Assembly (NCBI GenBank): GCA_038065555.1
Contig: JBBTQS010000002.1
Span: 26,399 to 90,398, forward strand
Length of the DNA stretch: 64,000 nt
From: Patescibacteria group bacterium
GTDB taxonomy: Bacteria; Patescibacteriota; Patescibacteriia; Magasanikbacterales; JBBTQS01
Direction: 5' to 3'
The notes beneath the pieces are model-generated. The model was not told where the DNA came from. It did not search any database and was given only the letters and a program-made list of their open reading frames with translations. A program made the position numbers and the translations under genes. How positions within the stretch are numbered: the stretch's first letter is position 1; every line of letters starts with the position of its first letter. This document shows positions 1 through 64,000 of this stretch, one piece after another.

Positions 1-1304
1 AAGCAATTCCAAAGATCAAGGAAGTTACACGTGATGTAAGCATTGATGAAGCGACACTTGCGAAGTTTCGCGAAGAAGTACAGTCTTTTGATGCGCTGCG
101 CGCAAAGGTGCAGACAGTCAATACAACGGACGTTGTTGCGCTTGTGCTCGCAAGTGCGGTGAATAATCGCGCTTCTGACGTGCACGTTGAGGCGGAAAAA
201 GAGGGGATTGCGATTCGATTGCGATTGGACGGTGTGCTGCAGGATGTGGCAACGGTGGATGCTTCGCGATGGAAGCAGATTATTTCGCGTATCAAATTGA
301 TCTCTGGTCTCAAAATCAACGTGACCGACAAGCCACAAGATGGACGATTTACCATTCGTATTGATGGAGTGGAAGTTGATGTGCGTGTTTCGACGATTCC
401 AACGGTATTTGGTGAGTCTGTTGTAATGCGATTGCTGCGTCCGATGACAGACAAAATTACAGTGGAGAGTATGGGATTTGCAGGCAAGGCGCTTGCTGAC
501 CTCACCGCAGCGATGAACAAGCCTAATGGCATGATCATCACGACTGGTCCTACTGGTTCTGGTAAAACAACGACGTTGTACACGATGTTGCGTCAGCTCA
601 ATACGTCGGATGTGAAGATCATCACACTGGAGGATCCTGTGGAGTACAAGCTCGAAGGCATTGCGCAAAGTCAGATTGACGCATCGCATGATTACACGTT
701 TGCAAAGGGGTTGCGATCAATCTTGCGTCAGGATCCAGATATTGTGATGGTGGGTGAAATTCGTGATTTGGAGACTGCTGAAGTTGCGATTCAGGCTGCA
801 CTTACTGGTCACTTGATGCTCTCTACGATACATACCAATTCTGCCCCAGGCGCGATTCCGCGCTTCTTGTCCATGGGGGTCAAGCCATTCCTGCTTGCGC
901 CTGCGCTCTCGGTAATCATGGGTCAACGCCTTGCTCGCAAATTGTGTGAGAAGTGCAAAGTGCCTGCGGTTCCTGATGCGGCGCAGTTGGCGCAAGCACA
1001 GGAATTGGTCGCTGCTATTTCGCCCAAAAGCGGAGTAACGGTGGATTTGTCGAAGGCTACATGGATGGGTCCAAAGGGATGCGACGCGTGTGGCAACTTG
1101 GGATTCAAGGGGAGAATTGGTATATTTGAGGTACTGGTAATGAGTGATGCGATCAAGGACATTATGGGAACGGCAGATGTGCCGGAGCATCATGTCTTGC
1201 GTGTCGCGGTCGAAGAGGGAATGGTGCCGATGATAACTGACGGCATTATCAAAGCAAGTCAAGGTGTTACTACCATTGACGAAGTGTTGCGAGTCGCTGC
1301 GTGA
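1..1304 (+). CDS. GspE/PilB-family type II secretion / type IV pilus assembly ATPase; 5-prime partial (runs off the window start)
   Basis: Reading frame is open from nt 3. Walker A GPTGSGKTTT; Asp box and His box context (LEDPVEY, MVGEIRD); C-terminal Zn-binding Cys cluster (CEKC..CDAC) typical of GspE/PilB. Confidence 0.9.
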   Translation, partial: AIPKIKEVTRDVSIDEATLAKFREEVQSFDALRAKVQTVNTTDVVALVLASAVNNRASDVHVEAEKEGIAIRLRLDGVLQDVATVDASRWKQIISRIKLISGLKINVTDKPQDGRFTIRIDGVEVDVRVSTIPTVFGESVVMRLLRPMTDKITVESMGFAGKALADLTAAMNKPNGMIITTGPTGSGKTTTLYTMLRQLNTSDVKIITLEDPVEYKLEGIAQSQIDASHDYTFAKGLRSILRQDPDIVMVGEIRDLETAEVAIQAALTGHLMLSTIHTNSAPGAIPRFLSMGVKPFLLAPALSVIMGQRLARKLCEKCKVPAVPDAAQLAQAQELVAAISPKSGVTVDLSKATWMGPKGCDACGNLGFKGRIGIFEVLVMSDAIKDIMGTADVPEHHVLRVAVEEGMVPMITDGIIKASQGVTTIDEVLRVAA

Positions 1305-1341
1305 CGAAACTTTTTTGATCATTTTTGGAGGGAATTTGTAT

Positions 1342-2682
1342 ATGGCACCACGAAAAAAAATGGATGAGGTAGAGGATATCTTCGCACCAAGTAGCGCCAA
1401 ACGCGTGAAGATTCCAAAGCGTACTACGAGTAGTGCGCGTGCTGAGGCGCCTCGCCCAGAACGTCACACGATTGTATTACAGAGCATGACCGAGGATCGT
1501 GCGCGACGCGAAGAGCGCACCACACGTCCTATGCAAAATCACATTGCGCTCTATCGCAACATTGCGCTGGGGTTCTTTGTGGTGACGTTGTTGTTGCTTG
1601 GTGGGATATTCTTCACATCAGTGCGCAAAGCAACGGTGGATATTACGTACACACCAGCAAAGATTTCGTTCACTGATGTGGTACAGCTGGGGAAGAATCG
1701 TGGACAGGACGGGCGAACCGTTGCAGGAAGTGTGGAGGTGAAGACGGTGACACTCACGAAGACGTATACGCCAAGTGGAAGTGAGAAGTTGGAGATTCCA
1801 ATCACCGGAATAGTACGCATTAAGAATGAAAGTGCGCGCAGTCAGCCACTGGTCAAGACAACACGTCTACTTGCAGCAGATGGCAAGCTCTACCGTCTCA
1901 CCAAGAGCGTTGTAGTGCCTGCTGGTGGCGAGTTGAAGGATGTTGAGGTGTACGCAGACGTTGCTGGTCCTGGGCAAGCAATTGCTGCAGGGACGAATTT
2001 CACTATTCCTGGTTTGTGGGAGCCGGTGCAGAAGAAGATTTATGCGATTGCAGACGCGGAACTCAAGGGTGGTATTGATGAGCGAGGCGTGGTGAGCCAA
2101 TCTGACGTACAAAAAGCAGAAGCGGATATTCGTGCGGCCCTCGTGTCGCAGGCACAAGGAGATGTGCAGAACACGGAGGCAAATGCAGCGTATAATATTT
2201 CAAGTGTGACACTCGATGGGTTGCAGGTAGAGCGTAAAGCAGAGCCGGGAAAGACAGTGGGGCCGTTCGCGATTACAGCGCGCGCAAAGGCAGTTGTAGT
2301 TCGATATAATGGGTCGCAACTTGCAGATCTAGTGCGTGCTCGCATTGCTACGCAACCAGTCGAGCCGTATGCCAAGGTTGATTTCGATGCAGCACAGATG
2401 ACGGTACGCGTAGAATCATATGACACGATTCGTGGTGAAGCGCAGTTGTCTTTGCTCGTGCCGCTGGTAAAAATGCTGCGTGCTGACGCGGGAGCATTGG
2501 CACCAGAACAGTTCGCTGGGAAGACCCGCGAGGATATTGATGCGTTGGTGAAAGAGTTCCAAGGGGTTGAAAATGTCCGAACCGATGTTACATTCTTCCC
2601 ATATTGGATTTCCAAGGTTCCATCGGTGGGCGGCACGGTGGAAGTGCAGCTCCATGTAGTGCCAGAGACCTCGAAAAAATAG
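1342..2682 (+). CDS. Hypothetical single-pass membrane protein: cytoplasmic Arg/Glu-rich N-terminus, one TM helix, large extracytoplasmic domain
   Basis: GGAGG 10 nt upstream of the ATG at 1342, which lies 38 nt after the ATPase stop. TM segment IALGFFVVTLLLLGGIFF. No recognisable motif. Confidence 0.5.
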   Translation: MAPRKKMDEVEDIFAPSSAKRVKIPKRTTSSARAEAPRPERHTIVLQSMTEDRARREERTTRPMQNHIALYRNIALGFFVVTLLLLGGIFFTSVRKATVDITYTPAKISFTDVVQLGKNRGQDGRTVAGSVEVKTVTLTKTYTPSGSEKLEIPITGIVRIKNESARSQPLVKTTRLLAADGKLYRLTKSVVVPAGGELKDVEVYADVAGPGQAIAAGTNFTIPGLWEPVQKKIYAIADAELKGGIDERGVVSQSDVQKAEADIRAALVSQAQGDVQNTEANAAYNISSVTLDGLQVERKAEPGKTVGPFAITARAKAVVVRYNGSQLADLVRARIATQPVEPYAKVDFDAAQMTVRVESYDTIRGEAQLSLLVPLVKMLRADAGALAPEQFAGKTREDIDALVKEFQGVENVRTDVTFFPYWISKVPSVGGTVEVQLHVVPETSKK

Positions 2683-2685
2683 ATA

Positions 2686-2904
2686 CTATTCAATCAGTGT
2701 TGCTTCGTACCCGACCGTGCGGATCCTTTCGATAATTTCTGCGGGGGTGATGAGGTCTGGATCAAAGGTAACGATCGTTTTTTGTGCTGCGTAGTTGGTC
2801 GATGCAGAGATCACGCGTCCTGTGTCTTCAAGTTCTCCATCAATACTCATTGCACAACTTGAGCAGTGCATGCCGACAACGTTGAGCACTATTTTTTGTG
2901 TCAT
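2686..2904 (-). CDS. copZ: CopZ-like copper chaperone (HMA domain)
   Basis: GMHCSSC metal-binding motif in a 72-aa ferredoxin-like HMA fold. Last gene of the copper operon. Confidence 0.85.
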   Translation of the reverse strand: MTQKIVLNVVGMHCSSCAMSIDGELEDTGRVISASTNYAAQKTIVTFDPDLITPAEIIERIRTVGYEATLIE

Positions 2905-2905
2905 A

Positions 2906-3898
2906 CTAGATGATGGTTATTGTTCCGGTGTACATCCCCATGCTGCAGGCAAAGGTGAGTTTGCCGGGCTTCGTCGGAGCGACGAATGTAACAGTGCTAG
3001 ATTGTCCTGGTGCGACCGTTCTCTGGATACCCAGCTTTGGTATTGTGAATGCTTGAGCGCAAGAATACGCATTGGTATTGTTGAGTCGAACGATCACTAC
3101 TGATCCTGCTTTGACGGAAAAGTTTCTGGGGCTGTACCCAGATGGTTGGATAGTAATGGTAACCTCAGATTGGGGTATGTCTGATGTTGTACTCAGGTTC
3201 TTCGTTGGGCCAGAAAGGTCAACGCCACTGAGAACAAATGCTCCTTTGAGACCGTAAAGTGCGAGGAGGAGAATCGCAACACCCGCAACCTTGAAAAAAC
3301 GTTTCTGGTACGCATCGCCGAGCTTTGTGGCAAAGTACCCAAGGATAAAGAAGAGTGGGGCAGTGCCTGCGACAAATGCGAACAGGATTGCTGCACCGGT
3401 GAGTGGGTTCCCTGTAGCGATCGCAAGCGCCATCATTGCCTGTGTTGTGCCACAAGGAATGAAGACGGTGAACGCGCCAAGGAGGGCTGGTGCGAAGACG
3501 TCCTTGCTCTTCGATTGGTTACGTACGAGTCGGGTAAGAAATTTCGGCGGTTGTAGTGCAAAGTGACGGAAGAATGGATGGACATTGAGCAGGTTGAGTG
3601 CTGTGCCGATCATAAAGATGGCGACAACGAAGAGCATGATTGACTGTGCTTGTACGGAGAGGGTGAACAGTGAACCGAACCAGCCAAGCAAAAATCCGAG
3701 AATCGTGTAGGCAATGAGTTTGGCAAGGAGAAAGTACAAGATAGGCATAGCATTGCCATGCTTGATTCCTTCCTGGAGTCGCTCTTGTTCACGTTGGGAA
3801 ATTGTACTCGCAAGGAGCCCGCCTTGTACCGCAAGACAGGTAAGTCCTCCTGTAATGAGTCCTGTTAAGAAAATAACGAACAAGTTGGTATTCTCCAT
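2906..3898 (-). CDS. Polytopic membrane permease (TauE/SafE- or CcdA-like) fused to a C-terminal cupredoxin-like domain; probable copper-handling membrane protein
   Basis: Multiple TM helices with GGLTCLAVQGG and FIPCGTT motifs. C-terminal beta-rich domain with Cys/Met (SCAQAF...FACSMGMYTG). The ATG at 3898 sits 2 nt after the copA stop; the ORF-track extension overlaps copA and was trimmed. Confidence 0.55.
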   Translation of the reverse strand: MENTNLFVIFLTGLITGGLTCLAVQGGLLASTISQREQERLQEGIKHGNAMPILYFLLAKLIAYTILGFLLGWFGSLFTLSVQAQSIMLFVVAIFMIGTALNLLNVHPFFRHFALQPPKFLTRLVRNQSKSKDVFAPALLGAFTVFIPCGTTQAMMALAIATGNPLTGAAILFAFVAGTAPLFFILGYFATKLGDAYQKRFFKVAGVAILLLALYGLKGAFVLSGVDLSGPTKNLSTTSDIPQSEVTITIQPSGYSPRNFSVKAGSVVIVRLNNTNAYSCAQAFTIPKLGIQRTVAPGQSSTVTFVAPTKPGKLTFACSMGMYTGTITII

Positions 3899-3900
3899 AC

Positions 3901-6174
3901 TTAGAGTTTTGTGCTTTTGAGACGCAGTGAATTGAGGAGAACGGAAACCGAGCTCAACGCCATAGCAGCACCTGCAAATACAGGGCTGAGCAGCCATCCG
4001 AATATAGGGAAGAACAGACCGCTTGCCACAGGTATGCCGATACCATTGTACACGAATGCCCAGAAAAGATTCTGCTTGATACCACGCATCGTCAATCGGG
4101 AGAGGCGAATTGCTTTGCTGATCTTCGAGATATCGCCGTGGAGTAGCACAATGCCTGCGGATTCGAGAGCAACGTCGGTGCCTGTAGCCATTGCGATGCC
4201 TACATCAGCTTGTGCGAGCGCTGGAGCATCATTAATACCGTCTCCAGCCATGGCCACAATTTCTCCAGCCTTTTGTAGTGCCTTAATCTTGTCCATTTTC
4301 ATTTCTGGCAAGACACCAGCAACAATGTCGGCTATACCCACCTGCGCGCCAACAAAACGCGCGGTGTTCTCTGTATCACCAGTGAGCATCACCACAGTGA
4401 TCCCTAGGTTTTGCAACGCTTGCACTGCATCCTTTGCTTCGGGCTTGATTGCATCGGCTACAAATACTACACCGAGTAACGCCGTTGCTGTCGCGAGCAT
4501 CACGGGAGTTTTGCCTTGTCTGGTGGCGGTATCAATGTAGGATTGATCGAATTTGATTTTCAAGTCATTCATGAGTGTACTGTTGCCTGCCCAGAATGAG
4601 ATGCCTTTGATGGTGCCTGTTACTCCTTTGCCTTTGAGGGCTTCAAACTTTTCTACGGTATGTGTGGCCCATTTCTGCTCCACGGCATACGCCGTGATTG
4701 CGTGTGCGATTGGATGCTCCGATGTGCCTTCGAGAGAGGCAAGGATGGAGAGAATTTCTTCCTCCGTTGCATCGGAAAATGATTGAATGGAAATTAATTC
4801 TGGCTTTCCTTTGGTGAGGGTTCCTGTCTTGTCGACAACCACGGTTGTTACGTGGTGTAGCTTTTCCAGTGATGCTGCGTCTTTGACGAGGATGCCTTCT
4901 GCAGCGCCTTTGCCAACGCCCACGATAACAGCGGTAGGGGTGGCAAGGCCTAATGCGCAAGGGCATGCAATCACAAGAATACCAACGAAGGAAACGAGAC
5001 CGCCGGAGAGTGCCTGTGAAAAGCCGAGATACGATGTACCTACCGCAAGCCATAGCGCGAATGAGAGACAGGCTATTACGATGACAACCGGAACAAATAC
5101 TGACGAAATCTTGTCTGCGAGCGCTTGGATTGGTGCCTTGCTGCCCTGCGCATTTTGCACCATGGTGATGATAGAAGCGAGCATAGTTTCTGCGCCGACT
5201 TTTGTGGCGCGGAAGACGAAGGATCCTGTCGTGTTGATGGTTCCAGCAATGACCGCATCACCTTGCTGTTTTTCCTCGGGGATTGGTTCGCCGGTCACCA
5301 TGGATTCATCGACAAAAGACGAACCTTCAGTGATCACGCCGTCTACAGGGATCTTGGATCCTGGCTTTACAACGACTAGGTCGCCGTGGACTACGGTTTC
5401 GATGGGGACTGTGTGTTCTTTTCCGTCACGGAGCACGAATGCGGATTTTGCCTGTAGGTTGAGGAGTTTTTCGATGGCGTCACCTGTTCGGAGCTTTGCC
5501 TTTGTTTCTAAATACTTTCCAAGTGTAATGAATGCGATGACGATGATTGTAACGTCGTAGTAGTTGTTCTCCACATTGAGAAAGGGACGCAGAGTGTCCT
5601 CGAAGGCGGTAACAGCAAAACTGTAGATGAAGGCTGCTAGTGTACCGATACCAATAAGCGTATCCATGTTTGCTTTGCCATATCGGAAGAAGCGATATAC
5701 GCCCATGAGGTACGGTGTGCCTACAACGAAAAGAGTGTACGTGGCAAAAAGAGGGAGAAGGTGGTGGAAGAATTCCATCCAAACAGGCGGAAGCTTTGGT
5801 ATGGTATTTAGCTGTGCAGCGATATCCCAGGTCATGAGTAACGCACTGAAGATAGCGAGGGGGATCATTGTGAAAACACTTGTCCGGAGGGTAGTAATTT
5901 CTTTCAATTTGTCGTTGCGTGACTGCTGCGCACCGGTATGTAGGGAGTGGTCTTCATTTGTGCTGGTAGCGAATGAGTACCCGAGCGGCTCAACAACCTT
6001 GGAAAGTTGGTGCGGTGTTGTTTTTTCTGTGTCAAAGGTGATGCGGGCGGTTTCGGTGCCATAATTCACATCCACAGCCGTTACTCCCTCGTGTTTCTTG
6101 AGTGTGCGGGTGATGATATTTGCACAGGATGCGCAGTGCATGCCTTTTACTGGGAAGTTTTGTGTGGTTTGCAT
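3901..6174 (-). CDS. copA: Copper-translocating P1B-type ATPase
   Basis: N-terminal HMA (GMHCASC), TM CPC motif ([11 protein letters not shown]), DKTGTLT phosphorylation site, GDGINDAP hinge. Confidence 0.95.
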
Positions 6175-6175
6175 A

Positions 6176-6442
6176 TTATGATTTTTTTATGATCCCCATG
6201 ATTTCATCGATCGCCTTTTTCTCTCGGCCTTCACGAATCGCCTGTGCAGCACAGGTATTCAGGTGGTGCTCGAGAATAACATGGTCAGTCTCGCGCAATG
6301 CCTTCTGTACGGCCTTGGACTGGTGAATAATGTCAACGCAGTACGCGCCTTCTTCAACCATTGCTACGATTTTTTTGAGGTGACCGAGTGAAATTTTGAA
6401 GCGGTGTGCGATGCGTTCTTTTTCTGTTTTTGGTTTGTACAT
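6176..6442 (-). CDS. csoR: CsoR/RcnR-family metal-sensing transcriptional repressor
   Basis: 88-aa all-helical protein with the conserved C-H-C ligand pattern (YCVDIIHQ ... HHLNTCAA). Directly upstream of copA with a 2-nt gap. Confidence 0.85.
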
Positions 6443-6451
6443 GTGTTTTGG

Positions 6452-6476
6452 TTAAGTCTCCCTCTGGGGGATATAG
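6452..6476. promoter_or_regulatory. Candidate CsoR operator: GC-rich pseudo-palindrome TCCCTCTGGGGGA just upstream of the csoR start
   Basis: Imperfect inverted repeat of the C-rich/G-rich type bound by CsoR-family repressors, positioned at the predicted promoter of the csoR-copA-copZ operon. Confidence 0.3.
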
Positions 6477-6597
6477 TACGCGTAGTGGAAATCGTTGTCA
6501 AAAGAAGAGATGGTCGAGAACTACATTTTGTTGACAGTGCGAGAAACGGGATGGTACCGTGACGATACGGGATCTCCCGTTTTTTCTTAGATTTGTT

Positions 6598-8343
6598 ATG
6601 CAAGATGAACAGGTGAGCCATTTGCGACATTCACTCGCGCACCTTTTGGCTGCGGCAGTGCTGGAGTTGTATCCGGACACGAAGCGTGCAATTGGTCCGG
6701 CGATTGAAGATGGGTTTTATTATGATTTTGAGTTCTCGACGCCATTGCCAGAGTCTGCACTGCCTACGATTGAGGCAAAGATGCGCGAGATATTGAAGAC
6801 ATGGAGCACCTTCGAGCGACGCGAAGTTACAGCAGATGAGGCTCGTGTGATTTTTGCAGGAAATCCGTACAAGTTGGAATTGATTGAGGAATTCTCGACA
6901 GGTGGGCAGATGCTCACGACGTACACCTCTGGAACGTATGTAGATCTTTGTCGTGGAGGACACACGGAGAATGCGCGAGCAATTGATCCGAAATGTTTTG
7001 CACTTGATCGCGTCGCTGGAGCGTATTGGCGAGGGGATGAGAACAACACCATGCTCACGCGTGTGTATGGATTGGCTTTTGCAACAAAGGATGAACTCGT
7101 GGCGCATCAGGCGATGCTTGTTGAAGCTGCAAAGCGCGATCATCGCAAGTTGGGACAAGAGCTGGATCTTTTTGCATTTAGTCCACTGGTTGGATCTGGA
7201 TTGCCGCTCTTCACGCCGCGCGGAACTATCATGCGCAAGTTGTTGGAAGAATTTGTATGGGATCTCATGCGCCCGTACGGCTATGATCGTGTGACCATTC
7301 CGCACATGGCAAAAGTGGATCTCTACAAGACCAGCGGTCATTGGGACAAATTCCAGGACGATATTTTTCACGTGAAGAGCAAGAAGACGGATGATTTGTT
7401 CATCATGAAGCCGATGAACTGCCCGCACCATACACAGATCTATGCATCGCGACCTCGATCGTATCGTGATTTGCCGTTGCGCTACTCAGAAGTAACAACG
7501 GTGTATCGTGATGAGAATACTGGGCAACTCGCAGGACTCACGCGCGTGCGATCGATTACTCAGGACGATGCGCATATCTTTTGCCGCATGGATCAAATCC
7601 AGCAGGAGGTGGAGAGTGTGTATCAAATTGTCACCAAGTTCTACGAAACTTTTGGCATGTCACTGCGCATTCGGCTCTCCACACACGATCCAGAGAAAAT
7701 GGAAAACTATCTTGGGTCTGATGCGTTGTGGGAGAGTTCTGTAGGAATGCTGCGCGCCATGTTGGAGGAAAAGGGGAAGGCGTATGAGACTGGTGTTGGC
7801 GAAGCAGCGTTCTATGGTCCGAAGATCGATTTCATGGCAAAGGATGCCATTGGTCGTGAATGGCAGCTCGCAACCGTGCAGCTCGACTTCAACCAGCCTG
7901 AGCGGTTTGAACTAGAATACGCGGCAGCTGACGGGACAAAGCAGCGCCCTGTGATGGTGCATCGCGCAATTTCTGGATCGCTCGAGCGGTTCATGGCGGT
8001 GGTTATTGAGCATTACGCTGGAGCATTCCCTGTGTGGCTTGCGCCTGTGCAGGTGCTGTTGTTGCCTGTGGGAGAAGGACATCGTGACGCAGCAAGTGAG
8101 ATTGCTACAGCGTTGAACATGATTGGTATTCGTACAGAAGTTGATCTCTCGGACGAGACCGTTGGTAAGAAGATTCGCGCAGCAGAAAAGAGCAAAGTTC
8201 CGTACATGGTAGTTGTAGGAGATAAGGAAGTTGCTGGCGAGCCATGGCAAGTGCGTCGTCATGGTCAGCCAGAGCAGGTCGCCCTGACACGTGAGGCATT
8301 CACAGAACAGGTGCTGCGGGAATCCAAGGAACGATCCGCGTAA
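6598..8343 (+). CDS. thrS: Threonyl-tRNA synthetase (short form lacking the N-terminal TGS domain)
   Basis: Editing-domain HxxxH (RHSLAHLL), class II motifs, C-terminal anticodon-binding domain. The ORF track starts at GTG 6559; the ATG at 6598 follows a hairpin plus T-run and is preferred. Confidence 0.9.
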   Translation: MQDEQVSHLRHSLAHLLAAAVLELYPDTKRAIGPAIEDGFYYDFEFSTPLPESALPTIEAKMREILKTWSTFERREVTADEARVIFAGNPYKLELIEEFSTGGQMLTTYTSGTYVDLCRGGHTENARAIDPKCFALDRVAGAYWRGDENNTMLTRVYGLAFATKDELVAHQAMLVEAAKRDHRKLGQELDLFAFSPLVGSGLPLFTPRGTIMRKLLEEFVWDLMRPYGYDRVTIPHMAKVDLYKTSGHWDKFQDDIFHVKSKKTDDLFIMKPMNCPHHTQIYASRPRSYRDLPLRYSEVTTVYRDENTGQLAGLTRVRSITQDDAHIFCRMDQIQQEVESVYQIVTKFYETFGMSLRIRLSTHDPEKMENYLGSDALWESSVGMLRAMLEEKGKAYETGVGEAAFYGPKIDFMAKDAIGREWQLATVQLDFNQPERFELEYAAADGTKQRPVMVHRAISGSLERFMAVVIEHYAGAFPVWLAPVQVLLLPVGEGHRDAASEIATALNMIGIRTEVDLSDETVGKKIRAAEKSKVPYMVVVGDKEVAGEPWQVRRHGQPEQVALTREAFTEQVLRESKERSA

Positions 8344-8365
8344 AGCAGCCAGTTTACAGAAAAAT

Positions 8366-8401
8366 ACAAAAGGGGTACCGTTCATTCTGTACCCCTTTTG
8401 T
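8366..8401 (+). terminator. Rho-independent terminator after thrS
   Basis: 13-bp perfect stem ACAAAAGGGGTAC/GTACCCCTTTTGT followed by a T-rich tract. Overlaps the miaA start region. Confidence 0.5.
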
Positions 8402-8403
8402 AT

Positions 8404-9333
8404 ATGGAAGCACCTACACTCCCAAAGCTGATAGCCATTGTCGGCCCAACCGCATCGGGAAAAACCAACTTGTCACTTGCTGTTGCCAAAGCCATTGGGG
8501 GTGAAATTATTAATGCGGATTCGCGTCAGTTGTATCGTGGAATGGATATTGGGACAGCGAAGGAGTTGAATGATGGAAGTGTGCCTGGTGCATATGCCGT
8601 GCAAGGAGTTGTCCACCACCTTATTGACATCGCAGATCCGGATCAGGAGATTACGCTTGCGCATTATCAGACGCTTACATTTCGTGCGATTGAAGACATA
8701 ACAGCACGTGGCAAAGTACCAATGCTAGTAGGTGGAACAGGACTCTACGTTCAGGCAATTATTGATAATCTTGATATTCCTCGTGTACCACCCAATGCCG
8801 CACTGCGTCATGAACTCGAGAGCCTGACAACCGAAGCGCTCATGGACATCCTCACTGCTGAAGATCCTGAGGCATCTGAGACTATGGATCCATTCAATCG
8901 TCGCTATATTATTCGTGCGATCGAAATCGTGCGCACAACCGGCGCATCAAATGCGTCACAAAAGAAATGCGGTGAGCCGAAGTGCTGCGTGTTGCTGCTC
9001 GGTGTACAGCGTGATCGGGAAGAACTTGCGGTGCGTATTCATGCACGCATTATGAGCATGCTCGAAGCAGGATTGGTGGACGAGACGAAGCGTCTCATGA
9101 GTAAGTACGGATTTCACCTCTCTGCCATGAGCTCGATTGGGTATTGTGAAATGGAATCATACCTTCGCGGAGAAATTTCGCTCGAAGCGGCGATTGAGCG
9201 CATGGAAGCACGCACTCGCCAGTTCGCACGAAGACAACTCACGTGGTGGCGTCGACCAGGGACGCGGGATGTGGTGTGGGTAGAGTCGGATGCTGAGGCT
9301 ATTGGGTTGGCTGAGAAGTTCTTGCGTGCATAG
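8404..9333 (+). CDS. miaA: tRNA dimethylallyltransferase
   Basis: P-loop GPTASGKT followed by DSRQLYRGMDIGTAK, the canonical MiaA N-terminus. Confidence 0.9.
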   Translation: MEAPTLPKLIAIVGPTASGKTNLSLAVAKAIGGEIINADSRQLYRGMDIGTAKELNDGSVPGAYAVQGVVHHLIDIADPDQEITLAHYQTLTFRAIEDITARGKVPMLVGGTGLYVQAIIDNLDIPRVPPNAALRHELESLTTEALMDILTAEDPEASETMDPFNRRYIIRAIEIVRTTGASNASQKKCGEPKCCVLLLGVQRDREELAVRIHARIMSMLEAGLVDETKRLMSKYGFHLSAMSSIGYCEMESYLRGEISLEAAIERMEARTRQFARRQLTWWRRPGTRDVVWVESDAEAIGLAEKFLRA

Positions 9334-9345
9334 ATTCGCGTAACT

Positions 9346-9514
9346 CCAAAAATAAAGAGTGCTTGGTGCGTCGGGGTACAACGTTCCATTCCCTAACCGG
9401 GAATGGCCGTCTCGTTCTCGGCTGATCGGACAATGTATTACGCCTTGCGGCAAATGCAGCTGGCCGATCAGCCTGCGAAAGCCCCCTCGTGCACCAAGCA
9501 CTCTTTGTTTTTGG
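9346..9514 (+). repeat. Structured repeat element, copy A (candidate ncRNA / 3-prime-end element)
   Basis: Roughly 30-bp terminal stem (with G-U pairs) enclosing the conserved core GGGGUACAACGUUCCAUUCCCUAACCGGGAAUGGCCGUCUCGUUCUCGG ... CCUGCGAAAGCCCCC. Immediately 3-prime of miaA. Confidence 0.6.
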
Positions 9515-9599
9515 CGTCGCGCACATCCACGCACCCCAGAGCTTCTGAGTAAGTCTGACAGTGTTTGTGGTATGACACGTCTGTATGAGTGTGCGCGTG

Positions 9600-9772
9600 G
9601 TTACGGGTAGTGTGGTTCCCTCTGTGAAAGGGGGCCAACGGAGGCCGACCGGCCAGCCAGATCCGCCGTTAGGCGATCCGCGTTGTCCGGTCGACCGAGT
9701 TAGAGACCCAATTTCTCGGTTAGAGAAATTGAGGTTGTACCCCGTCACAGAGGGAACCACAGTACCCGTAAC
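9600..9772 (-). repeat. Structured repeat element, copy C (same family, opposite strand, diverged with compensatory changes)
   Basis: The reverse complement aligns helix-by-helix with copies A and B (GGGG UACAAC ... AAUUUCUC UAACCG AGAAAUU ... CCCCC). Paired positions co-vary (ccattccc/ggaatgg becomes aatttctc/agaaatt). The roughly 33-bp terminal stem is unrelated to those of A and B. Confidence 0.55.
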
Positions 9773-9812
9773 AATGAATACACCTCATAAAGATGTGTTA
9801 TACTAAAAACCT

Positions 9813-10280
9813 ATGGGAAGACCTCTACCATCTCGCCCCGACCCCTCAGCCCTGCGCAACCAAATTCGTTTTGGTAGCTCGATTTCGGATATGGCAGCCA
9901 ATCGCGTGCTCAAGAATGCGAATTTGCCCACGGATCGGCCACTGACACTGCACGAACAAGCAGAGGTTCGACGCAAGGCGGCGCGTATGCAGCGCAATAT
10001 TACGTATGACCGTCGCAAGGAGAACTACGAATCGTACAAAGCAGAAATCGCCGCAGAACAATCTGGCCAAGCCTCACAACAAAAAACGCCCGGTGGTCCG
10101 GTACGTCAGGTGGCTCACGGTGTAGCTGCGCAGGCAGATGCAGCAATGAAAAGTCACGGTGTCAGTGCAAAAAGCGCGGGAACTACAGGACTAGCAGGCG
10201 CACCAGGCGCCATGAAGAAAGCATCGTCACCTGTTCAACCATCAACACCGCCACCGCTACTCAAGGACATCATGTTTTGA
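9813..10280 (+). CDS. Hypothetical low-complexity (Ala/Gln/Lys-rich) protein; coding status uncertain
   Basis: ORF with ATG at 9813 preceded by a TATACT -10-like box; no motif. The 3-prime end overlaps convergent rpe by about 45 nt. Confidence 0.3.
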   Translation: MGRPLPSRPDPSALRNQIRFGSSISDMAANRVLKNANLPTDRPLTLHEQAEVRRKAARMQRNITYDRRKENYESYKAEIAAEQSGQASQQKTPGGPVRQVAHGVAAQADAAMKSHGVSAKSAGTTGLAGAPGAMKKASSPVQPSTPPPLLKDIMF

Positions 10281-10924
10281 TTGAGACGTTCGAGTGTGCC
10301 AACAGGATCAGCAGCACTAAATATTTCACTTGCCATCACGAGTTCATCGGCACCGAGCGCCACCAAGTGCTCGGTGTTGGTTTCGTGCACACCACCATCA
10401 ACGATGAATCGTTGTGATTGAGGGAATGCAGTTCGCACTTGTGTCATGAGTGAGGCGAGCTCTGGCAAATGCATGCGCTGTCCGGAAAATCCAATGTTCT
10501 CGATACCCATAACGAGGTGCCCAGCGGGGGACATGGGCGCAATGACAGCTGCGTAAGGTGCAGGATTGGTGAGTAATCGCCATCCGATAAAAAGTTCTGC
10601 ATTGAGTTGTTTGCATGCTGCGACAATGCGAGCACTATCAAAAGTTGTCGCCTCTGCGTGCACGATCACGCGCGCAACATCTCGCACCCCGGACCAGGAT
10701 TCTAGAACCAGATCAGGTCGGTCAACCATGAGGTGTAATTCCAGACGTGGTCTGGGTTCTGTCCATGATGCGAGTATTGCAGGATCTGCCCATGATGTAC
10801 GCGGAACGAACGATCCGTCACACACATCAATATGCACAACGTCGGTATGACCAGTGCACAGTGCGAGCCGCTCGTGAAAAACCGCTGGGCTGTCTACAAG
10901 AATGGAAGGAATGACCCGCGGCAT
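10235..10924 (-). CDS. rpe: Ribulose-phosphate 3-epimerase
   Basis: HIDVCDGSFVP metal-binding motif and C-terminal GxD/ELVMASEIF TIM-barrel signature. Start trimmed to ATG 10924, 20 nt after the rpiB stop; the ORF-track N-terminal extension overlaps rpiB by about 290 nt. Confidence 0.85.
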   Translation of the reverse strand: MPRVIPSILVDSPAVFHERLALCTGHTDVVHIDVCDGSFVPRTSWADPAILASWTEPRPRLELHLMVDRPDLVLESWSGVRDVARVIVHAEATTFDSARIVAACKQLNAELFIGWRLLTNPAPYAAVIAPMSPAGHLVMGIENIGFSGQRMHLPELASLMTQVRTAFPQSQRFIVDGGVHETNTEHLVALGADELVMASEIFSAADPVGTLERLNQNMMSLSSGGGVDG

Positions 10925-10943
10925 AGCGATTTTGGTTGTAGGA

Positions 10944-11414
10944 TTATTCGCCCGAAGCTTCGATAGCTTCGATTTTTGCAAGACGACGCTTGAAACGACC
11001 TTCTTCTGTGAAAGGAGTCTCGAGCCAAATGCGTGTGATGGCGCGCGCGTATTCGTGGGAGAGCACTTTGCCAGCAAGACAGAGAATATTGGTGTTGTCG
11101 TCTGAGCGCATGGTGCGTGCTGCGAGTGTGTTGTATCCGATTCCTGCGCGGATTCCCTTGAACTTGTTGGCTGCAATGCAGACGCCGATGCCGTTGGCAC
11201 AGATGAGGATGCCGAAATTGGTTTTGCCACGTCGGACCTTCTTCACTACTTTTTCGGCAATATCTGGGAAGTCGTCGTCAGCAACCATGGTAGCGGAACC
11301 CACGTCTTCGATCTCAAAAGGAGCGATACCATTAACGGTTTGCTCGGAGAGATGTTTGATGAGGTCGGCTTTGAGATCGAATCCCGCGTGATCCGCGCCG
11401 ATGTAGATCTTCAT
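10944..11414 (-). CDS. rpiB: Ribose-5-phosphate isomerase B
   Basis: MKIYIGADHAGFDLK N-terminus and NTNILCLAG motif of the RpiB/LacAB family. Confidence 0.9.
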   Translation of the reverse strand: MKIYIGADHAGFDLKADLIKHLSEQTVNGIAPFEIEDVGSATMVADDDFPDIAEKVVKKVRRGKTNFGILICANGIGVCIAANKFKGIRAGIGYNTLAARTMRSDDNTNILCLAGKVLSHEYARAITRIWLETPFTEEGRFKRRLAKIEAIEASGE

Positions 11415-11463
11415 ATAGGGGTGTGTTCAAGATGAAAATAGTATAGCACAGGTTGGGGTGGAG

Positions 11464-11492
11464 TTGACATTCCTGGCCAGAATTGCTATATT
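11464..11492 (+). promoter_or_regulatory. Near-consensus sigma70-type promoter (TTGACA, 17 nt, TATATT) driving the two-gene island
   Basis: Exact TTGACA -35, 17-nt spacer and TATATT -10, followed by an AGGAGG RBS 5 nt before the ATG at 11565. Confidence 0.5.
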
Positions 11493-11564
11493 TCATCGTC
11501 ATTTGCGACGTCGTGTCGCAGGTGTTCAATCGCAAAACCAGCAGAAATGCAAGAGGAGGTGTCT

Positions 11565-12236
11565 ATGTTGGCACATTGCTGGACCGCGACGGATCTGGGT
11601 ATTCGACACGGAGTTCATCTCGTGGACAGAGGTGATGGATGGCCGCACATTCCACTGGGCATTCCCGGTGCAGACGAGCGCAGCGAGCGGCGGTTCGATC
11701 TCATCGTCGATTCGCAGTATTCTCCACCGTTCTACGGGGAGATGGGCGATGATCTTCGGGAGGTCGCCGTGTTCGGGGACAAGAATTTCGTTAAGCTCGC
11801 ACATCCCAGCCTGCTCAACAAGGATGAGAAGGAGGTCGACTACGTGCTGCTGTTCGTCGATACCCGATGTACGAACGTGCAGCCAATGATCGATGGCTGC
11901 TTCAAGTTCCATACAGGCTCGCTTCGCGGCAAGACGGCGCGAGTCGTTGGCCGGATCGGGCATGGTACGTACAACGATGGTGGCTATCGGTGGCAGCACC
12001 TGGCCATTGCATTGCCTCCAGGGAGCGCGGTGTGCATTCGGTTCGCCGGTGGTGAGACCGAGAACACGTTCTTCCATGAGCCGTACCCACTGCTCGAGCG
12101 GATGCGGCTCGTGGAGATGAGCAAGGCCGACTGGCGGCGACGTCTGGGACGCAATGCGCGCCACGCGGCAGTTCTGGAGCAAGAGCGTGCGCGATTGGGT
12201 GCGTGGCGGTACCCGCAGGCGGAGGCTGGTCAGTAG
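11565..12236 (+). CDS. Hypothetical protein (island gene 1), no recognisable domain
   Basis: Strong RBS. Codon usage (GTC, CTC, GAG, GAC, CGG preferred) differs from flanking housekeeping genes (GTG, TTG, GAA, CGT). Confidence 0.55.
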   Translation: MLAHCWTATDLGIRHGVHLVDRGDGWPHIPLGIPGADERSERRFDLIVDSQYSPPFYGEMGDDLREVAVFGDKNFVKLAHPSLLNKDEKEVDYVLLFVDTRCTNVQPMIDGCFKFHTGSLRGKTARVVGRIGHGTYNDGGYRWQHLAIALPPGSAVCIRFAGGETENTFFHEPYPLLERMRLVEMSKADWRRRLGRNARHAAVLEQERARLGAWRYPQAEAGQ

Positions 12237-12417
12237 ACTGGCTTCGCGACGTCGCGCACAACAACACAACGCCAACACACCCTCGGATCAACACGGTCCG
12301 GGGGTGCGTTCTTTTGCAGGTTGACTTTTTTGGTAGATTTGGTCTACTGGTGGCAGCACGAATGGTTCGAGGCTCGTGCACGATCTGTGCGCACAACCAC
12401 CGAAAGGGAGAGTAAGC

Positions 12418-13677
12418 ATGGCAAGACGACGTGGGAGTAATCCACCGCCGAATCCTCCTCCAGATGATGAACGCGGGTTCCTGGAGCGATTGGCCTGGGA
12501 AATCTTCTGCGACTGGGATTTCCTGTCCGTCATGGGTAAGCTGGTCGCCGCGGTATTTGTTGCGGTGTGGATGGGCTTCTTCGGGAAGGATGATCCACCC
12601 GAGCCTGAGACATCGGTCGAGCAGACCACGACTCCAGTCGAGGCAACAGTCACGACGCCAATCGAGAACCTCAAGGACTGGAAAATCCAGGATGTACGGA
12701 CCCCGGACGAAGTCGACAAGCAACTCGCGGTCGAGTTCAGTGTGTGTTTGCTCGGGCAAGGACTCGCGCAACGCACCTCGGACATCGAGTTCTGGTTCGA
12801 AAGAACTCTCGCGACAACGCGTCCACTCTCGCTCCGACGAGAGGGTCAGGGAATCGTGAGTCGGTTTTGTTCCAGTGCGTTCACCCTTGCATCATCCATC
12901 GAGATGAGGGAGGTGTGGCGCTACGGAATTTCGCCGACTGACTCGTTGGCGATCACCGCTTTGCCATATAGTTGGGAGTGGTGGTCGCGTCCAGTTGGCA
13001 CACCGGAGTGGAGACTCCTGGGGGAAGTACCTGGGACAGGGATGACGAAAGTCGTCGCGGTCTACGGCCCTTTTCCCGAAGTGCGACAAGGAGAATCCGT
13101 CATCACACCGCAGGCTTCGTCCGGGACAGCGACACCGGATCAGCCCAGCAGTGCACCTGTTCAGGTCTACCGTATCGGAGATATTCGAACGCCCAAACAG
13201 CGCGAGCGCGGCGCAAAGGTGGAATTCGCCTTCTGTCTCGAAGAGGTAGAGCGAAAGCGTCGCAAGAGTATTACGCTCTACTTCGGTAGGACTGGTGAGC
13301 AGGTTCGAGATCTGACGCTTGTTCGTGAGAAGACTGAGGGCGGCGACATGTTCTTTTGCTCGAAGTCGTTCGTTCTCTCTTCTGAGAAGGCGATGATGGA
13401 AGATTGGGTGTATGAAATTGCAGCAGCACAACGCGCTGATTTGCAAGAGCAACCGCCCAAAATGGTGTGGTGGACCAGGGTGCGGAACTCTGGGAGTGAT
13501 TGGACGCCAATCGCGACCCACCATTTCGATGTACACAGGAGTCACGCCTTTCGCGTGAGCTACACCATGACGTCCCCGACGCACAGTAGTAGCGGGGCAA
13601 AGCCGAAAGCGAAGAAGATCAAGCCGTTGGCCACAAAGAAGGAGTCTTTCCAGATTAAAGGGCTCGGCGCGATTTGA
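12418..13677 (+). CDS. Hypothetical membrane-anchored protein (island gene 2) with two tandem copies of an uncharacterised roughly 130-aa domain
   Basis: RBS AAGGGAGAG. N-terminal TM helix (LSVMGKLVAAVFVAVWMGFFG), Thr/Pro linker, then two repeats sharing the pattern TP..EF..CL...W..RT...L.R...G...FCS.F.L.SS.EM.E.W.YEI...W.W. Confidence 0.6.
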   Translation: MARRRGSNPPPNPPPDDERGFLERLAWEIFCDWDFLSVMGKLVAAVFVAVWMGFFGKDDPPEPETSVEQTTTPVEATVTTPIENLKDWKIQDVRTPDEVDKQLAVEFSVCLLGQGLAQRTSDIEFWFERTLATTRPLSLRREGQGIVSRFCSSAFTLASSIEMREVWRYGISPTDSLAITALPYSWEWWSRPVGTPEWRLLGEVPGTGMTKVVAVYGPFPEVRQGESVITPQASSGTATPDQPSSAPVQVYRIGDIRTPKQRERGAKVEFAFCLEEVERKRRKSITLYFGRTGEQVRDLTLVREKTEGGDMFFCSKSFVLSSEKAMMEDWVYEIAAAQRADLQEQPPKMVWWTRVRNSGSDWTPIATHHFDVHRSHAFRVSYTMTSPTHSSSGAKPKAKKIKPLATKKESFQIKGLGAI

Positions 13678-13693
13678 TCACCAACCAACACGG

Positions 13694-13731
13694 ACTCCGG
13701 TTACCAACAAGGTAGCCGGAGTACTGTTTTT
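13694..13731 (+). terminator. Rho-independent terminator closing the island
   Basis: Stem ACTCCGGTTACC/GGTAGCCGGAGT followed by ACTGTTTTT. Confidence 0.5.
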
Positions 13732-13762
13732 ACTAGACAAAATCACGGATTTCGCGGTAAAG

Positions 13763-16702
13763 TTGGATATATCTGAACTGACTATGCCTACCGCGCCGTT
13801 TGCACAATGGGAGAAGGAAATCGCTCAATACTGGGATGATTCTGATGCGTTCAAGAAGTCGCTCGAGCTTCGACGCGCTGGGAAGCCGTATGTTTTTTAT
13901 GATGGCCCTCCTTTTGCGACTGGGCTGCCTCATTATGGGCATTTGTTGGCGTCTACAATCAAGGATATTTTCCCACGGTTTGAGACCATGCGCGGACGGT
14001 ATGTGGAACGCGTGTGGGGTTGGGATTGTCACGGATTGCCGATTGAGAACATTGTAGAGAAGGATCGTCAGCTTGCGACCAAGAAGGATATCGAAGCGTT
14101 CGGCGTGGCAGCGTTCAATGACGCATGCCGCGACACCGTGCTCACGTACGCAGGAGAGTGGAAAAAAACGATTCGCAGACTCGGACGTTGGGTCGACATG
14201 GATCGCGCGTACAAAACCATGGATACCACGTTCATGGAATCAACGTGGTGGGTCTTTGCGCAATTGTGGAAGAAGGGGCTCATCTACGAAGGACACAAGG
14301 CAATGCATATTTGTCCACGATGTGTGACGCCGCTGTCTAATTTTGAAGTTGCACAAGGATATAAGGATGTGAAGGATCTCAGTGCTACGGCGAAATTCCG
14401 CGTACGCAATGCGAGCGAAAAGCTCGGTGTCGAAGGTGATGTGCGCGTGCTTGCGTGGACCACAACACCATGGACATTTCCAGGAAATGTGTTGCTTGCG
14501 GTGGGTGCGGAGATTGTGTATGCCGTGGTGAAGATCGAAGGTGATGAGACAGTGTATATTGCTGCGAAGGAGCGTCTCAATGAGATGATCGACAACAAGA
14601 AGTACGAAGTGGTGCGTGAGTTGCCTGGCTCTGCGCTTGTTGGTCTGACGTATGAACCGCTCTTCTCATACTATGCGTCGACGCCTAACGCGTTTCGCGT
14701 CGTTGCAGCAGATTTCGTGACCACAGAGAGTGGTACTGGCGTGGTGCACATTGCACCGGCATTTGGTGAAGATGACTACAATGTAGGCAAACGTGAAGAC
14801 GTGGGGATGGTGCAGCACGTGGGGATGGACGGCGTGTTCCGTCCCGAAGTCACAGACTTCGCCGGGCGTGAAGTGAAACCCAAAGATGATCCAACAGCAA
14901 CTGATGTCGAGATCATCAAATGGCTTGCGCATCATGACGCGCTCTTTTCCAAGGCGAAGTATGAGCATAGCTATCCGCATTGCTGGCGTTGTGATACGCC
15001 ACTGCTCAACTACACAACGAGTAGTTGGTTCGTGAAGGTGACGCACCTCACGGATGATTTGCTTGCGACCAATGAGAAGACGCACTGGGTGCCAGGACAC
15101 ATCAAGGACGGACGATTCGGAAAGTGGCTTGAGGGTGCTCGCGACTGGGCAGTGTCTCGTAATCGATTCTGGGGAACGCCATTGCCAATATGGAAGTCTG
15201 AAGATGGTGATGTGCTGTGCTTTGGGTCGGTCGCAGAGCTCGAGGAAGCATGTGGAAAACCTGTGGACGATTTGCACAAGCAACATGTGGACGCAATTGT
15301 GATCGAAAAAGATGGAAAGACATACCGTCGCATACCAGAAGTACTCGACTGCTGGTTCGAGTCTGGTTCGATGCCGTACGGACAGTTGCATTATCCATTC
15401 GAGAATAAGGCGAAGTTTGAGGCAGGATTTCCTGCAGAATTTATTGGCGAAGGTCAGGATCAGACGCGTGGTTGGTTCTACACGTTGCATGTACTTGCAA
15501 CAGCGCTCACGCGTGGAGAGAATCCATCGATCACTGTGGAAGGTGGAATGGTTCCTGCGTTTCGTAACGTCATTGTTAACGGTATTATTCTTGCCGAGGA
15601 TGGCAAGAAAATGTCCAAGCGCCTGAAGAACTATCCAGATCCTGTGGAGATTGTTGAGAAGTATTCTGCGGATGCACTTCGCTGGTATCTCGCTGCATCT
15701 CCTGTGGTACGTGCGGAGGAGCTGCGATTCTCCGAGCGCGAAGTGGACGAAGTCTACAAGAAGACCATGCTCATCTTCTGGAACGTTGTAGAATTCTTGC
15801 AGCTCTACACCAAGGATGGTGCGCTTGCAGGTGGAACCGTGGCTGGCACAGGAAATGTGCTCGACCGCTGGATTATGGCGCGCTTGCACCAACTCACCGG
15901 TACGGTAACGCGCTCACTCGAAGCGTACGATTTGGTTACGGCAACGCATAGCATCGCAGATTTCATCACCGAGTTGTCGCAGTGGTATGTGCGTCGTTCG
16001 CGTGATCGATTCAAGGAACCTACGGACGACGCGCGCGCAGCTGCAGCAACACTGCACGATGTTGTAATGACGGTTGCGAAGTTGATGGCACCGTTTGCGC
16101 CGTTCATTAGTGAGAAGGCGTACATGACACTCGGTGGCGAGAAGGCGTCGGTGCATCATGAGGATTGGCCGACAGCAGGAGCAGTAGATGCTGGTGTTAT
16201 TGAACAGATGGAGAGCGCGCGCAAGATTGTAGAAATGGGACTTGCAGCGCGCGCAGAGGCGAAGATGAAGATTCGTCAGCCGCTTGCAGCACTCCATGTC
16301 ACCGGTGTTGCGGTAGATGCCGCATTTGCAGAAATCATTGCTGATGAATTGAATGTGAAGGTAGTGGATGCTTCGACGGATGAATCTGGTATCACCAAGG
16401 AAGCCGCTGGAATTCGCATTGTGCTTGATATCACAATCACGGATAGCTTGCGCCAAGAAGGTGTTGCGCGTGAGTTGGTTCGCGCTATTAATGAGCAGCG
16501 CAAGCAACTCGGATTCACGATTGCCGATCACGCTGTGGTGTCCGTAGCGAGTGAGTCATCGTGGTTGCGCGATGCGATTGCAGCACATATGAATACCATG
16601 AGTACTCAGGCGCGGGCAACGATCACTGTGCAGGCCGAAGTTGCTGGTGAACCAACGCTCATCTTCGATGAAGGTGCTGTGCATATTACTGTAACGAAAT
16701 AA
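13763..16702 (+). CDS. ileS: Isoleucyl-tRNA synthetase (eukaryote/archaeal-like type)
   Basis: PPFATGLPHYGH (HIGH-class motif), KMSKRLKNYPDP (KMSKS), CP1 editing region, 979 aa. Confidence 0.9.
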   Translation: MDISELTMPTAPFAQWEKEIAQYWDDSDAFKKSLELRRAGKPYVFYDGPPFATGLPHYGHLLASTIKDIFPRFETMRGRYVERVWGWDCHGLPIENIVEKDRQLATKKDIEAFGVAAFNDACRDTVLTYAGEWKKTIRRLGRWVDMDRAYKTMDTTFMESTWWVFAQLWKKGLIYEGHKAMHICPRCVTPLSNFEVAQGYKDVKDLSATAKFRVRNASEKLGVEGDVRVLAWTTTPWTFPGNVLLAVGAEIVYAVVKIEGDETVYIAAKERLNEMIDNKKYEVVRELPGSALVGLTYEPLFSYYASTPNAFRVVAADFVTTESGTGVVHIAPAFGEDDYNVGKREDVGMVQHVGMDGVFRPEVTDFAGREVKPKDDPTATDVEIIKWLAHHDALFSKAKYEHSYPHCWRCDTPLLNYTTSSWFVKVTHLTDDLLATNEKTHWVPGHIKDGRFGKWLEGARDWAVSRNRFWGTPLPIWKSEDGDVLCFGSVAELEEACGKPVDDLHKQHVDAIVIEKDGKTYRRIPEVLDCWFESGSMPYGQLHYPFENKAKFEAGFPAEFIGEGQDQTRGWFYTLHVLATALTRGENPSITVEGGMVPAFRNVIVNGIILAEDGKKMSKRLKNYPDPVEIVEKYSADALRWYLAASPVVRAEELRFSEREVDEVYKKTMLIFWNVVEFLQLYTKDGALAGGTVAGTGNVLDRWIMARLHQLTGTVTRSLEAYDLVTATHSIADFITELSQWYVRRSRDRFKEPTDDARAAAATLHDVVMTVAKLMAPFAPFISEKAYMTLGGEKASVHHEDWPTAGAVDAGVIEQMESARKIVEMGLAARAEAKMKIRQPLAALHVTGVAVDAAFAEIIADELNVKVVDASTDESGITKEAAGIRIVLDITITDSLRQEGVARELVRAINEQRKQLGFTIADHAVVSVASESSWLRDAIAAHMNTMSTQARATITVQAEVAGEPTLIFDEGAVHITVTK

Positions 16703-16706
16703 ATCT

Positions 16707-18164
16707 ATGCAGTGGACCATTCGTACTGCGCCGCTACCATCAGAGATTTTGCCACTGCTTGTTGTTCCTGTTTTTACGGGGGACAAGGCGCTCAAGGATT
16801 ATCCTGTCGTGAGTGAGGATTTTGATGCAAAATTTGGCAAAACACAGCTCCTGTATACCGATCCAGGTATGGGTGCAGCACGTGTGTTGTTGGTGGGGCT
16901 GGGTGAGCGAAAAGCGTTCAACATCATTCGCCTACAGCGTGCGTTAGGTATTGCAACAATCACTGCGCAGAGCAAGAAGCTCAGTACATTCGGTATTCTC
17001 ATGCACGAGGCGTTCTTCAAGAAGTGCAAGCCGTTGGAGTTGGGTGAGCATATTGCGCGTGCAGTGAAGGGGGCGGCGTATAGTTATGACGCATACAAGA
17101 GTAACGAGGAGCGACATGTACCTGCGGTTGAGGCTGTGACGTTGTTGCAAGTTCCAGCAGTGCGTCGCACCGCGATTGAACGGGGACTGGTTGCCGGAAC
17201 GAGCATTGCAAATGCGATTGCACTCGTGCGCGACCTGGGCAACACGCCACCAATGATCATGACACCAACCAAGTTGGCAGAAGCTGCGATGGATGTAGCG
17301 TCTGAGTATCCCAAGACTGTGAAGTGTGAAGTCATGGATCGCGAGCAGATGCTCGAGCTCGGTATGGGCGGAGTGCTCGGTGTGGCAGCAGGATCGGCAG
17401 AACCGCCGAAGTTCATCATCATGGAGTACAACAATACACCAAAGGCTGGCGCGCCGATTGTGCTCGTGGGCAAGGGGATTACCTTTGACTCTGGTGGAAT
17501 TTCGATCAAACCTGCGGACAAAATGGATGAGATGAAGTTCGATATGCTCGGCGGTGCGACGGTGATCGGCACGATCGCAGCTATTGCCGCATTACAATTG
17601 CGCGTGCGTGTTATTGGTCTCATTCCTGCAACAGAAAACTTGCCAGGTGGGAGTGCGTATCGACCAGGAGATATTTTGCGCACAATGAGTGGTAAGACGA
17701 TCGAAGTACTGAATACGGATGCTGAGGGGCGCATTATTCTTGCTGATGCATTGTCGTATGCAACAACACTCAAGCCACGCATGTGCGTGGATCTCGCAAC
17801 ACTCACGGGTGCGTGTGTTGTAGCGCTTGGTACTGAGCGCGCAGGACTCTTCAGTCAGGATACAAAAGTAGTGAACCTCATCGAGGCAGCGGCAGCATAT
17901 ACGGGAGATCAGGTGTGGCGTATGCCGCTGGGCGAGGAGTATAGCGAAGCGATTGTCTCGGAGATTGCTGATGTGAAGAATATTAGTGGCCGAGATGGTA
18001 GCTCGAGCGCAGCTGCTGCATTTCTTGCAGAGTTCGTGGACTATCCATGGGCGCATCTGGATATTGCGGGGACTGCATGGAATATGAAATCCAAGCCGTG
18101 GTTGCGTGCAGGAGCAACAGGTCACGGAGTGCACCTCATGGTGGAATTTCTTCGCAACGTATGA
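16707..18164 (+). CDS. pepA: Leucyl aminopeptidase (M17)
   Basis: NTDAEGRIILADAL active-site signature and VGKGITFDSGG motif. Confidence 0.9.
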   Translation: MQWTIRTAPLPSEILPLLVVPVFTGDKALKDYPVVSEDFDAKFGKTQLLYTDPGMGAARVLLVGLGERKAFNIIRLQRALGIATITAQSKKLSTFGILMHEAFFKKCKPLELGEHIARAVKGAAYSYDAYKSNEERHVPAVEAVTLLQVPAVRRTAIERGLVAGTSIANAIALVRDLGNTPPMIMTPTKLAEAAMDVASEYPKTVKCEVMDREQMLELGMGGVLGVAAGSAEPPKFIIMEYNNTPKAGAPIVLVGKGITFDSGGISIKPADKMDEMKFDMLGGATVIGTIAAIAALQLRVRVIGLIPATENLPGGSAYRPGDILRTMSGKTIEVLNTDAEGRIILADALSYATTLKPRMCVDLATLTGACVVALGTERAGLFSQDTKVVNLIEAAAAYTGDQVWRMPLGEEYSEAIVSEIADVKNISGRDGSSSAAAAFLAEFVDYPWAHLDIAGTAWNMKSKPWLRAGATGHGVHLMVEFLRNV

Positions 18165-18748
18165 TCGTGCGCATCACAGGCGAAGTGGTAGAAAAGAGCG
18201 AAGCTGCGCTTGTGATACTTGCTGGAGGGCTCGGATATGAGGTGCTTGTGAATCCATCGGTTATCGAAGTCGCTCGCGTGGGAGAGTCGATCACACTCTC
18301 GACGTATTTCTCGATTCGAGAAAGTTCGCAGGAGCTCTTCGGGTTCACTTCGCGTGATTCATTAGGTCTCTTCAAACAACTGATTACTATTAGTGGTGTT
18401 GGTCCCAAGACTGCGCTGCATATTTTGTCACTTGGATCTGTTGAGGAGCTCACCGGTGCGATTAGTCGAGGAGACTTGGGGTATCTCACGAAGGTTGCGG
18501 GCGTGGGCAAGAAGACTGCGGAGCGCATTGTTGTGGAGCTTAAGGGCAAAGTTGCAGCAGTGAGCGCGACAACAGCGATGGCAGGTGGTAATACAGATGG
18601 CACAGCAGATCTCGTGGAGTTGCTTGCACAAATGGGGTATTCGCCAGAGGAAGCGCGTGATGCTGCGCGACACGCGATGGTGCTCTTGCCCGAAGCGTCG
18701 CTCGAAGTTCGGTTGCGCGCGGCGTTGCAATCTCTGGCGCGATCATAG
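18161..18748 (+). CDS. ruvA: Holliday junction DNA helicase RuvA
   Basis: OB-fold N-terminus, tandem HhH (ISGVGPKTALHIL, VAGVGKKTAERIV), C-terminal RuvB-interaction helix. ATGA start/stop overlap with pepA. Confidence 0.9.
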   Translation: MIVRITGEVVEKSEAALVILAGGLGYEVLVNPSVIEVARVGESITLSTYFSIRESSQELFGFTSRDSLGLFKQLITISGVGPKTALHILSLGSVEELTGAISRGDLGYLTKVAGVGKKTAERIVVELKGKVAAVSATTAMAGGNTDGTADLVELLAQMGYSPEEARDAARHAMVLLPEASLEVRLRAALQSLARS

Positions 18749-18751
18749 TCT

Positions 18752-19648
18752 ATGTCTCGATCCTTCCTCCAATCTTCTCAGTGGCTGCATTTCCTAGCAA
18801 CTGAAGGTCAGCAGATTCATGGTCAGCCACCTGAGTGGCAGTGGGTTGCGCGAAGTCTTGGGGTTTTTGGTACGTTTTGGTACGGCGGGCTGGTGCGCGG
18901 TGGTGGCGAAGATGTCACCCGTACGATACGTGAGGCACGTGCATCGGGGGCGATATTTCTGCGTGTGTCACCAGCTGATACAGAGACGTTCGATGCATTG
19001 GTGCTGTCTGCGCCGCGGATTGTTCGGGTGAGTGACGCACAGCCATCCACATCGTTGGTATTGGATTTGCGACCTGACGAAGCCACGCTCCTGAGCCAGT
19101 TCAAAACCAAAACGCGTTACAACATTGGCGTTGCGCAGCGACATGGTGTGCGTGTGGAAGTAGTACGCGCGCCGCTTGACGCTGAGACATTTGCGAAGGT
19201 GTGGGAGTTGTACGCAGACACAGCAAAGCGACATGGTATTCGTAATCATCCGCGTGCACACTACGAACAAGCGCCAGGTGAGTGGGTGTTGGCATGGCTC
19301 GGGGATGAGTTACTCAACGCGCATTTCTGTGTTGGGTATGATGGTGTGTATACCTATTTGTATGGCGCGTCGTCTGCAGCGCATAAGGATGTGATGGCGT
19401 CGTATCTCACGCAGTGGGTTACTATTCAACATGCGAAAAGTGCGGGGTACACTCACTATGATTTTTGGGGCATTGCGCCTGCAACTGCTGATGCGTCGCA
19501 TCCCTATCATGGGATCACGCGGTTCAAGGTGGGATTTGGTGGCGATGTTGTATCGTATCCAGGCACGTTTGAGATTCCTGTTGCACGCGGGCGTTACGCC
19601 TTGTATCGCGTTGCAAAATTAGTGCGATCATTGCTGCGAGGTAAATAG
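18752..19648 (+). CDS. FemAB-family peptidoglycan bridge aminoacyltransferase (FemX/MurM-like)
   Basis: Acyl-CoA N-acyltransferase-like tandem fold with TKTRYNIG and FKVGFGG motifs typical of the FemABX family. Confidence 0.8.
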   Translation: MSRSFLQSSQWLHFLATEGQQIHGQPPEWQWVARSLGVFGTFWYGGLVRGGGEDVTRTIREARASGAIFLRVSPADTETFDALVLSAPRIVRVSDAQPSTSLVLDLRPDEATLLSQFKTKTRYNIGVAQRHGVRVEVVRAPLDAETFAKVWELYADTAKRHGIRNHPRAHYEQAPGEWVLAWLGDELLNAHFCVGYDGVYTYLYGASSAAHKDVMASYLTQWVTIQHAKSAGYTHYDFWGIAPATADASHPYHGITRFKVGFGGDVVSYPGTFEIPVARGRYALYRVAKLVRSLLRGK

Positions 19649-19654
19649 CAAATC

Positions 19655-19726
19655 GCCTTCGTCGTTCAATGGATAGGACACAGGTTTCCGGTACCTGTGA
19701 TAGAGGTTCGATTCCTCTCGAGGGCA
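19655..19726 (+). tRNA. tRNA-Arg (anticodon CCG)
   Basis: Hand-folded cloverleaf: 7-bp acceptor GCCTTCG/CGAGGGC (one G-U pair), D-stem GTTC/GGAC, anticodon stem CAGGT/ACCTG with loop TTCCGGT, T-arm AGAGG-TTCGATT-CCTCT, discriminator A, no encoded CCA. Confidence 0.85.
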
Positions 19727-19877
19727 CAGCCATTCATTCTTTCTGGGGTACAACGTTCCATTCCCTAACCGGGAATGGCCGTCTCGTTCTCGGTCGGCCG
19801 GACAACGGTCCGTCTTTTTGCGTTTTCTGCTGACCGGCCGTCCTGCGAAAGCCCCCAGAAAGAATGAATGGCTGTGC
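19724..19877 (+). repeat. Structured repeat element, copy B; its terminal stem overlaps the last 3 nt of tRNA-Arg
   Basis: Perfect 25-bp terminal stem GCACAGCCATTCATTCTTTCTGGGG/CCCCCAGAAAGAATGAATGGCTGTGC enclosing a core whose first 49 nt are identical to copy A. The internal helix differs from copy A by compensatory changes (CTGATCGG/CCGATCAG becomes TCGGCCGG/CCGGCCGT). Confidence 0.6.
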
Positions 19878-19955
19878 TCCGTTGCATCGTTGACAAGTGG
19901 CGAGAATTTGAGTAGTGTGCGTGAGATACGCGGTGGATTCAAATAGGAGGGCACC

Positions 19956-20366
19956 ATGTACCAAGGCGATGTCCTGATCGTTGTCGAGGAAGTCACGCAC
20001 GCGCTCGAGTACTCCTGCAATGTATTTTTGGGAGAGTCTGGGTTCGCGTGCATTGTCCGATTTCGTATTTCACTGCTCGAGCTGGAGGGGAAACGGCCTG
20101 CAGGTCCGCAGGAGGTTAGAGATGTGTGCAAGTTCTCAGTGGGTGAGCGTGAGTCTGATACCTTAGATGAAGAGGTCTACTGGTTCTGTTACTCTGTGTT
20201 CATTCCTGTTCTGAATAGGCTCTATGTCATGCGTGAAAGTGCCAGAAAGAAAGGCAAGTTATCCGCTATTCCACACGTGTTAGCGGTAGTGGTTCCTGGG
20301 ACTGTCCCGGATACAACCATCGCCAAACTTCGTGAATGCGGCTTCACCCAAAAGCATGAGGCCTGA
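19956..20366 (+). CDS. Hypothetical protein
   Basis: ORF downstream of repeat copy B; no motif recognised. A terminator-like hairpin (AGGTCGATCG...CGGTCGACCT plus TTTTTT) lies at about 20400-20435. Confidence 0.4.
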   Translation: MYQGDVLIVVEEVTHALEYSCNVFLGESGFACIVRFRISLLELEGKRPAGPQEVRDVCKFSVGERESDTLDEEVYWFCYSVFIPVLNRLYVMRESARKKGKLSAIPHVLAVVVPGTVPDTTIAKLRECGFTQKHEA

Positions 20367-20470
20367 GGCAGAACTCACTTCGATTCATAACCAACGCAGG
20401 TCGATCGTAACAACGGTCGACCTCGTGCATTTTTTGGGCACATGTTACTGTGAATGAAAAGTAAATAACA

Positions 20471-20833
20471 GTGACTATGCAAATTATTCTCCCAGACTCA
20501 GTAGATGTGCAGCGATATACAGGCCCTGGTGGATACCAGGTAGCACTAACAAAAGTGGGAATTGACCGACAGGTTGATGTCTTTGGATTCCATGACATTG
20601 TGATTCCGGCTGGACAGTTTAGTAAGGAGCACCATCACACAAAATTTATTGAGTTGTTCTATTGTCTTACGGCAATGCGGTTAAAGATCAATGATGAAAT
20701 GCATTCTGTGCCCGCAGGGGCTATGGTTGTGTTGCAGCCGGGGGATCGGCACGAAGTGTACGCGGACGATGAGGTTCGGTTCTTCGCCATGAAGTTCCCA
20801 CACGTGGATGGAGACAAGGTTGTTACTTCGTAG
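20471..20833 (+). CDS. Cupin-domain protein
   Basis: Two-motif cupin pattern (G..E.HHH...E..Y and PAGAMVVLQPGDRHEV). Confidence 0.65.
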   Translation: MTMQIILPDSVDVQRYTGPGGYQVALTKVGIDRQVDVFGFHDIVIPAGQFSKEHHHTKFIELFYCLTAMRLKINDEMHSVPAGAMVVLQPGDRHEVYADDEVRFFAMKFPHVDGDKVVTS

Positions 20834-20846
20834 CAGTGTAGAAGGA

Positions 20847-21908
20847 TCACTTCGTCGTTGCAGGTAATGGACGCAGGAGTGGCACGATTGCTGCCATGTT
20901 CATGAACGAATAATCATCGTTGAGCGTCTTGTCTTTGTCGTCTCGCCAGACAAGTCGATTGGGGTGCGTGCGGTCAATGAAGCCACGATTGGCTGATTCT
21001 TGGAGCCAGTAGCGCTCCCAAGTTGTCGTGCGCAAATAGCGTTCGGTTGTTGCGCGCAAGAGAACGGTCTGGAGTCCGATTCCAGTGGGCCGACCTGAGC
21101 CGCGCCACGTGAGTTGACCCAGCGGATACCGATTGTGTACATACTGTGCCATGCGGCGTGCTGTTGCGGTGTACTTGGGCTCGTTGAGCTCTTGCCCGAC
21201 AATCGCGAGCATCACGGTTGCCACAAGATGATAGTGAAGTGAATAGGTTGCAGGCGTCCCTTCGCGGTAGATGCCTGATTTGTCGACGCTGCGAAGTGCG
21301 GTGGTGACCTTGGAACGGATAAGCTGTTCGTATTGTGAACGTTCGTCTTCGGTGAAGGAGAGGAGTGAGTGTCGCAAGATGAGTGTTCCGTACGCAGCAC
21401 CCAGAAGTGCTCGGTTCTCGGTGTCTGGTGCACGTAATATCCACGGGAACATCTCCTTCATATTCCGAAGTGCAAGTGCGTGTTCTTCGGGTGTTAGCAC
21501 ATCAGGATGTGCTTCGAGAATGCGCAATCCTAGGTAGAGTCCGATGGCGTCGTGGAAGGATCGCGTGGAGATTTGTGTGTCGTTGCGTCGGATCCAGTTC
21601 GCTTCCTTTGCTCGGCGTGTGATGAGGACATCGCGCAGTGCGGTAGCAACCTTTTCTCGGCTCGCGTCGTCGGTACGGTTCTGGTAGGCGAACGCAAATG
21701 TCATCTGCATGCGCAGATTATGTGTACTGTGCTTCCCACCTTCATTGTACGAGCGTGAAGGCACTGAGGATTTCCACCCACTACCTGTCCACACAATGTC
21801 GAGATACTTGGTGTACTGTGTTGGAATGCTGTGGAGTTGTAGTTGCATGCTCGACGCAGCATGAGCAGGTACAAAAAAGAGGCTGCACTGCAGGGTGAGT
21901 AGCAGCAT
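20847..21908 (-). CDS. Secreted alpha-helical protein, polysaccharide lyase-like (alginate lyase / heparinase II-III-like fold suspected)
   Basis: N-terminal signal peptide (MLLLTLQCSLFFVPAHA). Helix-rich with conserved-looking W/Y/H/R residues. Weak family-level guess only. Confidence 0.4.
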   Translation of the reverse strand: MLLLTLQCSLFFVPAHAASSMQLQLHSIPTQYTKYLDIVWTGSGWKSSVPSRSYNEGGKHSTHNLRMQMTFAFAYQNRTDDASREKVATALRDVLITRRAKEANWIRRNDTQISTRSFHDAIGLYLGLRILEAHPDVLTPEEHALALRNMKEMFPWILRAPDTENRALLGAAYGTLILRHSLLSFTEDERSQYEQLIRSKVTTALRSVDKSGIYREGTPATYSLHYHLVATVMLAIVGQELNEPKYTATARRMAQYVHNRYPLGQLTWRGSGRPTGIGLQTVLLRATTERYLRTTTWERYWLQESANRGFIDRTHPNRLVWRDDKDKTLNDDYSFMNMAAIVPLLRPLPATTK

Positions 21909-21956
21909 GGCAACTACATACTTTTGGAGCGTGTTGATGCGGCGAATAACGGCGGA

Positions 21957-23864
21957 TTAATCACCCAGCTCAATCGCTGCAGAGCTGCGCTGGATCGAGC
22001 GGTTGATAACCGTGTCTGTTGCCTCGAGTGCAGTTGCAGTCATGAGGAGTTGCTGGCCAGCTGTTTGTGATTTGAGACGTACTACGAATGCGGCGCGTTC
22101 GATCTTGTTGCCGCTGGAAAGTGCTGGGATAGTCCAGCGTGCAGACTTGGACTTGGCGTCGAAGGTGAGTGAACCATTCTGGAGTTCCTGTCCGAGCCAT
22201 TCTACCTCACCAACGAGGGATGACTTCACGACAATATCCTTGATCGCATGAGTGTCGTTCTTGACGGTCCAGGTGATGCGGTAGGTGTCACTCGCGTTCA
22301 CAGGTTCGAGCGTCTCAGCGTTCACTGGAACTGCGTCTGCATCAATCGTTGTGTCAGACCCTACAGTGATCGTGATAGGTTGTGTCTGCAACGACACTTG
22401 TGTCCCGTTGTCATACGATCCTTCCGCGATTGCGGTGATGGTGAACTGTGTGAGCTTCGTATAATCCAGGCTCGATTTCGGGAGGAGGCTCAGCGAGAAG
22501 GGAATCGTGTCTTCCTTTTGTGGTTCGAGGTTGCCAAGTGGTGCGCGTTCTTTGCTGGTCCAGGTGAGTGTGACGCGGCGGGTGTCTGGATTCACTTGCT
22601 CGCCAGCGATCTTGGGTTCGCTGCCAGCGTTGAGTGAGTTGATGGCGAGGATAGATTTGTTCTGGAATGACGGCGTGTCGAGCACAGCGCGAATGGTGAG
22701 ATTCTTGATCGCTTTCTCGCTCGTGTTCTTCGAGAACAAGGAGAATGTGAGATTGCCCTCAGGCGCGACAAGCACATCGGAGCTGGAGCCGTTTGCGATG
22801 AGTGAGAGCACAAGGGAGCTGTGTGCAATGGGGAGCTCGTGTTGGTTGCTCGCAACCACGTATTCCTGGCCACCATCTACGAGGGACACTGTGGTGGTGA
22901 TCTTCTCTGTGTCTGTTGAGTCGCCAGTGAATGAGCCAACACCGGTGAGCGTGATAGGTTTGCCTGGAGTGAGAGTTGTTACGAGCCAGATGTTCTTGTC
23001 GATACGCTGTACTCCGTCAACACGAGCTTCGGTCTTCTTCGCCTCATTGAATGTGAAGTGGTCTCCAGCAGCAATCACTACACGGAGTGTTCCTGTCGTT
23101 GCTGTAGATGCGCTGAGCGTGATAGGAAGGGACACGATCGAACCAGGTGAAGCGGTCTTGGGGAATGCATTGGTCAGAGTAATAGGAGATTGGCTGATGG
23201 TCTGGGTGCTCGACGCAATAGATTGGAAGTCAGAATTGAAATTGCTTGGGCGATAGGTGAAGAATGCGCGCAATGATTGTTGCGATCCTGTGGAGCCGAC
23301 GAGAATTCCAGTGATCTCGAGTTCGGCGGTCTTGCTGCCTTCGATAACACCGAATTTCCATTTGGATTTTTCGCTATCAATGGGGAGGAGCGAAGTGTTG
23401 GTGACAGTGAACCCCTCTGGATAGGCGAGTGTGAGCTCGGTTTGTGCTAATTCGAGTCGCTGCCCATTGCGGATTCGAATGCGGTAGGTGATGGTGTCGC
23501 CTGCGGTGACGTTCTCCGGCGCTTGGATTTCGATGGCTACTGATTGTTCGGCGAAATCACTCTGGAATGACGTGAAGACGAAGAATCCCGCCCACGCAGC
23601 ACCACACGCCAAAAGCAAGAAAATGATTGATCCAACAAGGAATCGGCGCCACGTGTGCGACGTTCCATGTGTGAAGTGCTTCATGTCGGGCACTTTGCCA
23701 TTTTCGTCTTTATAAATCGAATGCAGTTGTTCAGACCGCTCGTCGTGCGCCGTAGCCTGTTGTGCTCGCGTGGCACGTGCGATAACAGGTTCTTTTTTTT
23801 GTGCAGCTGTTGCTTTGGTCTTCGGTAGGGGCTTGGCGGTGAATCGGTGGTCTTCGGTAGGCAT
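21957..23864 (-). CDS. Membrane-anchored surface protein with repeated beta-rich (Ig-like/DUF11-like) domains
   Basis: Trimmed to the internal Met (MPTEDHRF) to avoid a 120-nt overlap with the upstream gene. Lys-rich cytoplasmic tail, TM helix (LVGSIIFLLLACGAAWAGFFVF), long Thr/Ser-rich extracellular region. Confidence 0.5.
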   Translation of the reverse strand: MPTEDHRFTAKPLPKTKATAAQKKEPVIARATRAQQATAHDERSEQLHSIYKDENGKVPDMKHFTHGTSHTWRRFLVGSIIFLLLACGAAWAGFFVFTSFQSDFAEQSVAIEIQAPENVTAGDTITYRIRIRNGQRLELAQTELTLAYPEGFTVTNTSLLPIDSEKSKWKFGVIEGSKTAELEITGILVGSTGSQQSLRAFFTYRPSNFNSDFQSIASSTQTISQSPITLTNAFPKTASPGSIVSLPITLSASTATTGTLRVVIAAGDHFTFNEAKKTEARVDGVQRIDKNIWLVTTLTPGKPITLTGVGSFTGDSTDTEKITTTVSLVDGGQEYVVASNQHELPIAHSSLVLSLIANGSSSDVLVAPEGNLTFSLFSKNTSEKAIKNLTIRAVLDTPSFQNKSILAINSLNAGSEPKIAGEQVNPDTRRVTLTWTSKERAPLGNLEPQKEDTIPFSLSLLPKSSLDYTKLTQFTITAIAEGSYDNGTQVSLQTQPITITVGSDTTIDADAVPVNAETLEPVNASDTYRITWTVKNDTHAIKDIVVKSSLVGEVEWLGQELQNGSLTFDAKSKSARWTIPALSSGNKIERAAFVVRLKSQTAGQQLLMTATALEATDTVINRSIQRSSAAIELGD

Positions 23865-23875
23865 ACACGTGGAGG

Positions 23876-26326
23876 TTAGTTTTGGACAGCCGTCATTCCA
23901 AAGAAGGTATCTTGCTCGAATTGGAATTCGGTCATGACGCCGTTCTCGAGCTGTCGAGTGGATGCGGGATTGCCAGAATGCCAAATACTGCGCCATGCTG
24001 GTGGCACAATGACATGAGATCGCACGACGAAGTTGCGCAATCCTGGTTGGCGCTCGAGGAACACGCTGTAGCGAAATGCAGGATCGTACAATGTCGCAGC
24101 GTGTGCAGCGCGCACAAGAACGTTTTGTGTCTTCTGGACTGAGAATGCGGAGAAAGGTAGGCGATAGGTGATGCGCGCAACACTTGTCTCACGCGGTTTG
24201 GTTACCACCCAGTTGCCAAATACGGTTTTGCCGAACTCTTCTGTAACGCGTGTTCCTGATGCTGCATCAAATGCTTCAGCTTGCTCTGTTGCGGTGAGTT
24301 GCTCGTTCTTGTTGGCGTAAGAAAGTGGTTTGTGGAACTGGCTCTCTGCAGGGAATGTGAACCCGGATGCTTCGATCAATGTGCTGCCTTTTGGTACATA
24401 CATACGCACGTAGCTGATACTGCTTGCGTCACTAGTCGTACCATCATGTGTGCGGATGAAATTGACGGTGTTGATGATCGAACCGTCTGGCTGAATCCAT
24501 GCTTGGTGCTCGATGCGGCCAGTCAAATCTGCATCTGACTTTTGTCCGCCGATGTTGCTGATGTTCACGTGGAGATAGTCGCCAGTGGTAGTGCGTAGCG
24601 CGCCATCCCATCCGAGTGTCTGGATCGTGTCCTGTGTATTGGTGTCGGCGCTGTAGATCAGGATGTCACCACGGGTGAGTCCAGCGCTCACAGCACCTGC
24701 TGCAGTTGCCTTGGCTGCGATTGGTGAGTGTGCGAGGCGATCGAGGAGAATCGGTCCGAGCTCTGCGAGCACTGACTTCGGTGTTTTGCTGCCTGCTACA
24801 CGTGCCTGAGCAATATGCGTCTGGAGTGCATCACGAAATGATGTTGCGGTGATTTGCAATCCACCACTCATCGTCACAGGTCCTGTTGCAGTGAGAATAT
24901 CGCTGATGACCTGGTCGTTGATTGCGATGACGCCGTCAACCGTCGGTCCACCTGAGCGTTCGTAGAACCACATCAGGTTGCGTGCCGAAGAAGGGAAGTC
25001 TGGATACCAGTTCGCATCTTGGAATTCCCAGCGGCTATTCACGAGCGAAAGTGGTTGTGGCGGCTCTTGGTGTACTGAGAGTTGTCCTTGCAAATCGTAT
25101 GATCCGCCTTTGGCGATTTCCATACGTTTGATCTCGCCCTGGTCAATGTCAACGAGTGCGTAGGAACCAATAAATCCACCCGTTGCGCGAAGTTCTGCGG
25201 AATTCTGGAGTACAATGAGGTATCGGCGCAGTGACTGTGCTCCCAGTGCGTCGAGTACTGTGGGCATGTTTTTGCGCAGAAGCGCCACGTCGTTGCGTGT
25301 TGCAGTCACTGCTGCGGTGAGTGTTGTTACTGTGTCACGCATGTCAGCTGGGACTGCCTCGAGATCTACAGATTTGAGCGCTTCGTCTGCGCTCACGATA
25401 CGTGGGTACACTCGCGTGAGTGCGTCATTCCAGTAGCTGAGTCGTGTGGTGAGAGGTGAAGAGGTTGGTGCCTGATTCTGTGCGTACAAGAGTTGGGAAG
25501 CAACAAGGGTGAGATCTTCGCCTGCAGTGAGGAGCGCCTCGCCACTACTCACCTTCGTTCCAACATACGGAACCATGCTGAGTAATGTCTTGCTCATGGT
25601 GTCTACTGACGCAAGTGACGCTTGTGCTTGCTCAAATGAAGTGAGCGCTGATACAAGAAGTGATCCGCCCAGTGCGGTGTTGCCTGTTGCGAGTGCGTCC
25701 TTGCTAGCACGAAGCGCTGAGACTGCCTCACCTCCGCGCATTGTAATCGTGTCGCGAACCTGAGTGAGCTCTGGATACGTCGTGAGCGCGTAAATCGGCA
25801 TGGTGAAAAGCAGCGCAAGACTGGTGAATCCAACCGTAAGCGGCTTGCGGATTTTGCCGAATCCTCGTAGGTCCTTGGTAAATCGTCGGTACCAAGATTG
25901 GGTCGAATCGACGCGTTTTTCCTCAGTGAGGAAGTTCTGGCGGGTGAATGTCGACGCTGGGATGACGCGGTCACGTGTAGGAAGGAGCTCAGGGAGTGGC
26001 TTCTTCGTAATTTGATAAGGAGTATCAATGGATTGTTCGGTCAGTGCTTGTGCACGTTCACGAAACGCTTGGAGATTGGGTCGAAATCCGCCTGGTTGCG
26101 CAATGGGAAGGATGGATGGCGGTGCAGGATTGATCTGCGAACGGATTGGTTCAACGGCGTGGAGTACGCTTGCGGTGCGTGGCTTGAGATCTACGATGTG
26201 TGATGAAAGTGGCGCAGCGTCGTGGTCAACAATGACGACAGGAATTCGGCGTACTCGATGAGACGCCGAGCTGTTCGGATTGGATTGGGGAGCGACAAGC
26301 TTCTCCCTGGGCATTTTTGAAAACAA
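23876..26326 (-). CDS. Large membrane-anchored protein of a glycan locus (DUF4012-like architecture)
   Basis: Cytoplasmic N-terminus, one TM (TVGFTSLALLFTMPIYALTTY), roughly 600-aa extracytoplasmic domain. Stop is 1 nt before the glycosyltransferase gene stop/start boundary. Family assignment is from memory of the architecture, not a search. Confidence 0.5.
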   Translation of the reverse strand: MFSKMPREKLVAPQSNPNSSASHRVRRIPVVIVDHDAAPLSSHIVDLKPRTASVLHAVEPIRSQINPAPPSILPIAQPGGFRPNLQAFRERAQALTEQSIDTPYQITKKPLPELLPTRDRVIPASTFTRQNFLTEEKRVDSTQSWYRRFTKDLRGFGKIRKPLTVGFTSLALLFTMPIYALTTYPELTQVRDTITMRGGEAVSALRASKDALATGNTALGGSLLVSALTSFEQAQASLASVDTMSKTLLSMVPYVGTKVSSGEALLTAGEDLTLVASQLLYAQNQAPTSSPLTTRLSYWNDALTRVYPRIVSADEALKSVDLEAVPADMRDTVTTLTAAVTATRNDVALLRKNMPTVLDALGAQSLRRYLIVLQNSAELRATGGFIGSYALVDIDQGEIKRMEIAKGGSYDLQGQLSVHQEPPQPLSLVNSRWEFQDANWYPDFPSSARNLMWFYERSGGPTVDGVIAINDQVISDILTATGPVTMSGGLQITATSFRDALQTHIAQARVAGSKTPKSVLAELGPILLDRLAHSPIAAKATAAGAVSAGLTRGDILIYSADTNTQDTIQTLGWDGALRTTTGDYLHVNISNIGGQKSDADLTGRIEHQAWIQPDGSIINTVNFIRTHDGTTSDASSISYVRMYVPKGSTLIEASGFTFPAESQFHKPLSYANKNEQLTATEQAEAFDAASGTRVTEEFGKTVFGNWVVTKPRETSVARITYRLPFSAFSVQKTQNVLVRAAHAATLYDPAFRYSVFLERQPGLRNFVVRSHVIVPPAWRSIWHSGNPASTRQLENGVMTEFQFEQDTFFGMTAVQN

Positions 26327-27454
26327 TTATCCAGCCCAGTATACCATATTGGCAGTATCGTGTGCCATGCGTTGCCACGAATACTTCGCGAGTGTTGTTG
26401 GTGCGGCAGCGAGTGTGCGTTTGCGCGTCTCTTCGTCGGTGAGCAGTGTGGTAATTCCGGAAGCAATAGCATCGATTGATGTTGGGTCTGTGTACACTGC
26501 AGCGTCTCCAAGAATTTCTGGGAGACAGGAGGTGTTGCTTGCGAGAACTGGCACGCCGTATGCGAGCGCTTCTAGAGGTGGCAATCCGAATCCTTCGGAG
26601 AGCGACACATAGGCTACGCCGCGTGCTCCACAGTAGAGATCGCGCAGTTGGCGATCTGAGACTGCGCCGCGGATTTCGATGGTGTGGCCTAGTGCACGCG
26701 GGAATTGAGAAGCAATTTTCTCCTCTAATTGTAGATAAAAACGGTTTCTTTCGCCTACGAGGATGAGACGGGTTTTGTCCTCAGGTCTGCTGTCTTTGTA
26801 CCGCATGAATGCGCGAACGAGACGCAACAAGTTCTTGTGTGGATAGGCAACGCCAACGTAGAGCAAGTAGGGGGATGTGGACTTTTGTGTTGTTGCTGGT
26901 TCAACGTGTGGTGCGCCTTCGGTGATCACCGTGATTGGTGTTTTTGCTGATGGATACCAATGGCGGATTTCCTCAGCGACGAATTTCGAGGGTGTAATAA
27001 TGTGTTGACTGCGATAGATTGCGTGGCGAAGCGCGAGTCGATAGCCGATTTTTTTGAAGCAATAGAGCAGGTATCCGCGCGTGGATGTGTCGCGACCTGG
27101 GAAGCGGCGCAATGTGAGATCGTGGATCGTGGTGACAAAGGGGCCACGATAGCGTAGTGGGATATTCCAGTGTGGGAAATGCATGAGATCTACACCGGCA
27201 GCTTCGATGATTTTGGGGAATTCGGTTTGTTCGCGCAGGGTGTACCAGGGAATGTCAGCGGTAACAAGGGTGAATTTCTTACTGGGAAGATGTGTGAATA
27301 GCGCACGGTCGGTTTCAAGAACAAAAAGCGTATACACCGTCTCAGGTGCGTCAGGTGGTGGGGTGAGTGTCGCAAGATTGGTGATGAGGTGACGCAGATA
27401 CCGGCCATGTCCTCCATGAATTCCGGCCATGCGTGCGTCGATGCCGATGCGCAT
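26327..27454 (-). CDS. Glycosyltransferase family 4
   Basis: GT-B fold with the C-terminal EGFGLPPLEA motif. Start set at MRIGIDAR (ATG 27454). Confidence 0.8.
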   Translation of the reverse strand: MRIGIDARMAGIHGGHGRYLRHLITNLATLTPPPDAPETVYTLFVLETDRALFTHLPSKKFTLVTADIPWYTLREQTEFPKIIEAAGVDLMHFPHWNIPLRYRGPFVTTIHDLTLRRFPGRDTSTRGYLLYCFKKIGYRLALRHAIYRSQHIITPSKFVAEEIRHWYPSAKTPITVITEGAPHVEPATTQKSTSPYLLYVGVAYPHKNLLRLVRAFMRYKDSRPEDKTRLILVGERNRFYLQLEEKIASQFPRALGHTIEIRGAVSDRQLRDLYCGARGVAYVSLSEGFGLPPLEALAYGVPVLASNTSCLPEILGDAAVYTDPTSIDAIASGITTLLTDEETRKRTLAAAPTTLAKYSWQRMAHDTANMVYWAG

Positions 27455-27651
27455 AGGTCTACCGTTTGATTTTGGCACGCAGAGAAGCGATGTTTTGTGC
27501 ATCACTTGCAGCGCGCACTGTTGTTTTGAGTTTTTTAATCTTTTGTTCGACTGCGGCAATGTGTTGCTGGATTTTCGCAAGCGTGGAGCTGTTGCTAGTG
27601 GGCATATGGGCGTTTGTGCTATAGTTTGAACAAATATATCATGTCACATCT

Positions 27652-28305
27652 ATGAAACATACTCCAGAAGGGAGCCAAGGCGAACAGGTTGAGGGCGCAG
27701 TGGTTGATCAGGCAGCAACAGCACCAGAGGCTGTTGAACAGAAGAGTCACGAATCACAGTTGCATGAGCAAATTGCAGCACTCCGAGCAAAGACTGCTGA
27801 GGTGCGTGAAATGGTGCAGCGTGCAGATCTGTCTGGTGCGCTTCGTGATGTTGCGCAAGAGGATCTTGCTGACTTAGAGTCAGAACTTCGAGCGCTTGAA
27901 GTTGAACAAAAGGCGGAGATTGCTGCAGAGCATGTTGCTGCGGATGAAGCAGCAAGAATGGAACATGCACAGGAAGTCCTCCAGATAGGAGAACGCATGC
28001 TTGCAAATCTCAAAGAGCGCTTTCCTGATGCGGATCCGACGGTATTTGGTAATTTGGGTCAAGTGATGTCGGGTGAACCGAAGTTGCGATCTGTTGAAGC
28101 AGTGGGGAAGGGTCACGTCAAGAATTGGAGCATGAAAACACTACCAGATTATGCGAGAATAGGAGGAGACGCGATTCAAGCTACGTTGGACGGACAGGTG
28201 GCACAAGCTGGAGCGAGACTTCAAGAGGCATATGCAGCGAATAGTGCTCGCGAACAAGAGCGACTTACTGCGTTGGAGACTCCGTCTGCTGAAGGACAGA
28301 AGTAA
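27652..28305 (+). CDS. Hypothetical coiled-coil protein
   Basis: ATG preceded by an AT-rich TATATCAT -10-like box. Glu/Ala/Gln-rich heptad-like sequence. Confidence 0.4.
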   Translation: MKHTPEGSQGEQVEGAVVDQAATAPEAVEQKSHESQLHEQIAALRAKTAEVREMVQRADLSGALRDVAQEDLADLESELRALEVEQKAEIAAEHVAADEAARMEHAQEVLQIGERMLANLKERFPDADPTVFGNLGQVMSGEPKLRSVEAVGKGHVKNWSMKTLPDYARIGGDAIQATLDGQVAQAGARLQEAYAANSAREQERLTALETPSAEGQK

Positions 28306-29428
28306 GGAGAAGTCTCGCAGAGTCTGACCAATCAAATGCGCGTGCGCGGGCAAACCCACGTGCGCGCATTTCGTTTTGTAGGGCGGAATCAGTGAGGAGT
28401 GTGTGTATGGTGTCTGCGAGCATGTCTGGGCGCCAAGGAAGCGCGAAGAGTGCAGCGTCACCAGCTGTTTCTGCGAGTGCTGAACCGTAGCTCGTTATCA
28501 CTGGCACGCCTGCAGCAAACGCTTCTAATAGTGGAATGCCGAATCCTTCGTACCAGGAAGGGTATAGACAGATTGTAGCGTGTGCGATGGCTGCAGACTT
28601 GGTTGCTTCATCAGCAAAACCAAGGATTTGTACGCGCGAGCTGACTTCTGGATGGTTATCAAGGAATTGCTGTGCTTCATCCCATCCGTATCCAGCGGTG
28701 CCTAGGAGTATCAGGCGCGCCGTAGGAAGTTGGCGCAGTACCAATTCGAATGCAGTGAGCGCGCCGAGAATATTCTTGCGCTTCTCACGCGTGCCAATCA
28801 TGAGAATGCTCGGTTCGTTGGTGTGCGCAAAGACACAGGTTGGCTCGCAGTTGTGTGTGGGAAGTGGCGGCGCGGCAGGTGAGATGGTAGTACTGTGCTG
28901 CGACGCAACGCCGAAATAGGTTTGCAAATCTGTGCGCGTGCTCTCGGATACACTGAACACGTGCGTAGCTTGTTGCAAGAGTCGTGGCAGATTGACTGCG
29001 CGATGCCAGAGCCTCGCCCTGAGAGAGAAGAGGTCTGGGGCGATCTGCATCGATACATCGTGTATGGTCAGGAAGAATGGAATACCTGGAGTGACACTCA
29101 AGAAATGAGGGTTGAGTGCGATCACTGCGTCTACTGTGCCGCCTCCGGCACGGCGCACGAGTGTATCAATCGTTGGGCGACCTGTTAACACAATTCCTGC
29201 ATGCAACAGTTTGTTGGGGTATCGAGTGTGCAGGCTGCGTACGTGCGCATATGACCACTGTGGCGCGCGCGCCGTCATCGCAGCAGAGGCGCTGTTGGTG
29301 TATACAATGAATTCGTGTTCGCGTGCCTCAGGTAATGCAAAAAGCGCGTCCAGTAAGTGACGAGCATATCGCGACACGCCTGTAGGCTGCGCCTCAAGCA
29401 GTGGTCGTCCGTCGATGAGGATCCGCAT
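28265..29428 (-). CDS. Glycosyltransferase family 4
   Basis: MRILIDGRPL N-terminus and EGFGIPLLEA C-terminal motif. Confidence 0.8.
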   Translation of the reverse strand: MRILIDGRPLLEAQPTGVSRYARHLLDALFALPEAREHEFIVYTNSASAAMTARAPQWSYAHVRSLHTRYPNKLLHAGIVLTGRPTIDTLVRRAGGGTVDAVIALNPHFLSVTPGIPFFLTIHDVSMQIAPDLFSLRARLWHRAVNLPRLLQQATHVFSVSESTRTDLQTYFGVASQHSTTISPAAPPLPTHNCEPTCVFAHTNEPSILMIGTREKRKNILGALTAFELVLRQLPTARLILLGTAGYGWDEAQQFLDNHPEVSSRVQILGFADEATKSAAIAHATICLYPSWYEGFGIPLLEAFAAGVPVITSYGSALAETAGDAALFALPWRPDMLADTIHTLLTDSALQNEMRARGFARARAFDWSDSARLLLTSVLQQTESPTQ

Positions 29429-30542
29429 ACGTTGCCTCGTTAGCTGTGACTACCTGGTTCACGAAGGTGCGGATGCGCTCTTTGAATCGTTCCTTGGAAT
29501 AGGGCGCTGCAGAGCGTGCAATATCAGCAGGAGATGCAAGGTTTGTTGGATCAAAGTGGAGTACAGCATCGAGCAAACTCTCCCATGTTTGTTCTTGGAA
29601 TAGCACGCCGTTCACGCCGTGCTGCACGATCTCCGTTGCACCATCTTTGCCATAGGCAATGACAGGGCACCCTTGCATGAGCGCCTCGGTCATCGTGATG
29701 CCGAAATCTTCTGCTTGTGGGTTGATGAATGCTTTTGCATTTGCGTAGAGGCGAGATTTCTCCTCCTCACTTACTTGCCCGATAAATTCAATGAGTGGGG
29801 AAGTAGTAGCTTTGCGTAATTGCTCGAGTGCTCGGCCTGTGCCAAAGATCTTGAGCGGGAGGCCGAGGCGATTGAATACTTCAATCACAAGATCGACACG
29901 TTTGTATTCAACCAGTCTGCCACCAGCGAGGAAATACGGGCGAGAATCATGTGATGCAGGGGTTGCAACTGGGACCATATCAATCGGTGGCTCAATCACA
30001 GTGCTCGTGCGTCCGTACCATCGGCTAATGCGCTGCGCAACCGTGTGCGAGTTCGCAATGAAATAGTCCACACGTTCTCGCGCTGCTCGTAAATCCCAGA
30101 CACGTTGGAACGTGATTACGGGAGAAAGAAGCCATTTGATCGGCTGTGGTTGGGACAACTCTTTGAGATATGATTCCGTGTCAGACCAGAGATAGCGCGT
30201 TGGAGTGTGGCAATAACAAATATGTACGGTGTTGGGACCAACCTTGATTCCTTTTGCGTAGGCGCTGGTGGACGAAATCACCACGTCAAACTCGGACAGA
30301 TCGTATGACTGCGTTGCCCACGGCATGAATGGCATGTACCACTGATACTTCTTGCGGGCGAGCGGCCATGATGCGATGACGCTCTCACGAACATCTGCCC
30401 GCGCAAATTCATTGCCGAATTTGTCGCGGTCGAAGAAGAGTGTGTAGATCGGTGCATCAGGCCAGAGTTCGTGAAATACTCGCAGTACTCGCTCTGCGCC
30501 GCCGTCTTGCGAAAGATAGTCGTGTACTAGGGCAATGCGCAT
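29394..30542 (-). CDS. Glycosyltransferase family 4
   Basis: MRIALVHDYL N-terminus and GT4 C-terminal E..G..MTEA motif. Confidence 0.8.
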   Translation of the reverse strand: MRIALVHDYLSQDGGAERVLRVFHELWPDAPIYTLFFDRDKFGNEFARADVRESVIASWPLARKKYQWYMPFMPWATQSYDLSEFDVVISSTSAYAKGIKVGPNTVHICYCHTPTRYLWSDTESYLKELSQPQPIKWLLSPVITFQRVWDLRAARERVDYFIANSHTVAQRISRWYGRTSTVIEPPIDMVPVATPASHDSRPYFLAGGRLVEYKRVDLVIEVFNRLGLPLKIFGTGRALEQLRKATTSPLIEFIGQVSEEEKSRLYANAKAFINPQAEDFGITMTEALMQGCPVIAYGKDGATEIVQHGVNGVLFQEQTWESLLDAVLHFDPTNLASPADIARSAAPYSKERFKERIRTFVNQVVTANEATYADPHRRTTTA

Positions 30543-30544
30543 AC

Positions 30545-31966
30545 TTATTCAACCTTACGTCGGCGCAATACCGCCCACGGTGTTTTGATAAGAATCGCGA
30601 TGTCCATAAGGAGTGACCAGTTCTCAATGTAGAATGTGTCGAGTCGGATTTCATCTTCGAACGACAAGTCGCTGCGCCCAGAGATTTGGGCGAGTCCGGT
30701 GATGCCTGGACGTACATTGTGTACTTCGCGATGCTCGGGTGCGTAGCCTGCAACTTCGCGGATTTGGTGCGGGCGCGGGCCAACAAGGCTCATCGATCCG
30801 CTCAGGACATTGAAGAACTGTGGAAGTTCGTCAATGCTCCAGCGACGTAGGAATCGACCTACGCGAGTAATGCGTGGATCATCCTGGATTTTGTATAGCG
30901 GTCCTGTCTTGCTGTTCTTTGTTGCAATGAGTTCTTGTTCGTAGGCGAGTGCCTTTCGCTGGTTCTTGAATTGCGTTCCGATCGAGTAGTGTTGGTACAT
31001 GGAGCGGAATTTGAGCGTGGCAAATGTTCGGCCGTTTTCGCCCACGCGTTCGTTGCGGAAGATGATGGGGAAACCAGTTTCGATCAGCGTTGCGATGGCT
31101 GCAAGGAGCATGATTGGCGAGAAGGTCACTAAGAAAAACACCGCGCCAATAATATCCATGAGGCGCTTGAGAATTCCACCCCATCCCTCGAGTCGTGTGC
31201 GCTTGAGTTCGATGATTGGGATGCCGGCGATGGTATCAACTCCTGTTGCGCGTTGATGCATGCCGAACACATCAGGAAGGAACTTGAGTGTGAGATGGTG
31301 AAGTTGGCAGAATTGCAACACGCGCGTGGCATGTGCGCGGTCTGTGGTGTTGACGAAGAGTACTTCCGTGATGAATTGTTTTGCAACGGTGTTAGCAAGA
31401 GCAAGCGCGTTGGAGTTGGTGAGTGTGTCTACGCGCTTTACCACTGTGTAGCCGTAGCTGGGGGAGTCCTTGAGTGCTCGAGTGATGACATCAGACACTT
31501 CGGAGGCGCCAATGAGCAGAAGTCGACGGCTGCCAATCCCTGCACTCAGAAGCACGACTCGCAACAGACGCAACAGTAATCGTCCGACCAGGACAAAGAT
31601 CGTAGCAAAGAATGCGCTTGCAAGCACGAGGAATCGTGAATCAAATCGCTCTCCACTGAAGAAGATAATGAGTGCAAGCACCGCAAGTCCTGCAAAGCAC
31701 GCAGTGATCGTTCGCTTGAGCTCTTCGGAGAATTTCTTGTTTGCTTCAAATGAGTAGAGACCGTTGAGTGCAAAAAGCAGGATCCACAACGCAGCAGTAG
31801 GGATCACGATTTCGAGAAACTTCCCGAGCGTGAGAGAGAACTGCACGGGTCGCAATCCAGTAATGGGGGATGCGAATCGCAAGTACCATGCACAGACGCC
31901 GGCCAGAAGCAGGAGTAGGTAATCGAGCGGGACGCGCAGTGCAATAAGGAGGGTATCGAGTCGCAT
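30545..31966 (-). CDS. Polyprenyl-phosphate sugar phosphotransferase (WbaP/bacterial sugar transferase family)
   Basis: Multiple N-terminal TM helices. C-terminal catalytic domain with PGITGLAQISGRSDLSFEDEIRLD. Confidence 0.85.
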   Translation of the reverse strand: MRLDTLLIALRVPLDYLLLLLAGVCAWYLRFASPITGLRPVQFSLTLGKFLEIVIPTAALWILLFALNGLYSFEANKKFSEELKRTITACFAGLAVLALIIFFSGERFDSRFLVLASAFFATIFVLVGRLLLRLLRVVLLSAGIGSRRLLLIGASEVSDVITRALKDSPSYGYTVVKRVDTLTNSNALALANTVAKQFITEVLFVNTTDRAHATRVLQFCQLHHLTLKFLPDVFGMHQRATGVDTIAGIPIIELKRTRLEGWGGILKRLMDIIGAVFFLVTFSPIMLLAAIATLIETGFPIIFRNERVGENGRTFATLKFRSMYQHYSIGTQFKNQRKALAYEQELIATKNSKTGPLYKIQDDPRITRVGRFLRRWSIDELPQFFNVLSGSMSLVGPRPHQIREVAGYAPEHREVHNVRPGITGLAQISGRSDLSFEDEIRLDTFYIENWSLLMDIAILIKTPWAVLRRRKVE

Positions 31967-32036
31967 ACAAGATAGGCCCAGTGTACCGCGGTTAGGTATT
32001 GCTGGTCAAAACGCAAACCGCTCCACCCAAGAAGGG

Positions 32037-32465
32037 GGAGCGGTTGCAGCCATCATACGCCGAATTCTGTCGCATCTGCACGGATGCAGACGGGGCGATC
32101 ATATATCTTGGTCTGACATTGCTGGCAGACTCTTTGCGAACGAACTTTTCGGATGTCGCAACCTTGCGGTCGGACAAACGCTGCTCTTGCACCAGGAAGG
32201 GTTTACCACGTTGTGACCCGAAGGACACAGCGAGTCGCGTAGCTGCTGAGATTTGGATATCCGGAACCTCAGAACCTCACGACACTTTTCACCTTTCACG
32301 CACGCGAACGTGCGCTAGTATTGTCTCTGTGGCACTGTCCCGCGCGACGCATCGCTGCGCCGCGGATGGGTGTTACCCACTTCCACGACATGGCCCGAAG
32401 GCCAAGGGTGTTCGGACGTTCCTCTATGCACGCGAGGTGCACAGCGATCGCCGATGGCGGACCAA
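32037..32465 (-). ncRNA. rnpB: RNase P RNA (bacterial type A)
   Basis: Minus-strand transcript carries the P4 5-prime strand AGAGGAACGUCCG (consensus AGGAAAGUCCGGGC), GUGGGUAACACCC (GGUAACGCC), AGUGCCACAGAGACAAUAC (AGUGCAACAGAGAGCAAAC), GUGAAAGGUGAAAAGUG (GGGUGAAAGGGUG), GUGGUAAACCC...GGUGCAAG (CGGUAAACUCC...GGAGCAAG) and the P4 3-prime strand GACAGAAUUCGGCGUA (ACAGAACCCGGCUUA). A short P1 is formed by GCCAUC/GAUGGC. Ends are approximate (plus or minus 15 nt). Confidence 0.75.
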
Positions 32466-32496
32466 GAGTACCATTTGGTGGCACAAATGTCAATGG

Positions 32497-33741
32497 TTAG
32501 GCAGCTTTGCGAGAAGAGAGATCAGGGGCTTGTTCTGCGGCTGGCCGACGCATCGCAACGACGTTGTCTTTTGTCGTATCAATCGCACCGTATTCAGCAC
32601 GGAGTTTTGCAATTTCGGAAGTCATCATTTCTTTCATTACAGTGTTTGATGCTTTGAACACTTCGCTGGCGTTGAGCTTGGCTTCGCCTTCGGGGGTGAT
32701 GAGTTCGTTGGGATCTGCAAATCCCATTTCAGCAGCAGTGAAGGTGCGTCCGAAAACTCGCTTGATTGTAGGCGACGCGCCTAACGCGCCAAGGCGAATG
32801 GTGAGGAATTGTACGTCGCGCTTGAGCTTGTCTGCACGCAATTGCGCCTCGGACTTTTCGTCGTCTGTTTGTGCCGCTTCTTGTTGTGCTTTTGCTTCGG
32901 ATTCACGTGTGATTTCTGCGCGACGTTCGCGTACTTCTGCGGCGGCTTTCTTGAATTCGCCGAGGTCTACGGTGCCGTTTTCTTTGCGCGCTTCGGTTGC
33001 GAGTTGATTGGCTTTTGCTTCGAGTTCTGCGAGCTTTGCGTCGCTGGGGCCAGGTTCGCTGCTGCGTACTGGTCGATTGCGCGTGTCTGTCGCAGGTGCT
33101 TCAGTGAGTTTTTCTCCGCGCTTGAGTGCTGCGATTTCTGCTTCGAGTTCGTCGATGCGTTGCTTCTTTTCCACAGCAGCAACTCCGGCTGAAACTTCAG
33201 GTGATTTGGACTCCTTTTTTTGATCAGCAAGAAGCGCTTCTCGGGAACGCAATTGCACTTGTTCTTGCGAGCTTGCCACTGCCTCTTTTGCAGCTGCGTC
33301 AGCAGCCTTTGACTGTTCGACGTCGAAAATTTCTTTTGCGCGCTCTTGGAATTTTGCGTCTTTTTGGCTCTCGATAATCTTTGCACCTTCTTGCACGAGG
33401 GCAGCGTCTGCAGCGAGTGTCTCCTTTGTGACAGGTTGTGTACTGGTTTCGAGTGCCCGCAATTCAGCGCGCAAATCTGACCGGCGTTTGCTTTCCTGGA
33501 TGCCAGCGGGGGAGTTCATTTGCAGTTCCATGGTTTTGTCCATGGATTTGCGAATTTCAGCTTTTAATTCCGCGATGCGTTGGCTGCGCTGCTGCTCTGG
33601 GGATGGTCCTGCAGATTCTGGAGCGGGAGTATCTTCAGCGGGTTCGTGCTCTGCGCGCGCTTCTGCGTCATGTTCATCCATTTTTTCACTCATTTCTTGC
33701 GCAGAGATGACCTGAGTGGCTTCGAATGATTCTCTTCCCAT
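32497..33741 (-). CDS. Hypothetical acidic coiled-coil protein (Glu/Ala/Lys-rich)
   Basis: Long low-complexity helical sequence; no catalytic motif. Confidence 0.45.
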   Translation of the reverse strand: MGRESFEATQVISAQEMSEKMDEHDAEARAEHEPAEDTPAPESAGPSPEQQRSQRIAELKAEIRKSMDKTMELQMNSPAGIQESKRRSDLRAELRALETSTQPVTKETLAADAALVQEGAKIIESQKDAKFQERAKEIFDVEQSKAADAAAKEAVASSQEQVQLRSREALLADQKKESKSPEVSAGVAAVEKKQRIDELEAEIAALKRGEKLTEAPATDTRNRPVRSSEPGPSDAKLAELEAKANQLATEARKENGTVDLGEFKKAAAEVRERRAEITRESEAKAQQEAAQTDDEKSEAQLRADKLKRDVQFLTIRLGALGASPTIKRVFGRTFTAAEMGFADPNELITPEGEAKLNASEVFKASNTVMKEMMTSEIAKLRAEYGAIDTTKDNVVAMRRPAAEQAPDLSSRKAA

Positions 33742-33750
33742 AGATCAAGG

Positions 33751-34803
33751 TTATCGCACGCCAATACGGGTGCGGAGTTGTTGCATCGTTGCGCGGGCGA
33801 CAGTCTGTGCACGGGTAGTTGATGGTTCGAGGAGTTCCAGAATCTGCGCTGGCTTCTTGAGAAGTGCTTTGCGCTTCGCGCGGTAGTCTGCGAAGAATTC
33901 GCCGATGTGATGCGCGAGAGTTTTCTTGAGATCGCCGTAACGAATTGGTCCGTGTGCAAATTGCGTATTCACCTCCGGTGGCGCGAAGTGGTGGAGCATG
34001 GACAACAAGCTCTCCACACCACGAACGCCTCGCTGTTGCGCTGCATCCATCTTCGCGATCGCTGCCTCGTCCGCTGTCCAGCCTTTCTTCGCAGAGTAGG
34101 AGAGTGGGACGGTGCCTGTGGTCTCGGTTACTGCACGCTTGAGCTTGTCGAGAATGATATCTGGTTCGTCAGTGAGCGCGATGTAATGCTGAATACCCAA
34201 TGATTTGCTCATTTTTTTCGTTGGCTCTGCGAGACTCAAGACCTTCGGGATGTCGGTGAGCAGCGCCTTGGGTTCGCGCAATTTCGTCGAGTAACGACGG
34301 TTGAACCAGCGCACGATGTCGCGTGTGAGTTCGATGTGTTGCACCTGATCCTGACCAACAGGCACGAACGACGCGCCATAGAGAGCGATATCCGCTGCCT
34401 GTAGCACAGGGTAGTCGAACAATCCGACATTGATGTTCTGTACTTGGCGCGCGGACTTGTCTTTGTACTGCGTCATGCGCTCAAGCTCACTCATCGGTGT
34501 CACACAATTGAAATACCACGCCAGCTCCACGTGCTCCGGAACCATCGACTGAATAAAGAGTGTAGATTTTTGTGGATCCAGTCCGAGGGCGAGTAGCGAC
34601 GCCACAGCCTCGAGCGTACCCGCAAACTTCTTCTTCGGATCATAGTCCTGCGTCAGCGAGTGCAAATCTGCCACAAAGAAAAAGCAGTCGTATTTGCTAG
34701 ATTCTTGCAGCGCCACGCAGTTCTTGAGCGCGCCCAAGTAATTGCCAATGTGAATGTCGCCGGAAGGTTGGATGCCAGTGATTGCAACGGGTTTCTGTGC
34801 CAT
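33751..34803 (-). CDS. trpS: Tryptophanyl-tRNA synthetase
   Basis: N-terminal GIQPSGDIHIGNYLGA (HIGH-class motif) and KMSKS. Confidence 0.9.
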   Translation of the reverse strand: MAQKPVAITGIQPSGDIHIGNYLGALKNCVALQESSKYDCFFFVADLHSLTQDYDPKKKFAGTLEAVASLLALGLDPQKSTLFIQSMVPEHVELAWYFNCVTPMSELERMTQYKDKSARQVQNINVGLFDYPVLQAADIALYGASFVPVGQDQVQHIELTRDIVRWFNRRYSTKLREPKALLTDIPKVLSLAEPTKKMSKSLGIQHYIALTDEPDIILDKLKRAVTETTGTVPLSYSAKKGWTADEAAIAKMDAAQQRGVRGVESLLSMLHHFAPPEVNTQFAHGPIRYGDLKKTLAHHIGEFFADYRAKRKALLKKPAQILELLEPSTTRAQTVARATMQQLRTRIGVR

Positions 34804-34885
34804 AGGGGTTTTGGGCAGTATACCATGGGTATTTTGCTCAACAAAAGTGCGGGCATCAGACAGGCGCTAACCCTAGGGTGAAGTT

Positions 34886-34955
34886 AGGTCAGGAGAGTGC
34901 TCCCCCAAGTCGCACTAGCAACCGAAAGCGACTTGGGGGAGCACTCTCCTGACCT
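34886..34955. repeat. Perfect 28-bp hairpin H1 with 14-nt loop ACTAGCAACCGAAA
   Basis: Arms AGGTCAGGAGAGTGCTCCCCCAAGTCGC / GCGACTTGGGGGAGCACTCTCCTGACCT with no mismatch. Confidence 0.6.
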
Positions 34956-35087
34956 CTCTCCATCACAGGGCCAGTGACCGCCCGATGGTCGCGCCTCTGG
35001 TGAACGAAGTCTCCTGGCACACGCCTCGCCTCGACACCGCGTATGCGATGTGTTGTGCATCTGCGCCGTGTGGTGCGCTGTTGCGAG

Positions 35088-35157
35088 AGCTTCAGACACA
35101 TTGTTCCCAACCCGCTTTCGGTTGCTAGTGCGGGTTGGGAACAATGTGTCTGAAGCT
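35088..35157. repeat. Perfect 28-bp hairpin H2; loop TTTCGGTTGCTAGT is the exact reverse complement of the H1 loop, and stems are unrelated except near the loop
   Basis: Arms AGCTTCAGACACATTGTTCCCAACCCGC / GCGGGTTGGGAACAATGTGTCTGAAGCT. Loop-proximal stem bases (CCCAA.yCGC) are shared with H1. Confidence 0.6.
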
Positions 35158-35178
35158 ACCACACCGGTGGACCAACGA

Positions 35179-35221
35179 CGCAAAAACACAACACCCCCGC
35201 AAAAGCGGAGGTGTTGTTGTG
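35179..35221 (-). terminator. Rho-independent terminator of the RNase J gene
   Basis: On the minus strand the stem CACAACAACACCUCCGC/GCGGGGGUGUUGUG closes with a G-U pair and is followed by UUUUUG. On the plus strand the same position would be a C-A mismatch, which assigns the strand. Confidence 0.55.
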
Positions 35222-35228
35222 GGGTGTT

Positions 35229-37205
35229 TTAGACTTCGATCAACACCGGCAAAATCATTGGTCGGCGCTTGGTCTTGGTGTAGAGATACTCTCCCAAGTC
35301 ATCGCGCAACTTGTTCTTGATGATGTTGGCGTCAGAACGCGCTGCTTCATCGCTCTTTTCGATGAGTGTGCGTGCGCGCTTGCGGACGTCTTCGATGAGA
35401 TCTTTTTGTTCTTTGAGATGCACGAATCCGCGAGAGATAATGTCAGGATTCTGCGTGAGCTTGCCTGTTGAGTGAGACATGGTGGCGATGATCACGACCA
35501 TGCCGTCTTCAGAAAGCGCTTGGCGATCGCGCAGAACCACTGCGCCAACGTCACCAACTCCCAGTCCGTCTACGAACACGTATTCTGTGTCTACTTTGTC
35601 CTTGAGCAACACGCCCTTGCCTGTGGAATCGAATTCCATGACCTGGCCGTTGTCTGCGACAAAGATATTTTCTTCAGGCCATTTCATTGCGCGTGCTGCC
35701 TTGGCATTGTAGCGCAACATGAAGTGGTTGCCGTGGATAGGCACGAAGTACTTCGGACGAATGAGCTGAAGCATCAATTTGATGTCCTCAGTCTTTGCGT
35801 GACCACCGGAGTGGACATCCATCATGGTGTAGTTGATCACATTGGCGCCACGGCGGAAGAGTACATCCATGAGACGCTGTACACTGCGCTCGTTACCCGG
35901 AATGACCGAGGATGAGAACACGACCGTGTCGCCTGGAATGATCTTCGCGAATCGGTGTTCATTGCTTGCAATGCGCATGAGCACTGCAGACTTCTCACCC
36001 TGCGCGCCGGTGCACATGATAATGACTTTTTCCTTTGGATAATCGTCGATTTCATCAATGCCGATCATGACGCTCTTCGGTACCTCCATGTACTTGAGCA
36101 TCTTCATGATTTCGACGTTGGTCTTCATGCTGTAGCCGTCGATGGCGAGCTTCTTGCCGAGCTTGGTCGCGATCTCGATGACTTGCTGTACGCGCGAGAG
36201 CAAAGAAGCAAATGTGCCGATAATGATGCGACCTTGTGCTTTCACGAAGATTGCTTCGAGTGCTTGGCCGATCGTGTGCTCTGAGATCTGGTGTCCTTCG
36301 CAGTTTGCGTTGGTGCTGTCTGAGAGAAGCGCGAGAACACCTTTGCTGCCGATTTCTGCGAGTCGTCCGAGGTTGGCAGGTTTGTTATCCACCGGCTGGA
36401 AATCGAACTTCCAGTCGCCGGTGTGAATAATGGTTCCTGCCGCCGTGTGAATCACCACACCCATTGAGTCAGGAATATTGTGGTTGACGTGGAAGAATTC
36501 AATGCGGAAGTGTCCGAGCTGCAACGTCTCTTCAAGTGTCACTGAGCGCAAGTTGAGCTCGTAACCACCGAAATCTTCTTGGCGCTTCTTGATAATCGCG
36601 AGTGTGAGGGGGAGTCCGTATACAGGGGGATTGCCCATCTCTGGAACAATATGTGGGATACCTCCGATGTGGTCGTAGTGACCGTGCGTGATGATTACAC
36701 CACGAACATTCTTTTCTTTGCCCTTCACGTACGAAACGTTCGGGATGATGTAGTCGATACCTGGCATGTCTTCGTCAGGGAATTGGAGTCCCATGTCAAC
36801 GAAGATAATGTCGTTCTTGTATTCAATCAGTGTGCAGTTGCGGCCGACTTCCTCGAGTCCGCCAAGTACAATTACTCGAACCTTGTCTGCGCCAGAACCA
36901 AACGACTGTTCGCGCATGACCTGTGGACGTGCACCGCCAGCGCCACGAGGGTGGCGACCACCATCGTGCATTGGTTGGCGAGGGCCGCGATCGTTGCCGC
37001 GCTGTGGGAGCAATGTGCGGCGAGCTTCAATAATTTGAGGTGGAACCTCAGACGCTTCGGTTTGCATTGGACGCGCTGAAGGCGCGGGGCCACTTGCAAG
37101 ACGCTTTTGCACCGAATTACGCATCGGGCGAGCGCGCAGTCCATGCATCGGGGCGTTGCCTCGATGTCCCATTCTGCGTGGGGAAGTTCCTTCTGATGTT
37201 TGCAT
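35229..37205 (-). CDS. rnj: Ribonuclease J (metallo-beta-lactamase/beta-CASP RNase) with an Arg/Pro/Gly-rich N-terminal extension
   Basis: HGHYDHIGG motif, beta-CASP and C-terminal domain. The ORF-track start 37280 overlaps tRNA-Leu; trimmed to ATG 37205. The true start could be further downstream. Confidence 0.85.
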   Translation of the reverse strand: MQTSEGTSPRRMGHRGNAPMHGLRARPMRNSVQKRLASGPAPSARPMQTEASEVPPQIIEARRTLLPQRGNDRGPRQPMHDGGRHPRGAGGARPQVMREQSFGSGADKVRVIVLGGLEEVGRNCTLIEYKNDIIFVDMGLQFPDEDMPGIDYIIPNVSYVKGKEKNVRGVIITHGHYDHIGGIPHIVPEMGNPPVYGLPLTLAIIKKRQEDFGGYELNLRSVTLEETLQLGHFRIEFFHVNHNIPDSMGVVIHTAAGTIIHTGDWKFDFQPVDNKPANLGRLAEIGSKGVLALLSDSTNANCEGHQISEHTIGQALEAIFVKAQGRIIIGTFASLLSRVQQVIEIATKLGKKLAIDGYSMKTNVEIMKMLKYMEVPKSVMIGIDEIDDYPKEKVIIMCTGAQGEKSAVLMRIASNEHRFAKIIPGDTVVFSSSVIPGNERSVQRLMDVLFRRGANVINYTMMDVHSGGHAKTEDIKLMLQLIRPKYFVPIHGNHFMLRYNAKAARAMKWPEENIFVADNGQVMEFDSTGKGVLLKDKVDTEYVFVDGLGVGDVGAVVLRDRQALSEDGMVVIIATMSHSTGKLTQNPDIISRGFVHLKEQKDLIEDVRKRARTLIEKSDEAARSDANIIKNKLRDDLGEYLYTKTKRRPMILPVLIEV

Positions 37206-37248
37206 AGGAAAAAAGAGAATCGTTAAAAATAAAATGTGAACCTCTTTG

Positions 37249-37332
37249 TGCCGTGGGCGGGACTTGAACCCGCACACCACAGGTGGTACAGCGCTCTGAA
37301 CGCTGCGTGTCTACCAATTTCACCACCACGGC
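37249..37332 (-). tRNA. tRNA-Leu (anticodon CAG), long variable arm
   Basis: Acceptor GCCGTGG/CCACGGC, D-loop AAATTGGTAGA, anticodon stem CAGCG/CGCTG with loop TTCAGAG, 16-nt variable arm, T-arm GCGGG-TTCAAGT-CCCGC, discriminator A. Confidence 0.85.
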
Positions 37333-37354
37333 GATGCTCCTTGTGATTGTTGTG

Positions 37355-39199
37355 TTACTTCCACGCGCCTGATGTCTCGATATACCACGAAGTCACAGAG
37401 GTAAATCGATCAGCAGGTGTGATGAGACGTGTAGGAATCATCGTGTGCACCGATTTGCGCTGTACGTAGACGTATGACGGATTGTACAGGAAGATCGCGG
37501 GAATATCTTTGTCGAGTTGCTCCTGGAACGACTGGTATCGTTGCGCTTTCACAGTGAGGTCATCTGTTGCGCGGGCCTGATCGAGAGCGACATCAGCGCG
37601 GCCACTGCTCACGTATTGCGCAAAGTTGAGTCCGGGGTACTTCGCTTGCGACGAGTGCCAGAATGGATATGGATCCAAATCCTCTCCAAGCACCTGTCCG
37701 AAAAGAAGTACATCGTACGAACGATCTTTGAGTATCTGATCACGAAGTGCATCTGGTGCGACACGCTTGATCGTCACCATAACACCGATACGCTGCCAAT
37801 AGGTCTGCACTGCTTGGGCAGATTCGATTGCTTCTGGTGTATCTACGGTCGTGATTGCCACGGTCAGAATATCACCCTTTTTGTTTTTTCGGAAGACTTG
37901 TTGTGACGCAGGTGCGCCAAGGGTGTCGTCCTCTGTGAGCACGGTGCGACTGATCTCACTCCATCCAGCGGTGGTGAGTTCTTTGGACGCTTGTTCAACG
38001 TTGTAGCTGAGTGGATCTGTGCCAGATCGGTATCCTGGGGTTCCAGGAGGCATCGGGCCAGAGAGCGCGGTGCCCTTGTTGAGCAATACGCGGTTGACGA
38101 TCTCTTGCTTGTTCACAGCGAGTGCAAGCGCACGACGTACACCAACCGATTGCGCCGCAGTGAACTGTGTTGTGTTGAAGAACAACGCAGTGTATTGCGG
38201 CAAGGGGAGCGTGTGCACGTCTACACTACGCTTTTGCACATCATCTACGCGCGATCGAGGGACGAAATGAATGCCATCAATCTGCTGATTGGTGAATGCG
38301 ACGAGCGTAGACTCGATATCTGGGAAGTATGCAAATGAAAGGGTTTCGATGAACGGTGCGCTGCGATGATACTGCGTGTTGCGCGTGAGACTATATCGAA
38401 GGATCGAACCAGTGCGGCTCTTGGTCAGCGCATTGAACATAAATGGACCTGCACCAATAGGATGCAAATTAGCATCTGCAAGGCGCATGGACTGAGGCGC
38501 AACGTCTTTCCACACATGTCGTGGCAAAATACCCGTGGTCAGCAAATACGGAAACGCTGGATAGTTGCGATTGACGGTGAATACAACGGTGCGGTCGTCG
38601 GATTTGCGCGCACTGACTCCTTGCCACCCTGAGCGCTGTGGAGAACCTGCAGTGCCGTCCTGTATGCGCTCAACAGTGAAGATAACATCGTCAGCTGTGA
38701 TGGGTTCTCCATCATGCCAACGCAAGTGCTCACGCAATGTCACGGTATAAGTTGCGCTGCTCGTAGTCACATGGAACTGCTCTGCAAGATCAGGTTCGAG
38801 TGTTCCATCTGCATTGGTAGCGAGCAGTCCTGCAAAGATGAGACGAGACAGATCTCGATCCGCGTCAGTTGTGGCAAACAGCGGATTCACAAAGCGTGGC
38901 GATCCTACAACACCCTCGGTGTATTCACCGCCGACTGCCGGGACAATGATCCGATGCGTACGCGCATATCCAAGAAATGCGAGGACGCATCCAATCACCA
39001 GAATCGAACAGCCAGCAGCCCACATCCAGAATTCACGTCGCGTCATGAAGCGAAAGAAGTAGCGAAATTGAGCCCGCGTGGGTATGCGGGTACGGGCTGC
39101 ACTTGCAACCAATTGTCGATCATGACGTCTCAGGCGTGCAAGGCGCACAGCCATGGCGCCAGTACGAGCGCGCGAGCGCAAAAAGCGCATACGGTGCAA
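37355..39199 (-). CDS. ABC transporter substrate-binding protein, family 5 (peptide/nickel/opine type), membrane-anchored
   Basis: SBP_bac_5-like length and motifs. N-terminal Arg-rich segment plus TM anchor instead of a lipobox. Confidence 0.7.
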   Translation of the reverse strand: MHRMRFLRSRARTGAMAVRLARLRRHDRQLVASAARTRIPTRAQFRYFFRFMTRREFWMWAAGCSILVIGCVLAFLGYARTHRIIVPAVGGEYTEGVVGSPRFVNPLFATTDADRDLSRLIFAGLLATNADGTLEPDLAEQFHVTTSSATYTVTLREHLRWHDGEPITADDVIFTVERIQDGTAGSPQRSGWQGVSARKSDDRTVVFTVNRNYPAFPYLLTTGILPRHVWKDVAPQSMRLADANLHPIGAGPFMFNALTKSRTGSILRYSLTRNTQYHRSAPFIETLSFAYFPDIESTLVAFTNQQIDGIHFVPRSRVDDVQKRSVDVHTLPLPQYTALFFNTTQFTAAQSVGVRRALALAVNKQEIVNRVLLNKGTALSGPMPPGTPGYRSGTDPLSYNVEQASKELTTAGWSEISRTVLTEDDTLGAPASQQVFRKNKKGDILTVAITTVDTPEAIESAQAVQTYWQRIGVMVTIKRVAPDALRDQILKDRSYDVLLFGQVLGEDLDPYPFWHSSQAKYPGLNFAQYVSSGRADVALDQARATDDLTVKAQRYQSFQEQLDKDIPAIFLYNPSYVYVQRKSVHTMIPTRLITPADRFTSVTSWYIETSGAWK

Positions 39200-39202
39200 C
39201 CA

Positions 39203-39415
39203 TTAAGCAACGAGCAAGTGGAGCGTTGTCGTTCCGAAGAAGAGAACCGCAAACACAATCGTTGCGTAGAAAATGCTTTTTTCAATACCACGCTTGGTGC
39301 TGTATACCGCACCGGAGCCACCAAAAGCGCTTCCAAGGCCGGAGCCCTTTTGCTGTACAAGAATGCACGCAATGAGTCCAATAGCGAATAACCACTCTAA
39401 AATCTGGAAAGTCAT
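39203..39415 (-). CDS. secG: Preprotein translocase subunit SecG
   Basis: MTFQILEWLFAIGLIACILVQQKGSGLGSAFGG matches the SecG N-terminal helix plus glycine-rich loop. Start taken at the internal Met. Confidence 0.7.
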   Translation of the reverse strand: MTFQILEWLFAIGLIACILVQQKGSGLGSAFGGSGAVYSTKRGIEKSIFYATIVFAVLFFGTTTLHLLVA

Positions 39416-39514
39416 ACAGGAATTCAGTGGGCTCACTATACCAATGAGAGGCAAAATCGTCAAGAACTGCCGCCAGATTCGCATCTATGGTATAATCTGC
39501 TCGTTCTCTTTTCT

Positions 39515-40261
39515 TTGTATACTATGGAGGAATCTGGAGGGGTAGCGAAGCACGGGATTCATCGTCATCCGTGGCATTGGGTGGCGTTGGCTCTTGTTAT
39601 TTTGATCGCCATTCTCTTTTTTGTGGTTAGCTTCTTGCGCTCGTATGCGCAAATTGTCCGTGCGCAGCGTGATGGAGTGTCTACTGGTCTTGTAACGAAG
39701 GCTCCACAGAGTACACAAAAAGCTGCAGAGACATTTGGTCCACAACGTCAGGTGTCAGAAGGGGATTTCGCCGCACTTGGACCCGCTGATGCAAAAGTAA
39801 CGATTGTTGAATTCGGCGATTTTGAATGTCCATACTGTGGTCGCAGCTATCCGATCGTGCGATGGATCAAGGAGCGCTACGGCGATCGTGTGCGTCTCGT
39901 CTATCGCCATTTTCCGATTGCCACGATCCATCCCAACGCCGCCTATGCTGCCGAAGCATCAGAATGTGCGCGCGAACAAGGGAAATTCTGGGAATATCAT
40001 GATGCGCTCTATGAGCATCAGGACGCGCTGAGCAAGAATGATCTGGTGAGTTACGCAGCACTTGTCCGACTCGATGTACCCAAGTTCCAGGAGTGTATTG
40101 CCAGTGGCCGCATGCAGCCGCGTGTGCGAGCTGACGTGCAAGCTGCGCTGCAAGCAGGCGTGACTGGTACTCCGACATTTTTCATTAATGGACATCGTTG
40201 GGAAGGATTTGTTTCGCAGCAGCAATGGGAGCAAATTCTTGAGAACTTGTTGAACGTATGA
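39515..40261 (+). CDS. DsbA-family thiol:disulfide oxidoreductase, membrane-anchored
   Basis: N-terminal TM helix. Thioredoxin fold with active site FECPYCGRSYP (CPYC). Confidence 0.8.
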   Translation: MYTMEESGGVAKHGIHRHPWHWVALALVILIAILFFVVSFLRSYAQIVRAQRDGVSTGLVTKAPQSTQKAAETFGPQRQVSEGDFAALGPADAKVTIVEFGDFECPYCGRSYPIVRWIKERYGDRVRLVYRHFPIATIHPNAAYAAEASECAREQGKFWEYHDALYEHQDALSKNDLVSYAALVRLDVPKFQECIASGRMQPRVRADVQAALQAGVTGTPTFFINGHRWEGFVSQQQWEQILENLLNV

Positions 40262-43200
40262 TGACTGTCGTGCGCAGGTTCGCCATTCTCGCTGTAGTTG
40301 TCACCGCGATGCTTTTGCCTCGCGGTGCTTCGGCGTCTACTGCAGCCTGCTGCATTGTGAAGAACAACTACACCAAGAACACCATGGGGTGTCTTGCGCG
40401 TCAGATTCCAGATTCAGAAATCAGCAAGGTGAAGGCGAATCCTGCGCAGTTCGCAGCTAGTTATTGCAACATCTCACTTCCGACAGTATCGCTCACTGCA
40501 ACACTCGCCATCGGTGCGTGTGACACGCAGCCCGCAGCAACCAAGTGCAGCGCGCCGCCAGACCAGAACAAACCATTTTTGGATTTCAAGAAGCAGTGGG
40601 AAGTGGGAGGATTTTGCGCGTACAAGGGGACTGGATCGACGTCATATGATGCGTGCAGTGAAGTGACCAACAATGTTTGTCCAGGTGGATTCAACTACGG
40701 AAATGGTGAGTTCTTTTCTGGTCCGAGAAATGGCGCATTTTGCCCAGCATCCAATCCTGCAGATTTCTCCGCAGCAATCGCAGCGGGTAATAACATCGTT
40801 CCGGGTAAGGAAGTTGTAGCGGATTCCATGGATGCCTGCGTGTATTACGTGGGAGACAAATATTCGGACGAAGCAGTTGTTACGTGTTCGGAACCAGAAG
40901 CAGTACAGGGAAAGAAAGTTTGCCCTATTGCGCCTACAGGCCAAGGGCTGCAGCCTTCGCCGCAGCATCCAACAGAGATCAAGGCGTGTCAGTTGTCGCA
41001 GCATTGCTGTGTGGTGTATGAGGATACGGATAACAGCGATTCCGTAGCAGCGGGTGAAGTGCGTCAGTGTAGTCCAGCAAATGTGAGCTGTAGTACGTTT
41101 GTGTATACCAAGGATGCTGCGGTGACAACCGCGAACACCAAGGATGCGGGCACGGCGTATGACAAGGTGCTCTATCGGACAGATTCTGTACAAAAGACAT
41201 GCGGAGAGGTTCCCGTGTGCTCAGGCAAAACGATTTCCACAGCGCAGGCTCTAGCGAATTTGATCAAGAATGCTGGCCAAACACCTGCAAGTGGTCTCAC
41301 TCCAGAACAAAAGGCAGAACTCGAGGCAGCGTCGAAAAATGGTCCAGTGTGGACACAAGCGTTGTGTGAAGTCGAGGCAAATAATGTGTGGTCTCCACCG
41401 AATCCATCGATCACTGTTGGGCCATATTGCTACACGAATCCAGACAAAGCAAAGACATCTTTGGCTATTCCTATTGCAGGACTCTCTGTTGCGTCGCTTG
41501 CGACCTACATTCCAAATTTGTTCAACTACGGACTTGGATTGCTTGCAACCATGACTGTTCTCGCAATTATTTTCGCAGGATTCCAGTGGGCAACTGCGGC
41601 AGGGAATGCTTCTGCGGTTGGAAACGCGAAGGAAATCATGATCAGCGCTTTTGCAGCGCTCTTTGTGGCGCTGGGAAGTTTCACATTGCTCCAGACGATT
41701 TCGCCAAGTCTCTTGGAATTCAAGTTACCGCCGATAGCCGCGATCCTGCCAATAGAATTTTACGGCAAGGGTGATGAATTCATGTGCTGCAACGAACGTG
41801 GTGTGTGTCTGCAAGTAGAAGCAACTGGCCCGAATACCTTTGTAGTGCTACGCGATGGAACAAAAATGGAAGTAGGAAAAAATGTAGATCAGGCCAAGTG
41901 CCTGCCATTCAGGGCAAATGGTGAATTCTGCCGACAGGACGGTCCAACAGGGGATGCATGTCGTAAGGTGGGTGGAACGTGCACGGTGGGGAGCGCTGAG
42001 GATCTGACGTCGATCACTTCTATTGCAGGGGATAAGGCAACACAAGGAATGTGCTCTATTTTCTTGGAGAGCTACGTTGGTGGTGCAGCAACGTCTGTAT
42101 TCACTCTCGCAAATAGCTACAGCTTTGGAATAACGGGGTGGCTGGGTGGCAAGGTTGGAAATGCTTTCAAGAGTGAAGAAGATTTGATCGCAGGGTCGAC
42201 CGATGTTGGACGCTGCTACAAAAATGTGGATCGGCGCGTTGCTGGGCAGTATTGTCGTGCCAACTCGGAATGTGCCTCTGGCACATGTGTACGATTGCCG
42301 GATTCCGATGGGTGTTATGTTGATCGCGAGATTGGTATTTGCAGTGATGGTAACAAGGGAGATGTCTGCGATCCACTTGGACACACGTTGGTTGGCGGTG
42401 TGAATACCTACGTGAACAAGAATATTTGTAGGAGTGGACTTTCATGCAATTTCGTTCGAAATACGACAGGCGGTCAGGTGTTTGCTGATCGCAATTTGAA
42501 AGTGGTTGGCAATTATTTTGAGTGCGGTGACGGTAGTATGAATTCTGCCTGTGGCAATGCGATTGCAGAGTGCAAAGACCCTGCGCAGCAGGGCAAGGGT
42601 GGTACATACCTCACAGATGATGTTTGTGAAACTTGGCCAGAAATGTTGAATGTCGCAAAGTGCAAATATGAAGGCAAACGCATTGTAGTAGAAGAAATGG
42701 TACAGAATGCAGGAATTCTCAACAGTACAGTCAATGTCGCGTGGGGTGCAGATTTGACTCTCGCAGTTGGGTCACTTGCAGGCGGTGGACTTGCAAAACT
42801 AAACAAGGCAGTAGGTGGCTATGCGACAGCAGTCGCAGCTGGATTGACGCTGGCAAATGGTGTCTCCCAGGCAGAGCTCTCGCGCAATATCGCGGAGATG
42901 CAGCGGTATGCATATGCTGTAGCGTTCACTGGACCTGATGTGAAGAACTGTTCATTGAGCAAAGGCACGCCCAATGACGCCAACTGTAAGAATGGAATGG
43001 TGTGTACACCAACAGGAGCACTCAAGGAATTGCGCTGTCAGATCAAGGATGGTGGTAAGAAGGAAGGTGATATCTGTTCATACATTGGTGCCATGTCGCA
43101 TGAGTTCAATGGTTTGACCAACTCAGTGTCCAACGGCGACAACTGTGACGAAAGTCTCGGGTTGCGCTGTTCAGTTGCTCGCATTGGCGAAGGCGAAGAG

Positions 43201-43896
43201 CGTGCGGGATTCTGTACGCGCGCAAGTTGGGGTAGTAAGTGCATACTCGCAGAAGGAAAGACATGGGATTACGAAGAAAAAGATTGTAGCGAAGTGTCCA
43301 AAACAGCGCCAAGTGATTTGGGCAAAGATAATGTTGCAGATCCATCGTCTCTAGGCGAGCTTCATCGTGCTTGTTACCGAGATCCATCGAGCACTAATCC
43401 AACTGTGGGCAAGTGTGGAGCGGTTCGCAATCTCTACGAAGAAGATATCGCAGGATTCAAAGTTTCACTCGACAAGATGATTCTGTTCAAGATTCCAGGC
43501 GGCACAGGTTCGCAAGCTCCGCAAATCGTCGAAGCGCCAAAGAAGACCATCGGCAGTCTCTGCTCACGTCGTCCGATGTACGAGGACAACAAGACTACAG
43601 ACGCGCTCGAGCTCGACTGCGCACCGGGTCTTGCGAGCACTGGGTTCGCCGAATGGGCAAAGGCAAAATCATACGCGGCCCAGACGCCATTTGGTATGGG
43701 GAGTGGAACAACATATTTTGCTGATAAATACGTGTTCAACCCTGTTTGCCATTTCGATACACCACAAACTACCATTGGTAAGTGCGCGATTCTCGTAGGC
43801 GGGCTCCAGAAGGATGCGGCAAAGGGCGGCTACCTCCGTACGCTGTACGCACCGTTCGATTCGTCGGCTCATAGCATCGTTGAATACATCAAATAA
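40258..43896 (+). CDS. Giant cysteine-rich secreted/surface protein (1212 aa) with central hydrophobic helices
   Basis: ATGA-coupled to the DsbA gene. Signal peptide (MMTVVRRFAILAVVVTAMLLPRGASAS). Many Cys, including CC pairs, in both halves. Two to three hydrophobic helices around residues 395-475 (…LATMTVLAIIFAGFQWATAAG…FAALFVALGSFTLL). Confidence 0.7.
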   Translation: MMTVVRRFAILAVVVTAMLLPRGASASTAACCIVKNNYTKNTMGCLARQIPDSEISKVKANPAQFAASYCNISLPTVSLTATLAIGACDTQPAATKCSAPPDQNKPFLDFKKQWEVGGFCAYKGTGSTSYDACSEVTNNVCPGGFNYGNGEFFSGPRNGAFCPASNPADFSAAIAAGNNIVPGKEVVADSMDACVYYVGDKYSDEAVVTCSEPEAVQGKKVCPIAPTGQGLQPSPQHPTEIKACQLSQHCCVVYEDTDNSDSVAAGEVRQCSPANVSCSTFVYTKDAAVTTANTKDAGTAYDKVLYRTDSVQKTCGEVPVCSGKTISTAQALANLIKNAGQTPASGLTPEQKAELEAASKNGPVWTQALCEVEANNVWSPPNPSITVGPYCYTNPDKAKTSLAIPIAGLSVASLATYIPNLFNYGLGLLATMTVLAIIFAGFQWATAAGNASAVGNAKEIMISAFAALFVALGSFTLLQTISPSLLEFKLPPIAAILPIEFYGKGDEFMCCNERGVCLQVEATGPNTFVVLRDGTKMEVGKNVDQAKCLPFRANGEFCRQDGPTGDACRKVGGTCTVGSAEDLTSITSIAGDKATQGMCSIFLESYVGGAATSVFTLANSYSFGITGWLGGKVGNAFKSEEDLIAGSTDVGRCYKNVDRRVAGQYCRANSECASGTCVRLPDSDGCYVDREIGICSDGNKGDVCDPLGHTLVGGVNTYVNKNICRSGLSCNFVRNTTGGQVFADRNLKVVGNYFECGDGSMNSACGNAIAECKDPAQQGKGGTYLTDDVCETWPEMLNVAKCKYEGKRIVVEEMVQNAGILNSTVNVAWGADLTLAVGSLAGGGLAKLNKAVGGYATAVAAGLTLANGVSQAELSRNIAEMQRYAYAVAFTGPDVKNCSLSKGTPNDANCKNGMVCTPTGALKELRCQIKDGGKKEGDICSYIGAMSHEFNGLTNSVSNGDNCDESLGLRCSVARIGEGEERAGFCTRASWGSKCILAEGKTWDYEEKDCSEVSKTAPSDLGKDNVADPSSLGELHRACYRDPSSTNPTVGKCGAVRNLYEEDIAGFKVSLDKMILFKIPGGTGSQAPQIVEAPKKTIGSLCSRRPMYEDNKTTDALELDCAPGLASTGFAEWAKAKSYAAQTPFGMGSGTTYFADKYVFNPVCHFDTPQTTIGKCAILVGGLQKDAAKGGYLRTLYAPFDSSAHSIVEYIK

Positions 43897-43960
43897 CTTT
43901 CGTTGACAGGGTCTGGACTTCGTGGTACGCTGTACACCGTTTCATAATTGAACTTGGCGT

Positions 43961-46819
43961 ATGGCTCAACCGAAGAAAGATGTGCTGTCGATTCGTGGTG
44001 CTCGTGTCCATAATCTCAAGAACATCTCGGTAGAGATTCCCAAGAATAGCCTGGTGGTAATCACGGGTCTCTCAGGCTCGGGCAAGTCATCGCTCGCGTT
44101 TGATACCATCTATGCAGAGGGTCAGCGCCGCTACGCAGAGTCACTCTCGGCCTATGCGCGCCAGTTCATGGATCTCCAGGACAAGCCAGACGTAGACGAG
44201 ATCCGTGGCCTCTCTCCAACCATTGCCATTGACCAAAAATCCACAGCGCGAAATCCGCGTTCCACTGTAGGAACGGTAACCGAAGTGTATGACCACTTGC
44301 GGTTGCTTTTTGCACGCATCGGTCGCCAGTTTTGCCCAGATTGTAATATTGAAGTCACGCGCTACAGCACTGGTTCCATGGTAGAAGCGATCCGCAAAAT
44401 GGGACGCTCAGGTCACGAGTTGCTCGTGCTCGCGCCAGTGCTTGTTGATGTCACAATTGATAAGAAAACATTACTCTCGCATGTCGAGGGTTCTGGCTAC
44501 GAGTATCTGCGATTCGATGGCGTACTCATGCAGAAGAGCGAATTGGATGCCATTGAGATCATGTCCAAGGTTCCACATACACTCGATGTAGTTGTAGGAC
44601 GTGTTTCGGATGTGAAGAAGGCAAATATTGCTTCGTTTGTTGATGCGGCGTTGCGATTGGGCAATGGCCACGTGCTCGTGTACGACACAGACGAGGACGA
44701 AGACACGTCATTCTCCGAACAGTTCGTGTGCAAGAAGTGTAATCGCGAAATGGCAGAGATTGAGGCGCGCACCTTCTCGTTCAACAGTCCTCATGGCGCG
44801 TGCCCACGGTGTACTGGACTTGGTGTTGTGCTCGACGTAGACAAGGACCTCGTGATCCCGAACCAAAAGCTCACACTTGCCGAAGGTGCGATCCAGCCAT
44901 GGACACGCATCACCGGCAACCAAGCGCAGTACCAAAAGGTGCTCGCAGCAGTAGCGGCAGCGCATGGATTCTCCATGGACAAACCTGTGAAGGATTTGTC
45001 GAAAAAAGTGTTGGATATTTTGTTCTTCGGAACGGACGGCCAGGAATACGATGTAGATGGCAAGAAAGTGCAGTACGAAGGTATTGTGCCCAATCTCACG
45101 TTGCGCCACGCAGACACAACGAGCGAGTACATCCGCAAAGAGATCGAAGCGTACATGCGCGAAAGCACGTGTCCGATTTGCGCTGGCAAGCGTTTGCGCA
45201 AAGAAGCGCTCGCGGTGCGCATCGGTGGCAAGAATATTGCTGATGTAGTAGAGATGAGCATCGATGAATCCGCTGTGTTCTTCGACACCATGAAGAAAGG
45301 CAAGGTCGGGGACACAGAACTTGATGATCGCGAACTCAAGATCTCTGGCCCAGTAACGCGCGAGATTCTCTTGCGTATCGCTGACCTCAATCGCGTTGGT
45401 CTCGAGTACCTTACGCTCGATCGCTCTATGGCCACGCTCTCAGGCGGTGAGGCGCAGCGCGTACGTCTCTCCACACAGCTCTCCACAGGCCTCACAGGCG
45501 TTATTTATATCCTGGACGAGCCATCTATCGGCTTGCACCCTCGCGACAACGAGAAACTCATTGAGACGCTCAAGGCGCTTCGCGACCTGGGCAACTCCGT
45601 GATTGTCGTAGAACACGACGAAGCCATGATGGAACAAGCAGATTATCTCATGGACATCGGACCAGGCGCTGGCGTGTATGGCGGCGAACTCATGGCAGCT
45701 GGAACTGTCGCTATGGTGAAGAAGTCGGCGAAGTCGCTCACGGCCAAGTATCTCACTGGCAAGCTCTCCATCACCGCACCCAAGAAACCAAGCGAAGGCA
45801 ATGGCAAGTACATCACGGTTCTTGGTGCGCGCGCATTCAACCTCAAGAACATTGATGTGAAGATCCCGCTTGGCCGCCTCGTGTGTGTCACGGGTGTTTC
45901 TGGCTCTGGTAAATCATCGCTTGTCATCGATATTCTTTCGAAGGCACTCTCCGCTGAGTACCATGGCAGCAAGGCAATGCCAGGCGAGTACAAGGACATT
46001 AAGGGCATTGAGAACGTAGACAAGGTTATTGCCATCGACCAGACACCAATTGGCCGAACACCTCGCAGCAACCCCGCGACGTATACTGGCGTGTTCACGC
46101 TCATTCGCGATCTCTTCACTGAAGTACCAGAGGCGCAGTTGCGTGGCTATGATGCTGGCAAGTTCTCATTCAATGTGAAAGGCGGCGGTCGCTGCGAAGC
46201 ATGTTCTGGTGACGGCTCGGTTCGCATTCCAATGCAATTCCTCTCTGACGTATTCGTAGAATGCGCAGAATGTGGCGGCAAGCGCTACAACCAGGAAGCA
46301 CTCGAGATCCACTACAAAGGTAAGACCATTGCCGACGTGCTCGGTATGACTGTGGAAGAGTCTGCACGCTTCTTCAGCGACATTCCAGCCATCGCTGACA
46401 AGATGCAGATCCTGCGCGATGTGGGCCTCGGCTACGTGTCTCTTGGCCAATCTGCAACCACGCTCTCAGGCGGTGAAGCGCAGCGCATCAAGCTCGCAAC
46501 CGAACTCTCTCGCCGCGCGACAGGCAAGACACTCTACATTCTTGACGAGCCTACAACCGGTCTCCACTTCGCAGACATTGAGCAATTGCTCGGCGTGTTG
46601 CGCCAGCTCGTAGACAAGGGCAACTCTGTCCTCGTGATCGAGCACAACTCCGATGTGATCCGCTGCGCAGACTGGATCATCGACATGGGACCAGAAGGCG
46701 GCAAACGTGGTGGTGAAGTTGTTGCCGAAGGTACGCCAGCTGACATCATGAAGAACAAGAAGAGTATGACTGGCTTGTATCTCAAGAGTTACAAGGAGTC
46801 ACGCGCCAAAGCAGCGTAA
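43961..46819 (+). CDS. uvrA: Excinuclease ABC subunit A
   Basis: Two ABC ATPase modules ([25 protein letters not shown]), Zn-finger Cys clusters, 952 aa. A TTGACA-17-TACGCT promoter lies upstream at about 43905-43935. Confidence 0.95.
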
Positions 46820-46834
46820 GCGAGGTGCTTGCGC

Positions 46835-46872
46835 AAAACAAAACACCGGCGGCCGCCGGTGTTTTGTTTTTG
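46835..46872. terminator. Bidirectional terminator between convergent uvrA and rplS
   Basis: AAAACAAAACACCGGCGGC/GCCGCCGGTGTTTTGTTTT: a perfect stem flanked by A-run and T-run on both sides. Confidence 0.6.
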
Positions 46873-46883
46873 TGATCACGTTT

Positions 46884-47264
46884 TTATTTCGTCGCAGCCG
46901 CTTTCTTTTCGCTTGGCGCCTTGATCTCTTTCATTTTCTTTTTAAATTTCGGATCGCGGACGTAAGCAATCTTTGCGCGGCGGACTTTGTACTGAGCGAC
47001 CAACTCGATTTCTGCGATAACTGGCGAGTGGATCGGGAGGATCTTCTCAACGCCTACACCTTCGGATACCTTGCGGACCGTAATGGTCGCACCTGGCTCA
47101 GAACCGTGCTTGCGGGCGATCACGAGGCCTTCGAAGACCTGGATACGCTCCTTCTCTTCACCTTTCTTATTCACGTCCTTAATGCGCAACGAAACACGGA
47201 CCTTGGAACCGGTCACGATGTGGTCGTATTTGCTAGGAGTTGCAGCGAGTACTGGGCTTGGCAT
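46884..47264 (-). CDS. rplS: 50S ribosomal protein L19
   Basis: KVRVSLRIKDVNKKGEEKERIQVFEGLVIARKHGSEPGATITVRK matches the conserved L19 core. Confidence 0.9.
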   Translation of the reverse strand: MPSPVLAATPSKYDHIVTGSKVRVSLRIKDVNKKGEEKERIQVFEGLVIARKHGSEPGATITVRKVSEGVGVEKILPIHSPVIAEIELVAQYKVRRAKIAYVRDPKFKKKMKEIKAPSEKKAAATK

Positions 47265-47299
47265 ACGAGTTTTCTGATACGAGGCCTAGTGTACGGCCG

Positions 47300-47857
47300 T
47301 TAGGATTTTTTGTCAAGAAAGGCCAAAATTGCCTGGAACGTCTCCTCTGGAGTGATGGTCGATGTGTCGAGCCAGAGGTCATAGTTGGCGGGTTCGAGGT
47401 GGTTGAGACCGTTGTAATATTTGGCGTAGCGGGCTACATCTGAGGCGTCTCGGGCCTCGATATTGGTGCGCAGTTCCTCCGGTGTCTTGAATTTGCCTTC
47501 ATTTCGAGTCTCGGGATTGGCTTGGAGATCCTTCCAGATGCGCGCAACTGATGCGTCGCGGCTGCAATCAAGGAAAATCTTCACAGAATGCGGGATGAAA
47601 TGGAATCCCAGTCGGCCCTGAATAATGAAATTATCCTTGGTTTCGCCCAGTTCGCACTGGAAATTGTCAACATCTGTATCTGTGGATGGGTCAGTCTCGC
47701 CGAGCTTGTTGTATTCGGCCAGCGTGAGGCCACGGCGGCGGGCGATTTCGCGGCGCATGATGCCGATGTCGTAGGTCTCGTATCCGAAATGCTCTGCGAG
47801 CATCGTTCCAACAGTGGTTTTGCCAGATCCTGGGCGGCCGGAGAGGGTGATAATCAT
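47300..47857 (-). CDS. P-loop nucleoside monophosphate kinase, cytidylate kinase-like (archaeal-type Cmk)
   Basis: GRPGSGKTT Walker A at the N-terminus; 185 aa. Start overlaps the rluD stop (ATGA). Confidence 0.55.
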   Translation of the reverse strand: MIITLSGRPGSGKTTVGTMLAEHFGYETYDIGIMRREIARRRGLTLAEYNKLGETDPSTDTDVDNFQCELGETKDNFIIQGRLGFHFIPHSVKIFLDCSRDASVARIWKDLQANPETRNEGKFKTPEELRTNIEARDASDVARYAKYYNGLNHLEPANYDLWLDTSTITPEETFQAILAFLDKKS

Positions 47858-48873
47858 ACAAGTTTTGCCAAAGCTGCTTCGAGGACCTCTGGCAACGGGC
47901 TCGTGTACTTCACTGTTGCGCCTGTGGCATCTGTGAAGGAGAGTTCTGTTGCGTGGAGGAAAATGCGGGGGAGGGTGCGGTCCATGGTGTCCTGCTCGTA
48001 CGAAGGGAGCTGGTAGATTGGATCTGCAACAATAGGCATGCCCAGGGCGTAGAGGTGGACGCGGATTTGGTGCGTACGACCGGTCTTCGGTTCAACGTGG
48101 AGCAAGGTTTTCTTCTGGAAACGGCGGGTCACGCAGTAATAGGTGTGCGCAGGGCGTCCAGCTTGGTTGAGTGGGCGTGCAGCCATGGCAGCGCGGGTCT
48201 GTGAGCGTGCGATCGGGAAGTTGATGTCGCCATCTTCTGCAGCAGGTGCGCTGTGCACGAGGGCTGTATACACTTTGTGTACTTCGCGGTTTTTGAACTG
48301 GGCCTTGAGTGCGTCAAACATCTTTTGTGTGCGCGCCACAACCATCACACCGGAGACGTCGCGGTCGAGGCGGTGCACAATACCAGGGCGGTCTGCGACG
48401 CCCACTTTCGCAATCTCGGGATAGCGCGCAACAGCCCAATCCGAAAGCGTGATGCTCTTGGAGTGCTCGGTGCGATGCACAAGCATGCCAGAAGGCTTTT
48501 GTACGATGATGTACTCGTCTGTCTCGGCGAGGATCACAGGCTCTTCTGTCTGAGGCTTGGCTGCAGTGCGGTGTGTGCGACGTGCGCGGGTTGGGCGCTT
48601 CGCAGGCTCTGTTGGTGCCGGTGGTGTTGCGTCAGCGTCAATGGAGACTTCGTCCTGTGGGCGAAGCGCGTAATGCTTGGTCTTTGCTGTGTTGTTGACG
48701 GTTACAGCTCCTGCCTCGATGAGTTGCTGCACTTTCGAGCGCGACAACTCAGCCATGCGGGTTGCGAGGTAGAGATCGAGGCGCGTGCCAGCGTCGCCTT
48801 CTTCAACTGTGAATATCTTTTTTGACATGGTGTGTAGTGCTAGTACAATGCGTAATTGTAGTGCGTAACGCAC
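47854..48873 (-). CDS. RluA/RluD-family 23S rRNA pseudouridine synthase with N-terminal S4 domain
   Basis: HRLDRDVSGVMVVA catalytic Asp motif and S4-like N-terminus. Confidence 0.85.
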   Translation of the reverse strand: MRYALQLRIVLALHTMSKKIFTVEEGDAGTRLDLYLATRMAELSRSKVQQLIEAGAVTVNNTAKTKHYALRPQDEVSIDADATPPAPTEPAKRPTRARRTHRTAAKPQTEEPVILAETDEYIIVQKPSGMLVHRTEHSKSITLSDWAVARYPEIAKVGVADRPGIVHRLDRDVSGVMVVARTQKMFDALKAQFKNREVHKVYTALVHSAPAAEDGDINFPIARSQTRAAMAARPLNQAGRPAHTYYCVTRRFQKKTLLHVEPKTGRTHQIRVHLYALGMPIVADPIYQLPSYEQDTMDRTLPRIFLHATELSFTDATGATVKYTSPLPEVLEAALAKLV

Positions 48874-49153
48874 AGGAGGGGGCCCCTTGCGGCCTGCTCA
48901 ACTGTGTTCCTCAGACGTCGACCCTCCCGACGTCCTCTTTTTTTAGAGTGATTGTAGTATGAGGGAGCGGGGGGAAAGTTGCAACCTTGGGGGTATCAAA
49001 CGTACGAAATTCTCCTGGGAATTGATTGTTTAATTGTCCACAGATAGTGTTGTTGACAGCGCAGATCGATCCATTGTCTACTGTTGTGTGGCAGCGTTCG
49101 GAATGTTGAGTAGGTGCTCAGCAGGATGTCCGCTTCAACACGAGGAGAGTGCG

Positions 49154-49276
49154 ATGATCTGCAACGGCAAGGGCGGCGGCTCTGGTGGTCACGGCGGCGG
49201 CAACGGCGGCTCTGGCGGCCAGAGTGGCGGCAAGGGTGGCTCGACCGGCGGGACGACCGGAACGCGCGGCAAGTAA
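49154..49276 (+). CDS. Small glycine-rich peptide (40 aa from the ATG; in-frame upstream extension to TTG 49034 is possible); candidate ribosomal precursor peptide
   Basis: RBS GAGGAGA 8 nt upstream of the ATG. Sequence MICNGKGGGSGGHGGGNGGSGGQSGGKGGSTGGTTGTRGK with mixed GGC/GGT/GGG codons and 3-nt periodicity. Followed by a hairpin plus T-run, then an M16 peptidase gene. Confidence 0.35.
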   Translation: MICNGKGGGSGGHGGGNGGSGGQSGGKGGSTGGTTGTRGK

Positions 49277-49305
49277 CCAGAACCCGAGGTTCGGGTGATG
49301 GTGCT

Positions 49306-49346
49306 ACGGGGGTGTGCTGTAACGGTGCGCCCCCGTTTCATTTTTG
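49306..49346 (+). terminator. Terminator/attenuator hairpin between the small peptide ORF and the peptidase gene
   Basis: ACGGGGGTG ... CGCCCCCGT stem followed by TTCATTTTTG. The peptidase ATG is 6 nt further on, so read-through is required for its expression. Confidence 0.45.
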
Positions 49347-49351
49347 TAATT

Positions 49352-50578
49352 ATGACATCAGCAAAAATCATTTTTGATGCAAAAAGGAATTTGTTAGTGT
49401 GTGTTGATCCACGCGTTTCACTCGCATCGGTTTCGATTTGGTTTCGAGCTGGATCTCGATTTGACGCGGTAGGGAAGGAAGGTGTGGCACATCTTTTTGA
49501 GCATGTGTTGTTGCGTGGAGATGATGTGAATGGTGCAGATGCCTCATTGCGGGAACAAGAATCGCGTGGCGTTGTCGGTGGGGCGTATACGAATTACGAA
49601 ACGTCATATGTCTTCGGTATTGGCGCGCCAAATGACGCAGGCATCATGCTGCGTGAGTTATTGCGTGCTGTACAAACTGTTGCAGTCACCCCAGCAGCAC
49701 TGCGCAAAGAGAAACAGGTGGTTGTTGCAGAAATGAATGAGGCACAACAGGATGCAATGCAGATGGTCCGTGTTCTCTCTAATCAGGCAGTGTGGCCCAA
49801 CAGCGTACTTGGAAGAAATCTGTATGGCACGCCAACTTCACTTCAAAAGGTGCGAGTAGGTGATTTGTCATCGTTTTGGCGCGATCAATATCAATCACCA
49901 ATGATTGTGTGTGTTGTTCCTGATGAGGGGTTGGCTCAGCAGGTGCAGAAGCTTGTCAAAGGAGCCAAGCCCGCGCCAGCAAACCCAACAACAGAACTCA
50001 ACACCGTACTTCCTGAAATTGTACGAGAACGCGATGGGGACAGTACCGCAGTCTGTGTTGCGTATCGAATTGCGCCGCAAGGAGATTGGAAATCACATGC
50101 AGTGGCTGCTGTTGTGCGTGATTATCTAGCGAACTTTTGGTCATCGCGGTTGAATCAGGAACTACGGAGCAACAAGTCGCATGCGTATTGGGTGCGTGGT
50201 GAGACAACACATCTTTCTGATACGGGTGTATTGCGGATTTTGTTTGAAGTCGACACTTCATTAGTGGAACAATGTCGAAAGACTATTTCTCGAGAAATTG
50301 CATTACTGCGTTTGGGTACATGTGACGCAGTGTTATTGCGCACGTGCAAAAAAATGATACGTCTCACCCAGCAGCGCGCGTGGAGTGATCCAGAGGAATT
50401 GATGTGGTGGTATGGATGGCCGACGTCCCTTGGTATAGAGCCGATGACAACAGATGCTTGGTTGGAGATTCTTCAGTCGGTGACCGCTCGTGATGTTACA
50501 CGTTTTGCACAGACGTGGTTACAGGAAGAGCACTGCTCAGTGGCGCTATATGGTGCAGTTGGAAAAATGAAAAAATAA
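49352..50578 (+). CDS. M16-family (pitrilysin/insulinase-like) zinc peptidase
   Basis: Inverted zinc-binding motif HLFEHVLL (HxxEH) near the N-terminus; about 410 aa two-lobed architecture. Confidence 0.8.
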   Translation: MTSAKIIFDAKRNLLVCVDPRVSLASVSIWFRAGSRFDAVGKEGVAHLFEHVLLRGDDVNGADASLREQESRGVVGGAYTNYETSYVFGIGAPNDAGIMLRELLRAVQTVAVTPAALRKEKQVVVAEMNEAQQDAMQMVRVLSNQAVWPNSVLGRNLYGTPTSLQKVRVGDLSSFWRDQYQSPMIVCVVPDEGLAQQVQKLVKGAKPAPANPTTELNTVLPEIVRERDGDSTAVCVAYRIAPQGDWKSHAVAAVVRDYLANFWSSRLNQELRSNKSHAYWVRGETTHLSDTGVLRILFEVDTSLVEQCRKTISREIALLRLGTCDAVLLRTCKKMIRLTQQRAWSDPEELMWWYGWPTSLGIEPMTTDAWLEILQSVTARDVTRFAQTWLQEEHCSVALYGAVGKMKK

Positions 50579-50602
50579 AGAAGTCTTCTTGCTAGTAAAA
50601 GA

Positions 50603-50640
50603 ACAACACCCCCGGCGTGGTCGCGCAGGGGGTGTTGGTT
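50603..50640. terminator. Bidirectional terminator between the M16 peptidase and the convergent thioredoxin-like gene
   Basis: AACAACACCCCC/GGGGGTGTTGGTT stem. Confidence 0.5.
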
Positions 50641-50641
50641 G

Positions 50642-51229
50642 TCAGCGTTGCTGGATTCTGCCGAGCACTTGCGTCGTGCATTCTTCGATGCCAGACGCGA
50701 CGTGCGTTGGTGTCTTCCCAGAAGCGCCGGGGTATCTGATGCTCTTTGGCACGAGAACACAGGAGGGTAATTCCATTTCCGTATTTCGCGTGAGCATGGT
50801 GTAGGCGCGCTGGAATTCTTCGGTGAACGTCCAGTGTTCTTCTGTTTCGTCGTGCCATAGGACGACGTGTACAGGTAGACCTGTGTTGCCGCGTTCCTTC
50901 CAGAATTCCTTGACGAAGATGCATGGGCCGCACCAGCGCGAGCTCAGGATGACCAGGACATTGTCGCTGTTGTTCCGGAGTTGCTCGCGAAGCTCGACGA
51001 GTGAGCTGACGCGGGTCATTGCTGGTGGTTCGTCGATATCAGCGATGTTGTTTTTGTTGGCATCCTCGCACCCTCGGGTCTGCCGTGGGCCGCGAGTTTC
51101 CATGCATCGGTCGTCAGCATTGAGGACGCCATCGCCATCAATGTCGTTGGCTGGATACATGCTGATTACCGTCGCACACGCGCCGAGGCACAACATCATG
51201 AAAAAAAGTGGAATGATCGATTGTCGCAA
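50642..51229 (-). CDS. Thioredoxin-like lipoprotein with N-terminal calcium-binding-like Asp repeats
   Basis: Signal peptide plus lipobox (MMLCLGAC), DIDGDGVLNADD repeat, thioredoxin active site WCGPC. Confidence 0.7.
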   Translation of the reverse strand: MRQSIIPLFFMMLCLGACATVISMYPANDIDGDGVLNADDRCMETRGPRQTRGCEDANKNNIADIDEPPAMTRVSSLVELREQLRNNSDNVLVILSSRWCGPCIFVKEFWKERGNTGLPVHVVLWHDETEEHWTFTEEFQRAYTMLTRNTEMELPSCVLVPKSIRYPGASGKTPTHVASGIEECTTQVLGRIQQR

Positions 51230-51330
51230 GAGGCTCTCCTTGGATTGTATTCGACTACCACAGCGAACCCGTCGGGTACGTGCGAGGTAGACGGGGGATA
51301 CTACGATGTTTGATCGTATTTGTCAATATG

Positions 51331-51404
51331 TGGGCGCGCATGGACTCGAACCATGGACCAGTCGTGTATAAGACGACCGCTCTAACCACCTGAGCTACGC
51401 GCCC
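51331..51404 (-). tRNA. tRNA-Ile (anticodon UAU)
   Basis: GGGCGCG acceptor, GTAGCTCAGGTGGTTAGAGCG D-arm (classic tRNA-Ile), anticodon stem GTCGT/ACGAC with loop CTTATAC, T-arm CATGG-TTCGAGT-CCATG. Confidence 0.8.
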
Positions 51405-51417
51405 GTGTGTGGGGAAT

Positions 51418-52614
51418 TTACCACTTCCCATCAGCAACAACAAGGTTGCGTATGAGCTCAGTATGGATACGGTCGTGCACTTCGGAGAGTGGCGCAGCGA
51501 TGCGGCAAGATGCTGCGGTGGCGTTGCCGACAGCGCCAAAGATGGCGAGGATTTCTCGTGCATGGATACGACGGTTGGTGGTCGCGAGCACGTGAGTTTC
51601 GTCGCCGTGGTCCGGATGTGTATACACCACCACACACGCATTGATCTCCGGAGAGCTTGCGAGAATTTCGTCCGTGATTTCGCCGAGCCATTCTGGTGTA
51701 CACCCTGTTGCTGCAAAAATATCTTTGGTGAGCACAACAGTCGCAAACGCACGCGCTGCATCATGCTGCATACGCGTAAGCACTTCGCCCCAGAGACGCA
51801 ACATCGCAATGCTGCGCTGGCGGAAAAGATGATCAACAATGACTTCGCGAGACGCGCCATCGTGGATGAGATTGGCAACGAGTTTGAACGTGCGCTCGTT
51901 CATGGTGTGCGAGCGGAATGAATGCGTGCGGCCGAGAATCCCGGCGAGCATGAGTGTCGCATTCTCCGGTGTGTACCATGCTGGCGCGAGTTCGCGAGCC
52001 GTGATGCCGATGATTTCGGAAAGTGATGCTGCGGTCGGATCAATAAGGTTGATTGCGCCAGAGCGGTCATTGGCAAACGCGGTATCGATCACAACAGTTG
52101 GTGTGTGGTCGAGCAAATATTGGTGTGTGGTCGCAACGCGTCCGAGTGACTTGCGATCGTGCGCGCCGAGAATCCAAATCGTGTCGTACTGGAGCTGCGT
52201 CGCGTCAGTTGCGATCGTCGAAGGATCGATTGGTGCTGTCGAAGGTGCAACGGTGAATTGCAATGTATGTGTCGTGCGCTCGGGGATCGTAGTGAGAATC
52301 GAAGTCGACTCAGGAATGAACGCAAGCGCTGATTGTGCGACGTACGCATCAGCAACAATATCACATGCTCGAGGACGATGGAGCGCGATGAGTCGCGACA
52401 GTGCCGCCGCAGACGCAACAAGATCAGCGCGACTGCGCAAGCGAATGTGCTCCGAGAATTCCGGCAACAAAATCAAATGCCGCGTTGCAGGTGCGAGGAG
52501 ACGTGTAAGTTGTTCAATCAGGCTCAGTGCCATGGTGGTCTTGGTGGCTCCTTTGTGCGATTCCGTCTCCCCACGGAAGAGGGGTAGCTTACCTGGCCTT
52601 CGCGGATGTGTCAA
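51418..52614 (-). CDS. Hypothetical protein (about 370-398 aa), no confident domain assignment
   Basis: Long ORF divergent from the PP2C gene. A DHH-like phosphoesterase relationship was considered but the key motifs were not found. Confidence 0.4.
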   Translation of the reverse strand: MTHPRRPGKLPLFRGETESHKGATKTTMALSLIEQLTRLLAPATRHLILLPEFSEHIRLRSRADLVASAAALSRLIALHRPRACDIVADAYVAQSALAFIPESTSILTTIPERTTHTLQFTVAPSTAPIDPSTIATDATQLQYDTIWILGAHDRKSLGRVATTHQYLLDHTPTVVIDTAFANDRSGAINLIDPTAASLSEIIGITARELAPAWYTPENATLMLAGILGRTHSFRSHTMNERTFKLVANLIHDGASREVIVDHLFRQRSIAMLRLWGEVLTRMQHDAARAFATVVLTKDIFAATGCTPEWLGEITDEILASSPEINACVVVYTHPDHGDETHVLATTNRRIHAREILAIFGAVGNATAASCRIAAPLSEVHDRIHTELIRNLVVADGKW

Positions 52615-52646
52615 CGGGGCAATCCTCTGTAAAGTAAAAAGGGGCG

Positions 52647-54221
52647 ATGGTATACTTGCACCACATTTTTCTTTCTATGCCTCGGCATCCTGAATCAGAC
52701 CCCCATGCACGTCGTGAGCGTGCGCATAATGTGATGCCATTGTATATCGGTCGCGCGACACAGGCGTGTGAAACGCATCCAAACCGCAACGAGGATAGTT
52801 CAGTCGTGTGGGGTACAGAACGAGGGGCGAATATCATCGGTGTTTTTGATGGCATGGGAGGGCATCCAAATGGCGATATTGCATCGCGTGTTGCTGGGGA
52901 AGTAGTCCTTGAATCGATAGCTGCACAGGAGGCGCAGATGACACATGATGACCAGTATTTTGAGATGGTCGCCAACGCTTTGCGTCGTGCACATGAATCA
53001 GTTCAAAGAGAACAGCAGCGTCTTGAAGCTACCGGTCAAGTAGCACGCGGGTCTTTGCACATGGGTACAACCGCATGTGTCGTTACATTTGCGCCAGAGC
53101 GTGATGGCAATCGTCGAGCATATCTCGGGCATATTGGCGATTCGCGCGTGTATCGGTATCGACGCGGACAGCTGGAGCATCTCACACTTGATCACAGTGG
53201 ATTGCGCAAACAAAAGAAGGGGAAAGCTCCTGTTGATTATCGGCGGTTACATGATCCGAATCTTCGTCCTGGAACGGTTGACCAAGAGTTACTCAGGGGG
53301 CAGCAAGAATTGGGAAAAACAGTTATTCCTGAAGAACGAGAGGGTGAATTTAGATTTCGTAATGTCGTTGCTCAATCACTGGGCATCGGTGAAATCAATC
53401 CTGATGTTTTTGAAGTCGATTGTGAGCCGGATGATGTATTTCTTGTACTCACGGATGGAATCACAGATCCACTTACTAAAAATAAAATAGCGAAGATTGT
53501 TGAACTCTACCGTGGCCGACCAATGGAAATGATGCATGCGTTGGTTGCTGCGGCAGATGCGGTGAAAGGTGCGCGCGCAAAGCCTGATGATCGGACTGGA
53601 ATTGTCGTGGAGACATACAATGCAGAGAAAGCAAAAGAGGAGTTGTCACGCCGGGCTCCCGCTCCAAGAGATACACGAAATGATGCCACAGATCTTGCTG
53701 CTATCGATCAGACAGCAACGCAGGCACGTTCTGCTCGAAGACGTGTTGCTTCCGAGGAGCAAGAGCATGGAGCAAGTAGAATAAAGAAACGATCACTTAC
53801 TGTTGGTGAGAGAGTTCGTATTCCCGGTCGCCGTGGAGAATTCGAGATTGTTAAATTTAATTCAAGTACTGGTGACGCGCAACTTATTGCTGTGACCGTG
53901 GGTAATCGGTGGGATCGTTGGCTTTTAGATGCGCCGCCGGTTGGTGTTGTTGTGGAACATCCGCGGATGGAACTGATAGAAGCAAACCCACAACCTGATC
54001 TTCGTGCGATTAAGCGCATAACTTCTATACGGCCACTGGCGCAGTTTTTGGAGCAGTTTCCTTCGATTCCCGTGTATGGGACAGAGACACCTGGTGCTGA
54101 TTTGGCAAAGTTGGTCTTACGGGTGCTGGAATATCCAGGATATGTCGTGAATCTTCCAGACACATATGGTCTTCGCGCTCACGTGGAAAAATTGTTGAAA
54201 AAGGAGAAAGAAGCCAAGTAG
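52647..54221 (+). CDS. PP2C-family (PPM) Ser/Thr protein phosphatase with a C-terminal extension domain
   Basis: GVFDGMGGHPNGDIAS motif, later DG..D metal-binding residues. Alternative start at ATG 52734. Confidence 0.8.
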   Translation: MVYLHHIFLSMPRHPESDPHARRERAHNVMPLYIGRATQACETHPNRNEDSSVVWGTERGANIIGVFDGMGGHPNGDIASRVAGEVVLESIAAQEAQMTHDDQYFEMVANALRRAHESVQREQQRLEATGQVARGSLHMGTTACVVTFAPERDGNRRAYLGHIGDSRVYRYRRGQLEHLTLDHSGLRKQKKGKAPVDYRRLHDPNLRPGTVDQELLRGQQELGKTVIPEEREGEFRFRNVVAQSLGIGEINPDVFEVDCEPDDVFLVLTDGITDPLTKNKIAKIVELYRGRPMEMMHALVAAADAVKGARAKPDDRTGIVVETYNAEKAKEELSRRAPAPRDTRNDATDLAAIDQTATQARSARRRVASEEQEHGASRIKKRSLTVGERVRIPGRRGEFEIVKFNSSTGDAQLIAVTVGNRWDRWLLDAPPVGVVVEHPRMELIEANPQPDLRAIKRITSIRPLAQFLEQFPSIPVYGTETPGADLAKLVLRVLEYPGYVVNLPDTYGLRAHVEKLLKKEKEAK

Positions 54222-54285
54222 CATTTACCGAGCGTTTAGGCGGCGTTGTTGTCAATGCATAAAGGGTTCTATACAATGCCCCTAT

Positions 54286-56955
54286 ATGCAAAACGCCATC
54301 CCAAAAGCCTACGAACCGAAAGACTACGAGGACCAGATGTATGGACGCTGGGAGGCGTCGGGGTTTTTCAATCCAGATGTGTGCGTGGAGCGGGGAGTGA
54401 CAGCGGAGGACGCGGAGCCGTTCACGATTGTGTTGCCGCCGCCGAATGTCACAGGAACGTTGCACATGGGCCACGCGGCGATGCTCGCGATCGAAGACGT
54501 GATGATTCGTTACGCGCGCATGCGCGGCAAGCGCACGCTCTGGCTCCCGGGCACAGACCATGCGGCAGTTGCGACCGAGGTGAAGGTCGAAGGGCTCCTC
54601 ATCAAGGAGGAAGGATTCAAGAAGCCGAAGGAAGAACTTGGCCGCGATGCATTCCTCGCGCGCGTGCACAAATTCGCGAAGGACTCGCACGACACGATTG
54701 TGAATCAATCGAAGAAAATGGGCTCGTCGCTCGACTGGTCGCGCGAAGCGTACACACTCGACGACCAGCGCAACCTCGCCGTGCGCACAGTCTTCAAGCA
54801 GATGTACGACGACGGGCTCATCTATCGCGGCTATCGCGTGGTGAACTGGTCAGTGAAAGGACAATCCACGTGCAGCGACGACGAGCTCGTCTACGTCGAG
54901 CGCCCAGGTAAGCTCTACTTCTTCAAATACTCTCACGATTTCCCAATCCCGATCGCGACCACGCGTCCGGAGACCAAGCTTGGTGACACTGCGGTTGCAG
55001 TGCATCCGGAAGGGAAGTGGAAGCAATACATTGGACAGACATTCACTGTTGCAGACTTCGGTCAGCCTGGCCACACGCTCACGATTCATGTGATCGGTGA
55101 CGACGGCATCGACGAAACATTTGGTACTGGCGCACTCGGCGTGACCACTGCACACAGCCCAATCGACTTCGAAATGTACATGCGCGAAAAAGCGCGTGGT
55201 AATGACATTGGTATTGTCCAAGTGATTGGCGAAGACGGTCGCATGACTGCAAATGCTGGTGCTGCGTATGTTGGACTCACCGTCGCAGAAGCTCGCGAAA
55301 AAGTTGTTGCGTGGTTGCGTGAGCAGAATCTCCTCACCGAAGAGAAGGACGTCATGCAGAACGTCGGTACGTCCGACCGTTTCACTGACGTTGTCGAACC
55401 ACTCCCGAAGACACAATGGTTCGTGGACGTGAACAAAAAGATCCCTGGCAAAGGCCGCTTCGCTGGCCGCGAAGTCTCGCTCAAAGAAATGATGAGCGAA
55501 GTAGTCCGTGACGGCTCCATCGAAATCCTCCCCGATAAGTTCAATCGGACCTACTTCAGCTGGATCGATAATCTGCGCGACTGGTGCATCAGCCGCCAGG
55601 TTTGGTTTGGACATCAGATTCCCGTGTGGTATCGCGGCACCGAAGTCTATTGCGGTGTGAACGCACCAGAAGGCGAGGGGTGGACACAGGATCCGGATTC
55701 TCTTGATACTTGGTTCAGCGCTGGATTGTGGACGTTCTCAGCGCTCGGCTGGCCTGAGAAAACAAAAGATTTCGAGACGTTTCACCCAACCACAGTCCTC
55801 GAAACCGGCTATGACATTATTTTCTTCTGGGTCGCGCGCATGATTCTCATGACGACGTACACGCTCGGCGAAGTGCCGTTCAAGACCGTGTACTTGCATG
55901 GCCTCGTGCGCGATGAGCAGGGTCGCAAGATGAGCAAGTCGCTCGACAACATCATCAACCCGCTCGACATGATCGAGAAGTATGGTACCGACGCCACGCG
56001 TCTCTCGTTGTTGCTCGGGAGTACGCCAGGAAATGATGTGAAACTTTCCGAAGAAAAAATCGCTAGTTTCCGCAACTTCACCAACAAGCTCTGGAACATT
56101 GGCCGCTATATCCTCTCGACTGAAGGTGTTGCAGAAGCGACAGCGTCGTGGGAATGCAAGACGCTTGCAGACCGCTGGATTGTTGCGCGTATGCACGCGG
56201 TGACTGAAGAAGTTACCAAGGCACTCGACACCCACGCATTCTCCTACGCTGGTGAACGTTTGCGTGACTTCACGTGGAGTGAACTTGCAGATTGGTATCT
56301 CGAGGCAAGCAAGGTTGCGCCCAATCCCGCGCTCTTGCGTCAGTTGCTCAGCACGTTGGTCCGCTTGTGGCACCCCTTCATGCCCTTCGTCACCGAAGTC
56401 ATCGCCGACATGATGCGCGACACTACATCATCGGAATTCGTGATGGTCAGTCGCTGGCCAGATGCGAGTGAGATTCCGTCGGACGACACCGCAATGCGGG
56501 AGTTCGCGCTCGTGCAAGAGTGTGTCACCGCTGTACGTGCAATGCGCCAGACTTATCAGATGAGTCCGAGCGCGGCGGTTGTCGCGCACGTCATGGCCGA
56601 AGAATCGACCTGGTCCCACATTACCGCGCAAACAGAACTCATCTGCAAACTCGCCCGCGTCAGCTCGATCGAACGCGTCACTGCTGTTGCTGACAACACA
56701 GCGACCACTGCATTTGGTTGGGGAAGTGTTTCCATTCCACTTGAAGGCCAAATCGACGTCGCTGCACAGCGCACTCGCATCGAGAAAGATCTCGCTGATG
56801 TTACGCGCTACATCGATACCCTCCACAAGAAATTAGACAACGCAGACTTTGTTGCTCGTGCGGCAGCAGACGTTGTAGACAAAGAGCGAGAGAAGCTCGC
56901 CGAAGCCACGACGCGGCGCGATGCGCTCACAGCGCAACTCGTACAGCTTGGATAA
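54286..56955 (+). CDS. valS: Valyl-tRNA synthetase
   Basis: PPPNVTGTLHMGHA (HIGH), KMSKSLDNII (KMSKS), C-terminal coiled-coil, 889 aa. Confidence 0.95.
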   Translation: MQNAIPKAYEPKDYEDQMYGRWEASGFFNPDVCVERGVTAEDAEPFTIVLPPPNVTGTLHMGHAAMLAIEDVMIRYARMRGKRTLWLPGTDHAAVATEVKVEGLLIKEEGFKKPKEELGRDAFLARVHKFAKDSHDTIVNQSKKMGSSLDWSREAYTLDDQRNLAVRTVFKQMYDDGLIYRGYRVVNWSVKGQSTCSDDELVYVERPGKLYFFKYSHDFPIPIATTRPETKLGDTAVAVHPEGKWKQYIGQTFTVADFGQPGHTLTIHVIGDDGIDETFGTGALGVTTAHSPIDFEMYMREKARGNDIGIVQVIGEDGRMTANAGAAYVGLTVAEAREKVVAWLREQNLLTEEKDVMQNVGTSDRFTDVVEPLPKTQWFVDVNKKIPGKGRFAGREVSLKEMMSEVVRDGSIEILPDKFNRTYFSWIDNLRDWCISRQVWFGHQIPVWYRGTEVYCGVNAPEGEGWTQDPDSLDTWFSAGLWTFSALGWPEKTKDFETFHPTTVLETGYDIIFFWVARMILMTTYTLGEVPFKTVYLHGLVRDEQGRKMSKSLDNIINPLDMIEKYGTDATRLSLLLGSTPGNDVKLSEEKIASFRNFTNKLWNIGRYILSTEGVAEATASWECKTLADRWIVARMHAVTEEVTKALDTHAFSYAGERLRDFTWSELADWYLEASKVAPNPALLRQLLSTLVRLWHPFMPFVTEVIADMMRDTTSSEFVMVSRWPDASEIPSDDTAMREFALVQECVTAVRAMRQTYQMSPSAAVVAHVMAEESTWSHITAQTELICKLARVSSIERVTAVADNTATTAFGWGSVSIPLEGQIDVAAQRTRIEKDLADVTRYIDTLHKKLDNADFVARAAADVVDKEREKLAEATTRRDALTAQLVQLG

Positions 56956-57025
56956 TTGCATTGACGCGCAGCGCTAGCCTTGGTAGGCTGGCGCTGGTTT
57001 TTCATGCTCTTCCTGTGGAGGGGAA

Positions 57026-57424
57026 ATGCGCAATCAGCAGAGGCCAACGACTGTCGAGAGATTCGAGAGTCAGTTGGCGCAACCGATGGGTATTCTCAAA
57101 TACGAGATGTGGTATGGCGAACATGCCATGCGGCATCTCGTGGAGGAGATGGCCGCGCTGGAAGTGTACTCTGTCGATCTTGCAGTACTGCTTGATCTTA
57201 GAGAGCTTCTGCTTCGGAAATTCAGTAACACAGGAATCATCTGGGCACTGGGACCTATGCGAACCTCGGGGTTCATGCCTGTGCTCAGTACAGTTGTTGC
57301 TGGTCTTTCGACCGACGAGGGTCTGGAAGGAATCGTGCATGCAACTGTTTCGCCGTACGGATTCGATTGCCCGCAGGTCGCGCGGTACTCGTTTCTCGTA
57401 CGTTGTTCCAACCGCGTTGCATAA
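57026..57424 (+). CDS. Hypothetical protein (second island, gene 1)
   Basis: RBS GGAGGGG before the ATG. Preceded by a TTGACG-17-TAGGCT promoter at 56961-56989. GC3-rich codon usage. Confidence 0.45.
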   Translation: MRNQQRPTTVERFESQLAQPMGILKYEMWYGEHAMRHLVEEMAALEVYSVDLAVLLDLRELLLRKFSNTGIIWALGPMRTSGFMPVLSTVVAGLSTDEGLEGIVHATVSPYGFDCPQVARYSFLVRCSNRVA

Positions 57425-57450
57425 CGCGAGTCACAAAAGGAAAGACAAAA

Positions 57451-57885
57451 ATGATCAAGTACGAACTTCTCCGTGTCGAAGGTGCGCCACAGCGCAACGG
57501 TCGTGTGCTCGCGTTCCTGCGAGCGATCATCACGCCGGACGAAACGCATCACACGGTGGTCGAGCTCGCGCAAGCAGCTCGTGCTCGTGATCTAGTTCTA
57601 CCTGAGTGGGATCTGCTGGTTGGGCTCGTCCAAACTGGTACGCTGCCAGGCCACCAGGCGTTCGTGGATGCATTCGACAAACTGACAGAGGGTATCACGT
57701 CTCAGCTCCTCGTATTGCCGCAGGAGGTTGCAGACGACAACGAAGTGGCCGTGTGCGTCTGGGGCTTCCAGTTGCGCATGGTCCAGTTCTGGCTCAATGG
57801 ACCGTCGAATGTCGAGATCGACTGGATCAACCCGCCGCCGCTCTACCTTTTCGTCTGGGCGCTCCCTGTAGCTGCCCCCAACTGA
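57451..57885 (+). CDS. Hypothetical protein (second island, gene 2)
   Basis: RBS AAAGGAAAG before the ATG; no motif. Followed by a terminator at 57888-57937 (ACCGCCCGCAC...GTGCGGGCGGT plus TTCGTTTTTTC). Confidence 0.45.
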   Translation: MIKYELLRVEGAPQRNGRVLAFLRAIITPDETHHTVVELAQAARARDLVLPEWDLLVGLVQTGTLPGHQAFVDAFDKLTEGITSQLLVLPQEVADDNEVAVCVWGFQLRMVQFWLNGPSNVEIDWINPPPLYLFVWALPVAAPN

Positions 57886-57887
57886 AC

Positions 57888-57937
57888 ACCGCCCGCACCG
57901 CTTCTCAACTGAGGCGCGTGCGGGCGGTTCGTTTTTT
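57888..57937 (+). terminator. Rho-independent terminator closing the second island
   Basis: 11-bp GC-rich stem plus T-run. Confidence 0.55.
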
Positions 57938-57987
57938 CTGGACGTTTGGGCCTTATTCTATTAAGGTAGGTGTATATCGAAACCCGT

Positions 57988-59205
57988 ATGTCTGTATCCA
58001 CCGACCCCTCAGCTATTGCGAATCTTCTCACGCGCGGCGTAGAGAACGTCTATCCGTCTCGCGAATATCTCGAGGCGCGTCTGCGCGAGGGCAAGCAGCT
58101 CACGCTCTATTGTGGCTACGATCCAACGGCGCCGACGCTGCACATTGGTCACGGCATCACGCTACTCAAATTGCGTCAGTTCCAAGATCTCGGACACAAG
58201 ATCATCATGCTCATCGGCGATTTCACCGGCATGATCGGCGATCCGACGGACAAATCTGCAACTCGCAAGCGTCTCACGCACGACGAAGCAATTGCGAATT
58301 GCAAACGCTACCAGGACCAAGTTGTGTCGATTTTGCGTTTTGATGGCGACAACGCGGCGGAGATGCGATTCAACAATGACTGGCTCGGCAAGATGTCCTT
58401 CGCAGATGTTGTCGAACTCGCAGCGCACTTCACCGTACAGCAGATGATGGAGCGCGATATGTTCGAGCGCCGCATCGAAGAAGGGAAGCCGATCTATCTC
58501 CACGAATTCTTGTACCCGCTCATGCAGGGGTATGACACTGTCGCGATGGATGTGGACGGCGAAGTTGGCGGCAATGACCAGACATTCAACATGCTCGCTG
58601 GCCGCACACTCATGAAGGAAATGAAAGGCAAGGAGAAGTTCGTGCTCACGTCGAAATTGCTTGTCGCAGCTGACGGCAAGAAGATGGGCAAGTCTGAAGG
58701 CAACATGATCTCGCTCGAGGATTCGGCAGAGGACATGTTCGGCAAGGTAATGCGTTGGGAGGATGGCATGATCGACCTCGGATACGAATTGTGTACACGT
58801 GTGTCGCTCGAGGAGATCGCAGCAATGCGCGACGCGCGCGCTGCAGGCACAAATCCTCGTGATCACAAATTGCGCCTCGCCTTCGAAGTCACGCGCACGT
58901 TCCTTGGTGACAAGGCGGCCGAGGATGGTCGCGCGTACTTCTCACAGGTTATCCAGCAGCGGCAGACACCTGATGACATGCCAGTCATCGAAATTCGTGA
59001 ACCGGAAATGAACATCGTTGACTTGCTGGTTCGCGCAGGACTCACCGAGAGCAAGAGTGAAGCACGTCGCGTTGTCGAAGAAGGTGGGGTAACAGTGGAA
59101 CAACAGACAGTTCGCGACATTTCTACGATTGTGAAAATCGGTACCGGCGTGACCATCCAGAAGGGCAAACGCCATTTCACCCGCGTCATGCCGCGCAACG
59201 ACTAA
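57988..59205 (+). CDS. tyrS: Tyrosyl-tRNA synthetase
   Basis: PTAPTLHIGHG (HIGH), KMGKS, C-terminal S4 RNA-binding domain. Confidence 0.9.
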   Translation: MSVSTDPSAIANLLTRGVENVYPSREYLEARLREGKQLTLYCGYDPTAPTLHIGHGITLLKLRQFQDLGHKIIMLIGDFTGMIGDPTDKSATRKRLTHDEAIANCKRYQDQVVSILRFDGDNAAEMRFNNDWLGKMSFADVVELAAHFTVQQMMERDMFERRIEEGKPIYLHEFLYPLMQGYDTVAMDVDGEVGGNDQTFNMLAGRTLMKEMKGKEKFVLTSKLLVAADGKKMGKSEGNMISLEDSAEDMFGKVMRWEDGMIDLGYELCTRVSLEEIAAMRDARAAGTNPRDHKLRLAFEVTRTFLGDKAAEDGRAYFSQVIQQRQTPDDMPVIEIREPEMNIVDLLVRAGLTESKSEARRVVEEGGVTVEQQTVRDISTIVKIGTGVTIQKGKRHFTRVMPRND

Positions 59206-59209
59206 CGCT

Positions 59210-60949
59210 ATGGCACTCTTCTTGCATTTGCGCGAAACACTTGCGGACGCAATAGCTGCAGCAACCGAGCACATGGCAATTGCGCCTACAGAAATCATGC
59301 GCCCACCCAAGCCAGAGATGGGTGATTTTGCGTGGGGAGCTTTTGCAGTTGCAAAGGAGCGCAAGCAAAGTCCTGCACAAGTTGCACAAGACGTTGCGGC
59401 ACAGCTCTCGACTGCGCAGTTGCGTCTGGTGGAGCGTGTCGAAGCCGCAGGTCCATATGTGAATTTCACACTCAACACCGATGCGCTCATGCGCGAGCTC
59501 TTCGCAGAGATCGATCGCAGTAATGGACGGTTCGGATGTCTGGGCGCTGACACTGGCGAGAAGATTATCTTTGAATATTCTGGTCTCAACACGCACAAGG
59601 AGGTGCACATTGGCCATTTGCGCAATCACGCGCTTGGCGCGGCGCTCGTCTCGATTTGGCGCAGCCAGGGACACGAAGTACATCCAGTGAACTTCACCAA
59701 TGACATGGGCGCGCATGTGGCGAAATGCCTCTGGTGGCTCATGAAGAAATACGACGGCAAACTTCCAGAAACAGATCCCGTGAAGCGCATGGAAGCACTT
59801 GCTGATGTATATGTAGAAGCGTCAAAGGCGTTTGCAGATGCAGAAGAATCAGGAGACACGGCACCACGACAGGAAGTATCTCGTATTTTGCTCGCCATCG
59901 AAGAAGACGCAGCATCACCCGAAGCAGCGCTCTGGAAGGAGACGCGTCAGTGGAGCTTGGATGGATTTGTCGCTGTGTACAAAGAATCTGATATTGAGTT
60001 CGAACATTGGTTCCTCGAGTCTGATGTGAAGATGAACGGCAAGAAGCGTGTGATGGAAATGCTCGACAAAGGAATTGCGCAGCATTCACAAGGTGCGATT
60101 ATTGCCGATCTCACCACACCAGAGAATCTCGATATCATGCTGTTGCTCAAGTCTGATGGAACAGGACTGTACGCAACCACGGATATTGCGCTCATGGATG
60201 CGAAGTTCGCGGTTTTCCCAGAGGCGACGAAGTGTGTTGTGCTCACAGACATGCGTCAGGCACATCACTTTGCGCAACTTTTTGCCTTGCTGCGCCGCGA
60301 TGGTGCGACGCAGGGATTTGGGCACATTGGGTATGAGTTGGTGACAACACCTGAGGGAATGATGAGTTCGCGCAAGGGGACGATCGTGCGCTATCGCGAT
60401 ATGCGCGATGCGCTCATTGAGCGCTCGAGTACTGAATTGCGTGAGCGTCATCCAGAGTGGCCAGCAGAGCAGGTGGCACAGACTGCGCGCGCAGTTGCAT
60501 TTGGCGCGATGAAATTCACGATGCTGACGGTGAGCAGTCACCAGAAGATTGTGTTCGATATGGCTGCAGCGTTGTCGCTCACTGGAATGAGTGCACTCTA
60601 TCTCCAGTATTCATACGCACGCATCCGCACATTACTTACGCGCGTGAATAATGCGAAAGGTGAGATTGCAACAACACCTCTCACACATCCTACGGAGCGC
60701 GCACTCTTGCTGCATCTCTTGTGGTTTGCAGACGCACTCGCGATGGCGTCTGCAGAGAATGATCCATCAGTGCTCGCACGGTATCTCTATGAACTCTGTC
60801 AGAAGATGAGCACGTGTTACGAGGTGTGTCGTGTGATTGAAGAGGATGGAACCGTGCAGCAGTGGCGCGCGAGTTTGCATGCGCACACAGGTGAGGTGTT
60901 GGCACAAGGTTTGCAGATGTTGGGAATTCCAGTAGTAAACGCCTTATAA
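59210..60949 (+). CDS. argS: Arginyl-tRNA synthetase
   Basis: HIGHLRN motif, MSSRKG (KMSK-like), C-terminal DALR anticodon-binding domain. Confidence 0.9.
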   Translation: MALFLHLRETLADAIAAATEHMAIAPTEIMRPPKPEMGDFAWGAFAVAKERKQSPAQVAQDVAAQLSTAQLRLVERVEAAGPYVNFTLNTDALMRELFAEIDRSNGRFGCLGADTGEKIIFEYSGLNTHKEVHIGHLRNHALGAALVSIWRSQGHEVHPVNFTNDMGAHVAKCLWWLMKKYDGKLPETDPVKRMEALADVYVEASKAFADAEESGDTAPRQEVSRILLAIEEDAASPEAALWKETRQWSLDGFVAVYKESDIEFEHWFLESDVKMNGKKRVMEMLDKGIAQHSQGAIIADLTTPENLDIMLLLKSDGTGLYATTDIALMDAKFAVFPEATKCVVLTDMRQAHHFAQLFALLRRDGATQGFGHIGYELVTTPEGMMSSRKGTIVRYRDMRDALIERSSTELRERHPEWPAEQVAQTARAVAFGAMKFTMLTVSSHQKIVFDMAAALSLTGMSALYLQYSYARIRTLLTRVNNAKGEIATTPLTHPTERALLLHLLWFADALAMASAENDPSVLARYLYELCQKMSTCYEVCRVIEEDGTVQQWRASLHAHTGEVLAQGLQMLGIPVVNAL

Positions 60950-61002
60950 CTAGACGCGCGGACGTTCCAGCGCTATCATGAGGATACGATCACACACTTT
61001 TT

Positions 61003-61494
61003 ATGTTCAAATCACGATATACAGAATACGAAGACCAAGATGAGACGTCAGCAGCCAGCGCAGCACCAACCGGAGTATCTGCAGCTGATGATACAGTAGA
61101 GACTATTGTTGGACCGTCAGTAGAAGTAGAAGGTGATTTCAACAGCAAGGGGAACATGGTGGTGCAAGGAACTGTTGCGGGTAATGTTCGTACCGAGAAG
61201 AATTTGCGCGTAGAGCGTGGTGCGCGCATCCTCGCCAACGTCTTTGCACAGAATGCAAAAATCTCCGGCGAAATTCGTGGCAATATCAAAGCATCTGACA
61301 CGCTCGAGCTCACCCCAACTGCTGTGGTAGTGGGGGACGTCGAAGCATCAACACTTATCATCGCAGCAGGCGCAATCTTGCACGGCAAGTGTATGATGCC
61401 AGGGTCACACGTGACCGATGCAAAAGCGTCCACCAAATCTTCGCGCGCTCGTACGCGTCAGACAGGGGACGTGGACGCAGAAGCTGCGGCATAG
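61003..61494 (+). CDS. Bactofilin (polymer-forming cytoskeletal protein)
   Basis: Repetitive beta-helical pattern V.G.V.G.V...L.V..GA.I.G.V typical of the bactofilin domain. Confidence 0.75.
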   Translation: MFKSRYTEYEDQDETSAASAAPTGVSAADDTVETIVGPSVEVEGDFNSKGNMVVQGTVAGNVRTEKNLRVERGARILANVFAQNAKISGEIRGNIKASDTLELTPTAVVVGDVEASTLIIAAGAILHGKCMMPGSHVTDAKASTKSSRARTRQTGDVDAEAAA

Positions 61495-61529
61495 GCCACA
61501 GCACGTGATTTCTTAATTCTCAGGCGCGT

Positions 61530-62297
61530 ATGCACGTGTATCTGTACGACGCCTTTGTGCGCACAGGGCCCTACGCACGTGTCATGAAGACGATCGAGAA
61601 TCGTCTCACTGACTTGGAGCTCTCGGGCAAGATGATCAAGCTCGCGGCGTTTAGTAATCCGCGCAGCATGCTCCTCGATGAACTTCGCAGTGGTGCCAAG
61701 ACTGCGATTGTTATTGGTGACGAAAATACATTCGGACGTGTACTTACTAAGTGCGCGGACGTAGAGATGGTGTTCGGGTGGATTCCGATTGGTCGAGATG
61801 TGTCGACTCGCGAACAACTCGATGTGCCCTATGGCGAAGAATCCTGCCGCACGATCGCAGCGCGTCGTGTGATTGAGTTGCCTGTGCTCAAGGTGAATGA
61901 TCGATATGCGATCGCTCTTGCGCACGTCCCTATGACACGCGTGTGGATCTCGGTAGACGGCAAATATGCACTTGGTCCGATGGGTGAGTCCATGGAAGTG
62001 GCTATCTGTAATTTGCGCTCACTTCCTTGGTGCGAAGAGGCGCATGCACAATTCATGAACCAGGAGGATCTGTACGTACACATTCGTCCACTTGCGGCAG
62101 GCAAGCAATCCCGCTGGCGTCCACAGTATGCACCCTTGACGTCGTTGCCGTTTTCCCGTATGACTATGTATGGAAAGGCGCCCTTCGAGCTGTTCCTGGA
62201 TGGCCAGCGCAGCAAGGAGACCCGCGTCACCATTGAGCGTGCCGCGCATTCAATCCGAATCATCGCTGGCAAAAATCGCGTACGTGTGGCATCATAG
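61530..62297 (+). CDS. Hypothetical protein, weakly diacylglycerol/lipid kinase catalytic domain-like
   Basis: AIVIGDENTFGRVL resembles the GGDG(T) nucleotide-binding loop of DAGK_cat proteins. Low-confidence family guess. Confidence 0.35.
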   Translation: MHVYLYDAFVRTGPYARVMKTIENRLTDLELSGKMIKLAAFSNPRSMLLDELRSGAKTAIVIGDENTFGRVLTKCADVEMVFGWIPIGRDVSTREQLDVPYGEESCRTIAARRVIELPVLKVNDRYAIALAHVPMTRVWISVDGKYALGPMGESMEVAICNLRSLPWCEEAHAQFMNQEDLYVHIRPLAAGKQSRWRPQYAPLTSLPFSRMTMYGKAPFELFLDGQRSKETRVTIERAAHSIRIIAGKNRVRVAS

Positions 62298-62337
62298 TGT
62301 CCACATGCCGCACGCGGCCCTAGGCCGCATCCCTCAT

Positions 62338-62421
62338 GCTGAGGTGGCGAAATTGGTAGACGCACTACCTTGAGGTGGTAGCTCCCGCAAGGGAATGGAG
62401 GTTCGAGTCCTCTCCTCAGCA
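62338..62421 (+). tRNA. tRNA-Leu (anticodon GAG), long variable arm
   Basis: Acceptor GCTGAGG/CCTCAGC, D-arm GCG-AAATTGGTAGA-CGC, anticodon stem CTACC/GGTAG with loop TTGAGGT, T-arm GGAGG-TTCGAGT-CCTCT. Followed by a long terminator hairpin at 62423-62485. Confidence 0.85.
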
Positions 62422-62422
62422 C

Positions 62423-62485
62423 AGACAAAAATAAAAGATTCCTGGAGTACAACGTTGGTCCCCAGGAATCTTTTATTTTTGTCTG
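62423..62485. terminator. Long perfect hairpin terminator after tRNA-Leu(GAG)
   Basis: ACAAAAATAAAAGATTCCTGG ... CCAGGAATCTTTTATTTTTGT. Confidence 0.55.
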
Positions 62486-62617
62486 AATCTGTGCACAGTG
62501 CTTTAGCTTGACGTGCGCCTTGTTTTCAGATATTGTACAGTGTTCGTGGAAACGAACTGAGGCGCATTCGCTCCTTAGTCGTAGCCCGAATCACCAGTGC
62601 CACAGGGGGGAAGTGCC

Positions 62618-64000
62618 ATGGGGAACACCTATTCGTTGAACCAGGTTGTTCCTGGTCACTGCATCGACGATCGATACGAGATCATCGATACGTTGGGTAG
62701 TGGTGGGATGAGTGTCGTACATCGCGCTCGCCATCTGGTTCTGGATCGCATAGTCGCGATCAAGTTCATTCGCAAGGATTTGCTTGGTCCAGAGAACGCT
62801 GAACACGGGTTCGCTGAGCGATTCAAGCAAGAAGGTCGCGCGATGGCGAAAGTCAGGCATCCCAACAGCATCGCGATCTACGATCTGGGTGAGTTGGGGA
62901 ACGGAACACAGTACATGGTCATGGAGTACTTCCAAGGCGTGACACTGGGTGATGTTCTCGACAAGTCGGAAAATGGTGCGATCGATCAACTCTATGCGCT
63001 TGATATTACGCACCAGCTCTTGCAAGCGCTCGCTGCAGTGCATAGCGCAGGGATCACGCACTACGACATCAAGCCGCCCAACATCATGATCGGCAAAGAT
63101 GCTGACGGTGGACTTCATGTCAAGTTGCTCGATTTCGGCATCGCAAAGATCCGATCGCCTGACACAAGTGGGAACACTCGAGAGAGTGCAGATGATGGAA
63201 GACGTCTTCGCATCGTACCACCTGGGCGAAAGGAGGTCTTCCAGACTGCAGCGTTTGCCATTTTGGGAACGCCGGACTACATGGCGCCCGAAGCAACGGC
63301 TGGACTCCGGGTTTCTACGTCCTCTGACATCTACTCGCTCGGAGCCGTGCTCTTCGAGATGCTCACGGGGCGTACGCCGTACCTTCCTTCGGAGGAGGCA
63401 CGAGAGGCAGGTCCACAGGCAGTGGCATTGGACCACTTCGTGCAGCATCGTACTTCGCCAGTCCCTAACGCCGCTACCATCGATCCGTCGTTGGATTCTG
63501 CGCTGGTTGATCTGGTGCAGATCATGATGGCAAAGGCGCCAGATGAGAGACTGACTGCAGCCGAACTTCTTCCGATGGTCGATGGCATCAGAGATCGACT
63601 CCGACGTCAGCGTGAGCAACCGTCGGTGGGAGGGCGCATTCGCAGTGCGACGGTGGCCTTTGTCGGGAAGGTGCAGGATCTGGATCGAGCGCTCGCGGAA
63701 CAAGTCGTCGCAAATCGGATTGCTGCATCGGACACAGGTTCGCTGGGGCAAGAGGCGGATGACGATGTCAAACCTCCAACGTTCATGGAACGCTGGGGGC
63801 CGTGGGTTCGAGAAAAGATCACACAGTGGGCGCAACGCTGGCGACTGTTGCTGGCGATGGTGGGAGCGGTCTTGCTGGCTGGAACTTGTGGATACTTGTA
63901 CAAGTACTTCACACAGCACGAGACCATCTCTCCAGAGGACGAAGTGATTTCGGACGGGGAGCGTACAGTGCCCCAAGCCGAACCAATTCGCATCGCGACT
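62618..64000 (+). CDS. Hanks-type Ser/Thr protein kinase with C-terminal TM segment; 3-prime partial (runs off the window end). Not present in the supplied ORF track
   Basis: RBS GGGGGGAAG. Motifs LGSGGMSVVHRA (Gly loop), VAIKFIRK (VAIK Lys), HYDIKPPNIM (catalytic loop), DFGIAK (DFG), GTPDYMAPE (APE). Frame is open to nt 64000. The track ORF 62591..63976 on the minus strand is antisense to this gene. Confidence 0.85.
   Translation, partial: MGNTYSLNQVVPGHCIDDRYEIIDTLGSGGMSVVHRARHLVLDRIVAIKFIRKDLLGPENAEHGFAERFKQEGRAMAKVRHPNSIAIYDLGELGNGTQYMVMEYFQGVTLGDVLDKSENGAIDQLYALDITHQLLQALAAVHSAGITHYDIKPPNIMIGKDADGGLHVKLLDFGIAKIRSPDTSGNTRESADDGRRLRIVPPGRKEVFQTAAFAILGTPDYMAPEATAGLRVSTSSDIYSLGAVLFEMLTGRTPYLPSEEAREAGPQAVALDHFVQHRTSPVPNAATIDPSLDSALVDLVQIMMAKAPDERLTAAELLPMVDGIRDRLRRQREQPSVGGRIRSATVAFVGKVQDLDRALAEQVVANRIAASDTGSLGQEADDDVKPPTFMERWGPWVREKITQWAQRWRLLLAMVGAVLLAGTCGYLYKYFTQHETISPEDEVISDGERTVPQAEPIRIAT

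Follow-up and report, generated by a model that had tools for sequence, protein, structure and literature searches.

Short non-coding palindromic repeats of the REP/BIME and REPIN type occur in the intergenic DNA of enterobacteria and pseudomonads, mostly at the 3' ends of genes. In transcripts their hairpins stabilise the upstream mRNA, and they are often arranged as inverted doublets around a spacer. A REP is 20-40 nt in length; it is conserved and copied as an entire palindrome, in association with a RAYT (TnpA_REP) gene. The Correia/NEMIS elements of Neisseria and the ERIC/YPAL elements of enterobacteria and Yersinia are non-autonomous, 100-170 nt in length, and co-transcribed with their neighbours as long RNA hairpins. 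Their long stem is formed by their own conserved terminal inverted repeats, and the target is duplicated upon insertion. The Correia hairpins are substrates of RNase III, for which stems of 19-29 bp suffice in length. The attC sites of integrons are folded single-strand recombination sites in which the structure is conserved and the sequence is variable. The Patescibacteria (CPR) have tiny genomes with few recognised mobile elements or regulatory RNAs.

The window, the whole 64-kb stretch of Patescibacteria DNA analysed here, contains three full copies of a structured element, named A, C and B in their order along the sequence. A first-pass annotation had proposed three copies with a shared multi-helix core, and all three are located where it had placed them. 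It had overlooked a reduced member behind a tRNA-Leu gene. The features are as follows.

9311-9345, plus strand: left outer extension of A, imperfect; last miaA codons, stop codon TAG at 9331-9333 and 12 nt
9337-9790, strand not applicable: inserted block of ~454 nt, consisting of A, an 85-nt spacer and C inverted
9346-9514, plus strand: copy A, whole; MFE -93.9 kcal/mol, z = -10.5; covariance model (CM) score 144.9 bits
9346-9372, plus strand: 5' arm of the outer stem P1 of A
9373-9486, plus strand: core of A
9381-9410, plus strand: hairpin P2 of A, 11 pairs, loop UAACC
9381-9383 / 9408-9410, plus strand: 3 bp lower helix of P2 of A
9386-9393 / 9399-9406, plus strand: 8 bp helix of P2 of A
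9420-9473, plus strand: hairpin P3 of A, with base helix P3a, the conserved GGACAAYG / GCUGR motif inside and a tip that varies
9420-9429 / 9464-9473, plus strand: P3a of A, 10 bp
9487-9514, plus strand: 3' arm of P1 of A
9515-9549, plus strand: right outer extension of A; inverted copy, now diverged, of the miaA 3' end
9600-9772, minus strand: copy C, whole; MFE -109.4 kcal/mol, z = -12.4; CM 142.3 bits; core ~9630-9743
9813-10280, plus strand: ORF155, 155 aa, overlapping the end of rpe; conserved in all relatives
19655-19727, plus strand: tRNA-Arg(CCG), directly upstream of B
19724-19877, plus strand: copy B; MFE -86.8 kcal/mol, z = -11.9; CM 139.2 bits; core 19745-19856
62422-62485, plus strand: reduced member directly behind tRNA-Leu(GAG); 24 bp stem with an A-tract and a T-tract

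The alignment and a profile search both reveal a common core of 112-115 nt in A, C and B, made up of a GGGG/CCCC closing helix and the hairpins P2 and P3, which bears out the shared multi-helix core. The order of its parts is GGGG/CCCC, UACAAC, P2 with the loop UAACC, the linker GUCUC-NNN-CUCGG, and P3 with the internal motif GGACAAYG/GCUGR. Around each core stands a locus-specific stem of 25-29 bp. In the profile search the cores of A and B are 100% identical over the first 49 nt (GGGGTACAAC...CTCGG) and again over the last 15 nt (CCTGCGAAAGCCCCC). The differences between these two copies are confined to P3 and the outer stem, which in the alignment differ in every copy. Copy C has a P2 of the type CAAUUUCUC/GAGAAAUUG and the 3' tail CCUCCGUUGGCCCCC. 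Copy B is a mosaic, since both of its ends are A-like and its P3a resembles that of C and of copy D, found in a relative; this identity suggests copying or conversion between copies. The unpaired motifs UACAAC, UAACCG, GUCUC..CUCGG and GGACAAYG/GCUGR are retained across copies and species. We conclude that the element exists, and that it is structured, has been copied and is conserved.

A second family, unrelated to the first, is found in the same genome at 34886-35157, where an identical 14-nt loop is carried by two unrelated stems of 28 bp. Copies A and C on the one hand, and the two hairpins of the second family on the other, each form an inverted pair around a spacer.

Exact protein matches place the window on a 203-kb contig of the Hainich H41 groundwater metagenome, and its IleS, ArgS and RNase J have homologues in Patescibacteria close to Magasanikbacteria. 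The syntenic loci were taken from five related genomes. Their divergence from the window at 4-fold sites, which gives the order of the outgroups, is 5.8% for L024, 39% for L025, 55% for L011/L015/L019, and 61% for L012. The distance from the miaA stop to the start of ORF155 is 455-479 nt in the window, L024 and L025, compared with 25 nt in L011 and 42 nt in L012. In the global alignment the flanks of this interval can be aligned on both sides, and the surplus of ~454 nt consists of A, the spacer and the inverted C. Copy A is found in L024 and L025 and is missing in L011 and L012. Orthologues of C are present in L024 and L025, the latter without the 3' arm. At the tRNA-Arg site, L012 is empty and has a plain T-rich trailer, L011 holds copy D, and the window and L024 hold B. 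Copy D is a clean insertion of ~113 nt, of the C type, within the T-run of the tRNA-Arg trailer; it is flanked by TTTTT and TTTTTT, and the empty site is a single T5 run. The repeats that flank A, B and C are inverted, not direct.

The reduced member is related to the same core. Its loop, GGAGUACAAC joined to GUUGGUCCCC, corresponds to both ends of a C-type core from which an interior of ~95 nt is absent; the corresponding two ends in copy C are GGGGUACAAC...GUUGGCCCCC. The tRNA-Leu hairpin of L015 has the same 19 bp stem and a different loop, which contains a short P2-like hairpin with the loop UUACCG.

Relative to close relatives, the elements are thus presence/absence insertions. This is the behaviour of a repeat element, not of an ancient RNA gene. 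Insertion of A into a pre-existing terminator palindrome was ruled out, because L011 and L012, whose sites are empty, have no palindrome there. The simplest account of the elements would be that they are ordinary terminator hairpins whose loops are alike by chance or convergence and which were never copied. It is true that A and the tRNA-Leu hairpin have the appearance of bidirectional intrinsic terminators. However, the 49 nt and 15 nt shared by A and B at 100% identity, the CM scores of 111-145 bits across copies and the sites that are empty in relatives effectively refute this account.

No sequence is common to the outer stems of A, B and C, and only the GGGG/CCCC closing helix is shared. 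It was correctly recognised in the first pass that this is no MITE with conserved terminal inverted repeats; a classical MITE is rejected on the absence of such repeats, although the presence/absence polymorphism of that class is found. The stems had also been described as completely unrelated between copies. This is correct among A, B and C, but the stem of A (CAAAAATAAAGAGTGCTTGG) resembles that of the tRNA-Leu copy (CAAAAATAAAAGATTCCTGG). The P1 of B, a perfect stem of 25 bp, starts within the last 3 nt of tRNA-Arg(CCG) and takes them in. Copy D has neither the 3' CCCCC nor an outer stem.

The stem of A is the most informative. Its inverted repeat runs past the perfect 24-27 bp to ~60 nt and spans the miaA stop codon (59-nt arms, 80% complementary). 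In the outer part, 24 of 36 positions are complementary (p = 1.7e-7), and every genome with A, namely the window, L024 and L025, has this outer extension. The left outer arm aligns with the miaA of relatives and is therefore ancestral, which makes the right outer arm the later, inverted copy; nothing corresponding to the right arm exists at the empty sites of L011 and L012. The stem of A was thus made on the spot from the local flank, at least in part. The inner 27 bp also have no counterpart in the empty sites, and their similarity to the tRNA-Leu stem suggests that part of the stem may travel with the core. A search of the available sequence gave no other source for the stem arms. A mechanism that fits is described for template switching, which creates and repairs perfect stems and in which adjacent sequence is copied as its reverse complement in one event (PMC8794818). 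That the outer stems are made locally as a general rule is something we infer from A.

These observations allow us to propose, tentatively and with somewhat less than even confidence, that the family is a copied structured module with flank-derived stems that is retained as a cis-acting hairpin at 3' ends. The copied unit is the core of ~112-115 nt, and cores have been inserted just behind genes and tRNA genes, in intergenic DNA, within one genus-level lineage of groundwater Patescibacteria. After insertion, the 3' CCCC of the core could pair on the nascent strand with its own 5' GGGG in a replication fold-back. The polymerase would then copy the 5' flank as its reverse complement and return to the template, which amounts to a template-switch mutation. 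Inserted copies are retained under constraint, and their helices evolve by double changes that preserve pairing. Their putative role would be that of a terminator where a U-tract follows, and elsewhere that of an exonuclease block or an RNase III substrate. The proposal can be extended to a mobile module without terminal repeats of its own, whose closing helix primes the copying of the flank and whose bespoke hairpin is kept by the host, with the second family arising by the same process; in this extended form we regard it as unlikely.

Each of A, B and C is predicted to fold as a single long hairpin with the branched core as its cap. The MFE values range from -87 to -109 kcal/mol, with z from -10.5 to -12.4, and none of 200 shuffles was as stable. 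Sense and antisense MFE differ by -10.7 to +2.8 kcal/mol, so that both strands fold about equally well, and the G.U counts of 28 versus 16 are a weak difference. Selection at the RNA level and selection at the DNA level are therefore not separable by the fold.

The compensatory changes on which the first-pass annotation had relied are real. The alignment of A, B, C and D contains 21 pairs, of which 97.6% are paired and nine are changed on both sides. The covariation persists when the comparison is widened to nine copies and alleles, where 12 of the 21 pairs of P2 and P3a are changed on both sides and yet remain paired: seven of 11 in P2, which is 99% paired, and five of 10 in P3a, which is 94% paired. 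In a wider set of pairs, 12 of 25 are double-changed and 95% of the cells are paired, compared with 27-58% in slid controls, these figures representing few independent events. When the A allele of L024 is compared with that of the window, 12 pairs are changed on both sides and all of them are still Watson-Crick, with three one-sided mismatches and no new G.U pair. Transversion swaps, for which there is no route through a G.U wobble intermediate, account for five of these double changes. The pair 79:128 of C is U.G, U-A and C-G in three genomes.

The covariation had been taken as the signature of selection on RNA structure. This interpretation is not supported, since the helices are nearly all Watson-Crick, the folding is strand-symmetric, and the pattern is mimicked by template switching, whose mutations yield multi-base 'compensatory' changes without G.U intermediates (PMC8794818, Monttinen and Loytynoja 2022). 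The same observations can be read as evidence of selfish or neutral palindromic DNA that has no host function and is spread by recombination or template switching. Correction from arm to arm by template switching would keep the hairpins perfect, and a low divergence would reflect recent recombination between lineages. The near-total Watson-Crick pairing with its transversion swaps, the equal stability of sense and antisense, the presence/absence polymorphism, the deletions in L025 and D, and the known ability of template switching to create and repair stems (PMC8794818) are all in agreement with such DNA.

The rates of change after insertion speak to this question. Between the window and L025, copy A differs by 10.7% and copy C by 5.2% (7/134 nt), compared with 39% at 4-fold sites (p <= 7e-17 in both cases). 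The P1 arms of A contain one change in 54 nt, and the 4-fold sites of the flanking miaA differ by 40%. The tRNA-Leu stem has no change in 38 nt at a neutral divergence of 55%. Copy C of the window and copy D of L011 differ at 5 of 57 nt. The low divergence of the orthologues, and of C from D, indicates constraint on the core and on the local stems. In L024 the A allele differs by 18.9% from that of the window, against a genome background of 5.8%, and divergence along the mosaic L024 sequence goes from stretches of 0% to a peak of 13% at A. This allele was probably imported by recombination, which complicates arguments from rates.

The mosaic divergence of L024 shows active recombination, which is in keeping with DNA of this kind. 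However, arm-to-arm correction leaves the substitution rate unslowed, and this is not what is seen in the P1 of A or in C. Recombination would also need to strike the elements exactly and spare the adjacent gene, and the tRNA-Leu stem has stayed the same at a neutral divergence of 55%. We therefore consider purely selfish or neutral DNA unlikely.

Conservation of loops and junctions beside variable stems could have another cause, in that a protein encoded elsewhere in the genome might recognise the core when it is folded into a hairpin or cruciform on single-stranded DNA. A putative HUH/Y1 nuclease, recombinase or nucleoid protein of this kind would copy the core and explain why its loops are conserved. 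The strand-symmetric fold stability is in keeping with a DNA-level site, as are the loop that the second family repeats exactly on unrelated stems and the inverted pairs of A/C and of that family, which recall REPIN doublets. No such enzyme came to light: a search for transposase, integrase, RT and HUH genes in the 64-kb window and the relatives' fetched loci found none, and RAYT (TnpA_REP, Y1 HUH) is absent from the ORFs of the window and from the fetched loci, ~80 kb of the genome being covered. There is also no conserved target site or duplication, save possibly the T-run around D. A recognition site in DNA thus appears quite improbable.

A gene or tRNA lies immediately upstream of A, B, D and the tRNA-Leu copy, each of which follows it in the sense orientation. 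The first-pass annotation had claimed this of every copy in the window, which is correct for A and B but not for C. Copy C had been placed directly after rpiB-rpe, and this is wrong because the conserved ORF155 lies between rpe and C. The ATG of ORF155 is 41 nt past the end of C, so that C is situated just upstream of ORF155, and it is oriented away from the nearest upstream gene on its own strand. The independent loci known number only four.

A U-tract follows the stem only in A (…CTCTTTGTTTTTGG) and in the tRNA-Leu copy (…CTTTTATTTTTG). These two have the A-tract/stem/T-tract layout of bidirectional intrinsic terminators. The suggested terminator role may thus apply to A and to the tRNA-Leu copy, but B and C have no U-tract, and canonical intrinsic termination is not general for the family. 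The role would most probably be that of a very stable, cis-acting 3'-end hairpin on the upstream transcript.

A role in trans has also to be considered. The core might be an RNA gene or ribozyme that is released from the 3' ends of mRNA or tRNA precursors, for example by RNase III, and then acts in trans or processes itself; the outer stem would be a mere processing handle, free to vary in sequence. The outer stems, at 19-29 bp or more, have the length that RNase III requires, the unpaired motifs are conserved across copies and species, covariation is strong with a G.U intermediate at C 79:128, and divergence is far below neutral. On the other hand, folding has no strand asymmetry and a promoter of its own is not evident. 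Copies have been gained, D and the C of L025 are truncated and the tRNA-Leu copy is reduced, with no replacement. The tip of P3 is wholly different in A and B while the rest is identical, which would be odd for one trans-acting RNA. There is also no match in Rfam. With gathering thresholds, Rfam 15 found only RNase P and four tRNAs in the whole window, and at E<=10 only chance matches of 11-17 bits were obtained in 9300-9820 and 19640-19960. The element is therefore new to Rfam, as had been supposed. The exclusion of hammerhead and twister, made by eye in the first pass, is supported by the lack of a covariance-model match, and pistol, hatchet, HDV-like, Y RNA, raiA and HEARO are likewise without a match. 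Altogether, we regard release as a trans-acting or self-processing RNA as rather unlikely, and return to the cis-acting, locally stemmed module as the preferred reading.

The distribution of the family was assessed by several searches. The covariance-model scan that the first-pass annotation had proposed gives the scores stated above, but no additional full copies were found with it, nhmmer or blastn over ~280 kb (window and loci). A strict core pattern gave no match in genome, viral and metagenome collections, and the only match of a relaxed pattern was copy D of the relative. Both patterns are stricter than the allelic variation, as the A of L024 has GTACAAT/ATCTC/CTCGA and that of L025 has TAGCCG; the range seen, one genus of Patescibacteria, is therefore a lower bound. 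BLAST against phage and plasmid collections gave only a chance 21-mer, and the literature searched on CPR repeats or comparable elements contained nothing directly relevant. The hairpin at 8364-8403 (AAAAGGGGTAC...GTACCCCTTTT) was considered as a miniature copy and rejected, since every relative has the orthologous thrS-miaA hairpin in conserved form. A retron msr-msd was rejected because none of the neighbouring genes has an RT domain. IS200/IS605 ends, group II introns and TIGR arrays have the wrong layout, and their partner genes are absent.

A 115-nt module with pair-preserving evolution is a new candidate mobile element or regulatory RNA in the CPR, and the flank-derived stem is its unusual part. 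If confirmed, it would mean that a single step is enough for long, perfect, locus-specific hairpins to arise from a short nucleating structure by replication template switching. A further implication would be that 'compensatory covariation' can arise without selection at the RNA level, a caveat for RNA motif discovery. If the second family arose likewise, this could be a general route to long RNA hairpins in reduced genomes. If the elements set the 3' ends of mRNA and tRNA precursors, they would provide a handle on RNA processing in bacteria that are not culturable alone.

By analogy, the family may be of the same broad kind as the REP/BIME, ERIC and Correia repeats. It lacks conserved terminal repeats and a short REP unit, both of which are defining features of those elements, and a partner gene is absent from the window and the fetched loci. 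The inverted doublet of A and C around a spacer is like that of REP/REPIN. However, the repeat is not a palindrome of 20-40 nt, and a REP/REPIN unit was rejected on this ground: the conserved unit is a three-helix core of 112-115 nt, its long stem is locus-specific and at least partly flank-derived, and no RAYT gene occurs in the window or the fetched loci. The Correia and ERIC elements also show presence/absence polymorphism, theirs between strains and here between relatives. Unlike theirs, the terminal stems differ at each locus, and there is no consistent target duplication.

The likeness to integron attC sites is loose, the ends GTACAAC...GTTGGYC being comparable to the core sites RYYYAAC...GTTRRRY with one consensus mismatch in each. 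An attC site has its conserved sequences at the outer ends and its variable part between them, while here the conserved motifs are internal to variable stems. An attC identity was rejected for this reason and because the copies are dispersed, with no integrase and no cassette array. The closest resemblance in the stems themselves is to template-switch quasi-palindromes, which likewise have perfect stems and a reverse-complement copy of neighbouring DNA (PMC8794818). What is described there is a mutation mechanism and not a family of elements; we call on it here to account for outer stems around a conserved, copied core, as an event that we infer from the inverted copy of the miaA end beside A.

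The second family of hairpins in the window is located between the RNase J and trpS genes, where two members lie in opposite orientations with 132 nt between them:

34886-34955: hairpin of the second family
35088-35157: hairpin of the second family, in the orientation opposite to the first

Both hairpins have perfect stems of 28 bp whose sequences are unrelated, while the 14-nt loop, ACTAGCAACCGAAA, is identical in the two. Comparison of one of these stems between the window and strain L022 gives six double changes that preserve the pairs and one single change. The intergenic region between RNase J and trpS is 73 nt long in the relative L019/L020, and the entire two-hairpin block is missing there.

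Copies A and C of the structured element are spanned by an open reading frame that one of the public annotations of this contig (L001) lists as a gene:

9299-9760, minus strand: 153-aa ORF

This reading frame is placed wholly on the palindromic elements and is almost certainly spurious. In L025, a relative assembled from SRR22388082, about 100 nt are deleted at positions 6950-6975, equivalent to approximately 9541-9636 of the window, and the loss takes out the spacer between A and C, the 3' stem arm of C and the 3' end of the C core. This deletion could be real or could be an artefact of the Logan assembly at an inverted repeat. The strain L003 (Hainich R2, low coverage) carries three SNPs within copy C (9600-9772, minus strand): an uncompensated C>A at 9618 in the outer stem, and the remaining two as CC>AT at 9678-9679 in the tip of P3.

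Behind the tRNA-Arg gene and copy B, in region 19956-20366 and downstream, the gene content differs between genomes. An ORF of 136 residues, with no match in Pfam or PHROG, is present in the window and in L024 and missing in the relatives L011 and L012, which have instead an ORF of 190 residues behind the cupin gene. The MAG containing L011 and L013 (GCA_964627055.1, CAZVGV010000005.1) is publicly labelled "uncultured Gammaproteobacteria". The genes of this MAG keep synteny with those of the window at 87-90% identity, and other homologues of the window IleS, at 57-63% identity, carry the name Patescibacteria or Magasanikbacteria. The label seems to be mistaken.

Several smaller hairpins resemble parts of the element:

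8364-8403: 15 bp hairpin, ATACAAAAGGGGTAC...GTACCCCTTTTGTAT, between thrS and miaA
12278-12306, 13694-13722 and 20398-20423: terminator-like hairpins with stems of 11-12 bp and AACA(A/C) loops

The first shares GGGGTAC with the 5' end of the element. It is orthologous and conserved in L011 and L012, and is probably a terminator or attenuator of thrS. The loops of the other three recall the element's own ACAAC motifs, UACAAC and GGACAACG.

Two further RNA genes are located in the window:

32045-32458, minus strand: RNase P RNA, class A
51330-51404, minus strand: tRNA-Ile, anticodon TAT (UAU)

The RNase P RNA scores only 131.5 bits (gathering threshold 100) and departs from the model by several insertions and deletions. 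A tRNA-Ile(UAU) is uncommon in bacteria, where AUA is usually read by a modified CAU tRNA.

Follow-up and report, generated by a model that had tools for sequence, protein, structure and literature searches.

Bacteria of the CPR (Patescibacteria) are believed to spend their lives attached to other cells, and the surface proteins that mediate this attachment are largely unknown, many of them being orphans. Several described systems can serve as a reference for a variable, surface-type locus in such a genome. Anchored proteins of the adhesin type carry tandem Ig-like or beta-sandwich repeats, and flexible islands are found at hot spots between core genes. Adjacent pairs of orphan, strain-variable and fast-evolving genes are common for polymorphic toxin loci, and diversity-generating retroelements are common in CPR bacteria.

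The locus addressed here consists of two genes between rpe-rpiB and ileS, and lies in a 64-kb stretch of DNA (the window). Gene 2 resembles the adhesin-type proteins in its anchor helix, its Pro/Thr/Glu stalk and its duplicated domains of about 140 aa, as well as in a linker length that varies by strain and a domain number that apparently varies by species (two here, one in the sister species L012). It differs from them in having no Ig-like, adhesin, other Pfam or NCBIfam, or solved-structure match, and in bearing neither sortase nor LPXTG signal. As in flexible islands, the rpe-rpiB and ileS flanks are fixed and the content varies across Magasanikbacteria, where the rpiB-ileS gap spans between 167 bp and 3.3 kb and may be empty or encode a CBS protein, a thymidine kinase, a nucleoside phosphorylase or hypothetical proteins; the presence of this locus's own units also varies within the species. 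Unlike in replacement islands, however, the window's clade retains the same pair of units, which diverge at their site with no swap for unrelated genes, and the junctions left by loss fall within the units' own promoters and terminators. The adjacent, fast-evolving and strain-variable orphan pair recalls polymorphic toxin/immunity cassettes, from which it departs in its separate transcription units, in the occurrence of either gene alone, and in that no toxin or immunity domain was found. Finally, a surface-type protein with elevated protein-level variation in a CPR genome is reminiscent of the targets of diversity-generating retroelements. However, the 64-kb window contains no template/variable repeat pair, and gene 2 varies mainly in its linkers rather than in a C-terminal variable region. 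A retroelement-driven variable region was considered and rejected, as nothing in the cassette is repeated elsewhere in the window; additionally, the genes called in the 10 kb or so to the left and right of the locus include none with a reverse-transcriptase domain.

We favor, with a probability of roughly 0.55, the reading of a clade-restricted, vertically inherited and fast-evolving accessory locus at the variable gap between rpiB and ileS, built of two autonomous transcription units. It would be an old accessory locus rather than a recently imported island. With its orphan coding genes, fast protein change, single-gene variants, and a membrane protein of one or two domains, the locus represents a clean natural experiment.

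Organization of the Locus

The segment is a discrete accessory block carrying its own signals (Table 1), and both the list of open reading frames and the gene calls place only gene 1 and gene 2 in it. The original prediction had described a two-gene segment between rpiB-rpe and ileS, with a consensus promoter, an AGGAGG ribosome-binding site (RBS), products of 223 and 419 aa and a closing terminator, all of which are present. Promoter P1 matches the consensus at 11 of 12 positions. This match by itself is not statistically special, because the 3.4-kb region scanned holds two promoter-like sites, P1 included, and shuffles give 1.5. L011, L012 and L102 all retain the -35 box of P1 and the flank upstream of it, and an equivalent AGGAGG stands ahead of the gene 1 counterpart in L012 and L102.

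Table 1. Features of the two-gene locus, in coordinates of the window
Feature	Coordinates	Strand	Description
rpe-rpiB, ileS		rpe-rpiB minus	Neighbors bracketing the locus
Promoter P1	11464-11492	+	-35 TTGACA 11464-11469, 17-nt spacer, TG-extended -10 TATATT 11487-11492
Gene 1 unit	11472-12328	+	857 bp: remainder of P1, gene 1, T1, P2 -35 box; absent from strain L011
Gene 1 RBS	11554-11559	+	AGGAGG, 5 nt upstream of ATG at 11565; read from sequence
Gene 1	11565-12236	+	223 aa; soluble, orphan family
Intrinsic terminator T1 of gene 1	12278-12316	+	Hairpin 12278-12306, 12-bp stem with 8 G-C pairs; then CGTTCTTTTG
Putative promoter P2 of gene 2	12321-12350	+	-35-like TTGACT 12321-12326, then conserved TTGGTCTACTGG; weak -10 TCTACT
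Gene 2 RBS	about 12405-12410	+	GGGAG, upstream of gene 2 start
Gene 2	12418-13677	+	419 aa; predicted single-pass membrane protein
N-terminal tail	12418-12528	+	Residues 1-37, Arg- and Pro-rich, MARRRGSNPPPNPPPDD...; predicted cytoplasmic
Membrane helix	12520-12585	+	About residues 35-56, FLSVMGKLVAAVFVAVWMGFFG; hydropathy maximum, 19-residue mean 1.95
Linker 1	12586-12672	+	Residues 57-85, Pro/Thr/Glu-rich; 7-aa insertion/deletion between strains
Repeat domain 1	12673-13083	+	Residues 86-222; conserved Cys110, Cys151, several Trp
Linker 2	13084-13158	+	Residues 223-247; most variable gene 2 segment; 7-aa insertion/deletion
Repeat domain 2	13159-13581	+	Residues 248-388; conserved Cys273, Cys314
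C-terminal tail	13582-13674	+	Residues 389-419, Lys-rich, pI 10.5, IKGLGAI at end
Intrinsic terminator T2	13694-13731	+	Hairpin 13694-13722, 12-bp stem; T-run ACTGTTTTT after it

Gene 1 is followed by the terminator T1 and another conserved -35-like box stands ahead of gene 2; therefore, the two genes are separate transcription units rather than one operon, the activity of P2 being deduced from its sequence. The elements of P2 are conserved in L011 and L012, which is consistent with a role as the promoter of gene 2, and the consensus promoter scan did not call it. Since P2 is without a recognizable -10 box, gene 2 might be transcribed only by read-through from P1. The position of T1 is taken in L012 (6955-6985) and L102 by a terminator of different sequence, and T2 is kept almost base for base in L012 (7917-7945). 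An Rfam search of 9000-14200 gave no match. The terminator of gene 1 and the -35-like box ahead of gene 2 had been overlooked in the original prediction.

The relatives of the ileS gene are found in Magasanikbacteria/Patescibacteria assemblies, and contigs from Hainich groundwater are identical to the window. The entry L092, listed with products of 229 and 381 aa, was rejected as a separate variant, as its 7-kb stretch 9001-16000 is 100% identical to the window and the start-codon calls alone differ.

Products of the Two Genes

The gene 1 protein has no hydrophobic segment (highest 19-residue hydropathy mean 1.07) and carries a conserved motif, PGSxxxIRFAG, in its C-terminal half. Unit 1, which comprises P1, gene 1 and T1, would encode a soluble, probably cytoplasmic and beta-rich product. 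Against PDB sequences, the gene 1 profile gave only hits with E>1 (a 138-aa "hemolysin-related protein" and N-myristoyltransferase), which were treated as noise, and the profile of the gene 2 repeat domain gave no match. Negative controls show no relationship between gene 1 and the repeat of gene 2.

For gene 2, the membrane anchor, Pro/Thr linker and tandem domains that had been proposed are all recovered. The hydropathy profile contains a single N-terminal helix with an Arg-rich segment before it, and the two copies of the Cys/Trp domain of about 140 aa are 35% identical over 105 aa by BLASTP (E=3e-16; shuffle p~4e-14). By the positive-inside rule, the N-terminal tail is likely cytoplasmic and the repeats would lie outside the cell. 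Unit 2 (P2, gene 2 and T2) would then encode a single-pass protein, N-terminus in and C-terminus out, with a conserved short cytoplasmic tail, a helix, a Pro/Thr/Glu stalk, two duplicated domains and a Lys-rich tail. The conserved Cys pair in each domain is a probable disulfide. The AlphaFold2 models, built from shallow alignments, failed (pLDDT 36.5 for gene 1 and 30.5 for gene 2), so that a beta-sandwich fold and the disulfides are guesses.

Gene 2 probably encodes a binding protein displayed on the surface, and an adhesin-type reading is plausible. Its most likely role would be binding at the cell surface, with a host cell, the cell envelope or a substrate as the point of attachment. Should the protein indeed attach to hosts or bind the envelope, the alleles of gene 2 could serve as markers of host range.

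Rapid Change within the Species

The alleles compared come from about eight sources, belonging to two or three lineages. Against L009, dN is 0.028-0.039 in gene 1 and gene 2, compared with 0.002-0.003 in the flanking thrS and miaA genes, whose dN/dS is 0.02 at similar dS. The proteins of gene 1 and gene 2 change about 10-20 times faster than the neighboring housekeeping proteins. In the same comparison, dN/dS is 0.19 for gene 1 and 0.42 for gene 2; of the 36 differences in gene 1, 23 are at codon position 3.

The relatives found for gene 2 are limited to strain variants of 86-92% identity, with a dN/dS between strains of 0.33-0.44. Constraint is unevenly distributed along the protein: the domains are under purifying selection (dN/dS 0.11-0.30 in repeat domain 1 and 0.21-0.42 in repeat domain 2), and the linkers and helix are variable, linker 2 reaching 0.6-2.8. 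The N-terminal tail is nearly invariant, with 0-1 non-synonymous changes across five strain alleles. The insertion in linker 1 is present in L006 and L096, and that in linker 2 is common to L011 and L096, pointing to a mosaic of alleles. Values of dN/dS below 1 in these genes represent relaxed or mixed constraint; diversifying selection is not demonstrated.

Sister Lineages and Single-Gene States

Divergent versions of the locus are found at the same site in L012, L103 and L115, and in L102. A metagenome scan with a conserved 19-mer of the left flank returned 21 matches, of which only L115 was real, and its sequence does not differ from the L012 type. The sister species L012 has an ileS that is 90% identical and flanks that are 83% identical in DNA. 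Its similarity to the window ends at 11471, inside P1, where similarity to the other lineages ends as well, and resumes at 13684. The 1.9-kb gap of L012 contains, in its 5' part, P1, AGGAGG, a 233-aa gene, a terminator and a P2-like box, and in its 3' part a 272-aa gene (with membrane helix, Pro/Thr linker and Cys domain) followed by T2 as in the window; promoter, 5'-leader and T2 are thus shared.

Gene 1 is homologous to the L012 and L102 proteins P0004 and P0005 (BLASTP E=3e-6, shuffle p~1e-5). Gene 2 and the second gene of L012 are weakly similar and collinear over a CL...FCS...P..R segment (E=0.009, shuffle p~0.003); by hhalign the pair scores E=0.13, and the HMM of the repeat returns no match. 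This homology is not statistically secure, and the second unit could have been replaced and not diverged. The L012 protein is shorter, with a different N-terminus and apparently one domain where gene 2 has two.

As the cassette is unalignable between the sister species, a swap for a foreign allele was considered. It is not needed, because the synonymous sites of the flanks are saturated (dS 1-3) and the ratio of cassette to flank rates (dN 0.94-1.0 in the cassette vs 0.04-0.14 in the flanks) is about the same as within the species. Divergence in place would be enough to explain the difference between the window and L012.

Strain L011 contains gene 2 only. Its positions 1409-1979 correspond to 10901-11471 of the window and its positions 1972-3671 to 12321-14000, so that the junction is a shared TTGAC[A/T]TT lying exactly at the two -35 hexamers. 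In L102, which contains gene 1 only, the T-tract of T1 is joined to the leader of ileS. The units have probably been lost rather than gained.

We picture the favored reading as follows. An old locus of a groundwater Magasanikbacterium would consist of two independently lost units, and fast change since the split of the sister species would have erased nearly all sequence similarity. Each unit may be separately lost via recombination between the repeated elements at its borders, namely the two -35 boxes (P1 and P2) or the two T-tracts (T1 and T2).

Alternative Explanations

Searches of 5.8 and 1.84 billion proteins returned members of the same small clade only. With HMMER, the repeat profile found its own family plus P0006 among 1.84 billion representatives; P0006, an RTX adhesin containing seven Ig repeats of identical sequence, was rejected, as its E-value derives from the repeats and is not significant per repeat. 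Against Pfam, PHROGs, NCBIfam and PADLOC, the two proteins, the separate repeat domains and the sister-lineage proteins gave no match (E up to 1 or 10), in keeping with the predicted absence of a known family for both proteins. In a more specific account, which is of low probability, the genes are newly originated (de novo, or diverged past recognition) and would serve an episymbiotic CPR bacterium as a surface-recognition module specific to its clade. A new disulfide-bonded domain of gene 2 would set attachment to the host or partner, and the units would be gained and lost by promoter/terminator recombination. Such recombination would be a simple mechanism of strain variation that works without mobile-element machinery.

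Slightly less credit can be given to a phage-interaction locus, in which gene 2 would mask or mimic a phage receptor, or the pair would form a new defense or exclusion system, with phage pressure driving the change. A variable hot spot between core genes, units that are polymorphic for presence, raised non-synonymous rates and mosaic alleles are what such a locus would display. However, scans of viral contigs and a tblastn search of phage genomes found no phage or viral relatives of either gene, adding to the empty PADLOC and PHROG searches, and the variation falls mostly in the linkers, with purifying selection acting on the folded domains (dN/dS 0.1-0.4).

The original prediction took the block for a horizontally acquired island of foreign codon usage, and its composition is indeed unusual in part. 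GC3 is 0.70 in gene 1 and 0.64 in gene 2, compared with a window mean of 0.543 (SD 0.073). Gene 1 stands at the top of the 38 open reading frames scored, about 2-2.2 SD above the mean, and the highest-GC bin of the window is that of 12-13 kb (0.591). Both genes show enrichment of GTC and GAG, and gene 1 alone that of CGG; neither is enriched in CTC or GAC, two codons that had also been named. Gene 2 lies within the range of the window, as five of 36 reference genes have a GC3 of at least 0.635. The codon-choice z-scores are -3.0 for gene 1 and -3.9 for gene 2, and five reference genes are at least as codon-atypical as gene 1, down to -8.1. The proposed codon shift is thus borne out only in part, the codon usage of gene 2 staying within the spread of the window.

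A recent arrival from a donor whose codon usage was retained is unlikely. It would agree with the GC3 of gene 1, with the sharp boundaries against the sister species, and with the absence of the locus from more distant Magasanikbacteria (ileS only about 60% identical), where other genes or nothing fill the same gap. Syntenic orthologues in all relatives had been named as what would speak against acquisition, and they exist in the closest relatives and not in these distant ones. However, the sister lineages share the architecture, the regulatory elements and the GC3 excess, with flanks that are synonymously saturated, and L012 has a divergent version at the very same site. The block carries no integrase and no flanking transposon-type or terminal repeats, and no tRNA is adjacent, the nearest lying at 19655. 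No donor-like homologue was found among the 5.8 and 1.84 billion proteins, viral contigs and phage genomes. The GC3 of the L012 locus is 0.77 and 0.63, against 0.40-0.54 in its flanks, and the excess is common to L012 and L102. Because L012 has the same excess while the synonymous sites of its flanks are saturated, the bias is old and intrinsic to the locus. The locus may nevertheless have been acquired long ago, at the base of the clade.

Equally improbable is a role for gene 2 in transmembrane sensing or signal transduction of the anti-sigma type, in which its cytoplasmic tail would bind an intracellular partner. The 37-aa cytoplasmic N-terminus is the most conserved part of gene 2, and the predicted single-pass architecture with an outside domain would suit this function. 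However, the gene list holds no adjacent sigma factor or regulator gene, neither zf-HC2 nor any other anti-sigma model is matched, and the N-terminus of the L012 counterpart is different and shorter.

Even less probable is the effector/immunity or toxin/antitoxin pair, also raised at the outset, in which one protein is toxic and its neighbor neutralizes it. Small, adjacent orphan genes that vary by strain and evolve fast would fit, but each gene has its own terminator and promoter (that of gene 2 presumed), and no toxin, immunity or defense model of Pfam, NCBIfam, PADLOC or PHROGs is matched. Either gene occurs alone, gene 2 in L011 and gene 1 in L102, which argues against an obligate pair, as strict toxin-antidote dependence would permit only one of these states.

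That the open reading frames are not real genes, or that a 250-aa antisense frame spanning gene 1 is the only real one, is effectively refuted in spite of the lack of homologues found outside the clade, since purifying selection is confined to the plus frames (for gene 1, dN/dS 0.19 vs 1.68 in the antisense frame, which was rejected as a gene on this ground), the frames are intact in all strains and diverged lineages, and ribosome-binding sites, promoters and terminators are all in place. Both genes are coding, because their dN/dS is 0.19 and 0.33-0.44.

Organization of the locus

The two orphan genes between rpe-rpiB and ileS are best interpreted as a clade-restricted, vertically inherited and fast-evolving accessory locus made of two autonomous units, and they neatly illustrate the dynamics of orphan genes among CPR bacteria. 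The promoter, ribosome binding site, two genes and closing terminator named in the original prediction are all present in the sequence, and public gene calls on contigs identical to the window contain the same two proteins. The terminator of gene 1 (T1) and a second -35-like box (P2) had been overlooked; together they make the segment two transcription units, not a single operon. No terminal inverted or direct repeats bracketing the block, no nearby tRNA and no Rfam family matches at the locus were found. Within the 64-kb window no segment of the block occurs a second time, and the paired template and variable repeats of a diversity-generating retroelement are thus lacking.

Features of the two-gene locus in the window and of the corresponding gap in the sister species L012
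Feature	Position	Strand	Description
P1, promoter-like site	11464-11492	+	TTGACA-17-TATATT, TG before -10; 11/12 positions match
AGGAGG	11554-11559	+	upstream of gene 1 ATG at 11565
Gene 1	11565-12236	+	223 aa
T1, gene 1's own terminator	12278-12306	+	12 pairs, then CGTTCTTTTG
P2, second -35-like box	12321-12326	+	TTGACT
Gene 2	12418-13677	+	419 aa; ATG at 12418 preceded by GGGAG site
T2	13694-13731	+	12-bp hairpin and T-run, 3' of gene 2
L012 gap, 5' part			left flank and -35 box as in window, TG-extended -10, AGGAGG
L012 gap, first unit			233-aa gene and terminator
L012 gap, P2-like box			TTGACA/GGTTTACT
L012 gap, second gene			272 aa; membrane helix, Pro/Thr linker, Cys-containing domain, basic C-terminal region
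L012 gap, end			terminator nearly identical to T2

Coding status and relatives

Gene 1 and gene 2 are real genes. Against strain L009 of the same species (DNA 96% identical), the reference for the rate of gene 1, its plus-strand frame carries 22 synonymous and 14 non-synonymous differences (dN/dS 0.19), with 23 of the 36 at codon position 3. An antisense ORF of 250 aa (11526-12278) overlaps gene 1 and reaches a dN/dS of 1.68 in the same comparison; the difference places the coding frame on the plus strand, and the antisense ORF is rejected as a real gene. For gene 2, dN/dS is 0.33-0.44 across six strain pairs. The flanking thrS and miaA show 0.02 at comparable dS, and at the protein level the locus diverges 10-20 times faster than its neighbours.

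Scans of both genes against Pfam, PHROGs, NCBIfam and PADLOC returned no matches. A word-indexed search of 5.8 billion proteins recovered strain variants only (P0001, 92%, and P0002, 86%, for gene 2; P0003, 94%, for gene 1), and searches of PDB sequences, viral contigs and phage genomes gave no meaningful match. When 1.84 billion cluster representatives were searched exhaustively with HMMER, a profile built from both gene 2 repeats recovered the protein's own family and, besides it, P0006 only. The latter, an RTX adhesin whose seven Ig-like repeats are identical, was rejected because its score adds up a short motif present seven times and falls short of significance for a single repeat.

Probable divergence in place

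In L012, whose ileS protein is 90% identical and whose flanks are 83% identical in DNA, tblastn detects neither gene 1 nor gene 2. The rpiB-ileS gap of this species measures 1.9 kb and has the same layout as the window locus; DNA similarity ends at 11471, just past the -35 box, and restarts at 13684, just before T2. Alignment shows homology between gene 1 and the 233-aa protein over the C-terminal half of each (36% over 47 aa, BLASTP E=3e-6, motif PGSxxxIRFAG; shuffle test p~1e-5). The 272-aa protein is a probable rather than proven positional orthologue of gene 2: its alignment to the repeats is collinear but weak over CL...FCS...I.P.D...P...R (BLASTP E=0.009; hhalign E=0.13; shuffle test p~0.003 for repeat 2 and 0.045 for repeat 1), and an HMM search with the repeats does not match it. 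It appears to hold one domain, not two, since it is shorter and matches the repeat in a single region.

Between the window and L012, synonymous sites of the flanking genes are saturated (dS 0.95-2.9), and dN is 0.04-0.14 in the flanks and 0.94-1.0 in the cassette. This 7- to 25-fold ratio is comparable to the 10- to 20-fold ratio within the species, so fast divergence in place explains the lost similarity, and a foreign replacement of the cassette is not needed.

Codon usage and origin

The original prediction was largely confirmed as an observation, its codon argument only partly. Against the 36 other ORFs in the window (GC3 mean 0.543, SD 0.073), gene 1 has the highest GC3 (0.70), while gene 2 (0.64) is not an outlier. 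As had been claimed, both genes show enrichment of GTC and GAG; CGG is enriched in gene 1 only, CTC and GAC in neither. The likelihood score of synonymous codon choice is z=-3.0 for gene 1 and -3.9 for gene 2, and five reference ORFs are at least as atypical as gene 1. The extremes, at 49295-50578 (+; z=-5.3), 62591-63976 (-; z=-6.8) and 52647-54221 (+; z=-8.1, GC3 0.38), all exceed the locus; these three ORFs would make stronger candidates for foreign origin or unusual constraint.

The GC3 excess recurs in the L012 genes (0.77 and 0.63, versus 0.40-0.54 in the L012 flanks) and in the sister lineage L102 (0.76). A bias common to lineages with saturated synonymous divergence is not expected of a recently imported gene, leaving the proposed foreign island mostly unsupported. 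Any horizontal acquisition could only be ancient, at the base of the clade; the locus may also have originated from non-coding sequence. A possible source of the bias would be GC-biased gene conversion acting on a locus that recombines.

Single-gene states

In strain L011 of the window's species, gene 2 (protein 87% identical, surrounding DNA 90-92%) directly follows rpiB and the 857-bp gene 1 unit is absent, the sequence being matched continuously by window positions 10901-11471 and 12321-14000. The junction is the TTGAC[A/T]TT common to the -35 boxes of P1 and P2. A longer form, TTGAC[A/T]TTTTTTG, is common to P1 of L012 and L102 and to P2 of the window and L011, and this direct repeat could mediate deletion of the gene 1 unit. 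L102 has the reverse state, with gene 1 (P0005, 74% identical to the L012 protein) present and gene 2 absent; there, the T-tract of T1 is joined directly to the ileS leader, which in L012 lies behind T2. We read both states as probable losses, since both genes are found in each main lineage, which makes independent loss of each unit the parsimonious reading. The occurrence of either gene without the other also speaks against an obligate dependence of the toxin/antidote or effector/immunity kind, the latter, as originally suggested, being mostly unsupported.

The encoded proteins

Gene 1 contains no hydrophobic segment (top 19-residue hydropathy mean 1.07), and its product is a soluble protein not obligately tied to gene 2. 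The membrane anchor, Pro/Thr linker and tandem domains predicted for gene 2 are upheld. A 37-residue Arg- and Pro-rich tail precedes a single helix (about residues 35-56, hydropathy mean 1.95), followed by a Pro/Thr/Glu linker, two domain copies and a Lys-rich closing tail (pI 10.5). The copies are 35% identical over 105 aa (BLASTP between copies E=3e-16; shuffle test p~4e-14). Conserved positions in each copy comprise a pair of Cys, 41 residues apart, and several Trp.

Across five strain alleles, the N-terminal tail is nearly invariant, both domains are under purifying selection (dN/dS 0.1-0.4), and the helix and both linkers are the most variable parts (0.3-2.8). Each linker carries a 7-aa insertion/deletion, and their mosaic distribution among strains points to recombination between alleles. 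AlphaFold2 models are of low confidence (pLDDT 36.5 for gene 1, 30.5 for gene 2). Judging from its architecture, the gene 2 product most likely holds two small Cys-paired domains, together with a basic tail, outside the cell on a flexible stalk. This would fit a role in binding or attachment, in line with the presumed life of this organism on other cells.

Source, variable site and neighbouring features

Contigs recovered from groundwater well H41 at Hainich (0.1 and 0.2 um filter fractions) are identical to the window. The assemblies related to it by ileS belong to Magasanikbacteria and other Patescibacteria. The window's closest relatives are among records titled 'uncultured Gammaproteobacteria bacterium' (L012, L013, L018, L019 and other CAZ*/CAY* records), which have Magasanikbacteria-type ileS/rpiB/rpe synteny and appear mislabelled.

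The rpe-rpiB pair (minus strand) adjoining ileS (plus strand) is kept in many Magasanikbacteria with ileS about 60% identical, none of which has gene 1 or gene 2. Their rpiB-ileS gap (contigs L013-L040) ranges from 167 bp to 3.3 kb and holds a CBS-domain protein, a nucleoside phosphorylase (PNP/UDP), a thymidine kinase, unrelated hypothetical proteins or nothing, making the site variable across the class. Some of these hypothetical proteins are membrane-anchored.

Public calls differ on the ileS start (979 aa with TTG at 13763 as the start, 972 aa with an ATG located 21 nt further downstream), and the rpe ORF, called at 229 aa, is extendable to 331 aa, overlapping rpiB. A 155-aa ORF without a Pfam match (9813-10280, +) converges on rpe and shares 46 nt with the 3' end of that gene; all related contigs have it as a called gene, and L012 keeps it (protein 88% identical, dN 0.08). 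Between miaA and this ORF lies a non-coding segment of about 480 bp (9334-9812) with two long hairpins from nested inverted repeats (MFE about -280 kcal/mol over 520 nt) and no Rfam match. L012 and L102 lack it, with 32-43 bp in the corresponding gap. One piece of 114 nt is repeated, at 80% identity, beside tRNA-Arg (19745-19856), and the segment looks like a small palindromic, MITE-like repeat element. Just upstream of thrS (about 3760-6174 and upstream; 269-4025 in contig L001) is a copper/heavy-metal cluster encoding a CsoR-type repressor (PF02583), a P-type ATPase, an HMA-domain protein and a DsbD_TM/cupredoxin membrane protein.

What the first reader, a model, noticed from the sequence alone, without database searches (positions are those of the whole stretch)
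19655..19877. Repeat copy B is fused to the 3-prime end of tRNA-Arg(CCG)
The perfect 25-bp terminal stem of copy B starts at the last three nucleotides (GCA) of the tRNA acceptor stem plus discriminator. The tRNA has no encoded CCA and must be 3-prime processed exactly where the element begins. tRNA 3-prime ends are classic integration sites for mobile DNA, but this element is only 154 nt and carries no integrase. An alternative is that the element is co-transcribed and serves as the tRNA 3-prime trailer and processing or termination structure. Either way the junction is unusual and ties the repeat family to tRNA processing or to an integration mechanism.
Basis: partly seen in the sequence, partly recalled or inferred. 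Interest (0 to 1): 0.6.

Follow-up and report, generated by a model that had tools for sequence, protein, structure and literature searches.

The report
Y-shaped repeat in tRNA-Arg trailer hairpin
Right after a tRNA-Arg gene of an uncultured groundwater bacterium lies a 154-base hairpin whose tip is a 112-base Y-shaped repeat not found in the libraries searched and whose 25-bp stem looks like a mirror copy of the neighbouring DNA, so the three bases shared with the tRNA mark where that copy ends, not where a mobile element integrated.

Summary
tRNA-Arg(CCG) is at 19655-19726 with no encoded CCA, and a perfect 25-bp inverted repeat (19724-19748 / 19853-19877) starts on its last three bases. The interpretation needs revising.

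- **What repeats:** only a 112-114 nt unit (GGGG...CCCCC; B 19745-19856, A 9373-9486, C 9630-9743 on the minus strand). The long stems differ at each locus.
- **Structure:** the unit folds into a Y shape (P2, P3). 15 of 32 pairs covary. It has no Rfam, phage or plasmid match.
- **Stems:** at copies A and C the stems continue into inverted copies of ancestral flanking DNA, including the end of the miaA coding sequence. Related genomes that lack A and C also lack these inverted copies.
- **Relatives at the tRNA-Arg site:** they carry the same junction (90% relative), a diverged full element with mirrored arm changes (80%), a half element of the C type (76%), or nothing but a T-run (72%).
- **Integration marks:** there is no integrase, no direct repeat of the tRNA end and no shared terminal repeat.

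Best reading (confidence 0.55): a lineage-specific structured repeat sits at the tip of the tRNA's trailer hairpin, and replication template switching builds and maintains the stem. This is a new variant of the bacterial palindromic repeats. The unit's function is unknown.

The parts
19655..19726 (+). tRNA-Arg(CCG). The discriminator A is base 19726 and no CCA is encoded.
19724..19744 (+). Locus-specific left arm of copy B. It is the tRNA trailer and begins on G71-C72-A73 of the tRNA.
   Evidence: (I10)
19745..19856 (+). Repeat unit B (112 nt, GGGG...CCCCC). It is Y-shaped: GGGG/CCCC closing pairs, the P2 hairpin and the P3 hairpin.
   Evidence: (D1, D7)
19753..19782 (+). P2 hairpin of unit B. 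It has a conserved TAACC loop (19766-19770) and a bulged T.
19792..19843 (+). P3 long hairpin of unit B, with the conserved CGGACAA. Its stem covaries between copies.
19799..19819 (+). Terminator-like site inside P3: CGGAC-AACG-GTCCG, then TC and TTTTT.
   Evidence: It resembles the ancestral terminator at 20398-20435 (33 of 1000 shuffles).
19857..19877 (+). Right arm of copy B. It is an inverted copy of 19724-19744 and ends in TGC, the complement of the tRNA's GCA.
9373..9486 (+). Repeat unit A (81% identical to unit B). It lies downstream of miaA.
9311..9372 (+). 5-prime arm of copy A. The outer part (9311-9345) is ancestral DNA: the last 23 nt of miaA, with its stop codon, and the start of the spacer.
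   Evidence: (I2)
9487..9549 (+). 3-prime arm of copy A. Its outer part is an inverted duplicate of the miaA 3-prime end. Relatives without the element lack it.
   Evidence: (I2)
9630..9743 (-). Repeat unit C. It is 69% identical to unit B and 73% identical to the unit at the tRNA-Arg site of relative L009.
9744..9811 (-). 5-prime arm of copy C, in unit orientation. The outer part (9784-9811) is the ancestral region upstream of the 155-aa gene.
9561..9629 (-). 3-prime arm of copy C. The outer part (9561-9588) is an inverted duplicate of 9784-9811 (22 of 27 bases).
62422..62485 (+). 32-bp trailer hairpin that starts one base after tRNA-Leu(GAG). Its tip, GGAGTACAAC|GTTGGTCCCC, equals the two ends of a unit with nothing between them.
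   Evidence: (I6)
20398..20435 (+). Ancestral tRNA-Arg terminator: the hairpin GGTCGATCG-TAACAA-CGGTCGACC, then TCGTGCA and TTTTTT. It is orthologous to the 3-prime end of the unit in L009 and to the T-run right after the tRNA in L011.

Best explanation
Copy B is one of a few copies of a lineage-specific, roughly 112-nt Y-shaped structured repeat unit in an uncultured Patescibacteria-like groundwater bacterium. The unit sits at the tip of the long hairpin that forms the 3-prime trailer of tRNA-Arg(CCG).

**The stem.** The 25-bp stem does not belong to the repeat. It is local DNA.
- The left arm is the tRNA trailer.
- The right arm is a reverse-complement copy of it.
- The likely mechanism is intra-strand template switching during DNA replication. 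The newly made strand, having copied the tightly folded unit from GGGG to CCCCC, folds back and copies its own 5-prime flank.
- Later events of the same kind would keep the inner 25-30 bp perfectly complementary while the sequence drifts.

**The overlap.** The copy at this locus ran three bases into the tRNA gene, giving GCA...TGC. It reaches no further, most likely because a longer stem would sequester the acceptor stem.

**Function.** The hairpin and the hairpin-plus-T-run inside P3 probably act as the trailer and terminator of the tRNA.

**Shown here:**
- the anatomy of the unit and its arms;
- covariation in the unit;
- that the arms of A and C derive from ancestral flanking DNA;
- presence and absence of the element in relatives;
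- the lack of integration hallmarks.

**Inferred:**
- template switching as the mechanism;
- selection as the reason the stem stops at the tRNA;
- the terminator role.

How units reach new loci is unknown.
For: 1. **Only the unit repeats.** Units A and B share exactly GGGG...CCCCC, and the arms are unrelated.
2. **The arms of A and C are copies of ancestral flank.** Both run into ancestral DNA on the unit's 5-prime side and into its reverse complement on the 3-prime side.
   - A: the miaA 3-prime end, 19 of 25 bases, in register with the inner stem; 6 of 2000 shuffles score as well.
   - C: the region upstream of the 155-aa gene, 22 of 27 bases; 0 of 2000 shuffles.
   - Relatives L009 and L011 have a spacer of 25 and 42 nt there, with neither the units nor the inverted copies.
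3. **Complementarity falls with distance.** It is perfect next to the unit and drops to 60-80% further out, over 60-80 nt.
4. **Arms next to a tRNA stop at the tRNA.** This holds for B, L013B and the tRNA-Leu hairpin.
5. **Arm changes are mirrored.** B and its ortholog in L013 differ at 13 of 25 arm positions. All 13 changes are mirrored on the other arm, leaving 25/25 and 24/25 paired.
6. **Adjacent pairs change together.** Copy A in the window and in the 90% relative L008 differ by three adjacent pairs switched together, GCT/AGC to ATC/GAT.
7. **Few one-sided changes in the unit.** 23 cells changed on both sides. Only 3 G-T cells occur in the unit's sense, against 7 A-C cells.
8. **The mechanism is documented.** Template switching is reported to create reverse-complement repeats, perfect stems and multi-base compensatory changes (PMC8794818).
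9. **The overlap does not help the tRNA.** In a read-through transcript the long stem would destroy the acceptor stem.
10. **Terminator-like sites.** The copies next to tRNA-Arg carry hairpin-plus-T-run sites.
11. **The ancestral terminator survives.** In L009 it is continuous with the 3-prime end of the unit. In the window it lies at 20398-20435.
Against: - There is no direct evidence for template switching. Other DNA-level routes to an inverted duplication, such as repair of a hairpin-capped break, fit equally well.
- Selection on an RNA or DNA stem could also keep the arms paired.
- Template switching does not explain how the unit spread to new loci. It also does not explain why junction and loop sequences (GTACAAC, TAACC, GTCTCnnnCTCGG, CGGACAA) are conserved between copies that are only 56-73% identical. 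That conservation suggests something recognises the unit.
- The 72% relative has a 4-bp GCAC/GTGC hairpin at the same position without a unit. The overlap may therefore be older than the unit.
- Different Y-shaped elements follow tRNA genes in more distant relatives. This hints at a real link with tRNA 3-prime ends that this model treats only as tolerance of the site.
- Only about six unit copies were available.
Confidence: 0.55

Rival explanations
1. The unit is a previously undescribed small structured RNA. It is transcribed by read-through from the upstream tRNA or mRNA. A double-strand-specific nuclease such as RNase III releases it by cutting the long stem. A protein recognises its conserved loops and junctions. 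On this view the stem on the tRNA end is a processing helix.
For: - The Y-shaped fold is strongly supported: 92% of cells are paired, against 30-47% in slid controls, and 15 of 32 pairs covary.
- Loop and junction sequences are conserved.
- Copy A, copy B and the tRNA-Leu hairpin have the orientation of the upstream gene.
- Elements of the same shape but different sequence follow tRNA-Leu and tRNA-Arg in relatives.
- No Rfam family matches, so it would be new.
Against: - G-U pairs are not in excess on the sense strand: 3 G-T against 7 A-C.
- T-runs inside the copies next to tRNA-Arg would end transcription before the 3-prime arm.
- Copy C lies antisense to its neighbouring genes.
- Copies decay freely. 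L008 and L009 have lost one arm and the unit's 3-prime end. L011 lacks the element altogether.
- Full pairing would unfold the tRNA acceptor stem.
- No expression data could be examined.
Confidence: 0.2
2. The unit is a non-autonomous mobile element that inserts, as single-stranded DNA, into the tips of hairpins such as terminators and tRNA trailers. It lands 3-prime of an ACAAC-like loop motif and is moved by an enzyme encoded elsewhere, for example a Y1 transposase of the IS200/IS605 or REP-associated type. On this view the long stems are the targeted hairpins.
For: - Every unit starts right after GGGGTACAAC.
- Ordinary terminators of this genome have AACAA or AACAC loops.
- The tRNA-Leu hairpin tip looks like the two ends of a unit joined.
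- The unit has a hairpin near each end and neither long terminal repeats nor a target duplication. That matches IS200/IS605-type ends.
- The unit at the tRNA-Arg site of L009 is closer to window copy C (73%) than to window copy B (56%), so units move or convert between loci.
- Copies A and C are insertions relative to L009 and L011.
Against: - Empty sites in relatives have no pre-existing long hairpin. The outer arms contain inverted copies of ancestral flanking DNA, so they were made and not targeted.
- P2 and P3 do not resemble each other, unlike the two ends bound by one Y1 transposase.
- No transposase was found among the window and flank proteins checked.
- Pattern scans found only one further copy (in the L009 genome) among 185,579 species genomes, and none in JGI metagenomes or viral contigs.
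Confidence: 0.15
3. The hairpin is an artefact of assembly or amplification, which are known to produce chimeric inverted repeats.
For: Short-read contigs from several runs break at or inside the element.
Against: - The same sequence occurs in several independent assemblies of different samples.
- Diverged orthologous versions exist in unrelated projects: ENA Hainich, Logan SRR22388190, GCA_021733385.1 and GCA_964627055.1.
- The contig breaks are what a repeated core would cause.
Confidence: 0.02

Closest known systems
Hairpins created and maintained by replication template switching (quasipalindrome correction; Monttinen and Loytynoja 2022, PMC8794818)
   Same: - The arms are reverse-complement copies of adjacent sequence.
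- The stems are perfect.
- Several neighbouring pairs change together, and one-sided intermediates are few.
   Different: - The copies here are long: 25 to about 70 nt.
- They recur at every copy of one particular structured unit and start exactly at its boundary.
- One of them takes in the end of a coding sequence.
REP / BIME / REPIN palindromic repeats of bacteria (Di Nocera et al. 2013, PMC3733652)
   Same: - They are intergenic and lie mostly just downstream of genes.
- They form hairpins.
- They probably contribute to termination or 3-prime-end protection.
- They are non-coding and lineage-specific.
   Different: - The conserved part here is a 112-nt branched unit at the hairpin tip, and the stem varies. 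In REPs the palindrome itself is the conserved part.
- There is no GTAG or CGTC tag.
- Only a few copies were seen.
- No REP-associated transposase was seen.
MITEs and tRNA-targeting integrative elements
   Same: It is small and non-coding, it is present or absent between related genomes, and one copy abuts a tRNA 3-prime end.
   Different: - Copies share no terminal inverted repeats beyond GGGG/CCCC.
- There is no target-site duplication.
- There is no integrase.
- The far side has no direct repeat of the tRNA end.
Intrinsic (bidirectional) terminators and tRNA 3-prime trailers
   Same: - The position is immediately after the gene.
- The stems of copy A and the tRNA-Leu hairpin contain A-tracts and T-tracts.
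- The copies next to tRNA-Arg contain hairpin-plus-T-run sites.
- In L009 the ancestral tRNA-Arg terminator is continuous with the unit.
   Different: - It is far longer than a terminator and is branched.
- The 25-bp stem of copy B is not followed by a T-run.
- The unit is a repeated sequence.

Membership tests
tRNA-targeting integrative element (att site) | A tyrosine or serine recombinase gene next to the junction | tested here: not met
   Pfam annotation of the genes within 10 kb on either side and of most of the remaining long window ORFs shows no integrase, transposase or reverse transcriptase.
tRNA-targeting integrative element (att site) | A direct repeat of the tRNA 3-prime end on the far side of the insert | tested here: not met
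   The longest direct word shared by the flanks of copy B is 3 nt. The tRNA end recurs only as the inverted TGC.
MITE | Terminal inverted repeats conserved between copies | tested here: not met
   The arms of A, B and C are unrelated in sequence. Only GGGG/CCCC is shared.
MITE | Target-site duplication (direct) | tested here: not met
   The words shared across unit or element boundaries are short (0-5 nt), differ at every copy, and do not sit at both junctions.
REP / BIME / REPIN | A 20-40 bp conserved palindrome with an unpaired GTAG or CGTC tag (PMC3733652) | tested here: not met
   The conserved part is a 112-nt branched unit that begins GGGGTACAAC, and the palindromic stems vary.
REP / BIME / REPIN | A REP-associated tyrosine transposase in the genome, and high copy number | not testable with these tools
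   Only 64 kb plus about 8 kb of flank from a closely related strain could be read. It holds three units and no such gene.
Intrinsic terminator | A G+C-rich hairpin followed directly by a T-run | tested here: inconclusive
   - A weak site lies inside P3 of copy B (19799-19819).
- Clearer sites occur in L013B and L009B.
- The 25-bp outer stem of copy B has no T-run after it.
Any Rfam family (including ribozymes, retron msr, Y RNA, 6S) | A match to the covariance model | tested here: not met
   There is no match on the element at gathering score. With E up to 10 the only overlapping match is a chance mir-341 hit on copy C (15.2 bits against a gathering score of 90, E = 4).
Retron non-coding RNA | An adjacent reverse transcriptase gene | tested here: not met
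   No reverse transcriptase domain was found near any copy or among the window proteins checked.
IS200/IS605-type miniature element | Two similar subterminal hairpins, insertion 3-prime of a fixed 4-5 nt target, no terminal repeats or duplication, and a Y1 transposase | tested here: inconclusive
   - For: a constant ACAAC sits at the 5-prime boundary, and there are no terminal repeats or duplication.
- Against: P2 and P3 are dissimilar, and no transposase was seen.
Template-switch-generated hairpin | One arm is a reverse-complement copy of adjacent pre-existing sequence, and multi-base changes are mirrored | tested here: met
   The outer arms of A and C copy ancestral flanking DNA that relatives' empty sites have in one copy only. 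Mirrored changes appear.

The most novel reading that the evidence does not exclude
The roughly 112-nt Y-shaped unit is a previously undescribed kind of genetic element in Patescibacteria. It would be either of two things:
- a mobile structured DNA that settles at the tips of hairpins after tRNA and other genes, and leaves a long inverted duplication of its flank instead of a direct one; or
- a new class of small RNA cut out of tRNA and mRNA trailers.

Unrelated Y-shaped elements sit behind tRNA-Leu and tRNA-Arg in sister lineages. That would make this a general feature of tRNA gene ends in the clade.
Probability: 0.2. Interest if true: 0.75.

Novelty: new variant of a known kind. Interest (0 to 1): 0.45.

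Why it matters
- **Reading of tRNA overlaps.** The case shows that an overlap between a repeat and a tRNA end need not be an integration scar.
- **A natural example of large-scale template switching.** It is an unusually clear case in which replication template switching appears to build hairpins of 25-70 bp out of neighbouring DNA, coding sequence included, and to keep them perfect over long evolutionary times.
- **Consequences for covariation as evidence.** Covariation in such regions cannot be taken on its own as proof of a functional RNA.
- **Link to Patescibacteria biology.** If the conserved unit is recognised by a protein or is a processed RNA, it would be a new component of the little-known RNA or DNA biology of these reduced bacteria, tied to how their tRNA genes without an encoded CCA end.

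Tried and rejected
**Database and collection searches**
- Rfam, at gathering score over the whole window and at E up to 10 on both element regions: nothing real on the element.
- Two pattern scans of 185,579 species genomes: the first found nothing. The second found only the contig of relative L009.
- A pattern scan of JGI metagenomes: one chance hit without a hairpin.
- Viral contigs: nothing with the long pattern. A short pattern gave 19 hits, which the covariance model did not confirm.
- blastn against phage and plasmid records: no match.

**Searches of held sequence**
- Covariance model R1 over the window and 33 loci (about 390 kb): no copies beyond those already known.

**Readings considered and dropped**
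- Hammerhead or another self-cleaving ribozyme. The GAAA near the 3-prime end is absent from copy C, and no Rfam ribozyme model matches.
- Retron RNA. No reverse transcriptase was found.
- Integron attC. The RYYYAAC and GTTRRRY-like words lie at the tip of the hairpin rather than at its base, and no integrase was found.
- Insertion into a pre-existing long hairpin. The empty sites in relatives have none.
- A remnant of P2 in front of the ancestral terminator at 20398: not supported.

**Inconclusive or uninformative**
- A test for RNA strand bias, G-U against A-C, gave no signal.
- The cluster look-up for organism names returned none.
- Literature searches found no description of such elements in Patescibacteria.

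Full report
**1. The observation**

tRNA-Arg(CCG) lies at 19655-19726 (Rfam, 57.9 bits; ARAGORN adds one base). The acceptor 3-prime strand CGAGGGC is followed by the discriminator A at 19726 and then CAG, so CCA is not encoded. A perfect 25-nt inverted repeat lies at 19724-19748 and 19853-19877 (I10). Its first three bases are the last three of the tRNA. The arm sequence occurs nowhere else in the window, with 0 matches expected. The 154 nt fold at -86.8 kcal/mol, z = -11.9.

**2. What is actually repeated**

Two further copies lie between miaA (8398-9333) and a conserved 155-aa gene (9813-10280): copy A on the plus strand and copy C on the minus strand.
- The copies share only an inner unit from GGGG to CCCCC: A 9373-9486, B 19745-19856, C 9630-9743.
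- Units A and B are identical over the first 49 nt and the last 15 nt but differ in the middle. Overall identity is 81% for A and B and 69% for B and C.
- The long stems around the units are unrelated in sequence.
- This is the reverse of a MITE, in which the ends are conserved.
- A covariance model built from six units finds no other copy in the window or in 33 fetched loci.

**3. The unit is a Y-shaped structure**

Each copy folds the same way.
- A long outer stem closes on GGGG/CCCC.
- Then comes a single-stranded UACAAC.
- Hairpin P2 follows, about 11 bp, with a bulged U and a UAACC loop.
- A junction GUCUCnnnCUCGG leads into a long hairpin P3 that carries CGGACAA.

On six units, 92.4% of cells are paired, against 30-47% when partners are slid by 1-3 columns. 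15 of 32 pairs have changes on both sides, and no shuffle out of 500 reaches the observed values. One-sided changes are rare. G-T pairs in the unit's sense (3) do not exceed A-C pairs (7). The pairing is therefore clearly maintained, but nothing marks it as RNA rather than DNA pairing. No Rfam family matches, and no phage or plasmid record does.

**4. The stems are inverted copies of the flank**

This is the key result. The source is a Hainich groundwater metagenome contig. Its nearest named homologs are from Patescibacteria. Syntenic loci were fetched from relatives through homologs of the FemAB-family gene that precedes the tRNA.
- In the 76% and 72% relatives (L009, L011) the miaA to 155-aa-gene spacer is 25 and 42 nt. 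In the window it is 479 nt. Copies A and C are therefore extra DNA.
- The 5-prime arm of A runs outward into the last 23 nt of miaA, which is ancestral. The 3-prime arm carries its reverse complement: 19 of 25 bases, in register with the inner stem, with 6 of 2000 shuffles scoring as well.
- The 5-prime arm of C, in unit orientation, runs into the ancestral region upstream of the 155-aa gene, and the other arm carries its reverse complement: 22 of 27 bases, 0 of 2000 shuffles.
- Nearly the whole 479-nt spacer is thus flank, unit A, inverted flank, inverted flank, unit C, flank.
- Relatives have the flank only once, so the palindromes were made and did not pre-exist.
- Complementarity is perfect next to the unit and falls to 60-80% further out, over 60-80 nt.
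- In A, B and C the ancestral sequence is always on the unit's 5-prime side and the copy on its 3-prime side.

**5. The tRNA-Arg site in relatives**

| Locus | FemAB identity to window | What follows tRNA-Arg |
|---|---|---|
| L008 | 90% | The same junction. Both ends of the short contig break inside units. |
| L013 | 80% | A full element. Its stem again runs from GCAC on the tRNA end to GTGC. 13 of 25 arm positions differ from B, all 13 are mirrored on the other arm, and 24 of 25 remain paired. The flanks just outside are alignable, so it is an ortholog. |
| L009 | 76% | A left arm of the same length, then a unit of the C type (73% to window C, 56% to window B). The 3-prime arm and the CCCCC end are missing. 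The unit ends in TCGCGC and a T-run. |
| L011 | 72% | No unit. Only GCAC-10 nt-GTGC and a T-run. |
| L023 | 54% | tRNA-Arg with an encoded CCA. Five bases later a different Y-shaped element starts. |
| L015, L017 | 47%, 39% | No tRNA at this place. |

The association of tRNA-Arg with a hairpin element is therefore old. The units are exchanged between loci. Elements also decay and are lost.

**6. tRNA trailers in general**

- In this genome tRNA-Leu(GAG) is followed at once by a 32-bp hairpin (62422-62485). Its tip, GGAGTACAAC|GTTGGTCCCC, equals the two ends of a unit.
- In a 96-97% identical strain, tRNA-Val(TAC) is followed by a 21-bp hairpin with an A-tract and a T-tract.
- Two other tRNA genes in the window have no such hairpin.
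- In 62-64% relatives, tRNA-Leu(GAG) is followed by a Y-shaped element of another sequence family, related to the one behind tRNA-Arg in L023.
- Stems that abut a tRNA stop abruptly at the tRNA. Stems in other spacers run on for 60-80 nt.
- A read-through precursor is predicted to extend the stem to 27 bp and lose the acceptor stem. Extension into the tRNA should therefore be harmful. This explains why the overlap is only 3 nt and argues against the overlap being a processing device.

**7. Terminator features and the neighbourhood**

- Copy B contains CGGAC-AACG-GTCCG followed by TCTTTTT inside P3. L013B contains AACGCC-TCAC-GGCGTT followed by TTTT.
- L009B ends in a T-run that is orthologous to window 20413-20435: 19 of 21 bases, 0 of 1000 shuffles.
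- That window site is a plain hairpin plus T-run just before a cupin gene. In L011 the same CTCGTGCATTTTT follows the tRNA directly.
- The window thus has copy B and an orphan 136-aa gene (19956-20366) between the tRNA and its ancestral terminator, and it has lost a 190-aa gene further on. The region behind the tRNA is variable.
- No integrase, transposase or reverse transcriptase is found among the window proteins checked. No direct duplication flanks any unit or element.

**8. Mechanism**

The simplest account of sections 2-7 is that the unit acts as a seed for intra-strand template switching. Once the new strand has copied the compact unit, its CCCC end can pair with the GGGG at the start of the unit. 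The polymerase then copies the strand's own 5-prime flank backwards before it returns to the template.

This makes a stem that starts exactly at the unit boundary, is specific to the locus and is perfect. Repeated events of varying length renew the inner part more often than the outer part, which gives the observed gradient. They also produce mirrored multi-base changes such as those between B and L013B, and the three adjacent pairs switched between copy A of the window and of L008.

Template switching is documented to create reverse-complement repeats and perfect stems and to maintain pairing (PMC8794818). This step is inferred, not shown. The model does not explain how units reach new loci or why their loops and junctions stay conserved. 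Two rivals therefore remain open: a processed small RNA, and a hairpin-tip-seeking mobile element.

**9. Comparison with known kinds**

- It behaves like a REP or BIME in position and probable effect, but it fails their definition: a conserved short palindrome with a GTAG or CGTC tag.
- It is not a MITE, an att site, a retron RNA or a known Rfam RNA.
- Its stems fit template-switch hairpins.

I file it as a new variant of the bacterial intergenic palindromic repeats, with a conserved branched tip and flank-derived stems.

**10. Limits**

- Only six units from four or five genomes were available.
- No complete genome and no expression data could be read.
- The polarity rule rests on three loci.
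- The pattern scans of public collections require exact motifs and would miss diverged families.

Noticed in passing
window 34834-35007 and 35036-35209: A second family of giant hairpins fills the spacer between a class I tRNA synthetase gene and the RNase J gene. The two hairpins have perfect 28-bp stems that differ in sequence, the same 14-nt loop (ACTAGCAACCGAAA, in opposite orientations) and shared closing pairs. Their arms continue to about 80 nt at roughly 70% complementarity. The design matches the finding: a conserved tip and locus-specific stems.
   Followed up: partly
L019 10610-10750, L021 8276-8335, L023 1632-1775: More distant relatives carry a different Y-shaped element (outer stem, a P2 with a CCAGC loop, a long P3) directly behind tRNA-Leu(GAG) and tRNA-Arg(CCG). 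The habit of placing branched hairpins after tRNA genes is therefore wider than the unit studied here.
   Followed up: partly
window 19726, 37248, 51330, 62421; L022 14733; L023 1629-1631: All five tRNA genes read in this genome and its close strain have CA, not CCA, directly after the discriminator. The tRNA-Arg of the 54% relative encodes a full CCA.
   Followed up: no
window 19878-20470: An orphan 136-aa gene (19956-20366, no Pfam match) lies between copy B and the ancestral tRNA-Arg terminator. It is preceded by TTGACA, a 17-nt spacer and TAGTGT. Relatives have the cupin gene there instead, L013 has yet another gene, and the 190-aa gene that follows the cupin gene in relatives is missing here.
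   Followed up: partly
window 8362-8405: The terminator after the threonyl-tRNA synthetase gene is AAAAGGGGTAC-CGTTCATTCT-GTACCCCTTTT. Its stem and loop resemble the 5-prime end of units A and B (GGGGTACAACGTTCCATTC). Relatives have the same stem with a different loop (GGTGAATTCY).
   Followed up: partly
window 12278-12306, 13694-13722, 20398-20423: Several ordinary terminators have AACAA or AACAC loops. These resemble the ACAAC that precedes the branches in the unit (UACAAC after the closing stem, GGACAAC in P3).
   Followed up: no
L004, L005, L006, L008 contig ends: Short-read contigs from several runs end at or inside the element. L008 starts inside unit A and ends inside unit B. The repeat breaks assemblies, which may hide such elements in binned genomes.
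   Followed up: yes
window 32045-32458 (minus strand): Bacterial class A RNase P RNA scores only 131.5 bits, with several insertions relative to the model.
   Followed up: no
L022 6669-9470 against window 60951-60999: A 96-97% identical strain from another sample carries a 2.8-kb insertion with two genes of unknown function. In the window the corresponding stretch is 48 nt.
   Followed up: no
L012 / L009 (CAZVGV010000005.1, GCA_964627055.1): The public record is titled 'uncultured Gammaproteobacteria bacterium'. Its gene order matches this Patescibacteria-like genome, at 76% FemAB identity, so the label looks wrong.
   Followed up: no
L003 against window 12567-12675: A population variant differs by a 21-nt insertion and a cluster of substitutions inside a 433-aa gene of unknown function. 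It also has three base changes in copy C (9618, 9678-9679) that are not compensated.
   Followed up: no

Follow-up and report, generated by a model that had tools for sequence, protein, structure and literature searches.

Genomic context of the two hairpins

The DNA analyzed here, referred to below as the window, is a stretch of 64,000 nucleotides from an uncultured Patescibacteria (CPR) bacterium of Hainich aquifer groundwater. Its reverse strand carries rnj, encoding RNase J, followed by trpS, encoding tryptophan--tRNA ligase (Table 1). The exact RNase J product is present on 9 contigs, and the intrinsic terminator that follows rnj is kept in relatives. From the sequence ahead of trpS, we infer that TTGTTG-16-TGGTATACT is the trpS promoter; it is not listed by a strict consensus scan, and TGGTATACT occupies the same place in the related loci L012, L014, L030, L028, and L029.

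Between this terminator and this putative promoter, where a first-pass annotation had correctly placed them, lie two inverted repeats, H1 and H2, each with 28-bp arms around a 14-nt loop. The description of both as flawless hairpins was exact in coordinates and sequence, as was the statement that they present the same loop in inverted orientation: the H2 loop TTTCGGTTGCTAGT is the exact reverse complement of the H1 loop ACTAGCAACCGAAA. The sharing of loop-proximal pairs was likewise confirmed, with the three closing pairs (CGC/GCG) identical between H1 and H2 and 8 of the 10 pairs nearest the loop in common (CCCAAnnCGC). In their outer 18 bp, the stems have no relation to each other (6/18 positions agree), so that homology between them beyond the apex is not demonstrable. 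The 64-kb window has only five hairpins that are perfect over arms of 13 bp or more, and H1 and H2 are the longest, which places them far above chance. Folded as single-stranded DNA (ssDNA), each reaches -36 to -38 kcal/mol (z ~ -13). When the window was searched for the loop with up to 2 mismatches, H1 and H2 were recovered together with one intragenic match at chance level (0.36 expected).

Table 1. Positions of genes, signals, and repeat features at the rnj-trpS locus of the window
Feature	Position	Strand	Details
trpS (tryptophan--tRNA ligase)	33751-34803	-	TIGR00233, 278 bits
Putative trpS promoter	34817-34844	-	-35 TTGTTG (34839-34844), 16-nt spacer, extended -10 TGGTATACT (34817-34825), 13 nt before ATG
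Quasi-palindrome around H1	34833-35008		81-nt arms 74% complementary; outer arms ~60%, into trpS -35 region
Lineage-specific insertion, ~320 nt	~34847-35166		Both hairpins and 41-nt spacer (35009-35049); GC 58% versus 53% for the window
H1, perfect 28-bp inverted repeat	34886-34955		Arms 34886-34913 and 34928-34955
Shared 34-nt apex of H1	34904-34937		CCCAAGTCGC-loop-GCGACTTGGG
H1 loop, 14 nt	34914-34927	+	ACTAGCAACCGAAA
Quasi-palindrome around H2	~35050-35194		20 nt at 80%; local alignment score reached by 4/2000 shuffles
H2, perfect 28-bp inverted repeat	35088-35157		Arms 35088-35115 and 35130-35157
H2 counterpart of the H1 apex	35106-35139		Inverted orientation, 88% complementary
H2 loop, 14 nt	35116-35129	+	TTTCGGTTGCTAGT
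RNase J intrinsic terminator	35182-35217	-	13-bp stem, 4-nt loop, T-run
rnj (RNase J)	35229-37148	-	TIGR00649, 554 bits; 639 aa as called in public assemblies

The hairpins belong to a lineage-specific insertion

H1 and H2, natural variants included, were found in at least six assemblies from four studies. An assembly artifact was ruled out: the variants are compensated, and independent assemblies of three kinds (SPAdes-style, MEGAHIT-style with k141, and Logan) give the same result. Assembly is nonetheless disturbed by the hairpins, with Logan contigs breaking off inside H1 and an N gap there in one scaffold. Contig L001 is a mosaic of the two H1 alleles (A and B, see below) that switches at the apex. 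Sequencing error was considered as the source of its odd right arm and rejected, the arm being allele-B-like and 70/75 identical to L028. The hairpins also cause a mis-called TrpS of 449 aa.

Comparison of orthologous intergenic regions placed the hairpins within the clade with TrpS identity of at least 97% and showed them to be absent at 92, 90, 88, and 66% identity. The relatives at 90% and 88% (L012/L013/L014) have an RNase J-trpS intergenic region of 73 nt and the relative at 92% (L030) has one of 114 nt, all without hairpins, and the motif is absent from the 66% relative. In relatives with RNase J-trpS synteny, the TGGTATACT promoter comes directly after the terminator. These short, hairpin-free regions indicate that the window lineage gained ~320 nt. 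The insert is carried by the window, L018, L028, and L029 and is missing from L012/L013/L014, L030, and L015. Its two ends show no mutual inverted repeats, and the junctions consist only of low-complexity TTTTG or CAC. A search within the window for a source of the stem or insert sequence gave chance-level matches only, and blastn of the insert against phage and plasmid collections returned no match.

Each hairpin is the core of a longer, decayed palindrome

In both cases, the 28/28 paired core is followed by two mismatches and then by ~60% complementarity. The outer arms around H1 match at 19/32 and 17/30 positions, compared with a background of 8.0 +/- 2.5 of 32 (maximum of 18 among 20,000 random centers). 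Toward RNase J, H2 is flanked by an outer arm of ancestral sequence, made up of the terminator tail and a short downstream stretch that are also present in L014 and L030. The relatives' homology extends to 35184, and an inverted copy of the terminator tail is found at 35050-35074.

A parallel had also been drawn with a larger repeat family in the same window, D2, and it held: the three D2 cores have stems whose 16-25 bp beside the core are perfect and which decay outward. One D2 arm extends over the final 23 nt of miaA, and its inverted copy lies beyond the core. This architecture fits palindromes that were nucleated by a small hairpin and then refreshed or grown from the center by template switching with the local flank. 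Such central growth from flanking DNA would yield a conserved core on an arbitrary stem, and no stem would need a special origin of its own. It leaves unexplained the exact 28-bp limit seen in both hairpins and in both H1 alleles, for which the simplest answer is that a 70-nt unit was inherited from a common ancestor; this boundary could also reflect a limit on length or a molecular ruler.

Evidence that stem pairing is maintained at the DNA level

Stem evolution was followed in four haplotypes: the window, L018, L028, and L029, the last three from the 90%-identity TrpS cluster. At third codon positions, L018 differs from the window by 7%, and L028 and L029 differ from it by 20-24%. Two lineages are mixed in the intergenic region, and the points of switching fall at or close to the hairpins; L018 combines a lineage-II H2 with a lineage-I H1, and L029 has a near-lineage-I H1. 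As there are only four haplotypes, the number of events is small, and some of them are shared by descent.

Across the 56 stem pairs of these haplotypes, 220 of the 224 cells are Watson-Crick, none is G·U, and 4 are plain mismatches (C·A, A·A twice, and A·C). Seventeen pairs (17/56; 10 in H1 and 7 in H2) changed on both sides and none changed on one side only. Eight of these 17 swaps are of the transversion type (AU>UA, GC>CG, CG>AU, and UA>GC), for which a G·U route is impossible. All 500 shuffles and all slid controls scored below the real stem pairing. H1 exists as two alleles and is paired at 28/28 Watson-Crick positions in 4/4 haplotypes; allele B, carried by L028, differs at 10/28 pairs, all double-sided, and both alleles are perfect over the same 28 columns. 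H2 keeps 26-27 of its 28 pairs in the three other haplotypes, with mismatches that are never G·U. These occasional mismatches show that arm correction is recurrent rather than instantaneous.

The adjacent 13-bp RNase J terminator, located 30 nt away, served as a control and behaves differently: 3/13 pairs vary one-sidedly via G·U and no double change occurred. Between the window and L028, 16/56 stem pairs were swapped (29%) compared with 212/991 third codon positions (21%). Pair substitution is thus no slower than the neutral single-site rate, which leaves no waiting time for compensation. Independent mutation followed by compensatory selection would neither reach the neutral rate nor avoid G·U intermediates, whereas arm-to-arm copying does both. 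The stem sequence is unconstrained and changes at an approximately neutral rate per pair while the arms stay Watson-Crick identical over 28 bp. The suggestion of the first-pass annotation that these elements act at the level of DNA thus stands for the pairing itself, whose maintenance at the DNA level, and not by selection on RNA, is well supported by the lack of G·U, the transversion-type half of the swaps, and the different behavior of the terminator.

These results bear most directly on the strongest rival explanation, a role in sense-strand RNA. An element transcribed on the - strand, by rnj read-through or from an extra promoter, would provide RNase III-type or protein-binding stems, and a 14-bp loop-loop kissing interaction would affect the stability of the rnj 3' end or trpS expression. 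We consider this reading unlikely but serious. The 425-nt intergenic RNA is predicted to fold very stably, with z = -19 on the - strand and -14 on the + strand, and the two loops are perfectly complementary within one strand. In addition, the H1 outer helix is 81% paired on the - strand versus 61% on the + strand when G·U is counted, owing to 7 invariant G·U pairs on the - strand, where there are also 6 one-sided changes between G·U and Watson-Crick pairing and 3 double changes. This bias hints at an RNA-level constraint in that part of the locus, although strand-biased C>T mutation could also yield the G·U excess, and the outer arms of H2 show no strand bias. The RNA reading is further weakened by the inner stems, with their 224 cells free of G·U next to a true RNA hairpin that uses it and with double swaps that pile up at the neutral rate. 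Loop-loop kissing would permit covariation rather than demand strict identity, and the single loop change, found in L029, is uncompensated.

The position of the hairpins is also unfavorable to an RNA element, as they lie outside both expected transcripts, after the rnj terminator and before the trpS -10. A consensus scan detected no promoter-like site inside the insert, and its coding potential is limited to spurious ORFs; together with the placement between terminator and promoter, this argues against a dedicated transcript. A terminator scan returned the rnj terminator (35217-35188) only, H1 and H2 having 14-nt loops, lacking a T-run, and not being intrinsic terminators. No Rfam family matched the region at gathering score, T-box upstream of trpS included, and with E values of up to 10 only sub-threshold microRNA-precursor models were found (best, 44.6 bits versus 66), matches that simply reflect a long hairpin. 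With its possible trans targets, namely, RNase P RNA, four tRNAs, the 5' regions of trpS and rnj, and the D2 cores, the loop formed no better duplexes than shuffled loops did (all |z| <2).

The loop and closing pairs are conserved while the stems change

The unit common to both hairpins and all haplotypes is CGC-N14-GCG (20 nt), and the only loop change in the four haplotypes is a G-to-A substitution in H1 of L029. The proposal that the conserved unit is the loop with its closing pairs on a free stem was therefore borne out, with 17 stem pairs swapped around an otherwise invariant apex. Between the window and L028, no change occurred in the 28 loop nt and 12 closing nt, whereas ~6 would be expected in the loops alone; the probability of loop invariance is 0.786^28, or ~0.001, and that for all 40 nt is ~7e-5. 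The orientation of the loops is also fixed in all haplotypes (on the - strand, H2 reads ACTAGC... and H1 reads ...GCTAGT). Loop inversion, a by-product expected of a quasipalindrome maintained by template switching, was found in none of them.

An explanation without selection would have the locus arise as a neutral by-product of template switching, in which the reverse complement of a small hairpin was copied into a palindrome ~200 bp away, the arms were homogenized mechanically, and the loops were kept alike by H1-H2 conversion and recombination between strains. Restriction of the motif to a single locus is in line with this, as is the typical outcome of template switching, namely, nearby reverse-complement copies with homogenized arms (PMC8794818, PMC8604942). 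The mosaic haplotypes with breakpoints at or near the hairpins agree with it as well, and in H2 of L018, the two variable loop-adjacent pairs are partly H1-like (GT/GC versus CC/GG), as a conversion tract from H1 to H2 predicts. Such conversion may help to keep the loops alike, and part of the loop conservation could come from it together with recombination between lineages. However, conversion equalizes the two loops within a genome and does not halt drift between lineages, and the loops and closing pairs remained unchanged (P ~0.001) despite the 21% difference at third positions and the 29% difference in stem pairs. Because the loop-adjacent stems differ, a recombination tract confined to the loop would have to be 20-34 nt long, twice, and the conserved orientation and 28-bp boundary would also need an explanation. 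We therefore judge the neutral explanation to be clearly unlikely. Since conversion fails to account for identity across lineages whose adjoining stems differ, the data point to purifying selection on the loop, a case of modest statistical strength; for the cause of that selection, we infer recognition of the loop, as set out below.

Searches for further copies and for partner genes

No further copy with up to 3 mismatches was present in 80.2 kb of this genome (the window, L021, and L024) or in the other fetched loci, which leaves a single doublet. The loop motif gave five matches as an 18-mer in GTDB species representatives and one as a 20-mer in JGI metagenomes; none of these six is flanked by inverted repeats, so they are regarded as chance matches. 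IMG/VR contained no match to the loop motif. The loop was thus not found to recur in 80 kb of genome, GTDB representatives, JGI metagenomes, or IMG/VR, an outcome that the first-pass annotation would have read as a local duplication accident. Such an accident is a poor fit, given that two lineages with 21% divergence at third codon positions have kept the loop.

Among ~40 ORFs of the window searched with NCBIfam and Pfam, no gene for a transposase, recombinase, integrase, reverse transcriptase, HUH, Y1/RAYT, hairpin-binding, or Nop-domain protein was detected. No partner enzyme lies in the window and no inverted haplotype was seen; the specific functions suggested earlier, a protein site on a cruciform or a recombination site, are putative.

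A model for the origin and maintenance of H1 and H2

The reading toward which we lean, with moderate confidence, is that the arms are kept identical by template switching at the DNA level and that the selected loop is read by a protein on a DNA hairpin or cruciform. According to this model, H1 and H2 would be two copies, one per strand, of an apex module made of the 14-nt loop and CGC/GCG, and each module would form the center of a long quasi-palindrome within the ~320-nt insertion of one Patescibacteria clade. The arms would be re-copied from each other by intramolecular template switching on a replication hairpin, either through quasipalindrome correction or through arm-to-arm gene conversion, such that each mutation in a stem is erased or passed to the partner arm. 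Template switching is a documented source of perfect stems and of their repair, and it can produce multi-base changes that look compensatory (PMC8794818, PMC5941160). The same process would have drawn ancestral flank, i.e., the terminator tail and the promoter edge, into the outer, decaying arms.

As the only selected letters appear to be the loop and its closing pairs, the functional form is most likely a DNA hairpin or cruciform. A 14-nt spacer disfavors cruciform extrusion from duplex DNA. Our best guess is a loop that would be read sequence-specifically by a protein, for instance an enzyme of a nicking, priming, or other hairpin-binding type, to which each strand would offer one target. 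A dedicated reader protein would be odd for a single-locus motif, and the lack of a second locus or partner gene in the reachable data weighs against an elaborate system.

The hairpins could also be a new kind of DNA element that is defined by its loop. A hairpin-binding enzyme would then read the 14-nt loop on ssDNA, with one target per strand, whichever arm survives would serve to rebuild the 28-bp arms actively to a fixed length, and any inserted core in this organism (apex or D2) would gain a long stem from the local flank. We hold this to be quite improbable; if true, it would mean a mechanism that makes inverted duplications of flanking sequence around a recognized core.

Comparison with known systems

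Several features recall a nonautonomous mobile palindrome of the REP/REPIN or MITE kind, in which the doublet would be the mobile unit and the transposase would be encoded elsewhere in the genome. Like REP, BIME, and REPIN elements mobilized by RAYT (Y1, HUH), H1 and H2 are extragenic, follow a terminator, and form a doublet of palindromic units in alternating orientation, and a ssDNA hairpin is the presumed substrate (PMC3333891, PMC8266576, PMC3733652). The insert is missing from close relatives, has a GC content 5 points above that of the window, and has no source sequence there; every haplotype has a GTAG ahead of the H2 stem on the - strand; and the D2 family likewise includes an inverted doublet. 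However, REPs are 20-40 nt long, imperfect, and highly repeated (tens to hundreds per genome), with a conserved stem and a conserved 5' GTAG or CGTC tag. Here, there is one doublet in 80 kb and none in the database scans, no RAYT or other transposase was found in the window, and H1 has GAGAG/GAGAA in place of the tag. Stems or ends are conserved in REPs and MITEs, whereas here these vary and the loop is conserved. The insert also shows neither the terminal inverted repeats nor a clear direct target-site duplication by which MITEs are recognized. A mobile palindrome is thus very unlikely.

The two apexes could also be viewed as a pair of lox-like sites (~13-8-13 within the 34-bp apex) in inverted orientation that flank a 168-bp invertible segment upstream of trpS. 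As in lox/FRT sites and invertons, the unit is 34 bp long, with inverted arms (11/13 matching) around an asymmetric center, and two mutually inverted units lie ~200 bp apart upstream of a gene; an identical crossover requirement would explain the identical loops. Such an inverton is hardly credible, since all 7/7 full-length contigs (window, L001, L003, L018, L019, L028, and L029) have the same orientation, the window encodes no recombinase, the segment has no promoter-like site, and the 18 further perfect, unshared pairs of each stem, which have no role in a lox model, would be left unexplained in palindromes that inversion would wreck. Integron attC sites differ as well, being imperfect hairpins with extrahelical bases, conserved R and L boxes at the base of the stem, and an integrase nearby, whereas H1 and H2 have bulge-free stems and a conserved apex, with no integrase in the window.

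TIGR arrays of TIGR-Tas systems, which are common in CPR bacteria, resemble H1 and H2 in their variable palindromic stems and short conserved motifs near the loops (PMC12045711). These arrays have many units and lie beside a Nop-domain Tas gene, and each loop holds two spacers of 8-12 nt that vary in sequence and are bordered by box C/D motifs (PMC12045711). A stem-loop array of this kind was ruled out by the invariant 14-nt loop, the presence of two units only, and the lack of a Nop-domain match in the window.

A further comparison is with hairpin origins and nick sites that are read in the loop. Rolling-circle Rep/HUH origins, the vertebrate mitochondrial OriL, and single-strand priming signals combine a conserved loop with a stem that is free in sequence but paired, in a strand-specific ssDNA hairpin. 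Their stems measure ~6-12 bp, and the replicons or mobile elements to which they belong either encode the enzyme or are known to recruit it. H1 and H2 differ from them in being a chromosomal pair with stems of 28 bp and without an associated gene.

The locus is best placed among inverted repeats that are maintained by template switching (Lavi et al. 2018, PMC5941160; Monttinen and Loytynoja 2022, PMC8794818), of which it is, together with extragenic palindromes, a variant. Like H1 and H2, such repeats form a sharp-edged perfect repeat inside a longer imperfect one, undergo multi-base changes that look compensatory, transversion swaps included, without G·U intermediates, and have arms that reach into the flank. 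The published repeats are mostly <15 bp or are stems of RNA genes, and their spacer is not conserved (PMC5941160, PMC8794818). H1 and H2 depart from them in their 28-bp arms, in the selected 14-nt spacer that they share, and in a boundary fixed at 28 bp in all haplotypes.

Significance

For genome annotation, the locus matters in that its hairpins produce contig ends, an N gap, a chimeric contig, and a mis-called TrpS. More broadly, it bears on how long perfect stems arise and remain paired. If our reading is right, these 425 bases separate three modes of evolution: RNA-type change in the terminator, with its G·U pairs; DNA-type copying between the arms in the stems; and purifying selection in the loop. 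The CPR genome would then hold a sequence-specific hairpin loop without a known reader, and the enzyme that reads it, if it exists, would be new.

Mosaic structure of the trpS upstream region

In the intergenic region at 34804-35228, comparison of the window with the three other haplotypes of the insert (L018, L028, and L029) reveals a mosaic of two lineages with approximately 21% divergence at third codon positions, i.e., lineage I on the window side and lineage II on the L028 side. Although L018 is only 7% diverged genome-wide, its H2 region belongs to lineage II; its H1 region is identical to that of the window. The opposite H1 pattern was found in L029. Together, these patterns indicate recombination with breakpoints near the hairpins.

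H1 is the site of damage in public assembly contigs of the locus (L001, L002, L004, L005, and L020). In L001 (2848-2960), the left arm of allele A (window type) is fused to a right arm and flank resembling allele B (L028 type; 70/75 identical to L028), with the switch point at the conserved apex. L002 carries an N run within the hairpin (~2893-2902), and the other three, all Logan contigs, terminate in or at it.

On the - strand, the outer helix of H1 (34956-34987 with 34854-34885) includes seven G·U pairs that are unchanged in all four haplotypes, and its pairing reaches 81%, compared to 61% on the + strand. These G·U pairs reflect either RNA-level constraint or strand-biased C-to-T mutation. 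Both conserved loops contain CTAG (34915 and 35125) despite the scarcity of this tetranucleotide, which ranks second among those under-represented in the whole window (38 observed versus 64 expected).

Gene calls around the insert

A 449-residue TrpS (P0125; L028 3001-4350) was predicted by the gene caller in one strain. Its residues 1 to 99 are translated intergenic insert, in which the H1 loop is read as PKSLSVASATW; this call is a mis-annotation due to the insert. A comparable spurious ORF of 101 residues occurs in the window (34884-35189, - strand). In the window (34801-34825) and in the insert-less relatives L012, L014, and L030, a conserved TGGTATACT lies just 9 to 13 nt upstream of the trpS ATG, and no Shine-Dalgarno sequence precedes the gene. 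This arrangement suggests that the trpS mRNA may be leaderless or carry a very short leader in the group of the window. At the RNase J gene, the longest ORF (683 residues) extends at its 5′ end into tRNA-Leu(CAG) (37248-37332, - strand), and in public gene calls the start is placed further downstream, giving 639 or 658 residues. The mechanical, longest-ORF start is therefore wrong.

The D2 repeat family and the origin of its arms

The larger D2 family has a core of ~110 nt (GGGGTACAAC...CTGCGAAAGCCCC) with no match in Rfam at E values up to 1. Its predicted fold is a three-way junction of 38 pairs, and comparison of the three copies shows double changes at 11 of them. A long stem of variable sequence closes every core; it pairs perfectly over 16 to 25 bp and decays beyond. 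The apexes of two other perfect hairpins are similar to the first ~15 nt of the core.

D2 copies and other perfect hairpins in the window
Feature	Position	Strand	Stem	Location	Apex
D2 copy 1	9311-9549	+
D2 copy 2	9589-9783	-
D2 copy 3	19724-19877	+
Perfect hairpin	8364-8403		15 bp	after thrS	GGGGTAC-CGTTCATTC
Perfect hairpin	62422-62485		24 bp	after tRNA-Leu(GAG)	AGTACAACGTTGG

D2 copies 1 and 2 are arranged as an inverted doublet, as are H2 and H1. The last bases of tRNA-Arg(CCG) are the start of copy 3. The final 23 coding nt of miaA (9311-9333, with the end taken from the gene call) fall within the left arm of copy 1, and an inverted copy of this coding end lies past the core (9527-9549), suggesting that the arms were built through inverted copying of flanking DNA.
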